From the NCBI GenBank assembly GCA_963771175.1, contig CAVYSY010000038.1, forward strand, positions 256,001-320,000: a stretch of 64,000 bases of DNA, read 5' to 3'. The notes beneath the pieces were generated by a model, which made no database searches, was not told the DNA's origin, and worked only from the letters and a program-made list of their open reading frames with translations. The DNA comes from an uncultured delta proteobacterium. GTDB taxonomy: Bacteria > Myxococcota > Myxococcia > Myxococcales > Myxococcaceae. Positions 1 through 64,000 of the stretch are shown here, piece by piece (position 1 is the stretch's first letter; each line of letters starts with the position of its first letter). Position numbers and translations under genes: made by a program.

Positions 1-2226
1 GTACGGCGTCACCAACGCGGGCACCGCCCTGGCCCCGCAGCTGCGCAACCCGGACCGCAACATCTTCGCGAAGATCAGCACCAGCGTCATCCCGAACAGC
101 TACCTGGAGCTGTCGTACAACTTCGTGGGCGCCCTGCAGGACTCGCTGCTCCGCTCGCCGACCGCTCCGTCCGCGGCGACCTCTCCGACCTCGCCCGGCC
201 GCATGCGCGACGGCTACCAGCTGACCAACGCCGGCTACGCCCAGACGACCTCCACCCATACCGCCCGGGCGAAGCTCACCTCAAGCTGGCTCGACGGCAA
301 GCTCTCCAACGAGTTCCTGACGGGCTTCTCCATCATCCGCGACGCCCGGGATCCTTCCTCGGATCTCCCGCTGATCCTCGTCAAGGCCGGCAAGCTCGGC
401 AATGCCGACGCGTGGCTGGCGGCGGGCTCCGAGCGCTTCTCCCAGCTCAACCAGCTGGACCAGGACATCTACCAGATCCAGGACAGCCTCACCCTGGCGC
501 TGGGTGACCACCAGCTCACCGCCGGGACGAGCACCGAGTTCTTCAAGCTCCGCAACGCCTTCCTGCAGGCGGCGACCGGCGTCTGGACCTTCAACAGCAT
601 GGACGACTTCGAGGCCGGACGGGCGAGTGCCTTCCAGCGTCGCTTCGGGCCCAAGGAGTATCAGGGCCTGCAGGAGCCGGGAACGGCCGCGTTCAGCGTG
701 GCGCAGCCGAGCCTCTACCTCCAGGACAACTGGACGCCGTTCAAGGGCCTGACGCTCACGCCCGGTATCCGCGTGGACGTGCCGTTCCTGTCCAAGGCCA
801 ACACCAATCCCGTGCTCGTGGACAACGCCGCGCTCGCCATCGACACGAGCCAGGTGCCCAGCGGCAACCCCCTCTGGTCGCCCCGCCTGGGCTTCAACTG
901 GGACGTGGAAGGCAATGCCAACACCATCGTCCGCGGTGGCGTCGGCGTCTTCTCGGGCCGGCCGCCCTACGTGTGGGTGGCCAATGCGTACAGCATCAAC
1001 GGCCTCTCCCAGGTGGAGCTGACCTGCGCCAGGGGTCCACGGGCGACGGGCCGGTGCCGGAGTTCACCGTCGACCCCTCCAAGCAGCCCTACGACTGCCT
1101 CGGCGGGACCGAGGCGCCCTCGGCGCCCAAGAACCAGGGTGAGATCGACTACTTCGACCCGAAGACCCGGTACCCGCAGAACTTCCGCATGGCGCTCGGC
1201 GCGGACCGGCGCCTGCCCTTTGGCATCATCGCCACCGGCGACGTGCTCTACACGCGGGACATCAACGGTTGGTACACCACCGACGAGAACCTGAGCTACC
1301 AGGGCCAGAGCGGCGAGGGCCGGGCGCTGTACGGCAATCTCTCGACGAGCGGGACGGCGGCCAACACCAGCCTCCGGTCCACGCCCAGCCGCCTCGATGC
1401 GACCAACCTCGTCCAGGCCGTCAAGGTGTTCAACAAGAACGGCGGACAGGTCTTCAACGCGACCCTCCAGCTGCAGAAGGAGATCCGCGACCTCCTGGAT
1501 GTCAGCGTGGCCTACAGCTTCACCAACGCTCGGGACCTCATCTCGCTCACGAGCTCCCAGGCCCTGTCGAACTTCCAGTTCTCGCCCGTGGACGGAGACC
1601 TCGCCAACCGCAACCTCCGGCCGTCGGCGTTCGACCGCACCCACCGCGTCACCGTCACCGCCAGCGGGTCGCTGCCCTACGGCTTCAACGCGGGCGTCAT
1701 CTACACGGGCCAGTCGGGTCTGCCCTACACCTGGACCGTCAACGGTGACGTCAACGCGGACGGCATCAGCGGCAACGACGTGCCGTTCATCCCGGCGGAT
1801 GCCAGCCAGATCTCCATGCGGGACCCCACGCAGTACGAGGCCCTGAACAAGTTCATCGACAGCCAGTCCTGCCTGCGGGATGCCAAGGGCCGGTTGATGC
1901 AGCGCGGCGAGTGCCGCAACCCGTGGCAGAACTTCCTCAACCTGCGCCTCGGCTGGACTTCGCCTGAGTTCGTCAAGGGCCAGCGGCTGGAGCTGCAGGC
2001 GGACATCTTCAACGTCCTGAACCTGCTCAACCCCGAGTGGGGCCTCTTCCAGCAGGACGCGCAGTTCGAGACCCACGGCTCGCAGTTCCTGCGCGCGGTG
2101 GGCTACGACACGGACAACAACCGCCCGATCTACACCTTCTCCGAGCCCAAGGCGGTGACGAACACGGTGTACAGCCCCACCCTCTCCCGGTGGCGGATGC
2201 AGCTCGGCGCGCGGTACGTCTTCTAA
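1..2226 (+). CDS. TonB-dependent receptor, Oar-like (5' end outside window; frameshift near 1030)
   Basis: ORFs 125..1294 and 973..2226 join into a beta-barrel sequence (LYLQDNW, GIRVDVP, SPRLGFNWD, ADIFNVLNLLN) ending in outer-membrane-type C-terminal MQLGARYVF. Confidence 0.85.
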
Positions 2227-2256
2227 GTGCGCCAGAGCCAGACACGGTTGAGCCCG

Positions 2257-2295
2257 GGGCCCTCCGCGAGCAATCGCGGGGGGCCCTTGGTTTTT
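2257..2295 (+). terminator. Intrinsic terminator
   Basis: GC stem gggccctccgcga-gcaa-tcgcggggggccc followed by ttggttttt just after the receptor stop. Confidence 0.75.
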
Positions 2296-2308
2296 ATACG
2301 GTGCTCCC

Positions 2309-3538
2309 ATGTTCCTCCCGCGCTCACGCCTCCTGCTCGTCCCCCTCCTCCTGTCCCTCGCCTGCGCCGCGCCGGCCACGGCGGTGCGCGCCCCCGCCGG
2401 GCCGCCCGACCTGGAGCTGGTGGAGAGCAGCCCGGTGGAGACGACGCTGGACCACCCGGAGATTCCCGACGCCCGGGACGTGTGGCCCGAGATGGTGAAC
2501 GGGGCCACGCGGACGCTGGACGTGGCGCAGTTCTACGTGAGCAACGCGCCGGGCAGCCGGCTGGAGCCGGTGATTCAAGCCATCGAGGCGGCGGCGGACC
2601 GGGGCGTGAAGGTGCGGCTGCTCGCCGAGGAGAAGTTCTACAAGACGTACCCGGAGACGCTGGAGCGGCTGGCGCAGCGGCCCGACATCGAGGTGCGCCG
2701 GCTGGACACGGCGAGGTCCATGGGTGGCGTGCTGCACGCCAAGTACTTCGTGGTGGACGGGCGAGAGGCGTTCCTGGGGAGCCAGAACTTCGACTGGCGC
2801 TCGCTGGAGCACATCCAGGAGCTCGGGCTGCGCATCCGCGTGCCCGAGGTGGTGCGCTCGCTCGCGGACGTCTTCGAGCGGGACTGGGCCCTGGCGGTGG
2901 GCGGTACGGCGCCGGCCACCGCGGCGGTGGGCGACCCGTTCCCGGCGCGCTTCGCGGGAGGCACGGTGCGGGTGACGCCGGCGCACAGCCCCGAGGGCTA
3001 CCTGCCGGACCCGGGCACGTGGGACCTGCCCAAGCTGGTGAAGCTCATCGACGGGGCGAAGCGCTCGGTGCGGGTGCAGCTCCTCACGTACAAGGCGAAG
3101 GCGCGAGACGGGAGCCCCTTCCCCGAGCTGGACGAGGCGCTGAAGCGGGCCGCGGCGCGCGGGGTGAAGGTGGAGCTGCTGCTGGCGGACTGGAGCAAGC
3201 GCAAGGGCACCATCGAGGGACTGCAGGCGATGCACGCGCCGCCGGGGCTGACGGTGAAGCTCGTCACCATTCCCCAGGGCTCGGCCGGGTTCATCCCGTT
3301 CGCGCGCGTGGTGCACGCGAAGTACATGGTGGTGGACGGCGAGCGAGCGTGGCTCGGCACGAGCAACTGGGAGCGCGACTACTTCACGCAGAGCCGCAAC
3401 GTGGGCGTCATCGTGGAGGGAGAGGCCTTCGCCAGCCAGCTCGAGCGCTTCTTCGCCGATGGCTGGTCGAGCCCCTACGCCGTCGAGGTGGACCCGAAGG
3501 CCACCTACACGGCCCCGAACATCAGCGGCACGCCGTAG
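2309..3538 (+). CDS. Phospholipase D family lipoprotein
   Basis: Two HKD motifs (HAKYFVVD..GSQN, HAKYMVVD..GTSN); lipobox-like LSLAC. Confidence 0.9.
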   Translation: MFLPRSRLLLVPLLLSLACAAPATAVRAPAGPPDLELVESSPVETTLDHPEIPDARDVWPEMVNGATRTLDVAQFYVSNAPGSRLEPVIQAIEAAADRGVKVRLLAEEKFYKTYPETLERLAQRPDIEVRRLDTARSMGGVLHAKYFVVDGREAFLGSQNFDWRSLEHIQELGLRIRVPEVVRSLADVFERDWALAVGGTAPATAAVGDPFPARFAGGTVRVTPAHSPEGYLPDPGTWDLPKLVKLIDGAKRSVRVQLLTYKAKARDGSPFPELDEALKRAAARGVKVELLLADWSKRKGTIEGLQAMHAPPGLTVKLVTIPQGSAGFIPFARVVHAKYMVVDGERAWLGTSNWERDYFTQSRNVGVIVEGEAFASQLERFFADGWSSPYAVEVDPKATYTAPNISGTP

Positions 3539-3547
3539 GCCAGCGGC

Positions 3548-4204
3548 TCAAATCCGCGAAGCGCCGACGGGCAGGTTCCGCAGGCGCTCCAGCTCCTCGC
3601 GGGTGAGGGGGTCCTCCCCGCGCAGGAATCGCTCCAGGTGGCCCAGGGAGTCGACGCCGAAGAAGAGCTCCCCGTCGGCCACCACGGTGGGCACGCCGAA
3701 GCCCTGCAGCGCGAGCAGCTCCTCCGTGTTTCGGCGCACCTGGTCCTTCACGGCTGGCGTCCCCGCCGCCGCGAGCAGCGCCCGCGCATCGAGTCCCACC
3801 GCCTCCACCACCGCACCCACGCGCTCGGGCTCCATCAGCCCTCCACCCCCGGCCCACGCCGCCGCGTAGAGCGCGGAGACGAGCCGGCGCCGGGCCTCCG
3901 CATCCTGCACGGCGGCCGTTACCCGGAGCGCGAGCAGCGGGTTGAAGGGGTGCGCCGCGGGCATGACGAAGGGCACGCCGAGCTCGTGGGCGAGCCGCGT
4001 CGTGTGCTTGTAGATGTAGAAGCGTTTGCTCGGGACCTCCGCGGGCCCCATCGTGCCGAGCGCGTTGAGCACGCCCGCGAAGAGGACCGGCACGAGCTCC
4101 ACCGCTCGGCCGTGACGCTCGGCCAGCGCCGGGAGCTGCGTCCACGCGAGATACGAATACGGCGAGACGTAGTCGAAAAAGAAGCGGAGAGGAGCGCGGT
4201 TCAT
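3548..4204 (-). CDS. DsbA-like 2-hydroxychromene-2-carboxylate isomerase / kappa GST family
   Basis: FFFDYVSPYSY at N-terminus, GFGVPT..DGELFFGVD at C-terminus. Confidence 0.85.
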   Translation of the reverse strand: MNRAPLRFFFDYVSPYSYLAWTQLPALAERHGRAVELVPVLFAGVLNALGTMGPAEVPSKRFYIYKHTTRLAHELGVPFVMPAAHPFNPLLALRVTAAVQDAEARRRLVSALYAAAWAGGGGLMEPERVGAVVEAVGLDARALLAAAGTPAVKDQVRRNTEELLALQGFGVPTVVADGELFFGVDSLGHLERFLRGEDPLTREELERLRNLPVGASRI

Positions 4205-4305
4205 GACACGGACTCTACGTCCCTCCGGCCTCCAGGGAGCCCAGCTGTGTGACCGCCAACGCAGGGTCCGCGCCATCGTGGCCAACTCGCCCGTGAACCG
4301 ACAAG

Positions 4306-5727
4306 GTGGCGCGCATGCTCCAGGCCACGGACACCGTCGACTACGCGAGTGCTCGGGGTCGCGGCGTGCTGCTCGCGAGCGTGCTCGGCAGCAGCATGGC
4401 ATTCATCGACACCACCGCCGTCAACGTGGCCCTCCATGTGCTCGGCGAGGAGCTCGGCACCGGGCTGTCCGGCCTGCAATGGACCGTGGATGCCTACCTC
4501 CTGACCCTGGGTGCCCTCGTCCTCACCGGCGGAGCACTCGGGGATGCCTTCGGCCAGCGGCGCATCTTCCTCGTCGGGCTCGGTGCCTTCGCGGTGACGT
4601 CCGTGCTCTGTGGCCTCGCGACCAGCGTGGGACTCCTCGCCGCCGCACGCGCCGCCCAGGGCCTCGGCGCAGCGCTCCTCGTCCCCACCAGCCTCGCCCT
4701 GCTGCGCACCTGCTTCTCCGAGCAGGACCGGGGCCGCGCCGTCGCCGCCTGGGCCGGCCTCTCCGGTGTCAGCACCGCCGTGGGCCCGCTCCTGGGGGGA
4801 TGGCTCATCGACGTCTGGTCCTGGCGCGCCGTCTTCTTCCTCAACCTCCCCATCGCCGTGTTCGCCGCCTGGGCTGGCCGCCGCTTCGTCCCCGCCATCG
4901 CCCCCGCTCGTTCCGCACGAGAGCTCGATTACGGAGGCGCTCTCAGTGCCACGCTCGGGCTCGGTGGCCTCGTCTTCGCGCTCATCGAGGGCCCCTCGCA
5001 TGGGTGGTCCGCCGCGGCCCTCCTCGCGGGCATCGGTGGGCTCGTCTCGCTCGGGCTCTTCGTCCTGCTCCAGGCTCGGGGCAGGCACCCCATGCTGCCC
5101 CTCGACATCTTCCGCTCCCGCTCCTTCGTCGGCGCCAACGTCACCACCCTCGCCGTCTACTTCGCGCTCGGCGGGGCCACCTTCTTCATCGTGCTCGCGC
5201 TCCAGCAGGAGGTGGGCTACTCGCCCCTGGCCGCCGGCGCCTCGCTGCTCCCCATCACGGTGTTGCTGCTCGTGCTCTCCCCCTCCGTGGGCGGGGTCAC
5301 CCAGCGGATTGGCGCGCGCATCCCCATGGTCGTCGGCCCGCTCGTCTGCGCCGCCGGGCTCGCCCTGTTCACCCTCATCGAGCGCGGTGGCTCCTATGCG
5401 GGCTCGGTGCTCCCCGGCGCGGTGGCACTCGGGCTCGGGCTTGCCGTCACCGTGGGGCCGCTCACCGCCACCGTGCTCGACAGCGTCGCGGGCCAGTACG
5501 CGGGCATCGCCTCGGGGTTCAACAACGCCGTGGCTCGCATCGCCGGGTTGCTCGCCGTGGCCCTGCTGCCCGCGCTGAGTGGCCTCGTGGGTCGCTCCGG
5601 CACGGACTTCCTCGCGGGCGTCCACCGCGCCTTGTGGATCTCCGCTGGGCTGTGTGTCGTGGGTGCCGTCTGTTCCTGGGTGTTCATCCCAGGTGGGAAG
5701 AAAGCGGGCGGGGCCAAGGCGGGGTGA
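4306..5727 (+). CDS. MFS transporter, DHA2 (EmrB/QacA-like)
   Basis: About 14 hydrophobic segments; IDTTAVNVAL, LQWTVDAYLL, GALGDAFGQRR, WRAVFFLNLP. Confidence 0.9.
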   Translation: MARMLQATDTVDYASARGRGVLLASVLGSSMAFIDTTAVNVALHVLGEELGTGLSGLQWTVDAYLLTLGALVLTGGALGDAFGQRRIFLVGLGAFAVTSVLCGLATSVGLLAAARAAQGLGAALLVPTSLALLRTCFSEQDRGRAVAAWAGLSGVSTAVGPLLGGWLIDVWSWRAVFFLNLPIAVFAAWAGRRFVPAIAPARSARELDYGGALSATLGLGGLVFALIEGPSHGWSAAALLAGIGGLVSLGLFVLLQARGRHPMLPLDIFRSRSFVGANVTTLAVYFALGGATFFIVLALQQEVGYSPLAAGASLLPITVLLLVLSPSVGGVTQRIGARIPMVVGPLVCAAGLALFTLIERGGSYAGSVLPGAVALGLGLAVTVGPLTATVLDSVAGQYAGIASGFNNAVARIAGLLAVALLPALSGLVGRSGTDFLAGVHRALWISAGLCVVGAVCSWVFIPGGKKAGGAKAG

Positions 5728-5744
5728 GCAAGGTCAGGACAAGC

Positions 5745-6245
5745 TCAGGAGCCACGGCCGTCAAGCAGCCGCTTCACATGAGGCCAGAGTTCACCATGCT
5801 TGCTCGGAGACCACTTCGCGAAGTCTTCGAGCAAGAACCAGGCGGTTCCCGGGGAATCGCTGGAGCGTGCAGGCGCGAGGTAGGCCATTTCGATTGCTGC
5901 ATCATCGTGGGCGTTGATGGACCTCACCCGTTGGAGCAGGAAGTCGTAGCGTTCCTTGTGGCGCGAGGTGCTCCTGATCTTCTCGATGTCTTCGAGGAGT
6001 TCCTTCATCTTGCGGCCACTTGCCCGCCTGTAGATCTCCTCCTGCTCCTTTCGGAACGACTCTTTCGCTGTCTTCAGTTCGAGAAGAATCCAGGCCGGCT
6101 TCGGCCCCTCGCGATAGAGCAGGTAATCCGCATTGGTGCTCAGGTTGCTGTCCTCCTTCTTCAGGGGGAACTCGGGCGCCACTGCTCGTTGTGCACCAGC
6201 CAGTTCCGGCACCACTACCGCTGTTGCTCCAGGCTCGTGCAACAT
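5745..6245 (-). CDS. Hypothetical protein, possible PD-(D/E)xK nuclease fold
   Basis: ADYLLY...WILLELKT resembles D-xn-ExK; start uncertain. Confidence 0.45.
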   Translation of the reverse strand: MLHEPGATAVVVPELAGAQRAVAPEFPLKKEDSNLSTNADYLLYREGPKPAWILLELKTAKESFRKEQEEIYRRASGRKMKELLEDIEKIRSTSRHKERYDFLLQRVRSINAHDDAAIEMAYLAPARSSDSPGTAWFLLEDFAKWSPSKHGELWPHVKRLLDGRGS

Positions 6246-6303
6246 TCCAGGGTGCCCAACTCCCGGAGTAAGTTACTCAGCTCATCTTGAGGGAGAGGCA
6301 GTC

Positions 6304-7071
6304 ATGGGCGACACACCTTCATGGAGCGGCGGCAGGCTGGGGCCGTACCGCCTGGGCAGGCGTTACTGGGACCTCGGCGCGGACCTGGGGCGGCTCCACG
6401 AGGCGCACAACCTCGAGACGGGGGCCTTCGCCGTGGTGCTGGCTCCGGGGGAAGAGACGTGGCGCCCGCGCACGGCCTGGACGGTGCGCGTCACGAGTGG
6501 GGTGTCGCCCCCGCTCGTCACCGTGGAGCTGGAGCACGCGCCGGATGCGGAGGCTCCCGCCTTCCACGAGCTGCCGCTGATGTTCGACCTGCTCACGGGC
6601 ACGATGGGGAACCTCCGCACCCAGGACCGGGCGGACGTGCTTGCCCACCTCACCCGGCAGCCCCGGGGCGCGTGGCCGGGGCGACTGCTCGCACGTTGGC
6701 CCTGGCTGCTCGCGGGAGCCGGAGCCGCCGTGGCCGCGGGGCTCGCGCTGACACTGTGGTCACGTCCGCCCGAGCCCGCGGAGGTGAAGCAGTCCCTGGA
6801 GGTGACCGAGGCCGCGCGCGACGAGCCCATCGTCTTCTCCGACGGGCAGGACAGCACGCCGCAGATCATCGGCTACCCCATGCCGGATGCACCCTTCAAG
6901 CAACAGCGGAGGCCGCCGTGCCTCAAGGGAACCGAGGTGGAGATTCGCGGTGGCTGCTGGGTCCCCCTCGAATACCGCCCCCCCTGTCCCAGGAGCACGG
7001 CCGAGTACGAGGGCAAGTGCTACATCCCCGTCGGGAAGAAGGACCCACCGCCAACCTCACTCCAGCCCTGA
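6304..7071 (+). CDS. Membrane protein with kinase-like N-terminal remnant and Cys-rich C-terminal domain
   Basis: RLGPYRLGRR start, one TM segment, C-terminal PMP..PF..Q.RPPC...IRGGCW...PC...GKCYIPV typical of myxobacterial kinase tails. Confidence 0.65.
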   Translation: MGDTPSWSGGRLGPYRLGRRYWDLGADLGRLHEAHNLETGAFAVVLAPGEETWRPRTAWTVRVTSGVSPPLVTVELEHAPDAEAPAFHELPLMFDLLTGTMGNLRTQDRADVLAHLTRQPRGAWPGRLLARWPWLLAGAGAAVAAGLALTLWSRPPEPAEVKQSLEVTEAARDEPIVFSDGQDSTPQIIGYPMPDAPFKQQRRPPCLKGTEVEIRGGCWVPLEYRPPCPRSTAEYEGKCYIPVGKKDPPPTSLQP

Positions 7072-7086
7072 GCCCAAGGACACCTC

Positions 7087-8028
7087 GTGCGCCCGACCCG
7101 ATTGTTGCTCGCCCTGCTCGCGCTTCTCGGCACCGCTTGTGCCACCACCGCGAAGCAGGTTCCCGCCTCCGCTCCACAGTCCGCCGCCGTGGCGGAGCAG
7201 CGCGCCTTCCTCTGGGAGGTGACGCGCCCTGGCACTCCGGACAAGGTGCTCTACCTCACCGGCTCGATCCACATGGGCCAGCCCGGCCAGTTCGCCTTCC
7301 CTCCTTCCATGGAAGCCGCGTTCGCCCGCTCTCAGGCGCTGGTGGTGGAGTTGGATCCGAGCACGGTGGCCCCGCAGAAGGCACAGCAACTGGTGATGCT
7401 CATGGGCCTCTACACCCCGCCCGATGGCCTGAGCGCGCACCTGAGCCCCGAGACACGGGCGCTCCTGCCCGAGGCGCTCCAGCGTGTGGGACTCCCCCCG
7501 GAGGCCGTCGAGCGCATGCAGCCCTGGCTGGTGTACATGACGCTCTCCGTGCTGGAGCTGCAGCGGATCGGATACTCGGAGGCGGGCGGCGTCGACCGGC
7601 TGCTGTTGACCCGGGCGCGAGGCAGCAACAAGGCCATCGTGGAGTTGGAGACGATCGAAGGCCAGATGCGGATGCTCGCCAGCTTCTCCGACGAGGTGCA
7701 GGAGCTCATGCTGAGGGATCAGCTCCAGGCCTCCGCCCTGATGGCGGTCCACATGGCGCGCATGACCACCGCATGGGAGAGCGGAAACCCCGAGGCGCTG
7801 AGCCAGCTCCTCTTCGAGAAGAAGGATGATCCCGCCTACCGCCCCTTCTACGAGGGCCTCTTCTTCACCCGCAACCGGCAGATGGCGGACAAGCTCGTCG
7901 CGCTGTTCGACAAGCCGGAGACCCACTTCGTCGTAGTGGGCGCCGGCCACGTCGTGGGCGAGCAGGGCCTCCTCGACCTCCTGGCCCGCAAAGGCTTCCA
8001 GGTGCGCCAGCTCCCCCGCGAGCCCTGA
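7087..8028 (+). CDS. TraB/GumN family lipoprotein
   Basis: Lipobox LGTAC; FLWEV, YLTGSIH, GVD, ELET..Q, RN..M, FVVVGAGH motifs. Confidence 0.9.
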   Translation: MRPTRLLLALLALLGTACATTAKQVPASAPQSAAVAEQRAFLWEVTRPGTPDKVLYLTGSIHMGQPGQFAFPPSMEAAFARSQALVVELDPSTVAPQKAQQLVMLMGLYTPPDGLSAHLSPETRALLPEALQRVGLPPEAVERMQPWLVYMTLSVLELQRIGYSEAGGVDRLLLTRARGSNKAIVELETIEGQMRMLASFSDEVQELMLRDQLQASALMAVHMARMTTAWESGNPEALSQLLFEKKDDPAYRPFYEGLFFTRNRQMADKLVALFDKPETHFVVVGAGHVVGEQGLLDLLARKGFQVRQLPREP

Positions 8029-8040
8029 GACGGCGGGGGC

Positions 8041-9396
<1,356 letters not shown>

Positions 9397-9802
9397 GCCT
9401 TCACCTCGCTCGCGTCCGGCCCGGCCCGGGCGCCTCATGGGCGCCTCGACGCTCCTCCAGTCATACCCTCGGAGCAAACACGAGACCCGGCCGTGCCCGT
9501 GCCCGGCCACGCGTCGTCCCCACCAGCGCGCAGGACGGCTTCGGTGCTCGTCCGCCCGGCGAAGTAGCCGGCGCACTTCACGGCCGAGCAGTCCCGAGGC
9601 CGGTCCCATTCACGGGGCCGGCCTTTTCGTTTTCCAGAAGCACGGGCATTTGACGGAGGCACCGCATGTTCCGGAAGACGCGTGGTGACAATCCAACGCT
9701 CAGGCGCGTTTCCCCTTTCATGACGCGGAGCGGCACCTGCCTATCGTCGGCGCCCTCTCCCCTGCCGTTGTCAATCAACCCAAATCCACCGTCGAGGTCC
9801 GA

Positions 9803-11331
<1,529 letters not shown>

Positions 11332-11353
11332 GCCAGGAGTCGAGGGTCCTGAA

Positions 11354-11746
11354 ATGGCCATCGAGCGCGTTGCCGTCACCCCCGCCGCCGAGGCCCTGCT
11401 GCGCAAGCTGCAGGGCCTCCACGGCCCCCTGATGTTCCATCAATCGGGAGGGTGCTGCGACGGCAGCGCGCCCATGTGCTTTCCGAGGGGCGAGTTCAAG
11501 GTGGGCCAGGAGGACGTGTTCCTCGGCACCATCGTGGACACGCCCTTCTACATCAGCGGTCCTCAGTTCGAGTACTGGCAGCACACGCACCTGACGGTGG
11601 ACGTGGTGAAGGGGCGCGGCAGCGGCTTCTCGGCCGAGGCCCCCGAGGGCGTGCGCTTCCTCATCCGCTCGCGCGTCTTCACCGACGACGAGTACCACGC
11701 CCTCCAGAAGGAAGGCCCACCTCCACGAGGGCCCCAGCACGGCTGA
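11354..11746 (+). CDS. DUF779 family protein
   Basis: HGPLMFHQSGGCCDGSAPMC motif; typical position after AldB-type dehydrogenase. Confidence 0.9.
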   Translation: MAIERVAVTPAAEALLRKLQGLHGPLMFHQSGGCCDGSAPMCFPRGEFKVGQEDVFLGTIVDTPFYISGPQFEYWQHTHLTVDVVKGRGSGFSAEAPEGVRFLIRSRVFTDDEYHALQKEGPPPRGPQHG

Positions 11747-11759
11747 GAGGAGGGGGTCA

Positions 11760-11925
11760 TGCGGTCCACGAGCGCGGGGAGAAGGGGCGATATGGAGACC
11801 TCATCGCCGTCTCCGGAGACCCGCTGGCCGATGTGACCGAGCTCCAGCGGGTGCGCTTCGTCATGAAGGGCGGAGCCGTCGTGCGCAACGACCTCCCCGC
11901 CCCGCCGCGCGCTCAGAGCTTGTAG
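11760..11925 (+). pseudogene. 3' remnant of an amidohydrolase family gene
   Basis: GRYGDLIAVSGDPLADVTELQRVRFVMKGGAVVRND is the characteristic C-terminus; no N-terminal part present. Confidence 0.7.
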
Positions 11926-13340
11926 AGGCCGAGTCCCACCCACGGCAGCGGGAAGGGGAATCCCCCACGTCCGTCCTGGGTCTCCGGCAGGTACACCCAG
12001 AGCGCCGCCAGGTCGAGGCGCACGCGCAGCCGGTCCAACGCCACCGGCCCGCGAGGCGTGTCGGAGCCCAGCAGCCAGCGCACGCCCGTGGTGCCGAACG
12101 AGTCGGCGAAGGGCTTGCGCGGGAAGAACTCCGCCGCGAGCTCGCTGTGGGGCCCGAGCACGTACTGCGCTCCCACGAAGGCCTGGAACTGGGTGGGAAT
12201 GCGCGGGAGGGTGGTGCTCGTGGCGCCCCCCGTCCCCGTCGGGTCGTCGCCCCCCGTCATCGTGCCGCCCACCACGATGGCGGCCTTCTGCGGAACGAGG
12301 TGGTGGTTGTCGAGCACATAGGCACCCGCGGTGAGCTGGAAGTCACCGAAGTGCTTGGCCGCCACGGCGGTGAAGAGGTTGAACTGGAGGTTGGCTCCAC
12401 CGGCCCCGGCCACCCCACCGGCGGCCACGCCATTGCCGAGCAGCACGATGCCCGCGCCTCCCACCGCTCCCGCGAAGAGGTTGAGGAAGTCATAGGAGGC
12501 GGACACGCCCGGCAGGTAGCGCGACTCGTCGAGCAGCTTCACCTTGAGGCCCAGGTCGAAGGTGCCGAGCACCCCGAGCGCCGCTCCGCCCGCGCCTCCC
12601 ACCACGTGGATGAGGGGAAGAGGCACGCCGCCCGCGACCGGAATGGGGAGAGCGCCGCCCCACATGTCGAGCTGCACGCGCCGCCCCAGCCCCACGCCCG
12701 CGCGGAAGAGCAGGAGCTCGTCATTGCTCACCACCAGCTCGCCGGGTTCCAGCGTGAGGGCCGTGGGCGTGAGGAACAGCCGCTCGTCCGCGGCACGCCG
12801 GGTGACGAAGTCCTCGCGCCGGTAGTCCATCTCCCGGCCGAGCGCATCGCCCGCCTCGTAGCCCGCGCGCGAGGCCAGCGACGACGGCTCACCCGCCGCC
12901 TCCCACCGCACGAGGCCGAGCTTCCGCTCTCCCTGGGGCGCCAGCAGCGTGCCCTCGATGGCCAGCCGCCCGCCCGCCTTCTCGAACTCGGTGAGCCCGA
13001 ACACCGTCCGCGCCTGCTCGGCGACGTGCTCGGAGGTCGAGGACACACTCTTGCGGGGCGAGAGGGACTCCACGACGCGGAGCTCCAGCTTCAGGGGCTC
13101 ACCGCTCACGTCCGAGGGCCCGCGGGTCCGGCTGTCCACCGCTCGCTGGAAGGACTCCCGCAGCGCCTTCTTCAGCTCCTCGGGCACGTCGTCGCCCTTC
13201 ACCTCGACCGCCACGCCGCGCGCCTCGTCATAGTGGCCGAGCGCGTCCACCTTCACCTGCCGCACGCTGCCCAGCACACAGCCGGTGAGCGGCAAGGCGA
13301 GACACACCGCCAGCCAGCGCCAATCCATCATCCGCATCAT
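11913..13340 (-). CDS. Hypothetical lipoprotein, possibly with beta-barrel C-terminal part
   Basis: Lipobox LTGC; Gly-rich amphipathic strands; ends WVGLGLYKL. Confidence 0.65.
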   Translation of the reverse strand: MMRMMDWRWLAVCLALPLTGCVLGSVRQVKVDALGHYDEARGVAVEVKGDDVPEELKKALRESFQRAVDSRTRGPSDVSGEPLKLELRVVESLSPRKSVSSTSEHVAEQARTVFGLTEFEKAGGRLAIEGTLLAPQGERKLGLVRWEAAGEPSSLASRAGYEAGDALGREMDYRREDFVTRRAADERLFLTPTALTLEPGELVVSNDELLLFRAGVGLGRRVQLDMWGGALPIPVAGGVPLPLIHVVGGAGGAALGVLGTFDLGLKVKLLDESRYLPGVSASYDFLNLFAGAVGGAGIVLLGNGVAAGGVAGAGGANLQFNLFTAVAAKHFGDFQLTAGAYVLDNHHLVPQKAAIVVGGTMTGGDDPTGTGGATSTTLPRIPTQFQAFVGAQYVLGPHSELAAEFFPRKPFADSFGTTGVRWLLGSDTPRGPVALDRLRVRLDLAALWVYLPETQDGRGGFPFPLPWVGLGLYKL

Positions 13341-13476
13341 CACGTCCCCTCCCGCTCCACGCGGAGAAATGGCGGCCATCCTGCTCCGGCGGCGCGCGCG
13401 GAGTCACCTCCCCACATCCTCCGCGAGACCCCCTCCGCGCGCTCGCGGGCAGCACCCCGGGGCACACTTTCCCCCA

Positions 13477-13619
13477 ACTGGTCCGATGGTCGGACCAGTA
13501 CGTGAAAAGCGCGCCCGGAAGGCCCGCGAGGCACGGAGAAGAGGGGGACCCTCCTGGCTCGTTCGCGAGAAACCTGTCCGACTGTCGGACAGGTTTTTGA
13601 AAAGCGCGCCCGGGAGGCC
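13477..13619. repeat. Two tandem palindromic (REP-like) units
   Basis: actggtccga-tgg-tcggaccagt (13477-13499) and aaacctgtccgac-t-gtcggacaggttt (13570-13596), each followed by tgaaaagcgcgcccgg(a/g)aggcc. Confidence 0.8.
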
Positions 13620-13643
13620 GACGGATTGGACGGTCGAAAAGGG

Positions 13644-14903
13644 CTACCTCGCCGCGGGCAACCGCACCTCGAAGGTGCTGCCCTTGCGCTGCTCGGGCAC
13701 CAGCGCCACCGTGCCGCCGTGCCGCTCCACCAGCCGCCGGCACAGCGCCAGGCCCAGCCCCGTCCCGTTCGCCTTCCCCGTCACGAAGAGGTCGAAGAGC
13801 CGCTCGCGCACCTCCGGCGCCACTCCCGGCCCGTCGTCCTCCACGCGCACCCGCACCGCGTTCCCGTCCGACTCGGCCGCCAACCGCACCTCGCCCGCCC
13901 CCTGCGCCTGCGCCGCGTTCTGCAGGAGGTTGGCGAACACCTGTCTCAGCCGTCCCGCGTCCCCCTCCACCAGCGGCAGCTCCGGGAAGCTCCGCCGCAC
14001 CTTCACCGCCGGGAACGCCACCTCCGTGGCCCTCGCCGCCTCCTCCAGCACCTCGGACAAGGAAATCCGCTGCGCGGCCAGGGGTCGGTCCGCGCTCAGG
14101 TCCAGCAGGTCCTCCGTCAGCCGGCGCAGCCGCTCCACCTCGCCCAGCACGTCCTCCAGCGCCTCCTTGTCCCGCTCGGAGAGCTTCATCCCGCTGCGCT
14201 CGCGCATCAGTTCCACCGTGCCCCGGATGACGCCCAGCGGGTTGCGGATTTCGTGCGCGGCCATGGCCGCCATCTTCGTCAGTGCCTCGCCCCGGGCCGC
14301 TCGTGCCGCGGCCTCGCGCCGGGCCCGCTCGTCCCGCAGCCACCGCGCCGCCACCAGCGCGAGCGCCAGTGCACCCACCGCCGACAGCGCCACTCCGCCC
14401 CACAGCGCGCGCCGCAGCGCATCGCGAGCGCTGGAGAAGGCCCGCCCCGCCTCCATCACCAACACCGAGTCCACCCGCCCCTCGGCCCCGCGCACCGGAA
14501 AGTAACCCACCGACACCTGGAGCTCGCCCAGCGAGTAGCCCGGCCCCACTCGCGTCTCTCCCGCGAGCGCGGACTCCACTCCCGCCGGGTCCGTGCGCAG
14601 CAGGTCCACCCGACGTCTCGCCGGCCCGGTGGCGTCCGCGGGCACCGCCAGTTTCCGGTCCACCACGTACACCCCATCCAGCGCGTTGGCCCGCATCAGC
14701 GCCTCCAGCCGCTCGGACGTGGCCGGCGTGTCCCTCAACAGCAGCGCCGCGGATTCACCCGCGCCCCGCAGCCGCGCGTCCAGCGACTGCTCCAGCGCCG
14801 CGCTCCCCGCGCGATAGAGGGCCAGCGTGGCCGCGAGCGCCCCCACCAGTCCGAGGGTCGCCAGGCCCAGCGGGCCCACTGCGCGCGAGCCGGGCCGCGA
14901 CAT
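13644..14903 (-). CDS. Sensor histidine kinase
   Basis: Two TM segments; AHEIRNPL H-box, NLLQNA, DDGPG, GTGLGL. Confidence 0.95.
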   Translation of the reverse strand: MSRPGSRAVGPLGLATLGLVGALAATLALYRAGSAALEQSLDARLRGAGESAALLLRDTPATSERLEALMRANALDGVYVVDRKLAVPADATGPARRRVDLLRTDPAGVESALAGETRVGPGYSLGELQVSVGYFPVRGAEGRVDSVLVMEAGRAFSSARDALRRALWGGVALSAVGALALALVAARWLRDERARREAAARAARGEALTKMAAMAAHEIRNPLGVIRGTVELMRERSGMKLSERDKEALEDVLGEVERLRRLTEDLLDLSADRPLAAQRISLSEVLEEAARATEVAFPAVKVRRSFPELPLVEGDAGRLRQVFANLLQNAAQAQGAGEVRLAAESDGNAVRVRVEDDGPGVAPEVRERLFDLFVTGKANGTGLGLALCRRLVERHGGTVALVPEQRKGSTFEVRLPAAR

Positions 14904-16279
14904 CAGTACAGCCCCCGGGACCACACCAGTCCCAGCCCTCCGACGAAGCGACCGTAGGAGAGCTCGGCGATGTTGGAGGTCGCCCCCCGCCAGCCCACCG
15001 AGGCCAGGAGGCTCCAGTTCCTCGACACGTCCCACTCCAACGCCGCGCCGGCATCGAGGTAGTCGTCCTCGCGGCGCGCCCCCAGAGGGTTGTCGAAGTT
15101 CTCGTAGTCGCGCAGGGTGTAGCTCACATCACCCACGAAGCGCAGCCCGGGACGCAGGCGCACGCGCAGCCCGGCGCGCGGTCCGTGCTCGAGGTAGCCG
15201 AGCGCCAGGTCGTACGCCCGGAGGTGGCCGCCGGACCAGCCCGCCGAGAGCGTGAGGAGCTCGGCGGGGCTCCATTCCGCATCCAGCCGGGCCGTGTTCC
15301 TCCAACCGTCATAGCCGGTGTACGCGCTGGCCAGGAAGTCCTCGCGGCGCACGTCCCACGAGCCGTCCAGCACCACCGGGCCCACGGGCGCGCGCGCGGC
15401 CACCTGCAGCCGGAGGGCTCGCAGGTAGGGCGCCCCTCCGAGCGACAGGTAGTCGAAGCCGTACTCCGCGGTGAGCTGCGCCGCCGAGCCCAGGTGCGCC
15501 CAGCCCAGCGTGCCCCCGGCCCCGGCCAGGTCGAAGTCGTGGAAGCTCAGGTGGCCCCGGTACTGCCCGGAGACGCGCGCATAGGGGCCGCGCTGACCCC
15601 AGGGGCGCAGGCGCAGCTCGGCGAGTCCCAGGCCCACTCCATCCGCGTTCCCCGACTGCAGCCGCGTGCCGTCCGGCGCGAGGTCCACGTTGGAGTCGTA
15701 CTCGCTCCCCAGCCGCACCGAGAGCGTCACCCGCCCCTCCCGCCCGGCTCGCAGGCGCAGCTCCTCGGCGCGCCTCGCCAGCCCCGCGTCCGACGAGGCC
15801 GCCGCCGTGGTGAAGAACGCGCTGGCCTCGCTCGCGCGCCCCTCGCGCAGTGCCATCAGCCCAAGGAAGAAGGAGGCGGTGTCCGCCAGCTCCGGCTCGG
15901 CGAGGACCTGACGGAAGGAGGCCGCCGCGGCCTCGTCCTCGCCCCGCTCGAAGAGGGAGAGCCCGGAGAGCAGCGCCGCCGCCGCGTCGTCCTCGCGGGG
16001 CGCCGTGTTCTCTCGCGGAGTGGCCGGGGACTTGGAAGCAACGGGCTTCTCGCGGCAGAGCGCCTTCAGGGCCGCTCGCGCCCGGGCGTTGCCCGGTTCC
16101 CTCCGCAGTACCTCGCGCCAGGCGACGAGGGCCGTCTCCCTGTCTCCAGCGGCCTGCTCGGCCTCGGCTACCTCCACGTAGGGAGCGGCGGCGGCCGGGT
16201 CCGGCGTGGCGTCCGGCGTCACGGGACCGCAGAGGCCAGACTCGGCGAGCAGCGCGGCCACGAGCAGGCCCGCACTCAC
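14903..16279 (-). CDS. TPR protein with C-terminal outer-membrane beta-barrel
   Basis: GTG start overlapping upstream stop; TPR-like helices then EYDSNV and alternating beta strands. Confidence 0.7.
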   Translation of the reverse strand: MSAGLLVAALLAESGLCGPVTPDATPDPAAAAPYVEVAEAEQAAGDRETALVAWREVLRREPGNARARAALKALCREKPVASKSPATPRENTAPREDDAAAALLSGLSLFERGEDEAAAASFRQVLAEPELADTASFFLGLMALREGRASEASAFFTTAAASSDAGLARRAEELRLRAGREGRVTLSVRLGSEYDSNVDLAPDGTRLQSGNADGVGLGLAELRLRPWGQRGPYARVSGQYRGHLSFHDFDLAGAGGTLGWAHLGSAAQLTAEYGFDYLSLGGAPYLRALRLQVAARAPVGPVVLDGSWDVRREDFLASAYTGYDGWRNTARLDAEWSPAELLTLSAGWSGGHLRAYDLALGYLEHGPRAGLRVRLRPGLRFVGDVSYTLRDYENFDNPLGARREDDYLDAGAALEWDVSRNWSLLASVGWRGATSNIAELSYGRFVGGLGLVWSRGLY

Positions 16280-16908
16280 GGAGTCCCTCCGCCGACGAGG
16301 GGCGCGGGCAGCTCGGACAGCGCGCTCAACCCGGCGCGGGCCTCGGCGAGCCGGTAGCGGTCCTCGCGCTTCTGGGCCAGCCGCACCGCTTCCTCCAGGT
16401 AGCGCGCGGCGAGCAGCGGGCGCCTGGCCGAGCGGGCCTGGGTGGCGCGCCCGTGGTACCAGTCGATGGAGGACGGCACCGGCGCCGAGCGGAAGAGGGC
16501 GCTGATGTCCTCGCGCAGCTTGCGCACCTGCTCGCCAATGCGCGGCCCCGAGGCATCCCCCACCGCGTCGAGAAGCGTGTCCGCGCACAGGTACAGCTTC
16601 GCCTCGTAGCAGGCGAGCGCGTGGTAGTAGTCGAGCAGTGCGTCGCGCGCGTCCGGGGCGCTCTTCTGGGCGGCGGCGAAGGCCTCCAGCGCCTCCTCGG
16701 AGCGGCCGAGCTTCACCAGCGACGCGGCGATGTACCAGTCCGCCTCCCCCCCCGAGCCCAGACGCTGGGCCACCTTGAATTCCACCAGGGCGTTGGCGAA
16801 ATGGCCCTCGCGGAAGTGGCGAGCGCCCTGGAGCAGGTGGGGCGTGGAATCCGGCGGAGTGGCCGCCGTGAGTCCAAGCAGGGCGAGGCACAACGCGAGG
16901 CGCTTCAC
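16276..16908 (-). CDS. Secreted TPR-like protein
   Basis: Signal peptide (V)KRLALCLALLGLTAA; helical repeats (GARHFREGHFANALVEF). Confidence 0.7.
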   Translation of the reverse strand: MKRLALCLALLGLTAATPPDSTPHLLQGARHFREGHFANALVEFKVAQRLGSGGEADWYIAASLVKLGRSEEALEAFAAAQKSAPDARDALLDYYHALACYEAKLYLCADTLLDAVGDASGPRIGEQVRKLREDISALFRSAPVPSSIDWYHGRATQARSARRPLLAARYLEEAVRLAQKREDRYRLAEARAGLSALSELPAPLVGGGTP

Positions 16909-16921
16909 GCGAGGCCTTCTA

Positions 16922-17399
16922 TCACGGGTGGCGGAAGGGTGCCGGCTCCGACGCTCGCCCGTTCCCCGGCTTGTCGGGCTTGGGCTCCTTGCTCTTCCGC
17001 ACCGTCTCGGCTCGAGAGCGGCCCGCTGCGTCCTGCGCATCCGAGCCCACTCCCGCCGCTCCCAACGCCGCCGAGCGAGCGGCCTTGATGCTCGCCCCAG
17101 ACGAGGCCCGCTCGCTCGCGTTCGCGGCGCGCTCCGAGGCCTCACGACGGGACTTCTCGGCGGCCTCACCGCGGGTACGGGTCGCGTCGCGACGAGCACC
17201 ACCCGCGGCGGTCTCCCGGGCCGACTCGGCCACCGGGGACTCCGCCTCGGGCAGGCGGGGGCGCTGCTCCGGGAGCGTGGCCTGCACCTCGAGCGCCTGG
17301 AGGATGGCGGCCCGAGGCTCCTCACGGCGCGGCGACTCCTCGGCGGCGGCCCCGAGGGCCCACAGCGAGAATGGCGAGGAGGATGAGGGAACCGCGCAT
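16922..17399 (-). CDS. Secreted low-complexity Ala/Arg/Glu-rich protein (frameshift near 17355)
   Basis: GGAGG RBS, signal peptide MRGSLILLAILAV, continuing in ORF 16922..17287. Confidence 0.55.
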
Positions 17400-17446
17400 G
17401 ACTGCCTCCACGACGCGCCCGGGGGAGGGCTCCAACGAGGAGCCTA

Positions 17447-17460
17447 GCATTCCTCGTGCC
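17447..17460 (-). promoter_or_regulatory. Sigma-54 (-24/-12) promoter
   Basis: aGGCACgaggaatGCt: GG-N10-GC with GGCAC, about 50 bp upstream of the 17399 start. Confidence 0.65.
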
Positions 17461-17521
17461 TGACGCTGGTTCCTCGGGAGCGGGGGTGTCGGGTAGCGGC
17501 GCATGCCCCAACCGGGACACC

Positions 17522-17545
17522 CGGGTGTACCGGCTGGTACACCCG
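17522..17545. promoter_or_regulatory. Palindrome, candidate enhancer-binding-protein site
   Basis: cgggtgtacc-ggct-ggtacacccg, perfect 10-bp arms, 60-85 bp upstream of the sigma-54 motif; could also act as terminator of the 17578 gene. Confidence 0.5.
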
Positions 17546-17577
17546 TAGGGGCAAGGCCGTCGGGCACCGCGACAGGA

Positions 17578-18195
17578 CTAGGAGCTTCGCTTCGCGATGG
17601 GTTCGGCGGCCTTCAGCCGCTCCACGGTCGCCGCGTACACGGGGCCCAGCGAGTCGAAGTAGTCGCTCCAGCTCGATGTCTTGCTTTTCGACAGGTAGAG
17701 GTCCAGCGTGGGCAGCGCCGCTTCACGGTCATGGAGCACTTGCCGTAGCAGCTCGAGCTGCACATGGGGCGTGAGCGCGAAGGCATTGACCTCGTGCCCG
17801 ACCGTGATGAAGGTGCGCTCGACGGCCTCGTACTCCGCCTGCGAGCGCGAGAGGACGCCGACATGGCGCTCGCTCGAGGGTGGACCGCCCTCGCCGTAGC
17901 GATGCCCCTCGCAGCTCGTATAGGTGATGAGGCCGTGGTGCCGGGCGACGACGACGACGAGGTCGCGCACGCCCTCCTCGACGAATTGCTCGAACTGGGG
18001 GTGGAGGGGAGGCAGGATGCTCGCCGGCAGCTCACCGGCCCCACCGGCGTTGTTGATGTTGCCGTAGTCCGATTTGCGCAAGGAATACTCGACCCGGTTG
18101 GCCATGGCCCGGGGATCGTCCCACTGCTCCATGAGGTCGCGGGCCCCGTCCAAACGGTTGACGAGCCGCCTCCCTCCTCTATCGAGCTCTTTCAT
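17578..18195 (-). CDS. Hypothetical protein with TYTSCEGH motif
   Basis: Clean ORF, GGAGA RBS before ATG 18195, own candidate promoter. Confidence 0.7.
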   Translation of the reverse strand: MKELDRGGRRLVNRLDGARDLMEQWDDPRAMANRVEYSLRKSDYGNINNAGGAGELPASILPPLHPQFEQFVEEGVRDLVVVVARHHGLITYTSCEGHRYGEGGPPSSERHVGVLSRSQAEYEAVERTFITVGHEVNAFALTPHVQLELLRQVLHDREAALPTLDLYLSKSKTSSWSDYFDSLGPVYAATVERLKAAEPIAKRSS

Positions 18196-18268
18196 CGTTG
18201 TCTCCGCCAAGGCTCACGAACCGGCGCATACCAGTCGAGTGCTCACCTTACCGTGGCACAATCTCGAT

Positions 18269-18297
18269 TGTATAATCACTCTCAACAGCAGAAGCAA
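18269..18297 (-). promoter_or_regulatory. Sigma-70-like promoter
   Basis: TTGCTT-N17-TATACA in an AT-rich patch, overlapping the palindrome acaatc-tc-gattgt (18258-18271). Confidence 0.45.
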
Positions 18298-18351
18298 TAC
18301 AGCCGGTGCGGTGTCGAGCGAAGACATCCGTGAGGAAGGACGCCTCCGAAT

Positions 18352-19009
18352 TCAGGGCCGTCGAGCCAATTCCTCGAGCGCTTCGGCAACCACACCTTCC
18401 TCGATGGCCTCCATGCTCCCGGCACCGGTGATGTGGCGATGGTGCTTCGTCACCCGGAAGCCCCAACGCTGCTCGGAGGTGGGCCCGAACAACCCGACCG
18501 ACGGCAGCCGAAAGAAGTCCGCGGCGTGCAGCATGCAGGAGTCCACTCCGAGGAATGCGTCACAAATCCCCACCAGCGCCATGGCCGGCGGAATCGCAAT
18601 CCCCGAGGCGGCCAGAACCTGCTTCCCCCGGGGGATGGACTCCAGTCCGCGATCCGCCAGGTCCAGGACGAGCACGAGCCACTCAGGGTGGCGTGTGAGA
18701 AAGGCATTCAGCACACGCTTGAAGCTTTCCAACGGCCATTGCTTCGAGGGAGCCGTCTCGGTATGCACCGCGAGCACCCTGCTCCACGACGACGTGTGTT
18801 TGCTTCATCTCCGCGCGCACCGCGCGGACCTCCCGCAGCGGCAGGCCCGAGTAGAAGAGCTGCTCATCTCCCGGGGCGCCCACGACCCTCAGGCGGCCAG
18901 AGTACAGCTCGGAGAGGGCACGCACGGCCGGCAACGCCAGGAGGCGATCTCCGGTGCCGTTGACGTGGAAGACCACGGGCGCACGGGCGTTTCGAAGTGG
19001 GCCGTCCAT
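18352..19009 (-). pseudogene. Glycosyltransferase family 9 (heptosyltransferase-like), frameshifted and apparently internally deleted
   Basis: N-part GTGDRLLALPAVRAL and C-part SKQWP...DAFLGVDSCMLHAA...VGLFGPT..W lie in different frames, joined near 18790; only about 220 codons in total. Confidence 0.7.
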
Positions 19010-19020
19010 GATGCAATGGC

Positions 19021-21460
19021 TCACTCGCTCCTGATGGCGATGATGGGGTCCACGCGCGAGGCCCGGCGCGCGGGCATCCACGTGGCCAGCAGGGCGATGA
19101 TGCCCAGCAGCAGCGCGAGCGAGCCGAAGGTGAGCGGATCCCTCGTGCTCACCCCATAGAGGAGGCTCTCCATGAAGCGCGACAGGCCGAAAGCCCCGGC
19201 GAGCCCGGCGCCCACGCCCAGGGCGGCCAGCAGCGCCCCCTGGCGCATCACCAGCTTCACGACGTCCGAGGGCTGCGCGCCCAGGGCCATCCGGATGCCG
19301 AGCTCTCGCGTGCGCTGGGAGACGGTGTAGGAGATGACGCCGTAGAGGCCCGCGGTGGCGAGCACCAGGGCGATGACGGCGAAGGCTCCCAGCAGCACCA
19401 GGTTCATCCGGCGCGCCACCATGGAGCGCGAGATGATCTCCTCCATGGTGAACACCTCGGCGATGGCCAGCTCCGAGTCCACGGACTTCACCGCCGCCCG
19501 CAGCGCGGAGGCGCCGGCCGTCGAATCCACCGTCGTCCTCACCACCAGGAACACGTCCTGGAGACCAAAGGGGTTGGCCCCGGCCTGGTTGTAGGGCAGG
19601 TCGATCTCCGGGACAGGCTTCCGGTCCAACCCACCCTGGCGCACGTCGCCCACCACGCCGATGACGGTGGCGGACTGCCTCATGAACGTCAGCCGCCGGC
19701 CCACCGCTTCGCCCTGGCCGAAGTGCCGCTGGGCCAACGCCTGGTTGATGATGACCACGAGCTCCCCCTGGCCATCCTGCTCGGTGAATTCGCGCCCGGC
19801 CAGCAAGGGAATCCCCATGGCCTTGATGAGGCCCGGACTCAGGGCGCGGAACTCCGCCATTGGATCCTTCCCCGGTTCGGGCTCCGGCTCCCCCTCGACG
19901 GTGTAGCTGGTGGTGAGGGACCCTGGATGGATGGGGAGCAGCGAGGTGAGCCCCACGGACTGCACGCCGGGCTGAGAGCGCAACTGCTCCAGGACGGGCT
20001 GGAAGACGCGCTGGGGGGCCTCCGCGAGCGGGTACTTGTAGGTGGGCACCGACATGCGGGCGGTGAGCACACCGCGCGCGTCGAAGCCCGGCGCCTCGTT
20101 GAGCAGGGTGATGAAGCCACGCATCATCAGCCCGGCGCCCACCAGGAGGATGAGCGACAGGGCCAGCTCACCCACCACGAGCCCACCACGGAAGCGGTGT
20201 TGCGCCCGCGACGACGAGGCCTTCGTCCCGGACCCGCCGAGGCTGGCGCGCAGGTCGGTGCGAGTGACCTGCAGCGCCGGGAAGAGCCCGAAGAGCACCG
20301 AGCTGCCCGCGGCCACCAGCAGCAGCAGGCCGAAGACGTTGCCCCGCAGCGAGATGTCGCCGAGCAGCGGCAACGAGCGCGACACCAGGCCCTCCAGCGC
20401 ACTCACGCCCCAGGCCGCCAGGAGCGCTCCGAGCACCGCGCCCGCCAGCGACAGCACCAGGCTCTCCACGAGCATCTGCCGGATGAGGCGGGACCGGCTC
20501 GCGCCAAGCGCAGCCGGACGGCCATCTCCTTGCGGCGCGCGGCCCCCTGGGCGAGCAGGAGGTTGGCCACGTTGGCACAGGCGATGAGCAGCACGAGCAG
20601 CACCGTGCCCTGGAGGATGAGCAGCACGGGCCGCACCTTCCCCATCACCGTCTCCGTGAGCGGCACGGCCGTGGCGCTGCGCCCGGCCAGGTCGTTCGGG
20701 TAGGCCTCCTGCAGACGGGTGACGAGCTGGCGCAGCTCGGTGTTGGTGGCCTCGAGGCTCACCCCGGACTTGAGCCGGCCGATGACGTTCAGGAAGCGCG
20801 AGCCCCGGGCCTCGGCGTTCGGGCCCGTGACGGAGAGGGGGATGAACAGGTCCATCTGCGTCTGCGTGCCCGCGGGGAACTGGACCGCGGTCGGCAGCAC
20901 GCCGATGACCGTGTAGGGCAGCCCATCCAGCGTCAGGCTCTGGCCGAGCAGCGCGGGGTTCTCGCCGAAGCGCCGCTTCCAAAGCCCCTCGCTCACCACC
21001 ACCACGGGCGCGCTGCCGGGGGCATCCTCTCCCGGGGAGAAGCCACGGCCGAGCCGCGGCTCCACGCCGAGCACCTGGAAGAGATTGGCGGAGACCTCGG
21101 CGACGCGCAGCCGCTCGGTGCCCTCGCTCCGCCCAGGTTACGGCTCTTGAGGGTGTAGGTGGCGAGGCCTTCGAGGCTCTGGAGCTGCTGCGCCCAGTCC
21201 CGGACGTTGGGCCAGGAGGCGGACTCGCGCAGGTTGGGATCTCTCTGGGGCACCGTCTCGAAGAGGCGCACGAGCCGCTCCGGCTCCGCGTACGGCAGCG
21301 GGCGCAGGAGCGTGGCGTCCACCACGCTGAAGATGGCCGCGTTGGCGCCGATTCCCAGGGCCAGGCACAGCACCGCCACCGTGGTGAAGCCCGGGCTCTT
21401 GCCCAGCCTGCGCAACGCGAAGCGGACATCCCGGCTCAGGTCATCCATCCAGCTCGTCAT
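19021..21460 (-). CDS. ABC transporter permease, duplicated MacB/FtsX (ADOP-like); frameshifts near 21130 and 20515
   Basis: [63 protein letters not shown]. Confidence 0.9.
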
Positions 21461-21550
21461 TCCACGCACCCCTTGGGCAGGACCCACCATGGCCTCGGTC
21501 CTCTCCGGACATGCCGGGCAGCTCGATGGAGCAAGGCCTTCAGCAGCCTA

Positions 21551-21895
21551 CTACGTGTTGCGCTCCAGCTCCGCGCAGGTCTCGGCCGTGCCGGCGCACG
21601 GCACGGTGTCGAGCTGCCTGAGGCGCTCCAGCTCCGCGCAGGCCTCGGGCGTGCCGGCGCACGGCTCGGTGGTGCCGAGCTGCTTGTTGCGCTCCAGCTC
21701 CGCGCAGGCCTCGGGCGTGCCAGCGCACGGCTCGGTGGTGCCGAGCTGCTTGTTGCGCTCCAGCTCCGCGCAGGCCTCGGGCGTGCCGGCGCACGGCTCG
21801 GTGGTGGACTCCGACGTCACGAGCTCCTCCGGACCACAGCCCGTGGCGAGGACCGTCAATCCCAGGGTGGCAAGCAGCAGGCACGGCTTGAGCAT
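21551..21895 (-). CDS. Small lipoprotein with four Cx6C repeats
   Basis: GGAGAG RBS, lipobox LATG-C, repeats of TTEPCAGTPEACAELERNKQLG; joined to the ABC ORF in the track only through a frameshift. Confidence 0.8.
   Translation of the reverse strand: MLKPCLLLATLGLTVLATGCGPEELVTSESTTEPCAGTPEACAELERNKQLGTTEPCAGTPEACAELERNKQLGTTEPCAGTPEACAELERLRQLDTVPCAGTAETCAELERNT
21560..21806 (-). repeat. Coding tandem repeat, 63/66/66-bp period
   Basis: gcgctccagctccgcgcagg begins at 21560, 21623, 21689 and 21755. Confidence 0.9.
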
Positions 21896-21978
21896 GTGCA
21901 TCTCTCCGGTGAGGGTACGAAGGGTCTGAAGCACTATCATCCAGCAATTCAGGGAAAATTGGAATGAAAGGGGGAGTC

Positions 21979-24106
<2,128 letters not shown>

Positions 24107-24127
24107 GGTGAGCACGTGCGGCGAAGT

Positions 24128-24658
24128 CTACTCGCGGAGGAGATGGACGAGGTACTTCCGGGGGGGCGTCCACACCTGCACCTTGAGCGGCAACGGCGCG
24201 GAAGGGGCCGGGAGGGCGGGGTCGGGGGCGAGCAACACCTGGAGGCAGGACGCCTGCTCCGGGGGCGAGGAGGCCTGCAAGAAGGCCCGGGACTCGCGGC
24301 TGCACGGGCCGGTGGAGAGCTTGGAGATCACCCCCCGCGAGCGCTCCGCCGAGCCCGCGAAGCGGAACTCGAGCGTATCGCCGGGACGCAGGTGCTCGGC
24401 GGCCGTCGGCTCCAGGGAGAGCTCGAGCCCCTGACCCCGCGCGGGGGCGTCTTCCACCAGGGCGACGAACATCGGCTGGAAGTCGAGCCGTGACAGCGCG
24501 AAGCCAAGGAGCGCCATGAGGAGCAGGGGGACCAAGGTCACCAGCCGCAGCGACAGCGGACGCAGCAGGCTGATCTCCCCGAGGTGACGCACTCGGCGGT
24601 GGTTGAGCGCCTCGTACCTGAAGAGAGGCCGGCCTTGAACGGGGGGCTCGGGTTTCAT
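24128..24658 (-). CDS. Short HlyD/CvaA-like secretion accessory protein
   Basis: N-terminal LFRYEAL...LGEISL.RP plus TM segment typical of CvaA-type adaptors; directly upstream of the PCAT. Confidence 0.65.
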   Translation of the reverse strand: MKPEPPVQGRPLFRYEALNHRRVRHLGEISLLRPLSLRLVTLVPLLLMALLGFALSRLDFQPMFVALVEDAPARGQGLELSLEPTAAEHLRPGDTLEFRFAGSAERSRGVISKLSTGPCSRESRAFLQASSPPEQASCLQVLLAPDPALPAPSAPLPLKVQVWTPPRKYLVHLLRE

Positions 24659-24700
24659 GATCGTCACCAATCCGTGGGCAAGCGCCGGCCCCCCGACGGC

Positions 24701-25855
24701 TCAGGCACCCTGTGCCGTCAGCCGGGCACGCAGAGGACGGGAGAGGGCAAGGCCCAGCTCGCTCAGCCCCACCTCGCTCTCGATGGGGACGCGCAGTTGT
24801 TCCATGTACGCGACAATCGTGCTCTGGCGGCTGGAGATCTCCTTCTGAAGCCCCATGGCGCGGAACTTCTCGAAGGCGATGAGCGCGTTGCCGAAGGCAT
24901 GATAGCCGATGAGGATCCGGTCGAGGGGGCGCTCGCACTTCTTGAGGGGCGAGTAATGCGGCCTGGCCTCGGGCGTCACGAACGAACCGACCCAGCTCGC
25001 CATGTGGAAGTACTGGTGCGAGCACTCGTGAATCATCATCTCCGCCGTCTCCGTGGGCGTGGCCGGCACGCACAGGTCGATGCCGCCGAAGCGGCGCGGC
25101 GAGGAGCCGCTGGCGATCATGTTCCAGTCCGGACGGCGGATGGGAGTGATCTCCTTGAGCAGACAGAGGACCCAGGCGCGATACTCCGGCATGGCCCGGC
25201 CCATCAGCTCCAGGGCCTCCTCGAACTGGGCGACCGCTCCCTGATTCACGACCGCCGCGGGCTGGCTGAGCTCATCCAGAAAGGTCGTGTGCCACTCGGC
25301 ACCCACCACGCGGATGGTGGGCTGACCGTCGACCCGGACGAACGAGGACTCCGTGCCGGCTTCAGCCCACACGGGGCTGCCGTTGCGCTGGGCGATGACC
25401 GAGAACGACCGGGGGGCGGTAGCGCCCTCGGCCTGGATCGTCATCCGGTCGGCTCCACCCCGGATGGAGAGACGCGCGGCGGGGACGAGCTGGCCGGCCA
25501 CGAAGAGAGGCGCGTTCGTCTCGACGTCGAGCTCGAGCTCGGAGGTCACTCCCGTCACGTGCGCGCTGAGGGAAATCTGGGCCCGGAGCCAGTTCCAGTC
25601 GCCCTCCGTGAAGGCCTGCTTCGACAGGCCGTTGAAGATGATCGCCACCTCCGGCGTCCAGTAGGCCGTGTTCGCCCCCCGCTGGGCGAGCCGCTGGGCG
25701 ATGTCGGCGAGCCGGGCGTCCTGGCTGTAGCCGTGCTGCTCGGCGAGGCGAATCGCCCGGCGACAGAAGACCCGGAACTGGTTGGTGGCAAGCTCGGCCG
25801 TCAGGGCGGCGTAATCGCCCTCGAAAGGATTGGACAGTCGGTTGAAGATTTCCAT
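24701..25855 (-). CDS. aKG-HExxH-type peptide beta-hydroxylase
   Basis: AEMMIHECSHQYFH and HYSPLKKCERPLDRILIGYHAF motifs; immediately follows the radical SAM gene. Confidence 0.85.
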   Translation of the reverse strand: MEIFNRLSNPFEGDYAALTAELATNQFRVFCRRAIRLAEQHGYSQDARLADIAQRLAQRGANTAYWTPEVAIIFNGLSKQAFTEGDWNWLRAQISLSAHVTGVTSELELDVETNAPLFVAGQLVPAARLSIRGGADRMTIQAEGATAPRSFSVIAQRNGSPVWAEAGTESSFVRVDGQPTIRVVGAEWHTTFLDELSQPAAVVNQGAVAQFEEALELMGRAMPEYRAWVLCLLKEITPIRRPDWNMIASGSSPRRFGGIDLCVPATPTETAEMMIHECSHQYFHMASWVGSFVTPEARPHYSPLKKCERPLDRILIGYHAFGNALIAFEKFRAMGLQKEISSRQSTIVAYMEQLRVPIESEVGLSELGLALSRPLRARLTAQGA

Positions 25856-25859
25856 GGGC

Positions 25860-27170
25860 TCACTCGATGACGGGCAGTTCCATTGAATTGGCTTCGGGAA
25901 TCTGAATCTCGGCGGGAGCCGCGCCCAGGGTCACGGGCCGCAGGAAGTCCCGGGCCCAGAACTCGGGCTTGCGCGAGAGCACCTGCGACAGGCGCTCGAC
26001 GCCGTTCTCCCGCCTGGCCACGATGGCGGCGATCGCGGTGTGGATGGTGTCCAGCGTCTCGCAGAAGACCGAGGGTTGGTCGAAGCCGGACCCCTTCTGA
26101 TAGCGATTGAAGAGCTCTCCGGAGCGGCAGGTCCGGAACCAGTCGCAGCTCGCACACTTCTCGGGGGCCTTGTCGACGGCCCGCACGAGCTGCTGCCACA
26201 TGGGGCTGCCGAGGAACTGCGCGAGGGTGGTGTTGCGGACGTTGGTGTCCGCGTTGAAGAGCGCCTTGTCGAGCGCCATGATGTTGTCATCCATCCCGAG
26301 CTTGCCATCGCCGGAGATGGTGATGATGTGGTGGCGGGTGGAGCGCCTGAAGTCCATCCGCTGGGCGCCGGCGTCCGAGATCATCGCCGACATGATGTCG
26401 GAGAGGAGCTGGATGGTGACCAGCCGGCCGATCTTCTTGGGCGTCGTCTGCCAGTACTTGATGATCTCGGTGAAGTAGGCGACCCACTTGCTCTGGGGCT
26501 TCCAGACATCGCTGTCGTAGCCTTCTCGCGGCAGCAGGATGTTGAAGTTGTCGATGCCGAGATCCTCGACGAAGTGCCGGACGACCTCTTCTCCGCTGTG
26601 ATTGGGATTGGCCACGCAGAGGATGCCCGTGGCGCGGTTGCGCCCGGCACGCACCCCCTCCTGGAGCAAGCGCAGGCCCCTCACCGTGGCCTCGTAGCTC
26701 CCCTTCCCCTTATGATCGGGGCGGGCCGCGTCGTGGATGTGGGGCGGGCCATCCAGGCTCACTCCCGCGGCCACCTGGTGCTCGGCGAAGAGCGAGACCC
26801 ATTCCTGGTCGACTCGCGTCCCGTTCGTCTGGAGCCCGAGGTGGACGTTCGTCACATCCGAGAGCTCTTCGCGGAGGATGCGGCAGATGGCATCGAAGCG
26901 CTTCTTCGGCATCAGCAGGGGCTCGCCACCGTGCAGGCCGATGTAGAGGTGCTGGATGTCCATCTCCTGCACACCGCGGCGTAGGAACGCGGCGACGTCT
27001 CGGATCGTGGCCTCGGAGATCAGGGCGGGACTGCTCTTGTAGAGATCGTTTTCCTGAAAAAAGTAATAACAGTACGGGCACGCCAGGTTGCACCGCTCCG
27101 CTATCTTGAGGACCACGTCCAGACAATTGGCCCACTCTCGAGGTTCTCTGCGCATCCTCGCCTCACTCAT
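25860..27170 (-). CDS. Radical SAM/SPASM peptide maturase, XyeB-like (cyclophane-forming)
   Basis: LKIAERCNLACPYCY, HGGEPLLM.K.RFD, LQTNG, SLDGP, GILCVANP, ISGDGKLGMDD, C-terminal Cx2Cx5Cx21C; matches XyeB/XncB as I recall it. Confidence 0.9.
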   Translation of the reverse strand: MSEARMRREPREWANCLDVVLKIAERCNLACPYCYYFFQENDLYKSSPALISEATIRDVAAFLRRGVQEMDIQHLYIGLHGGEPLLMPKKRFDAICRILREELSDVTNVHLGLQTNGTRVDQEWVSLFAEHQVAAGVSLDGPPHIHDAARPDHKGKGSYEATVRGLRLLQEGVRAGRNRATGILCVANPNHSGEEVVRHFVEDLGIDNFNILLPREGYDSDVWKPQSKWVAYFTEIIKYWQTTPKKIGRLVTIQLLSDIMSAMISDAGAQRMDFRRSTRHHIITISGDGKLGMDDNIMALDKALFNADTNVRNTTLAQFLGSPMWQQLVRAVDKAPEKCASCDWFRTCRSGELFNRYQKGSGFDQPSVFCETLDTIHTAIAAIVARRENGVERLSQVLSRKPEFWARDFLRPVTLGAAPAEIQIPEANSMELPVIE

Positions 27171-27185
27171 CCTGGGTTGCGGTGC

Positions 27186-27232
27186 AAAAAGCGGCCAGCC
27201 GCCGCGGGGTTGAGTCCACTGCGTCTGGCCGC
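27186..27232 (-). terminator. Stem-loop with U-tract between precursor and radical SAM gene
   Basis: gcggccag...ctggccgc stem followed by ttttt on the minus strand. Confidence 0.7.
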
Positions 27233-27248
27233 CTACAGCGAACGACTA

Positions 27249-27464
27249 CTACTCCATCTGCTCCAGCTCCTTACCGAGCGAGCCGTGCGCGGAGCCGTGG
27301 CCGGAGAGGTGGCCCGAGGCGTGCGCGGCGGCGGCGCTCACCGCATCCAGGTGCACGTCCATGAGCTCCACCAGCTCCTGGTCCGCGACGACCAGGTTCT
27401 TCTCCGAGGCGCCATCGAGCTTCGCCTTCAGACGGTCCGCCAGGGTCGAGAGGTTGTTATCCAT
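27249..27464 (-). CDS. RiPP precursor peptide with (HxSx)4 core
   Basis: Strong RBS AAGGAGG; leader ending ELMDVHLDAVSAA; core HAS-G-HLS-G-HGS-A-HGS; first gene before the radical SAM. Confidence 0.88.
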   Translation of the reverse strand: MDNNLSTLADRLKAKLDGASEKNLVVADQELVELMDVHLDAVSAAAAHASGHLSGHGSAHGSLGKELEQME

Positions 27465-27540
27465 ATCGCTTCCTCCTTGGTGTGGCTGTGTGTGGGGGGT
27501 GCGGCGACAACATCACCGTCTCCAAGGTCATCAACGCGAT

Positions 27541-27660
27541 TTCCCTGAAGAAGATGACTAACATTAAACTTTGCAAGTCATTCAGCCTGCTTGTCAAGTG
27601 CCTAAGAAAAAATAACACACACCTGGAATGTCGACTATTCGGCAGTTCCGGCTTGACAAG
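27541..27660 (-). promoter_or_regulatory. AT-rich promoter region of the RiPP operon
   Basis: GG-N10-GC motif aGGCACttgacaaGCa (27589-27602); inverted repeats cttgtcaag/cttgacaag and atgact-N16-agtcat. Confidence 0.45.
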
Positions 27661-27999
27661 TCGCACGGAATGAGGGCTAAGGCTCCGCGCGGCCCACCGC
27701 GTGGCTCCAGGCTTCGGACCCGCCGCCGCCGGTGGATGCGCGGTACGCGAGCAAAGGCAGACACGGCAGCCCAGGGCCGCTTCCCCAGTCTACGTGCGCG
27801 CACTGCGACAGGGAAGGTGCCCCGGCTGGTGCGAGCCTTTGGCGAGGGCCGCTACTCCTGGCTCAGTCCCCAATCTGGACGAAAGTGAGCGCAGCCGCCG
27901 TCGCCGGGCGACACCCCGTCCCAGCAGGCCGACCGCTCCGCTTGCCTCCGGTGGCACCGTGACGCGCCGCGCTCCGGGCGCGCGGGAATCGGGGCAGGC

Positions 28000-28356
28000 T
28001 CAGTCTCGGGGGGGGGCGTCCGAGCCGGGCATCGGAATCTCCTCGCCCCGAAGGCGTCCTCGGAACACCGCGGCCCGCATCAGGAACAGGGTGGTGACCG
28101 GCGCGGTGAGCGCGATGAACACCGCGATGAGCAGCGCATGAAGGTAGAGCTGGCCGCGTTCGTAGGAGACCTGCACCGCCGTCGCGAGCGCGAAGCCCCA
28201 GGTGCCCAGCGTCGCGCCCAGGGTGGGCGCGTGGACGCGCTGGAAGAAGCTCCTCAGGCGCAGCACCCCGAACGAGCCGATCAGCGCCGCCAGCGCCCCC
28301 CCCACCACGAGCACCGCGGTCAGCGCATCCACCCACGGAGGAGTCCACCCGTTCAT
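28000..28356 (-). CDS. phaG: Monovalent cation/H+ antiporter subunit G
   Basis: GSFGVLRL..FFQRVHAPT, TAPV; last gene of the operon. Confidence 0.85.
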   Translation of the reverse strand: MNGWTPPWVDALTAVLVVGGALAALIGSFGVLRLRSFFQRVHAPTLGATLGTWGFALATAVQVSYERGQLYLHALLIAVFIALTAPVTTLFLMRAAVFRGRLRGEEIPMPGSDAPPRD

Positions 28357-28631
28357 TCGATGACCTCCCCGCGCAGGAGGAACTTGGCCATCGCCGTGGA
28401 GCCCACGAACCCGAAGAGGGCGATCAAGAGCGCCGCCTCGAAGTAGGAGCTGCTGCGATAGACGAGCCCCAGCGCGAGGATGACCAGCATCGCGTTCAGG
28501 TACAGGCAGTCGAACGCCAACACGCGGTCCTCCGCCCTGGGCCCGACAATCATCCGTGCCAGCGCCAGCACCATCGCGAGGGCAAGACAGCCAAGGGCGA
28601 ATGCCAGCGACCAGGAGAGCAGAGGGCTCAT
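28353..28631 (-). CDS. phaF: K+/H+ antiporter subunit F
   Basis: GPRAEDRVLAFD...FEAALLIALFGFVGSTAMAKFLLRGEVIE. Confidence 0.9.
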   Translation of the reverse strand: MSPLLSWSLAFALGCLALAMVLALARMIVGPRAEDRVLAFDCLYLNAMLVILALGLVYRSSSYFEAALLIALFGFVGSTAMAKFLLRGEVIE

Positions 28632-29115
28632 TCGAAGATCTCCCTGAGCGGACGCTCGTAGTGATGCTTGATGAAGGTCACCAGGTTCGTCTCGCTCTGA
28701 ATGGCGAGCACGTGCAGCAGCAGGACGCGGTTGTCCGCCGACAACTGCGCCCAGGCGGTGCCCGGCGTGAACGTGACGATCATCGCCAGCACGGCCAATC
28801 CGTTCGGATCCTTCAGCTCGAGCGGAATGAGCACGAAGCCGGAGCGGATGTCGCGCGAGCGCTGGGTGAGAATCGCCCACGCCACCTCGGCGTTCGACCG
28901 CAGCATCTCGAGCACCACCCGGCAGAACAGGCGAGCCAGGAGGAGGGGCCTGCGCAACCGCACGGGGGTGGGCCGAGCCCGACGGTCACCGCGGGCCAGA
29001 ACAGCGCCAGGGCGGCGCCCAGCACCAGCGTCCCCGCGTCCAACGACTGCATGAGGAGAATCCAGAGCAGGAGCAGCGCCACCGAGAGCGCGGGAGAAGG
29101 AAGGAGCCGCCTCAT
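28628..29115 (-). CDS. phaE: Na+/H+ antiporter subunit E (frameshifted)
   Basis: SNAEVA, VTFTPGT, LLLHVL, YERPLREIFE. Confidence 0.85.
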
Positions 29116-30755
29116 CGCCCCGCCTCCGGCGCCGTGGCGGGCGGCCGCACCTCTGCTCCGAGGACCGCGTCGATGTACCCGCGGCGGTCATAGAGGGACT
29201 GGGCCGTTGCGCGCGCGAGCTCCATCGCGGGTCCCGCCGCGAGCGTCAGCACTCCGCACGCGGTGAGGAGCACCACCAGGGACAAGCCCTCCGGCGCCCG
29301 GACCCGAGGGGGCTCGCGCTGCATCTCGGACCAGAAGGTCCGGATTCCCGTCCGCGTGAGCGCGATGAGGGTGAGCAGGCCGCAGCCCAGGAGCACCGCC
29401 GGTGAACAGCCATGCACGGGCGGAGACTGGCCCGCTCCTCCCGGGCGACCCGAGCGCCGCCGACAACATGCCGAGCTTGCCGATGAAGGTGGACAGCGGA
29501 GGCAGGCCGGAGATGAGCAGTGCGCACGCGATGAAGGCCAGGCCCAACAGCGCGGTGGAGGCGGGGAACGGCAGGGCGACGAGCGGCTCCTCCTCGTCGT
29601 CGAGGTTGACCTCCTGCGTCTCGAGCGTCGCGCTCAAGAAGGGCGCCTCGTCCACCACGGTCGCACCCGCACGCCACCGCTCGACGAGGTCGACGAGCAG
29701 GAAGAAGGCGCTGGAGGCCAGCGTGGAGCTCACCAGGTAGAACACCGCGCGGCCGAGGACGGCTTCCTCGCCCAGGCCCAGCGCCGCCAGGAGCGTCCCG
29801 GCGGAGACCATCACCCCCGCCGCCGCCTGGACCGCGAGCCTCTGCGAGGCGATCATCCCCAGGGCCGCGAACACCGCGGAGACCACTCCGAACGCGAGCA
29901 GCCCGTCCGAGCCGAACCCCGCCAGCGGCCCCCCGGCGAACATCAGCGTCCAGAGCCGCACCAGGGCGTAGACGCCGACCTTCGTGAGCACCGCGAACAT
30001 CGCCGCCACCGGCGGAGTCGCCGACGCATAGGCGGGGACGAGCCAGAAGTTGAGCGGCCAGGCCGCCGCCTTGGCCAGGAACGCCACCGCGAGGATGGCC
30101 GCTCCCGCGTCGATGAGGTGCCGGTTGGCCACATTCTCCTGGGACAGGCGCGCGGAGAGCTCCGCCATGTTGAGCGTCCCGGTGACGCCGTAGATCATCG
30201 ACACGCCGATGAGGAAGAGCGACGAGGCGGCGAGGTTCACCGCCACGTAGTGCAGGCCCGCGCGGACCCGCGACTTTCCGGAGCCATGCAGCAACAGGCC
30301 GTACGAGGCGGCGAGGAGAATCTCGAAGAAGACGAAGAGGTTGAAGACGTCCGCCGTCAGGAACGCGCCGGAGAGCCCCATGAGCTGCAGCTGGAAGATG
30401 GGGTGGAAGTGAACGCCCGCGCGGTGCCAGCGCGTGAAGGCGAAGGAGAGCGCGCAGGTGCCCAGGATCCAGGTCAGCACCAACATCCCCGCCGACAGCC
30501 GGTCCACCGCGAGGGCGATCCCGAACGGCGCGGGCCAGTTGCCGGGCAGGTAGGCCACGACGCCGTATTCGTTCACCCACGCCGAGCAGCACCACCGAGA
30601 CGGCGAGTCCCAGGAGCGCGGAGATCATCCCCATCAGCAGCTTCGCCGGGCGGCGCCCCTCGCCCAGGAGGAGCATCACCGCCGCGGTCAGCATCGGCAG
30701 GAGGATGGGCGCCACCATCAGGTGGGGCATCAGGGCCTTGGATGAGCGCGCTCAT
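29112..30755 (-). CDS. phaD: Monovalent cation/H+ antiporter subunit D (several frameshifts)
   Basis: NWPAPFGI, DVFNLFVFFEILLAASYGL, LTKVGVY, GLPPLS. Confidence 0.88.
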
Positions 30756-31091
30756 GGCTCGGTGCCGTCCACGTGATCCGTCCCGGTCATCCCGCGCGAG
30801 GCCAGGATGATGACCAGGAGGAGCGCCGTCATCGCGAAGCTGATGACGATGGCCGTCAGCACGAGCGCCTGCGGCACCGGGTCCGTGTAGTGCGCGAGAT
30901 CCGGCGGGACGCCGTCCACGAGGATGGGCTCCTTGTCGATGGCCAGGCCGCCAATGCTGAAGATGAAGAGGTTGACCGCGTAGGAGAGCAGCGACAGGCC
31001 GACGACCAGCTGGAACGTGCGCGGGCCGCAGCAGCAGCCAGACGCCAGAGCCGGTCAGGATGCCGATAGCGATCGCGAGCACCACCTCCAT
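30752..31091 (-). CDS. phaC: Na+/H+ antiporter subunit C (frameshifted)
   Basis: MEVVLAIAIGILTGSGVWLLL; in another frame YAVNLFIF and DPVPQALVLTAIVISFA. Confidence 0.8.
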
Positions 31092-31094
31092 CAA

Positions 31095-34001
31095 TCACCT
31101 CCCGAGGCCCGGTGCGCGCGGATGCGACTGGTGCGCGAGCGCCACGAGGATGAGCAGCGTGGCGCCCAGCACCAGGCAGAACACGCCCAGGTCGAAGAAC
31201 ACCGCGCTCCCAAGGTGGAGCTCGCCCAGCACCGGCACGTTCAGATGGAAGGTGTGCGAGGTGAGCAGCGGGTACCCGACCACGAACGACTCCCGACGGC
31301 CGTGCCGAGCACGAACAGGAGGCCGACCGCCATCATCGCGCGCGGCGCGAGGTCGCAGCCGCTCCTCGACCCACTCGGTCCCGGACACGAGGTACTGCAG
31401 CAGGAAGCCCACCGACATCACCAGCCCCGCGACGAACCCACCGCCCGGCGCGTTGTGCCCACGCAGGAAGAAGAACACCGCCACCACTCCCGACACGGGC
31501 AGGAGCAGCCGGATCAGCACCGCGGGGACCTCAGGTACCCCACCGCGGTGTCTCTGCGCCTGGCGCGGGTTCACCAGGTCCGTCTGCAGGTCCGCCGGCA
31601 GCGCGCTGCTGCTGCGGCGGAAGCGCCATCACCTCGGTCGCCGGCCGGAAGCGGCGCAGGAGCGCGTAGACGGTGAGCGCGACGAGCACCAGCACCACGC
31701 CCTCGCCGAAGGTGTCGAACCCGCGGAAGTCCACCAGCATCACGTTCACCACGTTCCGCCCGCCTCCGCCGCTCAGCGCGTGCTCGAGGAAGAAGGAGGT
31801 CCGCTCGGGGAGCTCGCGCGTCATCACCGCGTAGGCCAGCACCGCCATCCCGCAACCGGCGCCCAGCGCGATGAGGAAGTCGCGGGCTCGCCGGCCCCGG
31901 GCGATCCGCAGGGTGTGCGCGTCGTAGACGCCGCGCGCCGGCTCTCGCGGCGGCAGCCACCGGAGCCCGAGCAGGATGAGCAGCGTCGTCACCACCTCGA
32001 CGGTGAGCTGGGTGAGCGCGAGGTCCGGCGCGGAGAACCAGATGAACGTGACGCAGCACACCGCGCCCGCGGTCCCCGACAGCATCAGCGCGGCGAGCCG
32101 GTGGAACTTCGCCTGCCAGGCCGCCCCCATCGCCGCGACGCCGCCCACCGCCCAGAGCGCGACGAACGTCGGCGAGAGCGGCACCAGCGGACGGTCCCCA
32201 GTGCCGATGCCGCCCCACAGCGTCCAGGACGCCCACGAGCAGCGTGACCACCACCATCGCCAGCAGCTGCTGCTGGAGCCCCGCGGTGAGCAGCCAGCGG
32301 CGCGAGCCACCGCTCGCCGCGGTGAGCCGCCGCCAGCAGGGCCGTGAAGAGCCTCGCGCCGTCGAACCACTCCAGGAAGCGCGCGCCCAGCGTCACCCGC
32401 CGCGCCTCCAGCCTCCGCAGCGCAGGTAGCAGCAGCGCGCCGCCGACCGAGCGCCAGCGCGCTCATCAGCAGCGGGAGGGTGAAGCCATGCCAGAGCTTG
32501 AGGCTGTACGGCGGGAGCGCGCCGCCCACGACCTGGCCGGGAGGCGGCCTCGAGGATAGGTCCCGATCGACGCCGCGGGCGCAATGCCCACGACGAGGCA
32601 GATGAGGACCAGCACCTCGACGGGGACGCGCATCCAGAGCGGGCCTCTTCTGGGACGCGCGGGGTGTCGCGAGCGCGCTCCGGGCCGAAGAAGACCTTCG
32701 CGGAGAACCGGAGCGAGTAGGCGACGCTGCCCACGCCGGCCAGCGTCGCCGCGATGGGCAGGATCCAGCTCGCACCGCCGGGACTGGCGTCGATGAAGGC
32801 GGTCTCCGCGAAGAACATCTCCTTCGAGAGGAAGCCGTTGAGCAGCGGGACGCCGGCCATCGCCGCGGTGGCGACGACCGCGAGCGTCCCGGTGATGGGC
32901 ATCAGCCGGAAGAGCCCCGACAGCCGCCGGATGTCCCTCGTCCCCGTCTCGTGGTCGATGATGCCGACCGCCATGAAGAGCGACGCCTTGAAGGTGGCGT
33001 GGTTCGATCAGGTGGAACACCGCCGCCACCGCCGCGAGCGGGCTGTTGAGCCCGAGCAGCAGGACGATCAGCCCCAGATGCGAGATGGTCGAGTAGGCCA
33101 GCAGCCCCTTCAGGTCGCGCTGGAAGAGCGCCACCCACGCGCCGAACAGCAGCGTCACCAGGCCGGCCGACCCGACCGTGCCAGAACCACAGCTCGGTCC
33201 CGGAGAGCACCGGCCACAGCCGCGCCAGCAGGAAGACGCCCAGCTTCACCATCGTCGCCGAGTGCAGGTACGCCGACACCGGCGTCGGCGCCGCCATCGC
33301 GTTCGGCAGCCAGAACTGGAACGGGAACTGGGCGCTCTTGGTGAACGCGCCGAGGAGGATCAGGCCCAGCGCCACCGGGTAGAGCGGGTGGCTCCGGAGC
33401 CGAGGTCGCGCTCCGCGAGGCAGCGCCTCCAGCTCGTAGCTGCCCACCAGCTGTCCGAGGATCAGCAGCCCGGCGAGCAGGCAGAGCCCGCCCATGCCGG
33501 TGACGGTGAGCGCCATCCGCGCGCCGCGCTGCGCGTCCTTGCGCTGGTTCCAGTAGCCGATCAGCAGGAAGGAGAAGAGGGAGGTCAGCTCCCAGAAGAA
33601 CGCCAGCGGCATCAGGTTCCCGGAGAGGACCACGCCCAGCATCGCGCCCATGAACGCGAGGAGGAAGGCGAAGAAGCGCGGCACCGGGTCCGACGGCGAG
33701 AGGTAGTACCGCGCGTACAGCATCACCAGCACGCCGATCCCCAGGACGAGCACGCAGAAGATCCACGAGAGGCCGTCCAGCCGCAGCACCAGCTCGAGCC
33801 CAAGGCGAGGGCACCCACGGCAGCCGCTCGGTCCTCAGTCCGTCCGCACGCGCGCGCGGGAAGTGCAAGCGCCACGCCCACCAGGCCCACCAGCGCGGTG
33901 AGGCCCGCCAGTCCCGCCGCGCGGTTTCGGGCGCTCGTGGGCAGCAGTGCCGCGATGGCCCCGGAGACCCAGGGAATGAGGAGAAGAGCAAGGAGCGGCA
34001 T
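31095..34001 (-). CDS. phaA: Monovalent cation/H+ antiporter fused subunit A/B (many frameshifts)
   Basis: [65 protein letters not shown]. Confidence 0.88.
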
Positions 34002-34951
34002 CACGAGAAGCGGGTGCTGGGGGGAACCACCAGAACGTCGCAGGGTACCTCACGAAGGACGTCCCCGGCGACAGTCCCGAGCAGCGCGTGCGCGAGTCCC
34101 GCACGGCCATGCGTTCCGAGCACCAGGAGGTCCGCCCGGCTCGTCGCCACGGCCTTCGGGATGACCAGCCTGGGCGAGCCGTGTCGAATATGTGACCTCC
34201 AGGTGAACCCGTCGTCCGGCGAGACCTTCAGCTCCGCCATCGCGGTGGTGAGCGCTCGTGCGAGGTCGTGAAGGGCCTTCTGGCGGTAATGCTCTCGGTA
34301 CTCCTGGCCCTGTTCCGCGTCGAGGCTCGGGTAGATCAGCCCGTGATACGGGGCGTCGTAGGCGTGGACCAGCTCGACGCGAGGGCGGGGAGGCGGAAGC
34401 ACCCGCAGGGCCAGGGCAAGAACATCCCGGGCGGCTTCATCCGTATTCAGGGCGATCACGGGGCGGCGATAGGTCTCGCGAGGCCGTAGGCGGACCACCA
34501 GGACAGGCAGCTGACTCCCTCGGATGACGCGCTCCGCGGTCGACCCCAGGAAGATGTCACGGAGCGTACGGCCACCGCCGCGGCCCATCACGATCAGTTC
34601 CGCCTTCTGGGAACGCGCGTGCCTGGCGATCTCAGCCGCCGCGACGCCCACCACGACGCGCGGCACGGCCTTGGCGCTCCGCGGGAGTCTGGACACCAGG
34701 CTCTTCGCCGTGAGCTCGAGTGCCTTCTTCGCATCGCGCTCGGCCCGGAGCCTGGCCTCTCCCAGGAGGAGCCTCGGGACCACGTGAAGGAGGGTGAGCT
34801 GCGCATTCTCGGCGAGGGGAAGCAGCGCGGCGCGCGCCAGGACCGGTTCCATCGCCGCGGAGAGATCAACGGGAATGAGTAAGGACTGAAAGGCGTGGGG
34901 CCTGGTCCGCCCAGCCTCTCGCCGGGCGCGGCCCTGGGTCGTCTTGCGCAT
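34001..34951 (-). CDS. Universal stress protein, two USP domains
   Basis: LIVMGRGG...FLGSTAERVIR and LLVLGTHGR...LLGTVAGDVLREVPCDVLVVP. Confidence 0.9.
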   Translation of the reverse strand: MRKTTQGRARREAGRTRPHAFQSLLIPVDLSAAMEPVLARAALLPLAENAQLTLLHVVPRLLLGEARLRAERDAKKALELTAKSLVSRLPRSAKAVPRVVVGVAAAEIARHARSQKAELIVMGRGGGRTLRDIFLGSTAERVIRGSQLPVLVVRLRPRETYRRPVIALNTDEAARDVLALALRVLPPPRPRVELVHAYDAPYHGLIYPSLDAEQGQEYREHYRQKALHDLARALTTAMAELKVSPDDGFTWRSHIRHGSPRLVIPKAVATSRADLLVLGTHGRAGLAHALLGTVAGDVLREVPCDVLVVPPSTRFS

Positions 34952-35123
34952 CACGCCAGCCTGTCCGTTGCCCTGTCGCGCCACAAGCGAAAGAAGGGCG
35001 GGGGCCGTGGGGCGTTGGATACGTCGCAGATGGAGCGACGGCGGGGTGCTCGACTTCCTCAACCCGCTCGGACGCGCTCGGGGTGGGTGTAGAGGTTGAA
35101 GCGCCCCATCCTCACCAGCCCCG

Positions 35124-35561
35124 TCATCGGTCTGGTGGTGGAGTCCCGGTGCACCTACCGAGCCCCGCGAGCCTGTCCCGCACGCCACGCAGAAGCGTCT
35201 CCACTTCGGGGTCCGAAGTCGACCGCCTGCGCTGGGCCTCCTGAAGCAGCGCGAGCGCGTGGCCAAGTCGGTGGGTCACCCCCAGCGCATCCCCGCGCTG
35301 CTCGAGGAGGTCCGCCTCCGCGCTCACCAGCTTCGCCAGCGCTTTGATCTTCTCCGGCTGCCCGAGCAACTCCGCCACCGAGCCCGCGTCGATGGTGATG
35401 AGCATCCGGTACTCCATGCCGAACAGCGACAGGCTCGTCTGATGGACGAGGTCGAGCGCCTCCTCGGTCTTCTGGGCCTTGCCCGCCTTCAGGATGGCGG
35501 CGAGAGCGGCGACCAACTGCTCGATCATCCGCCCGATGTAGTCCTCGCGGATTCCAGCCAT
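35124..35561 (-). CDS. Hypothetical helical protein (DUF6483-like)
   Basis: REDYIGRMIEQL N-terminus; AGGAG RBS. Confidence 0.65.
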   Translation of the reverse strand: MAGIREDYIGRMIEQLVAALAAILKAGKAQKTEEALDLVHQTSLSLFGMEYRMLITIDAGSVAELLGQPEKIKALAKLVSAEADLLEQRGDALGVTHRLGHALALLQEAQRRRSTSDPEVETLLRGVRDRLAGLGRCTGTPPPDR

Positions 35562-35609
35562 GGGGCACTGCTCCTCTCAGGTCGACCCACCCGACCGGAA
35601 AGTATGGCT

Positions 35610-36090
35610 TCAGCCCCGGGGCCGCGTCCACTCCATCGCCGTGGGGTTGGGCGCGAAGCCCATCGCCTCGTACAGCGGGCGGCCATCCGCGGTGGCATGC
35701 AGCAGTACGCGCCCCACGCCCAGCTCGCGCGCGAAGCGCATCAACTCCGTGAACAGCGCCCGAGCAATGCCCCGACCCCGCCACCCGGGCTCCGTGTACA
35801 TGTTGAGGATGTACGCCTCCAGGCTCGCCAGCGTGTCTGGCATCGGCGGCCTCTCGAAGGGCAGCAGGCCACTGCAGGCCACCACCCGCCCCTCGGCCAC
35901 GGCCACCCAGGCGTGGAAGCGTCCCGAGGGAAGCGCCTGCGCGAAGTAGCGCCGCGTGGCCTCCACCAGCGCCTCCTCGTCCTTCAGCGCCTCCACCCCG
36001 CGCGTGGTGCGCAGCAGCGCCAGCCGGAGGCGGATCGAGCTCGTCCACGTCCTCCATGCCAGCCTTGCGGATGCTCCATCCTGCTTGCAT
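35610..36090 (-). CDS. GNAT N-acetyltransferase (frameshift near 36040)
   Basis: YILNMYTEPGWRGRGIA, LHATADGRPLYEAMGF. Confidence 0.85.
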
Positions 36091-36188
36091 GCGACTCGTG
36101 CCTCCTGGCCACGCGGGCCCTCGGTGTCACGCGCCGCACGCGGGCCCCCGCGCCCTCTCGGGGGCGAGGGCCTCACGGCCACGGCGCG

Positions 36189-36776
36189 CTAGCTCTTGTA
36201 CTTCACCGAGCAGCCGTACGGCTCGGTGGTCGCGGCCGGCACCGGCTTGCCGGAGAGGAGCGCGTCCACCGCCGTCTTCACGTGGTTGGTGATGCCCTCC
36301 TTCTTGTTGCCGCGCGGGTCGTCGTCGATGGCGCCCGCGTAGCGCACCACGCCCTGCTCATCGATGACGTACATGTGCGGCGTCGTCTTGGCGCCGTAGG
36401 ACTTGCCCACCGTGCCGCTCGCGTCCTGGAGCACCGGGTAGGCGAAGCCCTTCTCCTTCTTCCAGGCCGCGGACTTCTCCGGCGCGTTGCTCGAGGTGGA
36501 GTCCACCGCCAGCCACACCACCTTCTTGGCATCGAAGCCCGACAGCGTCTTCTGCATGGTGCCCGCCGTGTAGTGGCGCTGCACGAAGGGGCAGCCGGGG
36601 TTGGTCCACTCCAGCACCACCACCTTGCCCTTGTACTGCGACAGCGAGTGCTCCTTGCCGGCCTCGTCCTTCAGGGTGAAGGCCGGAGCGGGCTTGCCCA
36701 CCTGGGCGGTCTCGGCGGCGAGGGCCACCACGGGCAGCATCACGGCGAGCGCGACAGCGGTGAAGAGAGACTTCAT
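36189..36776 (-). CDS. Secreted thioredoxin-fold redoxin (AhpC/TSA family)
   Basis: Signal peptide; LEWTNPGCPFV, YGAKTTPH, YAGAIDD, PYGCSVKY. Confidence 0.9.
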   Translation of the reverse strand: MKSLFTAVALAVMLPVVALAAETAQVGKPAPAFTLKDEAGKEHSLSQYKGKVVVLEWTNPGCPFVQRHYTAGTMQKTLSGFDAKKVVWLAVDSTSSNAPEKSAAWKKEKGFAYPVLQDASGTVGKSYGAKTTPHMYVIDEQGVVRYAGAIDDDPRGNKKEGITNHVKTAVDALLSGKPVPAATTEPYGCSVKYKS

Positions 36777-36847
36777 TCGGTCAGCTCCTTGTCGAGGGTA
36801 CTGCGGAAAACCCTGTCTCCGCGACCGCTCGGATGCGCGAGAAGCCG

Positions 36848-39120
36848 CTACGTCGCGTCGGCGACCCGCGTGGACGCGCGGCGCACGGCCTCGACGACGG
36901 AGTCGGTGGTGAGCAGCTCGGGCAGCACCTCGGGCTTGTCGGGCGCCGCGGGGCTCAGCACCAGGTACATGGGCACGCCCGGCGCGGCCGAACTCGGCCA
37001 GCTTCGCGCTGATGCGCGCGTCGCGCCGCGTCCAGTCCGCCACGAAGAAGGCCACCTTGTGCTCCGCGAAGGCGGCCCGCACCTCCTCGCGCGTCAGCAC
37101 GGTGCGCTCGTTGAACTTGCAGGTGAGGCACCAGTCCGCCGTGAAGTCGATGAAGACGGGCTGCCCCGCCGCCAGTGCCGCCGCCACCGCCGCCTCGTCC
37201 CACGGCTGCGCCTCGGCCACCATCGAGGCCTTGCGCACGGCCGGCCCCGTCTCGTCGAAGCGCAGGGTGACGAGGCCTCCCACGGCCAGCACCGCCACCA
37301 CCGCCGCGACACCCGCCGCCTTGCGCCCGCCCGTCGGCGCCCTGCGCCAGCCCGTACATCCACGCGCCCAGGCCCACCACCGACGAGGAAGGCGAGCAGC
37401 CGCGCCATGCCGTCCACGCCGGTGAGGCCGCCCATCACCCACACCAGCCACACCGTGGTGCCCAGCAGCGCGAAGCCCAGGAGCTGCTTGCCGCGCTCCA
37501 TCCACGCGCCCGGCTTGGGCAGGAACTTCGACAGGCCGGGCACCAGCACCAGCAGGCAGAAGGGCAGCGCGAGGCCCAGTCCCAGCATGAGGAAGGTGGC
37601 CAGCACCGTGGCCGGGCCCGCCGCGAGCGCGAAGCCCACCGCGGTGCCCAGCAGCGGCGCCGAGCAGGGCGTGGCCAGCACCACCGCCAGCACGCCCTCG
37701 CCCGCGCTGCGCGCCAGGCCGTGGCTCGAGTCCACCTTCTCCACCAGCGCGGTGCCGTCCGTGCCCACGTGGAAGACGCCGAAGAGGTTGAGCGCGAAGG
37801 CCACCAGCACCGCGCTCACCGCCGCGACGAAGAGCGGCTCCTGGAACTGGAAGCCCCAGCCCACGGTGCTGCCCGCCGGCGCGCAGCGCCAGCACCACGA
37901 ACGCCAGCACCATCAGCGAGCCCACGATGCCGCCCGCGTACGCCAGCGCGTGCAGCGCCCACCTTGCCGCGCTCGGCATGGACGGTGCGGGTGAAGCCGT
38001 ACGCCTTGAGGGCCAGCACCGGGAAGACGCACGGCATGAGGTTGAGCAGCGCGCCGCCCAGGAAGGCGAAGAGCAGCACCAGCCCCAGCGACAGCGACGA
38101 CTCGGGCGCCACGGCGGTGCCCACGCTCGGGGACGGCGCCTTCACGGCGGGCGCGGCGGCCACCACGGCGGCCCCCGGCGTCCCGGCGGCGGGCGCGGCG
38201 GCCACCACGGGCGCGAGCGGCAGGTCCAGCGTCAGCGAGCGGTAGCCCGAGGCGGCCGTGCCCAGGCGCAGCACGCCCGCGAACCGGGGCTCCTTCGCGG
38301 GCACGCTCGGGGACGCCTCGCCCTCCAGCGTGAAGGTGCCGGGCTTGCCCGCCACGGGCGACAGCGCCATGCGCGCGATGCCTGGATGCGCTCGGGGACG
38401 AAGAAGTCCTTCTCCACCGTGTGCGCCGCCTGGCCCGTCACGGTGAGGGTGCCGGTGAAGGGCTTGCCCGCGGTGAGCGGCTTCGCATCGAGCGCGAGCG
38501 TCACCGCGTGACCGGCACTCTCGGGCGTCACCGGCACGCGCGCGCGGGACGCGTCGAAGGCGGGGGCGTACTCGGCGTCCGGATGCGTCTCCGAGCCCAC
38601 CGTCAGGTTGCGGGTGAGCATGAGCTGCGCGGGCAGGCAGTGGACCTCGCACACCAGCACGTCCGCCGCCGCCGAGAGCTGCAGCGAGCCCGTGGCCTTC
38701 TCGGACGCGCGGGCCTCGGTGAAGAGGAGCACCTCCTCCGCGTAGCCATAGGTGGTGATGAAGCCGTCGGGGGTCCGGAAGGTCGAGGGCGCGGGCCACT
38801 GCAGCTCGCCCACGGTGGTGCCCGGCGTGTCCCAGGTCACCTCGGAGGCCAGGCCCGACTCGCCTGGGTTCTTCCAGTAGATGTGCCAACCCGGGTCCAT
38901 CCGGAAGCGCACGCCCACGCGGAAGGTGTCTCCCGGCTTCACCTGGGCGACGTCCAGCAGGAGGGAGGCCTCCACCGCGGTCGTTGCCCTGGTCCGGCGC
39001 GCCACTGGCCACCGCCGTGGCCGGCACTTCCGCCCGGGCCACGCCCGAGCCCACGAAGAGCCCCAGCACCGTGAAGAGAAGTGCCCCCCACCCCAGACGT
39101 CGTACCCGCTGTTGCTTCAT
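36848..39120 (-). CDS. Protein-disulfide reductase DsbD family (several frameshifts)
   Basis: GWHIYWKNPGESG, LNLMPCVFPVL, LATPCSAP, FTADWCLTCK. Confidence 0.88.
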
Positions 39121-39181
39121 GCGCCTCCCGTAACCCACCGGCCCGCCGACCGCCAGCCTCCACCCCGTGGATTGGCGCCCA

Positions 39182-40584
39182 TCAACCCTCCAGACGGCCA
39201 GGCATTCCCGGTCGAGGACTCCAGTGGTGCGGGTGGTACGCAGCTGGCCGCGTCGGGTTACGGGCAGGCGGAGAATGTCCGGGAGATACCGGTGGAGACG
39301 AGCAGCACGCCGTCGCCTGCCTGCCGAGCGTGCAGGGGCGCCAGTTCCCCGCCTTGCGCGCTGCGGGCAGCGCGGGCTGGATGATGCTCAGTCCGGTGCG
39401 CGCGTCGGCGGCCCGGGCCCGGCGCACCATCAGCGCCGACAGGTCTGCCGCGCGGCGCTCCACCGCCTGCCGCAGGTCCACCAGCCGCTCCACGTGCCGC
39501 TTCGCCGGCACCGACTCCACCGCCAGCCGCACCAGCTCGCGCAGCGCTTCCTCGGCCTCGCCCAGCGACTGCTCGGCCGCCACCGGGTTGCGCCGCGACC
39601 AGCGCCTTCCACGCCGAGGACTCGGCCGCCACCAGGTCCAGCTCCACGCCCACCGCGCGAATGAGGCGGCCCTCGGGGCTGTCCGGCAGCACGCGCTGCA
39701 CCGGCACCGACACCCGGCGCGTATCCCCGTTCTCCGTCCACGTCGTCGTCACCCCGAGCGACCAGTCGGCCAGCTCCAGGCGCCCGGTGAAGAGCGCTCG
39801 GCGCGGGAAGGCGTACGAGAGCGAGCCCAGCCCCGCGCTCAACGAGTCCCCCTCCACGCGCGCCGGGTAGCGGTGACGGCAGCAGCAGCTCGGAGAAGCC
39901 CATGGGGCGCACGTACAGCCGCGCGTCCGTGCCCACCTCGCCGAAGAGCTCGGACACCAGCGCCGCCGCGGCCACCGGCAGGCCCTCGGCGTCGTCCACG
40001 TGGGTGAAGCCCGTGCCCGAGGGGCCCGTCAGGGCCTCGAGAATCTCCGGCAGGTAGTGCCGCCCCAGCCCCAGCGCGTGCAGCGTCATCCCGGACTCGG
40101 CCACCTTGGCGCCCAGCGCACGGAAGTCCGAGAGCTGGCGCGGGCCCACCGAGGGCTCGCCGTCCGTGAGCACCAGCATCTTCGGGCGCGCGCCGGGGAT
40201 GAACAGCCGGCGCACCGCGGCGGCACCGGACTCCACCGCCTCGTGGAGCGCCGTGCCCTCGCCCACCCGCAGCGCGGAGAGACACTCGGTGAGGGCCTTG
40301 CGCGCACCAGGCTCCATGGCCCGCAGGGGCATGAGCTGCTCGGGGACGCCATCGAAGGCGAGCAGCCCGAGGTAGTCCTTCGGCCCCGCGCGCTCGACGA
40401 GCAACTGCGCGGCTTCCACCGCGGCCGCGAGCGGCGCGCCCCGCATCGAGGCGCTCCGGTCCAGCACGAGGTTCACTGCCACCGGTGCTCGGGGTGCGTC
40501 CTCCTCGGCCTCCACGGTGACGAGCAGGTGCACATCCCGACCGTGCTCGTCGTCGCGCTCCACCGCCCAGGCCATCAGCTTCAT
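39182..40584 (-). CDS. von Willebrand factor A domain protein (frameshifts; 3' end uncertain)
   Basis: LVLDRSASM MIDAS motif, GT.L, VLTDG. Confidence 0.8.
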
Positions 40585-40715
40585 TGCTCTTCCTCCGTGG
40601 GGGGGAAACGCGCGTGCGCCCCGAGCCTACCGGGTTCCCATCCTCCAGTATCGCCGTCCTGACCCGGGCGCTTGCAACTGCAACCTCCGGAACGCTCCCC
40701 GGGTACGAAGGGACC

Positions 40716-42185
40716 TCACTCCCCGCTCGGGGTCGCGTCGAGCTCCCGCCGCAGCGCCTCGTGGGAAGCGGGGCGCGAGAACACCGAGCGCCCGTCCTCT
40801 GTTTTCAGCAGGGCCACCTCGTCGAGCGCGAGCTCGCGCAGGAGGAGCGGCGACTGCGTGGCCACGAGCACCTGGCTCTCCGTGGACGCACGCCGGAGCA
40901 GCCGAGCGAGCACCGACAGCATGCGCGGGTGGAGCCCCACCTCGGGCCCGTCGAGCCCCAGCAGCGGCGCCTTGCGCGGAGACAGGCACAGCGACGCGAG
41001 ACACAGGAAGCGGAGCGTCCCCTCGGAGAGGTCCGCCAGCGTCAGCTCGTGCGCCACCCCGGCCTCGCGCCACACGCCGAGCACCGTGCCCGGCCCGCCC
41101 CGGGGTTTGACCGAGAGGGACTGGAAGGAAGGGAGGGCCTCGCGCAGGTGCGCCTCCAGCTCGCGCCACCGCTCCGGGTGCTCCACCATCAGGTGGAAGA
41201 GCACCGCGCTCAGATTGGAGCCCTCCGACGCCAGCAGCGGCTCCGGCTCGGTGAGGACGGGACGGCGCGACGCCGAGCCCCGAGCCACCTCGAACCCCGG
41301 GTAGAAGCGCCAGCCGGAGACGAACGTCCGAAAATCATCGACGACGCGAGGCACCGGCTCGAATGCCCCCCGGAGCGCGAGCTCATTCTCCGGCAGGGTG
41401 CGGGACACCGAGAGCTGGCGGGGCCGCGGTGGCTCCCACGTCACGGTGCGAACCGTCCCCCTCCCGTGCTGGAAGTCGAGCACCGTGAAGGGCTCCGCGT
41501 CCTCGCCGCTCGCGCCCGTCCCCTCACAGACGAACCGCTCCGAGAGGACTCGCGGGCCCTCGGCGGAGGCGCCGAGGCTCACGGCGTAGTGGACGCTCCG
41601 GCCGGTGCCGCTCGTGGCACGCAGGGACAGCTGGATGCGCTCGGGGCCACCCGCTCGGAACAGCCGCTGGCCGGCGCCGCGAGGGTCCACCTCGGGAGGG
41701 AGCGGGTGCACCGCCGCGAAGGACAGCAGGGCCAGACAGTCGAGAAGCGAGGACTTGCCCGAGCCCGGGGCTCCGGAGAGGACGGTCAGGGCCCCCAGCC
41801 GCGCCTCCAATCCCTCGAGCACCCGGTACCCATCCACCCGCAGCTCCGTGAGGCGGACGGGTGCCTCCAGGGGACCCAGCGCACCGAGCCGCGCGCGGAC
41901 GGACGCGAAGCGCTCCGTCTCCAGCACCGAGGGCGCGAGCTGGATGGCCCCGACCAGGCCCGCGTCATCTCCGAAGAGGACTTCCGCGAGCCCCAACTTC
42001 GAGGCGAACACCTCCAGCGTCCGAGCCACCTCCGCCGCCGGCAGGCCCGACAGCTCGCCCAGCTCCTCGGCGGACCAGGTCTTGCCGCGGTTGCGCTGCC
42101 AGGCCTCCTTCAACGCGGGCAGCAGCCGGTCGAAGCCGGCGAGCGACTCCTCGGGGCCGAAACCCAGGGGGCCGGCGTCGCACAT
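40716..42185 (-). CDS. AAA_21/ABC-type ATPase with N-terminal extension
   Basis: GAPGSGKS, LSEGTLR signature, LDGPEVGLHP, VATQSP. Confidence 0.8.
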   Translation of the reverse strand: MCDAGPLGFGPEESLAGFDRLLPALKEAWQRNRGKTWSAEELGELSGLPAAEVARTLEVFASKLGLAEVLFGDDAGLVGAIQLAPSVLETERFASVRARLGALGPLEAPVRLTELRVDGYRVLEGLEARLGALTVLSGAPGSGKSSLLDCLALLSFAAVHPLPPEVDPRGAGQRLFRAGGPERIQLSLRATSGTGRSVHYAVSLGASAEGPRVLSERFVCEGTGASGEDAEPFTVLDFQHGRGTVRTVTWEPPRPRQLSVSRTLPENELALRGAFEPVPRVVDDFRTFVSGWRFYPGFEVARGSASRRPVLTEPEPLLASEGSNLSAVLFHLMVEHPERWRELEAHLREALPSFQSLSVKPRGGPGTVLGVWREAGVAHELTLADLSEGTLRFLCLASLCLSPRKAPLLGLDGPEVGLHPRMLSVLARLLRRASTESQVLVATQSPLLLRELALDEVALLKTEDGRSVFSRPASHEALRRELDATPSGE

Positions 42186-42308
42186 GTCCGTGACGGATGT
42201 TGGGATTCCCACGCGAGGCGGGAGGATACACGGAGCCGCGATTTCCATCCCCGGAGCGGGTGCCAGCACCGACTCGACAGGGAGACGCGCTCCTCCGCGT
42301 CACTTCGG

Positions 42309-42335
42309 CCCCCGCGTCATACCGAGACGCGGGGG
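42309..42335 (-). terminator. GC hairpin after the small acidic ORF
   Basis: cccccgcgtc-N7-gacgcggggg perfect 10-bp stem; no clear U-tract. Confidence 0.55.
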
Positions 42336-42344
42336 AGCAGCGCA

Positions 42345-42506
42345 CTACTCGGCGTCGTAACCGCCGTAGGCTTCGTTGGCGCCCCACAGACGACCGCCCG
42401 CGGTGTCATGCACCGTGATGATGGCGCCCGGCTCCTCGTCCTCACCACCCAGGGCGACGTACTCGAGCCCTTCGTCGTCCATGTACGTCCTGTCGTCGTG
42501 CACCAT
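42345..42506 (-). CDS. 53-aa acidic small protein (absent from ORF track)
   Basis: AGGAGGAG RBS; MVHDDRTYMDDEGLEYVALGGEDEEPGAIITVHDTAGGRLWGANEAYGGYDAE; GC3-biased codons; downstream hairpin. Confidence 0.7.
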   Translation of the reverse strand: MVHDDRTYMDDEGLEYVALGGEDEEPGAIITVHDTAGGRLWGANEAYGGYDAE

Positions 42507-43094
42507 GGCTCCTCCTGGCTGGGCGCTCCGTGTGCTGCCTTGGGTCGCCGGCCGACTGGCTCGCCGCCCACTTGGACGCCCGTGTTTCGGTCACCTGGGA
42601 CCCACCCCATGTGGTGCCCCCAACTTCGTTGACCGATTTACCAACCAGGGTGACCATTCTTGCCCGTCTTGTAAACCCCCTGGGCAGCAAAGCAGCCGAC
42701 TACGTCGGATAGTGTACGCCCGCTTGATTTTACACATCCTCTTGTGGCAGCCCGCCCGACCCGCGCGTCCGACGGGCCGGGCGAGGGGGCTTTTTCAGCT
42801 CCGCCGGGCCCGAGGCCGCCAGGAGGCCAGCCAGGAGAGCAGCGCCAGTGCGCCCCAGAGACCCGCCGGGAAGTCGCTGCCCGAGCCCTGGCTGTGGAAG
42901 GAAGGTTGTGCTGTCAACGTGCCCCCGCCCGAGGTACGAGCGGGCCGTGCGTCAGGTAAAAACCCGCTCGACTCCAACCTGTCCGGGCACTTGATTCGTG
43001 AATCAACCTTGTTAGGGTTGCAGCATTACAGCAGTGCCGCAGCGCGGCATCCGGCCCCGGCCGCGCGGGCCAACGCGAGGTTCACCGAACCACC

Positions 43095-45290
43095 ATGAGT
43101 CCCATCATCACAGGCCTCCTGCTCGTCATCGGGCTCTCCATCTTCGCCATCACCATGAGCGGACGCATCGGCGTCCTGCTGGGGATGAAGAAGGAGAACC
43201 GACTCGACCACATCCCCCAGCGAGTCGGCGCGCTCCTGCGCTTCGGCCTGGGGCAGAAGCGCATGGTGGACCCGGAGGAGTTCACTCCGGGCCTCATGCA
43301 CGTGTTCATCTTCGCGGCGTTCGTGGTGCTGGCGCTGCGCACCATCATGCTGTTCGTGATGGGCTTCTCCGAGACGGCCCTGGTGCTGCTCACGGACCTG
43401 ACGGACCCCTTCTGGGTGGCCAACCCGGCGCTGCTGACCGTCTACAAGGTGTACCTGCTGGCCAAGGACGTGGTGGCGGTGGGCGCGCTGCTGGGCGTGC
43501 TCTACTTCGCGTACCTGCGCGCCAGCGTGAAGCCGGACCGCATGAGCCCCTCGTGGGAGGCCTACCTCATCCTCGGCTTCATCGGCGGGCTGATGGTGAC
43601 GGAGTTCATGTTCGGCGGCAGCCACATGGTGCCGCGCGAGCAGGCGATGCCGGCGGCCACGGTCAACCTCGTGTGGTGGGAGCCGGCCACCAGCGCGATG
43701 GCCATGGCGATGGCGCCGCTGGGCTGGACCCCGGCCCACGTGCTGGGCGTGGCGGGCTTCTGGATCCACCTCACCATCATCCTGGCGTTCCTCAACTTCC
43801 TGCCGCGGGGCAAGCACTTCCACGTCATCACGGGCCTGTTCAACGTCTTCTTCCAGCGCATCCAGCCGGGCCGCACCACGCAGAGCTCGAAGCTGCCCAC
43901 GCCCAACCTGGAGAAGGAGGAGTTCGGCGCCACGACGGTCAAGGACCTCACCTGGAAGCAGGGCCTGGACCTCTACTCCTGCACCGAGTGCGGCCGCTGC
44001 CAGACGCACTGCCCCACGTACATCACCGGCAAGCCGCTCACCCACAAGGGCGTGAACCAGGACCTGAAGCACTGGGCCTGGGACCACCAGATGTGGATTG
44101 AAGAGGGCCGGGGCCCGTCGGGCACCACCGAGCCGCTGCCGGAGATCATCGGCAGCGCGCTGAAGGCGGAGACGGTGTGGGCCTGCACGACCTGCGGCTG
44201 GTGCGAGACGGCCTGCCCGGTGTTCATCGAGAACGTGCCGCGCCTCATCGACATGCGCCGCTACCAGGTGCAGGTGAAGGCGGAGTTCCCGCCGGAAATC
44301 CAGCGCGTCTTCGAGGGCATGGAGCGCCAGGGCAACCCCTGGGGCATCGGCCAGGACAAGCGCGACGAGTGGGCGGAGGACCTGGCGCTGCCCACCTGGG
44401 GTGATGGCGGCGGCCCGTACGAGTACCTCTTCTTCGTGGGCTGCGCGGGCAGCTACGACGACAAGCAGAAGAAGGTGAGCCGCGCGCTGGTGAAGATTCT
44501 GCGCGAGGCCGGGGTGAGCTTCGCCACGCTCTCCAAGCAGGAGATGTGCAACGGCGACTCGGCGCGCCGCATGGGCAACGAGTACCTGTACCAGACGATG
44601 GCCAAGACGAACGTCGAGACGTGGAACAGCATGGGCGTGAAGGCGGTCATCACCCAGTGCCCGCACTGCTTCAACACCATCAAGAACGAGTACCCGGAGT
44701 TCGGCGGCGAGTACCGCGTCATCAACCACACGCAGCTCATCAACGACCTGCTGAAGGAGAAGCGGATTCAGCTCTCCCAGGTGATGAACGAGAAGCTGAC
44801 GTACCACGACCCCTGCTACCTGGGCCGGCACAACGGGGTGTACGACGCGCCCCGCGAGGTGCTGAAGGCGATTCCGGGCCTCGAGGTGGTGGAGATGCAG
44901 CGCAGCGAGCGCGAGGGCTTCTGCTGCGGCGCGGGTGGCGGCCGGATGTGGATGGAGGAGCACATCGGCACGCGCATCAACCACAACCGGGTCAACGAGG
45001 CGGCGCTGACGCTCAAGCACGCCGAGGACCCGAGCACGCCGTTCCCGTCCGCCACGGACAAGAAGAAGCCGGGCCAGGTGGGCGACTACAAGGAGCCGGG
45101 AGGCAAGGGCATAGTGGCGGTGGCCTGCCCGTTCTGCTCGACGATGCTGAACGACGCGGTGAACGACACGGGCCGCGAGGAGCGCATCAAGGTGAAGGAC
45201 ATCACCGAGCTGGTGGCGGACGCCATGGAAGTGAAGCAGGGCGCCGGCACGGTGGCCCCGAGCGCCGCGGTGAACGCCAAGCCCGAGTAG
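43095..45290 (+). CDS. Membrane Fe-S oxidoreductase, heterodisulfide reductase/FadF-like
   Basis: TM N-terminus; CTECGRC..CP and CTTCGWC..CP; CCG domains (YHDPCYLGR, CCGAGGG, ACPFC). Confidence 0.92.
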   Translation: MSPIITGLLLVIGLSIFAITMSGRIGVLLGMKKENRLDHIPQRVGALLRFGLGQKRMVDPEEFTPGLMHVFIFAAFVVLALRTIMLFVMGFSETALVLLTDLTDPFWVANPALLTVYKVYLLAKDVVAVGALLGVLYFAYLRASVKPDRMSPSWEAYLILGFIGGLMVTEFMFGGSHMVPREQAMPAATVNLVWWEPATSAMAMAMAPLGWTPAHVLGVAGFWIHLTIILAFLNFLPRGKHFHVITGLFNVFFQRIQPGRTTQSSKLPTPNLEKEEFGATTVKDLTWKQGLDLYSCTECGRCQTHCPTYITGKPLTHKGVNQDLKHWAWDHQMWIEEGRGPSGTTEPLPEIIGSALKAETVWACTTCGWCETACPVFIENVPRLIDMRRYQVQVKAEFPPEIQRVFEGMERQGNPWGIGQDKRDEWAEDLALPTWGDGGGPYEYLFFVGCAGSYDDKQKKVSRALVKILREAGVSFATLSKQEMCNGDSARRMGNEYLYQTMAKTNVETWNSMGVKAVITQCPHCFNTIKNEYPEFGGEYRVINHTQLINDLLKEKRIQLSQVMNEKLTYHDPCYLGRHNGVYDAPREVLKAIPGLEVVEMQRSEREGFCCGAGGGRMWMEEHIGTRINHNRVNEAALTLKHAEDPSTPFPSATDKKKPGQVGDYKEPGGKGIVAVACPFCSTMLNDAVNDTGREERIKVKDITELVADAMEVKQGAGTVAPSAAVNAKPE

Positions 45291-45313
45291 TCCCCCTCAC
45301 CTGAGTTGTCCCC

Positions 45314-45352
45314 GGAGGCCCGGTGACCCGATATGTGGGTCCCCGGGCCTTC
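45314..45352. terminator. Hairpin between convergent genes
   Basis: ggaggcccgg...ccgggccttc stem. Confidence 0.5.
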
Positions 45353-45367
45353 GTTCATCCGGTCGGA

Positions 45368-46336
45368 CTACACGCCGCCGCCGTAGGAGGGCTCCATGGC
45401 CTTCGGCACGAGGAGGCTGACACTGCCCGAGCCACGCACCGACGCGGCGCTGATGCGGTAGACGTTGTCCACGCCGCCGTCATCGGAGAGGAAGCTCAGC
45501 TCCGTGTTGCCGCGCCAGTTCGGATAGGTGTCCTGCGCCCCGGCCTTGCCCGTCACCTGCGTCACGTTGGAGAGTTGCTGGCCAATCTGCCCCACGAAGA
45601 TGCGCGAGCCGCTGGAGGTGCGGGCATCGAAGGCCACCTTCGAGCCGTCCGGCGACACCGTGACACGCGACAGCACCTCTTGCGCCTCGTTGCCCAGGGA
45701 GGTGGAGATGGGAGTCGCGGTGCCGCTCGTCACGTTCACCTGGATGAGGGAGCTGATGTTGGTGGTGGAGAAGCCGCCCGCCGCGAGCACGCTCGTGCCA
45801 TTCGGCAGGAAGGAGGCCGGACCGTAGACGTAGGTGGCGTCGGTGAGGAACTGGAAGCCGCTGGCATCCGCGTTCACCCGGGCCAGCCGCCCGGCGCCAT
45901 CGCCGCCGTAGACGGTGAAGACGATCGTCCTGCCATCCGGGCTGAAGGTGGGGTAGCGGAAGTCGCTGCAGTTGGTGCAGCCGGTGCTCGTGTTGGCCAC
46001 CAGCGTGGAGGGCGTCCCCTGGCCGGTGGTGGGGACCGTCCGCAGCTCGACGGTGGTGCCCGACCTGAACACGAAGGCCACCAGGCCGTTGCGCGACACG
46101 GCGGGGTAGTACGCCCCACCCTGCGTGGTGAGCTGCAGCGGGGAGTTCGGATCCCCGTTGTCGTCCACCGCGAACACGTTGCGGTTGCTGTTGCCGTCAC
46201 CGCGGATGAAGACGAAGCCACGGCTGAAGGCCGTACCACCCGTGCCGCCGCCGCCGAGGTCGATGTCATCGATGGGCTCGCATGCCGACAGTCCCACCGC
46301 CACGGCCAGCCCCAGAATCCTCCACAACGCCTTCAT
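45368..46336 (-). CDS. TolB-like (PD40 repeat) lipoprotein
   Basis: Lipobox LSAC; PTFSPDGRTIVF, VSPDGSKVAF. Confidence 0.85.
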   Translation of the reverse strand: MKALWRILGLAVAVGLSACEPIDDIDLGGGGTGGTAFSRGFVFIRGDGNSNRNVFAVDDNGDPNSPLQLTTQGGAYYPAVSRNGLVAFVFRSGTTVELRTVPTTGQGTPSTLVANTSTGCTNCSDFRYPTFSPDGRTIVFTVYGGDGAGRLARVNADASGFQFLTDATYVYGPASFLPNGTSVLAAGGFSTTNISSLIQVNVTSGTATPISTSLGNEAQEVLSRVTVSPDGSKVAFDARTSSGSRIFVGQIGQQLSNVTQVTGKAGAQDTYPNWRGNTELSFLSDDGGVDNVYRISAASVRGSGSVSLLVPKAMEPSYGGGV

Positions 46337-46466
46337 AGACTCGTGCTCCTGTATCCAGCCCGAAAGGGGGCGCCCCGGTTCCGGGGTCACCGCGCATGGA
46401 GACGTCCATGCGGGCGCGGCATTCAAGCACGAGCGAATGGCGGGTGCGCGCGGGGGGGAGGCTCGC

Positions 46467-47000
46467 CTACCGGTTCAGCTTGTTCAGCTCGTTCCGGCAG
46501 TTGTTGCAGAGGTTCATCTGCTTGCGATCGCAGTCCTGCGGCGTCTGGGCGAAGAACATCACGCACCGGGAGTCCTCGCAGTAGGACAGCCCGAGCAGAT
46601 GCCCCGCCTGGTGGACGGCCTCCACCTGGAAGCGGCGCCGGAACTGCTCTCCATCGACGCCCTGGCGCAGCCGGGCCAGGCTCATCACCGCGCTCTTCGA
46701 CTCCCGGTCGGCCTCGCCCAGCACGAAGGCCGAGTCCGGCACGAAGAGGTCCACGTCGGTGATGCCCATCACCATGGACTGCCCCGGCTCCAGCAGCGTC
46801 GCCAGCCGGCGCAGGATGGCGTTGCAGTGGTACTGCCCCCGGTCCTTGTTGAAGGCGTAGGTGGGGGTGGGCAGGGCCACCTTGCTCACCACCACCGCCA
46901 GGCCGAGCTGCAGTGAAATGGGGCCCTCCACTTCCCGGAGGAGCACCGGCGTCGGGCTACCCACGGAGACCAGCAGGAGCACCTTCTGCGGCTGCGACAT
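46467..47000 (-). CDS. Archaemetzincin-like protein, predicted non-proteolytic
   Basis: RGQY, GITDVDLF, FVLGEA, EAVHQAGHLLGLSYC....CVM, CxxC. Confidence 0.85.
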   Translation of the reverse strand: MSQPQKVLLLVSVGSPTPVLLREVEGPISLQLGLAVVVSKVALPTPTYAFNKDRGQYHCNAILRRLATLLEPGQSMVMGITDVDLFVPDSAFVLGEADRESKSAVMSLARLRQGVDGEQFRRRFQVEAVHQAGHLLGLSYCEDSRCVMFFAQTPQDCDRKQMNLCNNCRNELNKLNR

Positions 47001-47068
47001 CGGCCCACCGTCCTTGAGCATCACGGGAGCAGCGCAGGGGCTCGCGCCACCCAGGGAAAAAAGAAGGG

Positions 47069-47142
47069 TGGCTGGGGCGCAAGGATTCGAACCTTGATAA
47101 TCAGATTCAAAGTCTGACGTCCTGCCATTAGACGACGCCCCA
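47069..47142 (-). tRNA. tRNA-Gln (TTG)
   Basis: TGGGGCG/CGCCCCA acceptor stem, anticodon arm TCAGA-CTTTGAA-TCTGA, GGTTCGAATCC T-arm, encoded CCA. Confidence 0.97.
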
Positions 47143-47342
47143 GCAAGTACGCACGGTTACGGCAGGTTCCAGATTCTATGCCATCCCCAGGGCCACGGAA
47201 ACAATTCAGTGGGGAGGTCGGCTAACCGACAGCCGGAGGAGCTGGCGGGTAGGAGCCGACCCCCCTACCCCCGCCTCCTCCAACCCCGGGGAGCATCCAG
47301 TCGCTCGCGAAGCCCCCGCACCCGGCGGGTTAGAGTCGGTGG

Positions 47343-48242
47343 ATGAAGCCCGGCATCTATCTGGCCCACAAACCGGTGGGAGCCACCAGCTTTTCCCTGG
47401 TGCACGCCTTCATGGGTGAGGTGGAGGCCGCCGGCCTCTCGCGCAAGCAACTGCCCGCCTGTCACGGCGGCACGCTCGACCCTTTCGCCGAGGGCCTGCT
47501 GCTGCTGCTGGCGGGCCCCGCCACGCACCTCATGGAGCTGCTGCACGCCGTCCCGAAGACGTACGACGCGGAGGTCGTCTGGGGGGTGGAGACGGACAAT
47601 GGCGACCTGCTCGGCCGGGTCGTCCACGAGGGAGATGCCACGGCCCTCACGGCGGAGGCGCTGGACGCGGCGCTCGTCCCCTTCCTCGGTTGGAAGGACC
47701 AGGTGCCTCCCGCCACCAGTGCGAAGAAGGTGGAGGGGGAGCCCGCCTACAAGAAGGCACACCGGGGCGAGTCGGTGGAGCTGCCCCCCTCGCGCGTCTA
47801 CCTCCACGAGGCGCGCTGGCTCGACCATGAGCTGCCCCGGAGGAGTCGCCTGCGCATCACCTGCCGGGGCGGCTACTACGTGCGCGCCCTCGCCCGGGAC
47901 CTGGGCCGGGCGCTGGGGTGCGGGGCCCACCTCGCCCGGCTGCATCGCACGCGCATCGGCCCCTGGGAGGACCCGGGCCCGGGAGCGCGCGTCTGGCTGC
48001 ACGGCTCCGAGCTGCTGCCCTGGTGTCCCTCGCGCGTCATCGCGGGCGACGAGGTGAACGACCTCAAGCACGGGCGCACCATCCCCCTCGGAGGAGTGCG
48101 GCCCCCGGACTGGCGCCTGCCCGAGGGCTTTCCGGACCCCGAGGCCCCCGTGCGAGCCTTCCAGCGGAACCGGCTGGTGGCCCTGCTGCGCGAGCAGGAC
48201 GGGGGACTGCGCACCGTCACGCACCTGTGGTCCGGGCTCTAG
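47343..48242 (+). CDS. TruB-family pseudouridine synthase (probable paralog)
   Basis: HKPVGATS, HGGTLDPFAEGLL, QVPP..SAKKV.G..AY, CRGGYYVRALARDLG. Confidence 0.88.
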   Translation: MKPGIYLAHKPVGATSFSLVHAFMGEVEAAGLSRKQLPACHGGTLDPFAEGLLLLLAGPATHLMELLHAVPKTYDAEVVWGVETDNGDLLGRVVHEGDATALTAEALDAALVPFLGWKDQVPPATSAKKVEGEPAYKKAHRGESVELPPSRVYLHEARWLDHELPRRSRLRITCRGGYYVRALARDLGRALGCGAHLARLHRTRIGPWEDPGPGARVWLHGSELLPWCPSRVIAGDEVNDLKHGRTIPLGGVRPPDWRLPEGFPDPEAPVRAFQRNRLVALLREQDGGLRTVTHLWSGL

Positions 48243-48277
48243 GGCCGAGCTGCGGTCCACCCCTGGCTGCTGCTTCT

Positions 48278-52102
<3,825 letters not shown>

Positions 52103-52409
52103 GGTTGGCACCATCACCAGACTCGCACGGTTCGGTCCACCCCTCCAAGCCGACCGCCTCCCGAGCGCCTCGTCCGCCCGTCCGCCTGCCCCGAAATGGG
52201 GCAGACCGGGGCGACTTTTGGAGTCGGCTCCCTCATACCCGCCGTGACACTCCCTTTACTTTGGACATGAGCGTCACACGGATTTCGCGGGGCGTCACCC
52301 CGTGACGAGGCCGCCACCCGAGCGCGACGGAGGAGTGACACCCACCTCGGGCAAGTGTTGCGAGGGCTGAACGAGACCGCCACGAGGCGTCGCTATTACG
52401 GCGTGCGTC

Positions 52410-53153
52410 ATGTTCGAGACCTTCGACAGCGCCACCGACGTCCAATCGGCTCGCCGGTTCGCGCTCTCCACCGTGGCCTCGCTCGGGGTGTGTGCCCTGA
52501 TCGGCGTCGCCGCGGTGGTGGTGGGCAGCCAGGTGAAGGACGTCATCAAGGAGAAGCGGGTGGACGTGGTGTTCCGTCCGCCGCCGCCTCCCGTGCCGGT
52601 GGCCGAGGTGAAGCCGCCGCCGCCCCCTCCTCCGCCGCCGCCCAAGCCCAAGGCGAAGCCGCCTCCGCCCGCGCCCACCGTCGCCGCGCCCGCGGCCATG
52701 GTGGCGCCCAAGGAGATTCCGGTGGAGAAGCCGCCCGAGGCCGATGCCGCCAACGCCGTGGCCGCCGCCCCCATCGCCGTGGGAGGCACGGGCCAACTGG
52801 TGGCGGGCGCCATCGTCACGGGGGTGGACAGCCCCGGGGTGGCCGGTGGCATGCGCCGCGCCGCGCCCATCAACCTGCCCGAGGCCGCCACACCTCCCAA
52901 GGAGCTGGAGTCCAACATCCTCCCCGACTTCCCCGCCGACATGCGCGCGAAGGGGCAGGAGGGCATGGTCATCCTGAAGCTCGTCGTCGAGGTGGATGGC
53001 CGCGTGGGCGCCATCAAGGTGATGCGCGGTGAGGAGCCCTTCGTGGGCGCCGCCCTCGCCGCGGTGAGGTCGTGGCGCTACGAGCCCGCGCTCGTCGACG
53101 GCCAGCCCACCGCCGTCTTCCGCATCGTCAAGGTCCCCTTCCGACTCAAGTAG
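52410..53153 (+). CDS. tonB: Energy transducer TonB
   Basis: TM anchor, Pro-rich linker, C-terminal EG.V...VDG.V...WRYEPA..DG.P. Confidence 0.9.
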   Translation: MFETFDSATDVQSARRFALSTVASLGVCALIGVAAVVVGSQVKDVIKEKRVDVVFRPPPPPVPVAEVKPPPPPPPPPPKPKAKPPPPAPTVAAPAAMVAPKEIPVEKPPEADAANAVAAAPIAVGGTGQLVAGAIVTGVDSPGVAGGMRRAAPINLPEAATPPKELESNILPDFPADMRAKGQEGMVILKLVVEVDGRVGAIKVMRGEEPFVGAALAAVRSWRYEPALVDGQPTAVFRIVKVPFRLK

Positions 53154-53194
53154 GCGCCTCTCTTCCCCGCACACGCCATCCGGAGCCCCCCGCG

Positions 53195-53951
53195 ATGAAT
53201 TTCAACCTGATCGAGATCTACCAGCACATGGGCTTCTTCGCCCGGTGCATCGCCTACACGCTCATCCTCTTCGCGCTGTCGTCGCTGATCGTCTTCATCG
53301 AGCGCCTCATCTACTTCTTCCGCTCCAAGGCGGCGGATCGGAAGTTCGCGGGACGCGCCGGCAAGCTGCTGGAGTCGCAGCAGCACGAGCACTTCGTCAC
53401 CGAGTCCACGGCGGCCAAGGCGAGCAGCCTGGCGAAGCTGCTGGGCGGCGGGGTGAAGACGTACCTGGCCAAGAAGGCGGCGCCGCAGGGCAAGCTGGGA
53501 GCGGTGGAGCTCACCCGGCGCGAGCTGGATACGACTCTACGAGCGCGTCACGGCGGACGTGCGCCGGGGCATGAGCGTGCTGGCCTCGGTGGGCTCGGTG
53601 GCCCCGTTCGTCGGCCTGCTGGGCACGGTGGTCGGCATCATCGAGTCCTTCGACGGCATCGCCAAGGCGGGCTCCGGCGGCCTGGGCGCGGTGTCCGGCG
53701 GCATCGCCGAGGCGCTCGTCGTCACGGCGCTCGGCCTGCTGGTGGCCATTCCCGCGGTGCTGATGTTCAACTTGCTCTCCACCCGCGCGGACGCGCTGCT
53801 GCTGTCGCTGGACCTGGCGCGCAAGGAGTTCATGGACCACCTGGAGGACGTGCACGGCGTCGCCAGCCCGGCGGTGCGCGGCGAGGGCGCGGTGGCCCTG
53901 GACGTGGAGCGCGCCACGCGCAAGGAGGGGCTCGATGTCCGCCCGGCGTAG
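53195..53951 (+). CDS. exbB: MotA/TolQ/ExbB proton channel (frameshift near 53530)
   Basis: APFVGLLGTVVGII, GIAEALVVTALGLLVAIPA. Confidence 0.88.
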
Positions 53952-54347
53952 CCAGCTCACGCCCGAGATGAACGTGACGCCGCTGGTCGACGTGGTGCTC
54001 GTCCTCCTCATCATCTTCATGGTCGTCACGCCGCAGCTCGAGGCCGGCGCCGCGGTGGAGCTGCCCGGCGGTGATGAACCCGGACAAGGGCGAGGACAAC
54101 TCGCTCACCCCCATCACCGTGAGCCTCACCACCCAGGGCGCCCTCTTCATGGATCGCAAGGAGCTGCCCGCGGGCGCAGCTCATCGAGCAGCTCAAGGCC
54201 GCCCACGAGAAGGACCCCGAGGCGCGCGTCGTGCTCAAGGCGGACCGCGCCGTGCGCTACGCCGAGGTGCGCGATGTCTTCAAGACGCTGCAGGACATCG
54301 GCTTCCCGGGCATCTCGCTGCAGGTCGTCGACCTGAAGAAGAACTAG
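53935..54347 (+). CDS. exbD: ExbD/TolR protein 1 (frameshifts)
   Basis: MNVTPLVDVVLVLLIIFMV; VVLKADRAVRY in a later frame. Confidence 0.85.
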
Positions 54348-54359
54348 GAGCACGCTGCC

Positions 54360-54800
54360 ATGGCTTTTGATCTCGGTGGCGGCAAGGGAGGCATCCGCCC
54401 GGCGATGAACGTGACGCCGCTGGTCGACGTGGTGCTCGTCCTCCTCATCATCTTCATGGTCGTCACGCCGCTGATGACCAAGCAGATGTGGCAGGACGTG
54501 CCGGGCAAGGCGGACGAGAAGGCCGAAATCACTCCGCCTCCTCCGGGCGCGCTGCCTCCCGTGGTGCTCACCGTCACCAAGACGGGCGCGGTGCAGATCA
54601 ACCGCGAGGACGTGCCGCGAGACCAGCTCGTGGCGCGGCTGCAGCGGATGATCAACGCGCGCCCGGACAAGATCGTCTTCTTCGACGCGGAGAACGACGT
54701 GCCGTACGGCAGTGCGATGGAAGTGCTGGACCTCGCGCGCGGTGGGAACCTCACCGTCGCGGTGGTGCCGGACGCCGTCGCCGAGCCCGCGGCACCGTGA
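54360..54800 (+). CDS. exbD: ExbD/TolR protein 2
   Basis: MNVTPLVDVVLVLLIIFMV; FDAENDVPYG. Confidence 0.9.
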   Translation: MAFDLGGGKGGIRPAMNVTPLVDVVLVLLIIFMVVTPLMTKQMWQDVPGKADEKAEITPPPPGALPPVVLTVTKTGAVQINREDVPRDQLVARLQRMINARPDKIVFFDAENDVPYGSAMEVLDLARGGNLTVAVVPDAVAEPAAP

Positions 54801-54883
54801 CCTGAAGTCTTCGTTCCGTCCTCCGAATCCTCACATTCCATCCATTTCGTTGCCACGGGCCTCGCGTTCTCTACGCGCGCCCG

Positions 54884-57800
54884 TTGGTGAGGAGTCCCGT
54901 GTTGTCTCTTCGTCTCGAATCCATCCGCGCCGCGCTGGCGGCGCTCGCATTGCTGGCCGCGCCGGTGATGGCGCAGACGCCCGCCTCCGAGGGGACCGCG
55001 CCCGCCGCGAGCCCCGCTGTCTCCACTCCGACGACTCCCCCGCCGAGGCTCCCGCGGAGCCGGTGAGCACCGAGCCCGCGACGCAGGCCGCTCCGACCGA
55101 GCCCGTGGCTACAGAGCCCGTTGCCGCCGAGCCCGCGACGCAGGCCGCGCCAACCGATGCACCCGTCGCGAGGGACGCGCTCGTGGCCGAGCCTCCCACC
55201 GAGGCGCCCGCCGCCGAGGCCACCGAGGACGAGCTGATGGCCGAGTCGGCCACTCCGCCCCCGGGCTTCACCGGCATCTACGGCCAGGTGAGCGACGCCC
55301 AGACGAAGGAGACGCTCATCGAGGCCACGGTGAAGGTGGTGGCCGGCGCGCAGAAGAGCGTCCTCACGGACGTCGACGGCAACTACCGGCTGGCGCTGCC
55401 GCCCGGGAAGTACGACCTGCGCGTCTTCTATGACGTCTACGAGGGCCGCCGCATCACCGGCGTCGTCGTGGAGCAGGGGAAGGCCACGAAGCTGGACGTG
55501 CAGCTCAGCGCCGACGCGGGCGCCGTGCAGGAAGTCGTCGTCGAGGCCCGCGCGGACCGCCGTGCCGAGGGCGCGCTGCTGCAGGAGCGCAAGAAGGCCG
55601 CCGCGGTATCGGATGCCATCAGCTCCCAGGAGATTGCCCGCACGCCGGACTCGAGCGCCTCGGACGCGGTGAAGCGCGTGGTGAGCGCCACGGTGGTGGA
55701 TGGCCGCTTCGTGCTCCTGCGTGGCCTGGGCGGACGCTACTCGGTGACGCTGCTCAACGGCGCGCTGCTGCCCAGCCCCGAGCCGGATGAGCCCTCGGTG
55801 CCGCTGGACCTGTTCCCCACCAGCCTGCTGGCCAACCTCAACGTGGTGAAGAGCTACACGGCGGACCTGCCCGGCACCTTCGGCGGCGGCACGCTGCAGA
55901 TCGAAACCAACAGCTACCCGAGCAAGTTCGAGTTCAAGCCGCGCATCACCTTCTCCGGCGACAGCGAGGCCACCTTCCAGCAGCGCAACACGCAGCCGGG
56001 CAGCTTCGTGGAGGCGCTGGGCTTCGCGGGCCCCGAGCGCCGGCTGCCGGAGGGCCTGCCCCAGGACGAGCGGATGGGGGACTCGGCGAGCACCTGGAAG
56101 AGCTTCCCCAACCTCTGGTCCGCGCGCCGCACCACCGCGCTGCCCAACCTGGGCCTGGGCGCGTCCATGGGAGACACGCTGCGCTTCGGCAACAGCCGCC
56201 TGGGCTACCTGGCCACCGTCAACTACGGGCACAAGGAGAGCGTGCGCGTGTCCGAGTTCGCCCGCGCCATGCGCCAGTCGGAGGAGCTCGAGGCGCGAGA
56301 CGCCGCTCGCACCGTCCAGGGCACCGAGAGCGCCAACCTCAGCGCGCTGGCCAGCGTGGGCTACCAGTTCGACCGCGACAGCGAGCTCACCTTCTTCAGC
56401 CTCTACACCCGCGGCACGGACAGCTCCACCCTCACCTCGCGCGGGGTGAACAACGAGCGCTCGGAGACGTACGAGAGCACCCGCCTGCAGTTCGTCTCCC
56501 GCGTCCTCTCCTTCAACCAGGTGCGCGGCTTCCACCGTCTCAACGGGCTGGGCGATGCCGAGCTGGACTGGCAGGCCAACTTCAGCCGCGTGGAGCGCGA
56601 CGAGCCGGACACGCGAGACAGCCTCTACAGCGACGACCTGGGCAGCCCCAGCGGCAAGTTCTCCTTCCCCAACCAGCCCAACAGCGGCGAGCGCTTCTTC
56701 GGCACGCTGGGCGAGAGCTCCACGGGCGGCAGCGCCAGCCTCACCCTGCCCTTCACCGACGTGCGCGTGAAGGCGGGCGGCCTGGCCCAGGTGTCCTTCC
56801 GGGACTTCTCCGCGCGCCGCTTCCGCTACCAGCTCACCGACACGCCGGTGGACACCTCCCTGCCCCCCGAGGAGCTCTTCGGCTCGGACAACCTGGGGGC
56901 CGGCATCCGCATGCGCGAGTCCACCCGCGCCGATGACGCCTATGACGCGTACCTCGGCATCTTCGCCGGCTACGCGACGGCGGACTACACGCCCCTCGAG
57001 GCGCTGCGCCTGGTGGGTGGCGTGCGCGTGGAGCACTCGCTCCAGCAGCTCACCGCGCACAGCCCGTTCAACACCACGCCCGTCGCGAGCAACGACGCGA
57101 AGTACCTGGACGTGCTGCCGGCCCTCAACGCCATCTACTCGCTCAGCCCCACGGTCAACCTGCGCGCCGGCTACAGCTACACCCTGGCGCGGCCCACCTT
57201 CCGCGAGCTGGCGCCCTTCATCTTCTTCGACTTCGTGCGCCGCCGGAACGTGTCCGGCAACCCGGCGCTGCTCGAGACGCGCATCCACAACGTCGACGCC
57301 CGCGCCGAGTGGTTCGTGGGCGAGAACGAGGTGCTGGCCGCCAGCGCCTTCTACAAGCAGTTCCGAGACCCCATCGAGCGCATCATCATCAACCCGCAGT
57401 CGGGCGACGTGGGCTTCGACAACGCGGACGGGGCGCGCAGCTACGGCGTGGAGCTGGAGGCGCGCGCGTCACTCGGTCGCCTCTCCCCGGCCCTCTCCCA
57501 GTTCCGAGCGGCGGCCAACCTCACCCTCATCCAGTCCGACATCGTCCTGACGGACCCGCGCAAGCTGGGCGCGCAGACGAACAGCAACCGGCCCATGCAG
57601 GGCCAGTCGCCCTACGTCCTCAACCTCAACCTCGGCTACGACCGCTCCGAGAGCGGCACCGAGGTGGCCCTCCTCTACAACGTCTACGGCCCGCGCATCA
57701 GCGAGGTGGGCGTGCAGGGCCTGCCGGACATCTACGAGGCGCCCTTCCACCGCGTGGACCTGGCCCTCAGCCAGAAGCTGGGCAACGGCCTGCAGCTCAA

Positions 57801-57915
57801 GCTCACCGGCTCCAACCTCCTCAACTCCGCCGTCCACCTCCAGCAGGGCGGAATCAGCGTCTTGAAGTACCGCCCGGGCATCGCCTTCTCCGCGGCGCTC
57901 GGCTGGACCCTGTAA
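54884..57915 (+). CDS. TonB-dependent receptor (frameshift near 55030)
   Basis: Signal peptide, Pro/Ala/Glu/Thr linker, carboxypeptidase-regulatory-like domain, plug (RGLGGRY), ARPTFRELAP, GNPAL. Confidence 0.9.
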
Positions 57916-57943
57916 TCCCACGCAGTCACAAGGAAGCGTTCCA

Positions 57944-59302
57944 ATGAAGCGGATTGCCCTCGGTCTCACCCTCGGTATGTCCCTGCTCGCTGGCTGTGGC
58001 GAGCCGGAGAAGCCGGACACCGCCGACGACATCAGCGCCAACATCACCCAGGACACCACCTGGGCGGCTGACAAGGTCTACACGCTCAAGGGCTACATCT
58101 TCGTGGAGAGCGGCACGCTCACCATCGAGCCGGGCACGAAGGTCCTCGGCGAGGAGGGCAGCGCGCTCGTCATCACCCGCAACGCGAAGCTGAACGCGGT
58201 GGGCACGGCGGACAAGCCCATCGTCTTCACCAGCGCGAAGCCCGAGGGCCAGCGCACCGCGGGTGACTGGGGCGGCGTGGTGCTGCTGGGCAAGGCCCGC
58301 ATCAACGTCTCCGGCGGGCAGAACACCGTCGAGGGCTTCTTCGCCACCAGCGGGGATGAGCGCACGAAGTACGGCGGCGACGACGACACCCACGACTGCG
58401 GCAAGCTGAAGTACGCCCGCATCGAGTTCGCCGGGTACGAGCTGGCCGAGGACAACGAGCTCAACGGCCTGACCACGGGCGCCTGCGGCTCGAGCACGGA
58501 GCTCGACTACGTCCAGGTGCACAAGGGCGCCGACGACGGCGTGGAGATGTTCGGCGGCACCGCCAACCTCAAGCACGTCGTCATCAGCCAGCCGGACGAC
58601 GACGGCCTGGACTATGACCTGGGCTACACCGGCAAGGTGCAGTTCCTGGTGGTGCAGCAGAACGACAAGGTGGGCAACCGCGCCATCGAGGCCAGCGGCA
58701 ACAAGTCCAACAACACGGCCACCCCGCGCTCGGTGCCGGAGATCTGGAACGCCTCCTTCATCGGCTCGAACCGGGCGGCGGCCACCACGGGCACCAAGCA
58801 GGAGGGCCTGGTGTTCAACACCGGCGCGGGCGTGAAGCTGAACAACGCCATCGTCGCCTACTTCGCCGACAAGGCGATGGACGTGGACGGCGCGGCCTCG
58901 GCGCAGCTCTCCGAGTCCGGCAACCTGTCCATCAAGAACACCCTCTTCTGGCAGAACAAGGGCAACACCTCGTCCATCGGCTACTCGGCCAACCCGGTGA
59001 AGGACGCCAGCGGCAACACCACCAACGAGGACGCCACGCGCCTGTCGGATGGCACCATCTACAAGGAGCCGGAGCAGGTGCTGGCCGCAGCCAACAACAA
59101 CCAGGTGGTGGACCCGAAGCTGAGCGCCGCGATGAACGTGACGGCGCCGAACTTCAAGCCGGCGCCCGAGTCGCCGGCGCTCATCACCACCCACGCCGCC
59201 ACGCCGACGGCGGACGGGTTCTTCGACACCAGCGCGCAGTTCATCGGCGCCGTGGGCAGCCAGGACTGGACGGCCGGCTGGACCGCGTTCCCGGAGAACT
59301 GA
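57944..59302 (+). CDS. Surface lipoprotein, beta-helix-like
   Basis: Lipobox [44 protein letters not shown]-terminus. Confidence 0.8.
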
Positions 59303-59423
59303 GCGACACGCCGCACGCCGCCTCTGGTCCTGTCCGGCGGAGGCGGTCCACATCGCCCGGAGGTGCGTACTTCCCACGGAGGGGGCTCCGGAGAAGACGT
59401 GCCTCCGGGCGGTGCCTTTTCGG

Positions 59424-59984
<561 letters not shown>

Positions 59985-60057
59985 GACTGGAGCATGGGCA
60001 GCGGGGCACACTTCTTCAAGCGGGGGAAGGTGCCGAAGGACTCGTCCCAGCGGCAGT

Positions 60058-60639
60058 CTACCCCTCTTCCTGAACGATCCCCTGGCGGAGCAGCTCCTTC
60101 GCCAGGAAGGGGCAGTGCCTCCGGAGGTGGCGGAACTTCGTGTCTCCATCCCGCCAGGCCATGTAATGCGCCTCCCTGGCCCGGACGAACTCCCCGTCGT
60201 TCAGGTCCAACCGGTCGATCGTCTTCTGGACCTGGTCACGCTGCGGTTCGGACAGCCCTTCGCCCGGAATGACCTCGAGCGTGGACAATTCGAGCGCGAA
60301 CCATCCATCCTGCACCTCGAACGGATCCAGAACATCCTCGAGATCGTTCTTGCGCGCGTTCATCCGGACACAAGCGAGCCGGTAGTTGCTCCACTCGTAG
60401 GCCAGCTCGCGCCGCTTCGACTTGGGAAGCAGGTGGTCGACCGAGAGCGCGCCGGTGCCACGAGGAATGTGGAGGGACGAATAGGCACAGACCCCCTTGT
60501 ACGCCTCCCAGAGTTGGGTAGCACAGGAACGCCAGAGGGGTCGAAGCTCACCGTCCGACGAGACCAGATCGGCACGGCCCGGCTGACGGACCCTGGCATC
60601 AAAGTCCGATGGCTCGGGCTGGGGCTCGACATGAATCAC
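60058..60639 (-). CDS. HNH endonuclease (PtuB-like)
   Basis: CAY...VDHLLPKS...AYEWSNY.LAC..MN..K; GTG start overlaps the ATPase stop. Confidence 0.8.
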   Translation of the reverse strand: MIHVEPQPEPSDFDARVRQPGRADLVSSDGELRPLWRSCATQLWEAYKGVCAYSSLHIPRGTGALSVDHLLPKSKRRELAYEWSNYRLACVRMNARKNDLEDVLDPFEVQDGWFALELSTLEVIPGEGLSEPQRDQVQKTIDRLDLNDGEFVRAREAHYMAWRDGDTKFRHLRRHCPFLAKELLRQGIVQEEG

Positions 60640-61883
60640 GGCTCGATCCCCGCGGCCTCGGCACGTGCGAGCCAGCGTGGCCAGAATGGATCCGTATCCT
60701 TGAGAAGCCGATACAGCTCGTTGTGAATCCGCTTTACCTCCTCGATGGGGAGGTGGGGATCCTTGAGCGCGGCCTTGGCGAGGGTGATGGCATCCTCGGC
60801 TTCCTTGGAGCGGGCCTCCTTGAGGTCGAAGACCTCCGAGGTGAGCCACGCGTTGGCGTCGCCACGGGGTCGCCAGTCGGCCTTGGTGACCTTCACTTCG
60901 TGGCCCACGAGGTCGAACATGAAGAGGGCATCCTGGTCCGAGTCGAACAAGGGCTCCACCGAGGCGAGGACAAGGGGCGCGTGGGTGACGGCGATCACCT
61001 GGACCTTCACGTCCGGGCTGAGTTCGCGAACGACTGCTAGCAGCGAGGGCAAGATGAGCCGCTGCCAACGAGGGTGAAGGTGGGCTTCCACCTCGTCTAT
61101 GAGGAACACGAGGTGGTCGGCCGGCTTCTCCTGAAGCAACTCGGCAGCCCGAAGATGCTCCTCCCATGCCCAGACAAGAAGGTAGGCGAGACCGACAATG
61201 CGCTGGATGCCGGCGGATGCTTGGGTGAGGGGGACGATGCCATAAGGCATCTCCAGTGTCGGAATGTCCCGAGCGTCATCGACACCAACGCGGGTGGGCT
61301 CTCCAGGCGTCAGCGGCTCATTGGCATCTGGCGAGAGCACCGCCAGCACCTCGCGAAGACGCGCAAAAGACGCCGCGCTCTTCAGCTGCCAGTAGACCCA
61401 GTCCCTGACGAGCCCATTGCACAAGACACGCCCGTTCTCCACCAACCCGTTCCAGAGCGCATCCTGAGAGAAGTCGTAGGACTTCGGGCCAGCCGTTCCA
61501 TGGCGTACACGCGAGAAGTCGTTTCGCACGGGATCCCATACGCGGAATCCTCCATCGATGCGTGCATAGAGGGTGAGCCCGGAGTTCGTCACCCAGTCGA
61601 ACAACTCATCGCCCGTGTTCCGCCGTCCCCAACGCACAGTGCGCTGAAGATTGATCGTATGCCCCTCCCCCGTCACGATCTCAGCGGAGACCTGCCCCTC
61701 CCGGCCATGTCTGGGGAATGCAGGCACCGGATCGGCGTTCCGGGTCAGCGCCCACCACGCCAGTTCGAGCACGAAGCTCTTCCCCAAGCCGTTGTCACCG
61801 GTCAGCAGGTTGAGGCGCGGCCCAAACGAGAACGAAAGCCGAGGGCTCGGCCCCACTTCCTCCAACTTCAGCTCACCGAGCAT
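60636..61883 (-). CDS. ABC-type AAA ATPase (PtuA-like)
   Basis: GDNGLGKS, SAGIQR, LIDEVEAHLHPRWQ, VTHAP. Confidence 0.85.
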   Translation of the reverse strand: MLGELKLEEVGPSPRLSFSFGPRLNLLTGDNGLGKSFVLELAWWALTRNADPVPAFPRHGREGQVSAEIVTGEGHTINLQRTVRWGRRNTGDELFDWVTNSGLTLYARIDGGFRVWDPVRNDFSRVRHGTAGPKSYDFSQDALWNGLVENGRVLCNGLVRDWVYWQLKSAASFARLREVLAVLSPDANEPLTPGEPTRVGVDDARDIPTLEMPYGIVPLTQASAGIQRIVGLAYLLVWAWEEHLRAAELLQEKPADHLVFLIDEVEAHLHPRWQRLILPSLLAVVRELSPDVKVQVIAVTHAPLVLASVEPLFDSDQDALFMFDLVGHEVKVTKADWRPRGDANAWLTSEVFDLKEARSKEAEDAITLAKAALKDPHLPIEEVKRIHNELYRLLKDTDPFWPRWLARAEAAGIEP

Positions 61884-61945
61884 CCGGGCTCCTCCTCGCG
61901 AGGCCAGCAAGCGACTCCTCTTATGTGAGTTCCCTCGCTCCCATC

Positions 61946-61987
61946 AAAAATAAAGCCGGCCCGGAGCCCCGAGGCGTTCCAGGCCGG
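61946..61987 (-). terminator. Intrinsic terminator
   Basis: ccggcctgga...tccgggccgg stem followed by ctttattttt on the minus strand. Confidence 0.7.
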
Positions 61988-62017
61988 ACGGACTCCATGC
62001 AACGGGAAGCCTGGGCC

Positions 62018-62537
62018 TCAAGCGGCCACGGGACGCGCGGCCACGGGCGCCTCGGCCGACTCCGTGGCGGCGACGAGGGACTCAGGCGAGCCGCCGTCGG
62101 AGAACAGCGGGGCGCTCGGGCGGGACTTCGGCGGACGGCCCCGGCGCTTCGGCGCGGTCTCGTCGTTCTGCGCGGCGGCCTCGGAAACCATGCCGTCCGG
62201 ACGCGCCGTCTTGCGCGCCCCTCGCGGCAGGCTGATGGCCTCCAGCTTCGTGCTCAGCACCGCGTCCTCCTCGGCGAACACGCGCGCGTACGCCAGCGCC
62301 CGCTGGCCCTTCTGCAGCAGCGCCTCCTGGCTCTCGCCCAACGTCTGGCGCGCCGCCTCCAGCGCCGCCTGCGCCTGGGCCACCGCCTCGGCCTGCGCCT
62401 TCACCCGGGCCGCCGCCTCGTCCAACACCTCCGCGTCCACATCCGGGAACTTCACCTCGGACAGGTCCGTGGAGAACACCTCGAGCAGTGCCCGGCATCG
62501 CGGGCGAGATGGGATCGTTTTCGGTCGTGTCGAACAT
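62018..62537 (-). CDS. Hypothetical coiled-coil protein with AT-hook-like tail (frameshift near 62495)
   Basis: GGAG RBS, VKFPDVDA, coiled coil, KRRGRPPK. Confidence 0.65.
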
Positions 62538-62746
62538 GGGTTGGGACTCCCCTCCAACGAGCAGCGTGGGCCCGCCATGTGCACAGATGTTCAGTGCCAT
62601 TTCAAGGGGGTACGCCGCGGAGCCGATTTATCGGCCTCGCGCCGCGTTCACGTCCCGACCCATCAGCGGCGGCGGGCGGGGATGACCCCCCACATGTGGG
62701 CGGGCAACCCTACATCCCGAGTCTCCTGCCGGACGGACTCGGGGAC

Positions 62747-63847
62747 TCAATCCACGCGCACCAGCGACACGGTGCGCACGCCCTGGGCCGGGTCCACGTC
62801 CACCGCCAGGAAGTGCCGCCCCACCCCGTCGAACTGCTCGGGGATGGCGCCGCCGCCTCCCGAGATGAACGACGGAATCCCCGCGTTGGAGAACGAGTAG
62901 TACGAGTGCACGTGGCCGTAGAGCGTGAGGTCCACTCCCCCGCGCGACAGCTTCGCCAGCAGGGAGGCCGCCTCGTTGCGGCTCGCGAAGGCGCCGTTGC
63001 GCACCCCGATGGGGTCCACGATGGGGATGTGCGTGCCCAGGATGTGCACCGCGTCCTGGCCCGCCGCCAGCCACCCGTCCAGTGCCTCGTCCGCCCTCGG
63101 GTCCAACGAGCCGTTGCCCGAGTCGATCATCGTGAAGTGCACGCCCTGGAAGGTGAAGTGCAGGTTGCCCCGGCCGAAGTACTCGTGCCAGCGCGGGTCC
63201 GGGGTGATGATCTCGTGGTTGCCCAGCGTGGCGAAGAGGGGGATGCGCGACTCCTGCAGGCGCGACTGGAACTCCTCCAGCTGCTCCACGGTGCCCGTCT
63301 GCGTCAGGTCCCCCGAGAAGAAGATGAAGCGCAGCGAGGGGTCCGCGTTGATGCGCCGGTAGATGTCGCCCACGCGCGGCAGGGCCTCCTGCACGTCCGC
63401 CAGCGCCGCGAAGCGGAAGGGTATCGGCTGCTCCCACATGGGAGGCGCCACCGTCAGCCGAGCCTCCGCGCCCGCCGGCAGCCGCACCCGCCACGTCTTC
63501 ACCGTGGGCTGAAGCCCGGGCACGGACTCCACCACCAGCGGCTCGCCGCCCACCATCGCGGAGAGCTCCGCGTCCGGCATGACGTTGCGCACCACCACAA
63601 CCCAGGACTCGGTGGCCCCGGACGAAACCAGCGCGCGCACGTGGAAGGCCGGCGCCGAGCCCCACAGCGTCAGCGTGCCCGGCTCCTGCTTGCGCACCAC
63701 CGCCAGCCCGTCCTCCACGGTGAAGGCCACCCCACCCACCTCCGACCGCCCCACCTCCAGATCCTTCAGCGCGCGCTCCTCCGACGGCCGCGCACAGCCC
63801 CCGGCCAGCAGCGCGAGCACGACGGCTCCCAGGCCCACGTTCCTCAC
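62747..63847 (-). CDS. Metallophosphoesterase lipoprotein
   Basis: Lipobox AGGC; ADVQ, GDLT, GNHE, THIP, GHVH. Confidence 0.88.
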   Translation of the reverse strand: MRNVGLGAVVLALLAGGCARPSEERALKDLEVGRSEVGGVAFTVEDGLAVVRKQEPGTLTLWGSAPAFHVRALVSSGATESWVVVVRNVMPDAELSAMVGGEPLVVESVPGLQPTVKTWRVRLPAGAEARLTVAPPMWEQPIPFRFAALADVQEALPRVGDIYRRINADPSLRFIFFSGDLTQTGTVEQLEEFQSRLQESRIPLFATLGNHEIITPDPRWHEYFGRGNLHFTFQGVHFTMIDSGNGSLDPRADEALDGWLAAGQDAVHILGTHIPIVDPIGVRNGAFASRNEAASLLAKLSRGGVDLTLYGHVHSYYSFSNAGIPSFISGGGGAIPEQFDGVGRHFLAVDVDPAQGVRTVSLVRVD

Positions 63848-64000
63848 ATCCCACCTCCCAGCGCGTAGACGAGCGACACCCGGCCCACCAGGGCCGAGCC
63901 CGCCTGCAGGTCCGTGGACACGCCCCACCGCTCGGTGAGCAGGACACGCCCGCGCAGCCCGAAGTACCCCGGCACGCCTCCGAACCTCTGGATGCCGCCC
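63844..64000 (-). CDS. 3' end of a probable outer-membrane protein (partial)
   Basis: Frame ends ...GRVSLVYALGGGM-stop, overlapping the GTG start of the next gene. Confidence 0.5.
   Translation of the reverse strand, partial: GGIQRFGGVPGYFGLRGRVLLTERWGVSTDLQAGSALVGRVSLVYALGGGM

Follow-up and report, generated by a model that had tools for sequence, protein, structure and literature searches.

Several described systems in which radical SAM enzymes staple a peptide resemble the locus reported here, which lies in a window of 64,000 nucleotides of myxobacterial DNA. According to the description of minviopeptin (MicA/MicB, Mucilaginibacter inviolabilis), a triceptide radical SAM enzyme gives rise to a three-residue ring, shown by NMR, that joins His-C2 to Ser-Cβ on an HAS motif (PMC12912966). 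HAS is also the motif of the first ring site in the window core, but in minviopeptin a single His-Ser ring accompanies rings on YSK and FTK, whereas the window core has four His-x-Ser sites in tandem. MicB, compared here by its published description, is said to be PasB-like (PMC12912966). Tailoring also differs, in that the minviopeptin report names an ADP-ribosyltransferase and a DSBH oxygenase (PMC12912966), whereas the window partners are an aKG-HExxH enzyme, a protein called SCEGH here after one of its motifs, and a GT9 glycosyltransferase. Rings on HAA, HNR and HTK, formed by HaaB, YhhB and HtkB respectively, are known as well and share the His-C2 to X3-Cβ crosslink on H-x-x; the hosts of these enzymes are Betaproteobacteria and others, not myxobacteria (PMC11499958). 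In the window, by contrast, X3 is Ser and the motif occurs four times at a period of 4. YhhB is the second-best model for the window enzyme (217.2 bits, below its cut-off of 445).

The multiple-cyclophane synthase ChlB is the best solved relative of the window enzyme, and in ChlBH (PDB 9gm3) it is fused to an aKG-HExxH domain. The likeness lies in the pairing of a cyclophane synthase with an aKG-HExxH hydroxylase reported to act on His and Asp after ring formation (PMC12636437, citing Morishita 2024), but in the window the two are separate proteins, and the Chl motifs are Tyr-based (YDR, PMC11499958), whereas those of the window are His-based. Among curated families, the Xye/xenorceptide XyeB (TIGR04496) is the best model, with 292.7 bits over positions 4-364 of 385, and both systems have a short precursor followed by a radical SAM/SPASM maturase. 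The aromatic residues of Xye precursors are of the Trp and Phe types. The window enzyme nevertheless scores below the equivalog cut-off of 450 and belongs to a separate clade that has a precursor family of its own. The HxsA-D His-Xaa-Ser system (TIGR03978 and relatives) is likewise a radical SAM system around a repeated His-x-Ser peptide, but it has an HxsB/HxsC pair where the window has a single radical SAM enzyme, and the HxsB model gives 71.4 bits against a cut-off of 370. The HxsA repeat has a period of 3.

Judged by sequence comparison, the cluster is a real, uncharacterised branch of a known RiPP class. The initial annotation had not recognised the gene combination from a myxobacterium, and none of the papers in the collection searched describes a myxobacterial cluster of this kind; Haliangium, Corallococcus and Cystobacter do have homologous genes in public databases, where they bear no more specific name than 'radical SAM protein' or 'arylsulfatase'. 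With a probability of about 75%, the operon would direct the biosynthesis of a triceptide-class peptide that is made on the ribosome, stapled post-translationally and exported. The product is most likely a small exported peptide in which each of four His is stapled to a nearby Ser.

Organisation of the locus and its interrupted genes

Nine genes, all in the same direction, occupy 17578-27464 of the minus strand, in the order that had been proposed from the sequence: precursor, radical SAM enzyme, HExxH protein, small membrane protein, C39-ABC exporter, repeat lipoprotein, ADOP permease, GT9 and SCEGH. Spacing is tight from the radical SAM gene to the exporter gene. The flanks are also as first described, with an Mrp/Pha antiporter operon (28003-33834) on one side and a TPR/histidine-kinase block (13647-17577) on the other, and G+C content is 0.59-0.70 inside the block compared with 0.72-0.76 in the flanks. 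A same-genus genome (G012) shares 17589-27616 at 87-90% nucleotide identity but does not share the flanks, and the boundaries drawn in the initial annotation are therefore confirmed. Precursor, radical SAM, HExxH, small protein and C39-ABC follow one another in this order in G012, G069 and G198 too; G255 has the same order, with a further two HExxH copies after the ABC gene. The G069 locus lacks lipoprotein, GT9 and SCEGH.

All nine genes are thus present as listed, but the interruption of three of them had been missed. A single inserted base disrupts the ABC exporter near 22216, one base is deleted from the ADOP permease at each of two places, near 21128 and 20510, and the window GT9 lacks about 302 nt, equivalent to residues 83-181 of the G012 protein. 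The three single-base frameshifts are probably assembly errors and not gene decay, because they are absent from the contigs of three sequencing runs (X1, X2 and X3, in which the extra base is missing and both ADOP bases are present) and from G012 and G069, where both genes are intact, and because such splits are widespread in the window. The contrary reading, that this copy of the cluster is decaying and non-functional, with the ABC exporter, ADOP permease and GT9 as true pseudogenes, draws on the frameshifts and the gap themselves and on the nature of X1. Its contig has about 302 extra nt at 18781 but skips 124 nt of GT9, and 14 of the 20 substitutions checked against the window are synonymous; X1 is a diverged strain, different from that of the window, and is therefore no proof that the window's own DNA is intact. 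Decay nevertheless appears unlikely, since splitting over three frames also affects each of at least three unrelated, conserved genes of the window (those for aldehyde dehydrogenase, DsbD and MrpA), which together with a genome completeness of 81.66% is typical of indel-rich assemblies. Moreover, the indels in the cluster sit at short runs of one repeated base, and the precursor, radical SAM and HExxH genes are intact.

Predicted hydroxylation and export, and accessory proteins

The HExxH protein (384 aa; 24701..25855, minus strand, as are all genes below) matches the aKG-HExxH family TIGR04267 with 65.7 bits (cut-off 40), and H276, E277 and H280 are invariant in seven sequences. Its match to the solved fused protein 22nu (chain A, residues 249-374) is weak, with E 1e-4. 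In the account given in PMC12636437, ChlH acts as a hydroxylase on the His and Asp of cyclophane peptides after ring formation, and hydroxylation of the window product is supported by family membership together with this reported activity; the enzyme would β-hydroxylate ring residues once these are closed, with His as the likeliest target. Alternatively, the protein could trim the peptide oxidatively, for example by taking off the acidic tail after (L/V/I)-G and leaving a C-terminal amide, with no side-chain hydroxylation. The aKG-HExxH enzymes PflC and PosC are reported to cut the peptide backbone, which leaves an amide at the terminus (PMC12636437), and beyond the last ring the precursors have tails that vary (KELEQME, RELEADQQAY, RQAE) after a conserved Gly. 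However, a tail is entirely absent from many related precursors, and the sole HExxH enzyme that this source connects with cyclophane peptides to date is a hydroxylase of His and Asp (PMC12636437, citing Morishita 2024), such that trimming is considered improbable.

Export of the peptide is supported by the C39 peptidase/ABC exporter gene (21979..24115; Peptidase_C39 113.5, ABC_membrane 126.9 and ABC_tran 72.6 bits), in which the catalytic Cys (ECSLAC), His (HFVVL) and Asp (HDPA) are in place. The C39 domain would cleave the precursor after VSAA, and the transporter, with the small adaptor-like protein, would carry the product out. This membrane protein (180 aa; 24128..24670), with one TM helix and a predicted periplasmic β-barrel, is kept between HExxH and ABC in 5/5 genomic loci and has no family match in NCBIfam, Pfam or a further search. 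In its model (pLDDT 63) the barrel is generic, with similarity to EmrA (Z 7.5) and MacA (Z 7.0) but also to Sen1 (Z 9.4), and the protein is possibly a minimal HlyD-like adaptor.

A second export step or self-protection might be provided by the ADOP-family duplicated FtsX/MacB-type permease (19021..21490), which lies in three frames in this assembly; the pieces match TIGR03434 with 116.7, 214.2 and 456.7 bits over profile positions 1-106, 121-310 and 400-803, and an ADOP match occurs in 18/84 related loci. The repeat lipoprotein (116 aa; 21551..21901) has a lipobox (LATGC) and about 3.8 copies of a 22-aa repeat (EPCAGTPEACAELER...), encoded by a tandem repeat of period 66 at 21556-21806, and tblastn found homologues only in G012 and L093 (2/84 loci compared).

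GT9 and SCEGH may be optional accessory or tailoring proteins. The heptosyltransferase-like GT9 glycosyltransferase (18352..19081) matches Glyco_transf_9 with 42.3 bits and is intact in G012 (323 aa), where its start overlaps the ADOP stop. SCEGH (210 aa; 17578..18210) is assigned to an unnamed family, with 381 representatives, that is tied to these peptide clusters: homologues lie inside clusters L095, L097, L098, L100 and L149 and in a second G012 cassette, and fusions elsewhere join it to cyclophane radical SAM and YhhC-like oxygenase domains. TYTSCEGHxY, ERHVG, SxxGNxN and DLY are invariant in seven sequences, and the nearest folds are those of TYW3-like proteins (Z 5.8). SCEGH was not found in G069, G198 or G255, all carriers of the core cluster, and is therefore dispensable for the core pathway.

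Precursor, radical SAM enzyme and proposed ring chemistry

The precursor (71 aa; 27249..27464) is preceded by AAGGAGGA 7 nt upstream of its ATG and has no match in Pfam or NCBIfam. Its leader ends in LDAVSAA, a double-Gly-type site, and its core, AAHASGHLSGHGSAHGSLGKELEQME, has four H-x-S motifs at a period of 4 (HASG-HLSG-HGSA-HGSL) in the C-terminal part. Orthologues were found in G012, G069 and L093, and related precursors in 11 more loci. The period-4 core is kept across 13 precursors in which leader identity has dropped to 22-49%; H48 and H52 do not vary, and S50, H56 and S58 are nearly invariant. Ser stands at +2 of 39 of the 49 His in these 13 cores, compared with 9.3 +/- 2.5 in shuffles, and 0/2000 shuffles reach 39, a figure that is not a probability, as the sequences are related.

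The radical SAM peptide maturase (436 aa; 25860..27170) is best matched in NCBIfam by XyeB, YhhB and FxsB (199 bits), all cyclophane-forming maturases, with the anaerobic sulfatase maturase model (anSME) at 134.1 bits, 158 bits behind XyeB. Among solved structures ChlB is best (1.3e-29) and anSME second (2.2e-22), so that the grouping with sulfatase maturases which had been named as counter-evidence was not found. C27/C31/C34 and C339/C342/C348/C370 are invariant in an alignment of 24 sequences, the C-terminal invariant Cys being these four only, plus C185. XyeB is the top family at E<=1e-70 for 16/20 homologues tested, the remaining four having no family there, and all 20, like the window enzyme, fall below the XyeB cut-off. 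In a maximum-likelihood tree of 48 radical SAM rows the enzyme falls within three clades, one inside the other, that comprise 4, 7 and 16 rows and all have support of 100/99. A His-x-Ser-core precursor is directly upstream in 14/14 rows of the 16-row clade with upstream DNA (two rows are without it), and the sister clade has other cores (GFSLHIQF). The designation 'Xye-like' thus holds in the broad sense of the best model, but not in the strict sense, and the enzyme is placed by its sequence in an unmodelled subfamily of three-residue-cyclophane-forming enzymes. Since it scores under every curated family cut-off, its reaction is deduced from relatives at about 30% identity.

In the proposed pathway, the enzyme would bind the leader and take hydrogen from Cβ of each position-3 Ser, and the resulting carbon radical would attack C2 of the position-1 His imidazole, closing as many as four three-residue cyclophanes in a row, with a mass change of -2 Da for each. 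anSME and cyclophane synthases both begin by H abstraction at Cβ and both give -2 Da. It is very unlikely that the enzyme instead oxidises Ser, sulfatase-maturase-like, to formylglycine or another carbonyl, or makes a C-O or C-N link, with no His-C2 to Ser-Cβ cyclophane: this shared chemistry, the residual anSME score and the rank of anSME among solved relatives would suit such a reaction, but cyclophane-forming models are ahead of anSME by 65-158 bits, a Ser-only reaction would not need the conserved position-1 His (H48, H52, H56), and an HAS ring is documented (PMC12912966). The His-Ser reading of the initial annotation is strongly supported by comparison, through the H-x-S core of the 13 precursors and the NMR precedent described for minviopeptin (PMC12912966).

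Non-coding elements

The upstream region and 5' UTR (27465..27616, minus strand) are conserved in an alignment of four loci, with an invariant TTGACAA and an inverted repeat, GTCATC...GATGAC; a consensus promoter scan found no sigma-70 site there. In RNA sequencing runs, words sampled from the sequence were present in small shares only. Between the precursor and radical SAM genes, a stem-loop followed by a T-rich run (27186..27236, minus strand) forms a terminator-like site. No compensatory change was seen among the four loci, and the consensus structure of 22 pairs (-34.1 kcal/mol) is present in 4/4, making the stem-loop a candidate attenuator or partial terminator.

The radical SAM enzyme and its His-x-Ser precursor

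The cluster consists of nine minus-strand genes that abut or nearly do so, and third-position G+C of 0.79-0.93 marks minus as the coding strand over 17578-27512. The gene order, direction and flanks proposed in the initial annotation were correct, with the cluster lying between an Mrp/Pha antiporter operon upstream and a TPR/histidine-kinase block downstream. G+C in the cluster block is 0.59-0.70, compared with 0.72-0.76 outside. The first gene is a precursor ORF of 71 aa (27249-27464, minus strand) with a strong ribosome-binding site and the core AAHASGHLSGHGSAHGSLGKELEQME. Its four H-x-S motifs, which are kept in 13 precursors, are situated 78 nt upstream of the gene for a 436-aa radical SAM protein (25860-27170, minus strand).

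The CX3CX2C motif of this enzyme reads CNLACPYC, with C27, C31 and C34 invariant in 24 sequences, and the protein matches the Pfam Radical_SAM model at 55.5 bits. Towards the C-terminus, C339, C342, C348 and C370 are invariant in the alignment and C185 is nearly so; these are candidates for auxiliary Fe-S cysteines of the SPASM type. The NCBIfam models are ranked in the order XyeB (292.7 bits), YhhB (217.2), FxsB (199), anaerobic sulfatase maturase (anSME, 134.1), GrrM/OscB (111.8) and HxsB (71.4), and the first three are all cyclophane-forming maturases. Every curated NCBIfam cut-off is higher than the score obtained, including those for the XyeB equivalog (TIGR04496, 450 bits), anSME (TIGR03942, 349.45) and HxsB of the His-Xaa-Ser system (TIGR03978, 370). 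The best match among solved structures is the triceptide synthase ChlB (1.3e-29), followed by anSME (2.2e-22). Grouping with the sulfatase maturases, which the initial annotation had named as the result that would count against a Xye-like pathway, was not observed by either measure. The description of the enzyme as Xye-like holds in that XyeB is the nearest model, but does not extend to membership of the XyeB equivalog. On its sequence, the enzyme represents an unmodelled subfamily of the cyclophane-forming maturases. XyeB was also the top family for 16 of 20 homologues at E<=1e-70 (241-343 bits); four had no family and none reached a cut-off. In a contig profile search using the generic CNLACPYC pattern, the near relatives among the matches listed were at locus L009 (45%) and at L008, L010 and L011 (~36%).

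The myxobacterial precursors of the window and of genomes G012 (same genus), G069 (another genus of the family), G198 and G255, five in all, served to build a precursor HMM, which was run against all ORFs of 85 sequences, comprising the window region and 84 loci. Eleven further precursor ORFs adjoining related enzymes were recovered at E<=0.011, and a second round gave 32 ORFs at E<=1. The leaders end in ...L(D/E)xHLDx(V/I)(S/A/T)(A/G)(A/G), which resembles a C39 cleavage site of the double-Gly type. His-x-Ser is frequent in the cores of related precursors, as in HGSGHTSGHKSGHAS, HHSNHGSNHHS and HGSTHGSHHQS. Across 13 aligned precursors, H48 and H52 do not vary and S50, H56 and S58 hardly do, with leader identities down to 22-49%. 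Serine is found at +2 of 39 of the 49 core histidines, compared with 9.3 +/- 2.5 in shuffled cores (39 reached in 0 of 2000), a count that is only descriptive because the sequences are kin. His-to-His spacing is four in 25 of 36 cases.

A maximum-likelihood tree computed from 48 radical SAM rows puts the window enzyme inside three clades nested in one another, of 4, 7 and 16 rows and all supported at 100/99. A His-x-Ser precursor is present beside the enzyme gene in 14 of the 16 clade rows, and the available sequences of the other two, loci L098 and L104, do not extend upstream. In the sister clade, also of 16 rows, the cores are of the GFSLHIQF type. Enzymes from Massilia and Luteibacter, whose cores take the form YSQ...H(S/N)K, branch below, and the outgroup is actinobacterial. 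The core motif thus changes along with the enzyme clade, a pattern to be expected of an enzyme and its substrate. The cluster marks a coherent, unmodelled branch of the triceptides, RiPPs with three-residue cyclophanes, with a radical SAM clade and a leader family of its own. The sister-clade loci (L130-L168, from soil and peat metagenomes) have HExxH and C39-ABC neighbours, and their precursors carry a distinct leader, ...DLEGAQDLIDAHIDEV(T/S)GG, and end in GGFSLHIQF-type cores with F-S-L and H-I-Q sites.

Predicted rings, tailoring and export

Triceptide synthases are described as bonding the Cbeta of residue 3 to an aromatic carbon of the first residue, and histidine as being linked via C2 in HAA, HNR and HTK motifs (PMC11499958). 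In minviopeptin, a link from His5-C2 to Ser7-Cbeta in an HAS motif has been reported from HMBC data (PMC12912966), and an HAS motif is also the first site of the window core. On these precedents, the window product most likely contains up to four consecutive His-Ser cyclophanes; the core consists almost wholly of tandem His-x-Ser sites, which gives room for as many as four adjacent imidazole cyclophanes. The cluster offers a ready enzyme-substrate pair for studying how one enzyme builds contiguous rings.

The third gene encodes a 384-aa HExxH protein (24701-25855, minus strand). Its assignment to the aKG-HExxH family in the initial annotation is borne out by a match to TIGR04267 of 65.7 bits over residues 211-322, above the cut-off of 40, and by the motif HECSHQ, in which H276, E277 and H280 are invariant in seven sequences. 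The one aKG-HExxH enzyme presented as tied to cyclophane peptides in PMC12636437 acts once the rings are in place, hydroxylating His and Asp, and by analogy hydroxylation of ring histidines would be a first guess for the window protein. Other aKG-HExxH enzymes are described in the same source as hydroxylating Gln runs or cutting the backbone oxidatively, and oxidative removal of a peptide tail is the rival reading for the window protein. The order precursor, radical SAM, HExxH, small protein and C39-ABC is also present in G012, G069 and G198, and G255 adds two HExxH copies behind the ABC gene. Judged from gene content, oxidative tailoring differs from cluster to cluster.

The 180-aa protein (24128-24670, minus strand) is kept between the HExxH and ABC genes in five genomic loci and has no Pfam or NCBIfam match even at E<=10. 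Of the adaptor elements TM helix, lipoyl domain, alpha-hairpin and beta-barrel, its structural model contains only one TM helix and a beta-barrel. The barrel matches adaptors at Z 6.5-7.5 (EmrA 7.5, MacA 7.0), with unrelated barrels scoring higher, up to Z 9.4, and a short HlyD is a plausible candidate description. The adjoining C39-peptidase ABC transporter (21979-24115, minus strand) matches Peptidase_C39 (113.5 bits), ABC_membrane (126.9) and ABC_tran (72.6) in Pfam, and the catalytic Cys, His and Asp of the C39 domain are all there, in motifs at residues 22, 96 and 111. Among the relatives, the G255 cluster (L092, 6721-13022) contains three HExxH paralogues, and in that of G198 (L091) a PKHD-type 2OG oxygenase gene (4563-5153) is located between the precursor and radical SAM genes.

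Further accessory genes were compared across the 84 loci. The 116-aa lipoprotein (21551-21901, minus strand) consists of 22-aa repeats (tandem repeat period 66, 3.8 copies), each unit with a CAGTPEAC cysteine pair; outside the window it was recovered from G012 and L093 alone. A contig from X2, one of three public runs (X1, X2 and X3) whose contigs cover the region, skips 195 nt of the repeat array, so the repeat copy number may vary. The ADOP-family duplicated permease (19021-21490, minus strand) was recovered in pieces against the 803 positions of TIGR03434, with 116.7 bits for 1-106, 214.2 for 121-310 and 456.7 for 400-803. It adjoins the cluster in G012, G069, G198 and G255, divergently in the last, and has a match in 18 of the 84 loci. 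The GT9 glycosyltransferase (18352-19081, minus strand) is present in G012, with weak matches in L008, L118, L119 and L121, and its position in G069 is taken by a GT4/GT2 fusion glycosyltransferase.

Three of these genes are interrupted in the window assembly. Compared with the orthologous G012 locus (L007), there are single-base indels at ~22216 in the ABC gene and at ~21128 and ~20510 in the ADOP gene, and GT9 has a gap of ~302 nt. The ABC and ADOP genes are unbroken in G012 and G069, and GT9 is unbroken in G012; the single break in the C39-ABC frame and the two in the ADOP frame are confined to the window assembly. In the X1, X2 and X3 contigs the missing C is present at 20510 and 21128 and the extra base at 22216 is absent, and the X1 contig has ~302 extra bases at 18781. 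X1 represents a diverged close strain and not identical DNA (14 of 20 substitutions checked were synonymous), so its unbroken frames are no proof for the DNA of the window itself, and the absence of the frameshifts from a different strain leaves room for true decay of the genes. Against decay, frameshifts also occur beyond the cluster: the genes for aldehyde dehydrogenase (9689-11328, plus strand), MrpA (31534-33834, minus strand) and DsbD (36192-39116, minus strand) are likewise split, into three frames each. The assembly seems to be rich in single-base indels, in keeping with a genome completeness score of 81.66%, which also speaks against decay. The interruptions in the cluster genes are very probably assembly errors. 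Run X21, from the same sample as X1, gave almost no cover of the region, and RNA runs contained no more than 0.10 of the sampled words. The structure of GT9 varies among close relatives, in that the window is without the ~302 nt found in G012 and X1, and the X1 contig skips 124 nt found in the window and G012.

The SCEGH protein family

The last gene encodes a 210-aa protein (17578-18210, minus strand) with the motif TYTSCEGH. No NCBIfam match was found for the window protein, nor any Pfam match for seven of seven members at E<=10. Homologues at 31-39% identity are present inside clusters L095, L097, L098, L100 and L149. A further cassette in G012 (L169, G012:C147, 7966-10232) comprises an SCEGH gene, a four-site His-x-Ser precursor (...HASGHQSGHLSGHGST...) and an HExxH gene, followed by a LysM/CHAP protein, with no radical SAM gene or ABC exporter within 20 kb. 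The family was not found in G069, G198 or G255 and is therefore optional to the cluster.

The family profile, run against 1.84 billion representatives at 50% identity, matched 381 members at E<=0.001, of which 317 reached E<=1e-10. Those with names are all annotated as hypothetical proteins, without a precomputed Pfam domain in any of them. When nine long members were scanned, three were found to have a radical SAM domain, two of these scoring best against YhhB, XyeB and FxsB; one has a 2OG oxygenase nearest YhhC, one a methyltransferase just under its cut-off and one a NUDIX domain, and three gave nothing. Ten members are on contigs equal in length to those of radical SAM homologues, which suggests a common contig in each case. 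Through gene neighbourhood and domain fusion, the cluster ties this unnamed family to cyclophane pathways, in which it could act either enzymatically, in tailoring, or as a domain that handles the precursor. HtkC is described as an unknown protein co-purifying with its own precursor (PMC11499958) and might be a relative, and the SCEGH motif occurs in no protein sequence of the supplement to that paper.

The structural model of the protein (pLDDT 75, pTM 0.78) has as its nearest four among 48,161 chains the TYW3-like 2qg3 (Z 5.8), 1tlj (5.8), 2drv (5.6) and 2dvk (4.8), with 113-129 residues aligned at an rmsd of ~4 and Z below the reliable level of the tool. Atlas feature scores of 0.85-0.88 are leads only. 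Foldseek gave no match against the PDB at E<=0.001, and the family profile gave none against PDB sequences at E<=10. The TYW3 family itself (PF02676) is not among the Pfam matches of any of the seven members at E<=10 and is without a match in genome G000. It is possible, but rather unlikely, that the protein founds a new domain family for cyclophane pathways, acting in TYW3-like, SAM-dependent methylation of ring-His imidazole nitrogen or in a new form of precursor handling, and that the product is a rigid, metal-binding peptide of four imidazole cyclophanes.

Distribution, genomic setting and upstream region

True orthologues of the radical SAM enzyme (82% identity) were found in one of 17 other same-genus genomes searched, and matches at E<=1e-60 in five of 401 sampled genomes of the phylum, G000 included. 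Named homologues belong to Haliangium ochraceum (64%), Acanthopleuribacter pedis (51%), Shewanella piezotolerans (48%), a Verrucomicrobia MAG (45%), Corallococcus interemptor (42%) and Cystobacter fuscus (41%), and are annotated only as radical SAM proteins or as arylsulfatase-related. The clade itself has members among the myxobacteria, in a Verrucomicrobia genome and in metagenomes from soil. Triceptides are a large and mostly uncharacterised RiPP class, for which PMC11499958 puts the predicted pathways at ~3900 and the characterised maturases at ten. A search of open-access main texts found no publication dealing with a radical SAM triceptide of myxobacteria or with a poly-His-Ser triceptide, and published triceptide networks may already include the clade as a node. 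For natural-product specialists, the interest lies in a clean enzyme-substrate family and an unnamed accessory domain, with no surprise in kind.

Homologues of the two flanks (window 13700-17570 and 27990-31600) are megabases apart in the complete same-genus genomes G006 and G015, and G004 and G008, of the same genus, have a flank homologue on one side only. The Mrp/Pha flank is absent from two complete same-genus genomes. Given this separation and absence, the cluster is located in a rearranged, variable region; an empty-site comparison of both flanks across same-genus genomes could demonstrate no insertion site and no donor.

No regulator gene is present inside the cluster, and a consensus scan found no sigma-70 promoter-like sites in the region. 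The upstream region of the precursor gene with the 5' UTR (27465-27660, minus strand) is better conserved across four loci than many coding positions, and contains an invariant TTGACAA and an inverted repeat, GTCATC...GATGAC. Further upstream, the sequence CTTGTCAAG is present in all three loci for which the available DNA reaches so far, and a GGCAC-N8-GC element in the region resembles a sigma-54 site.
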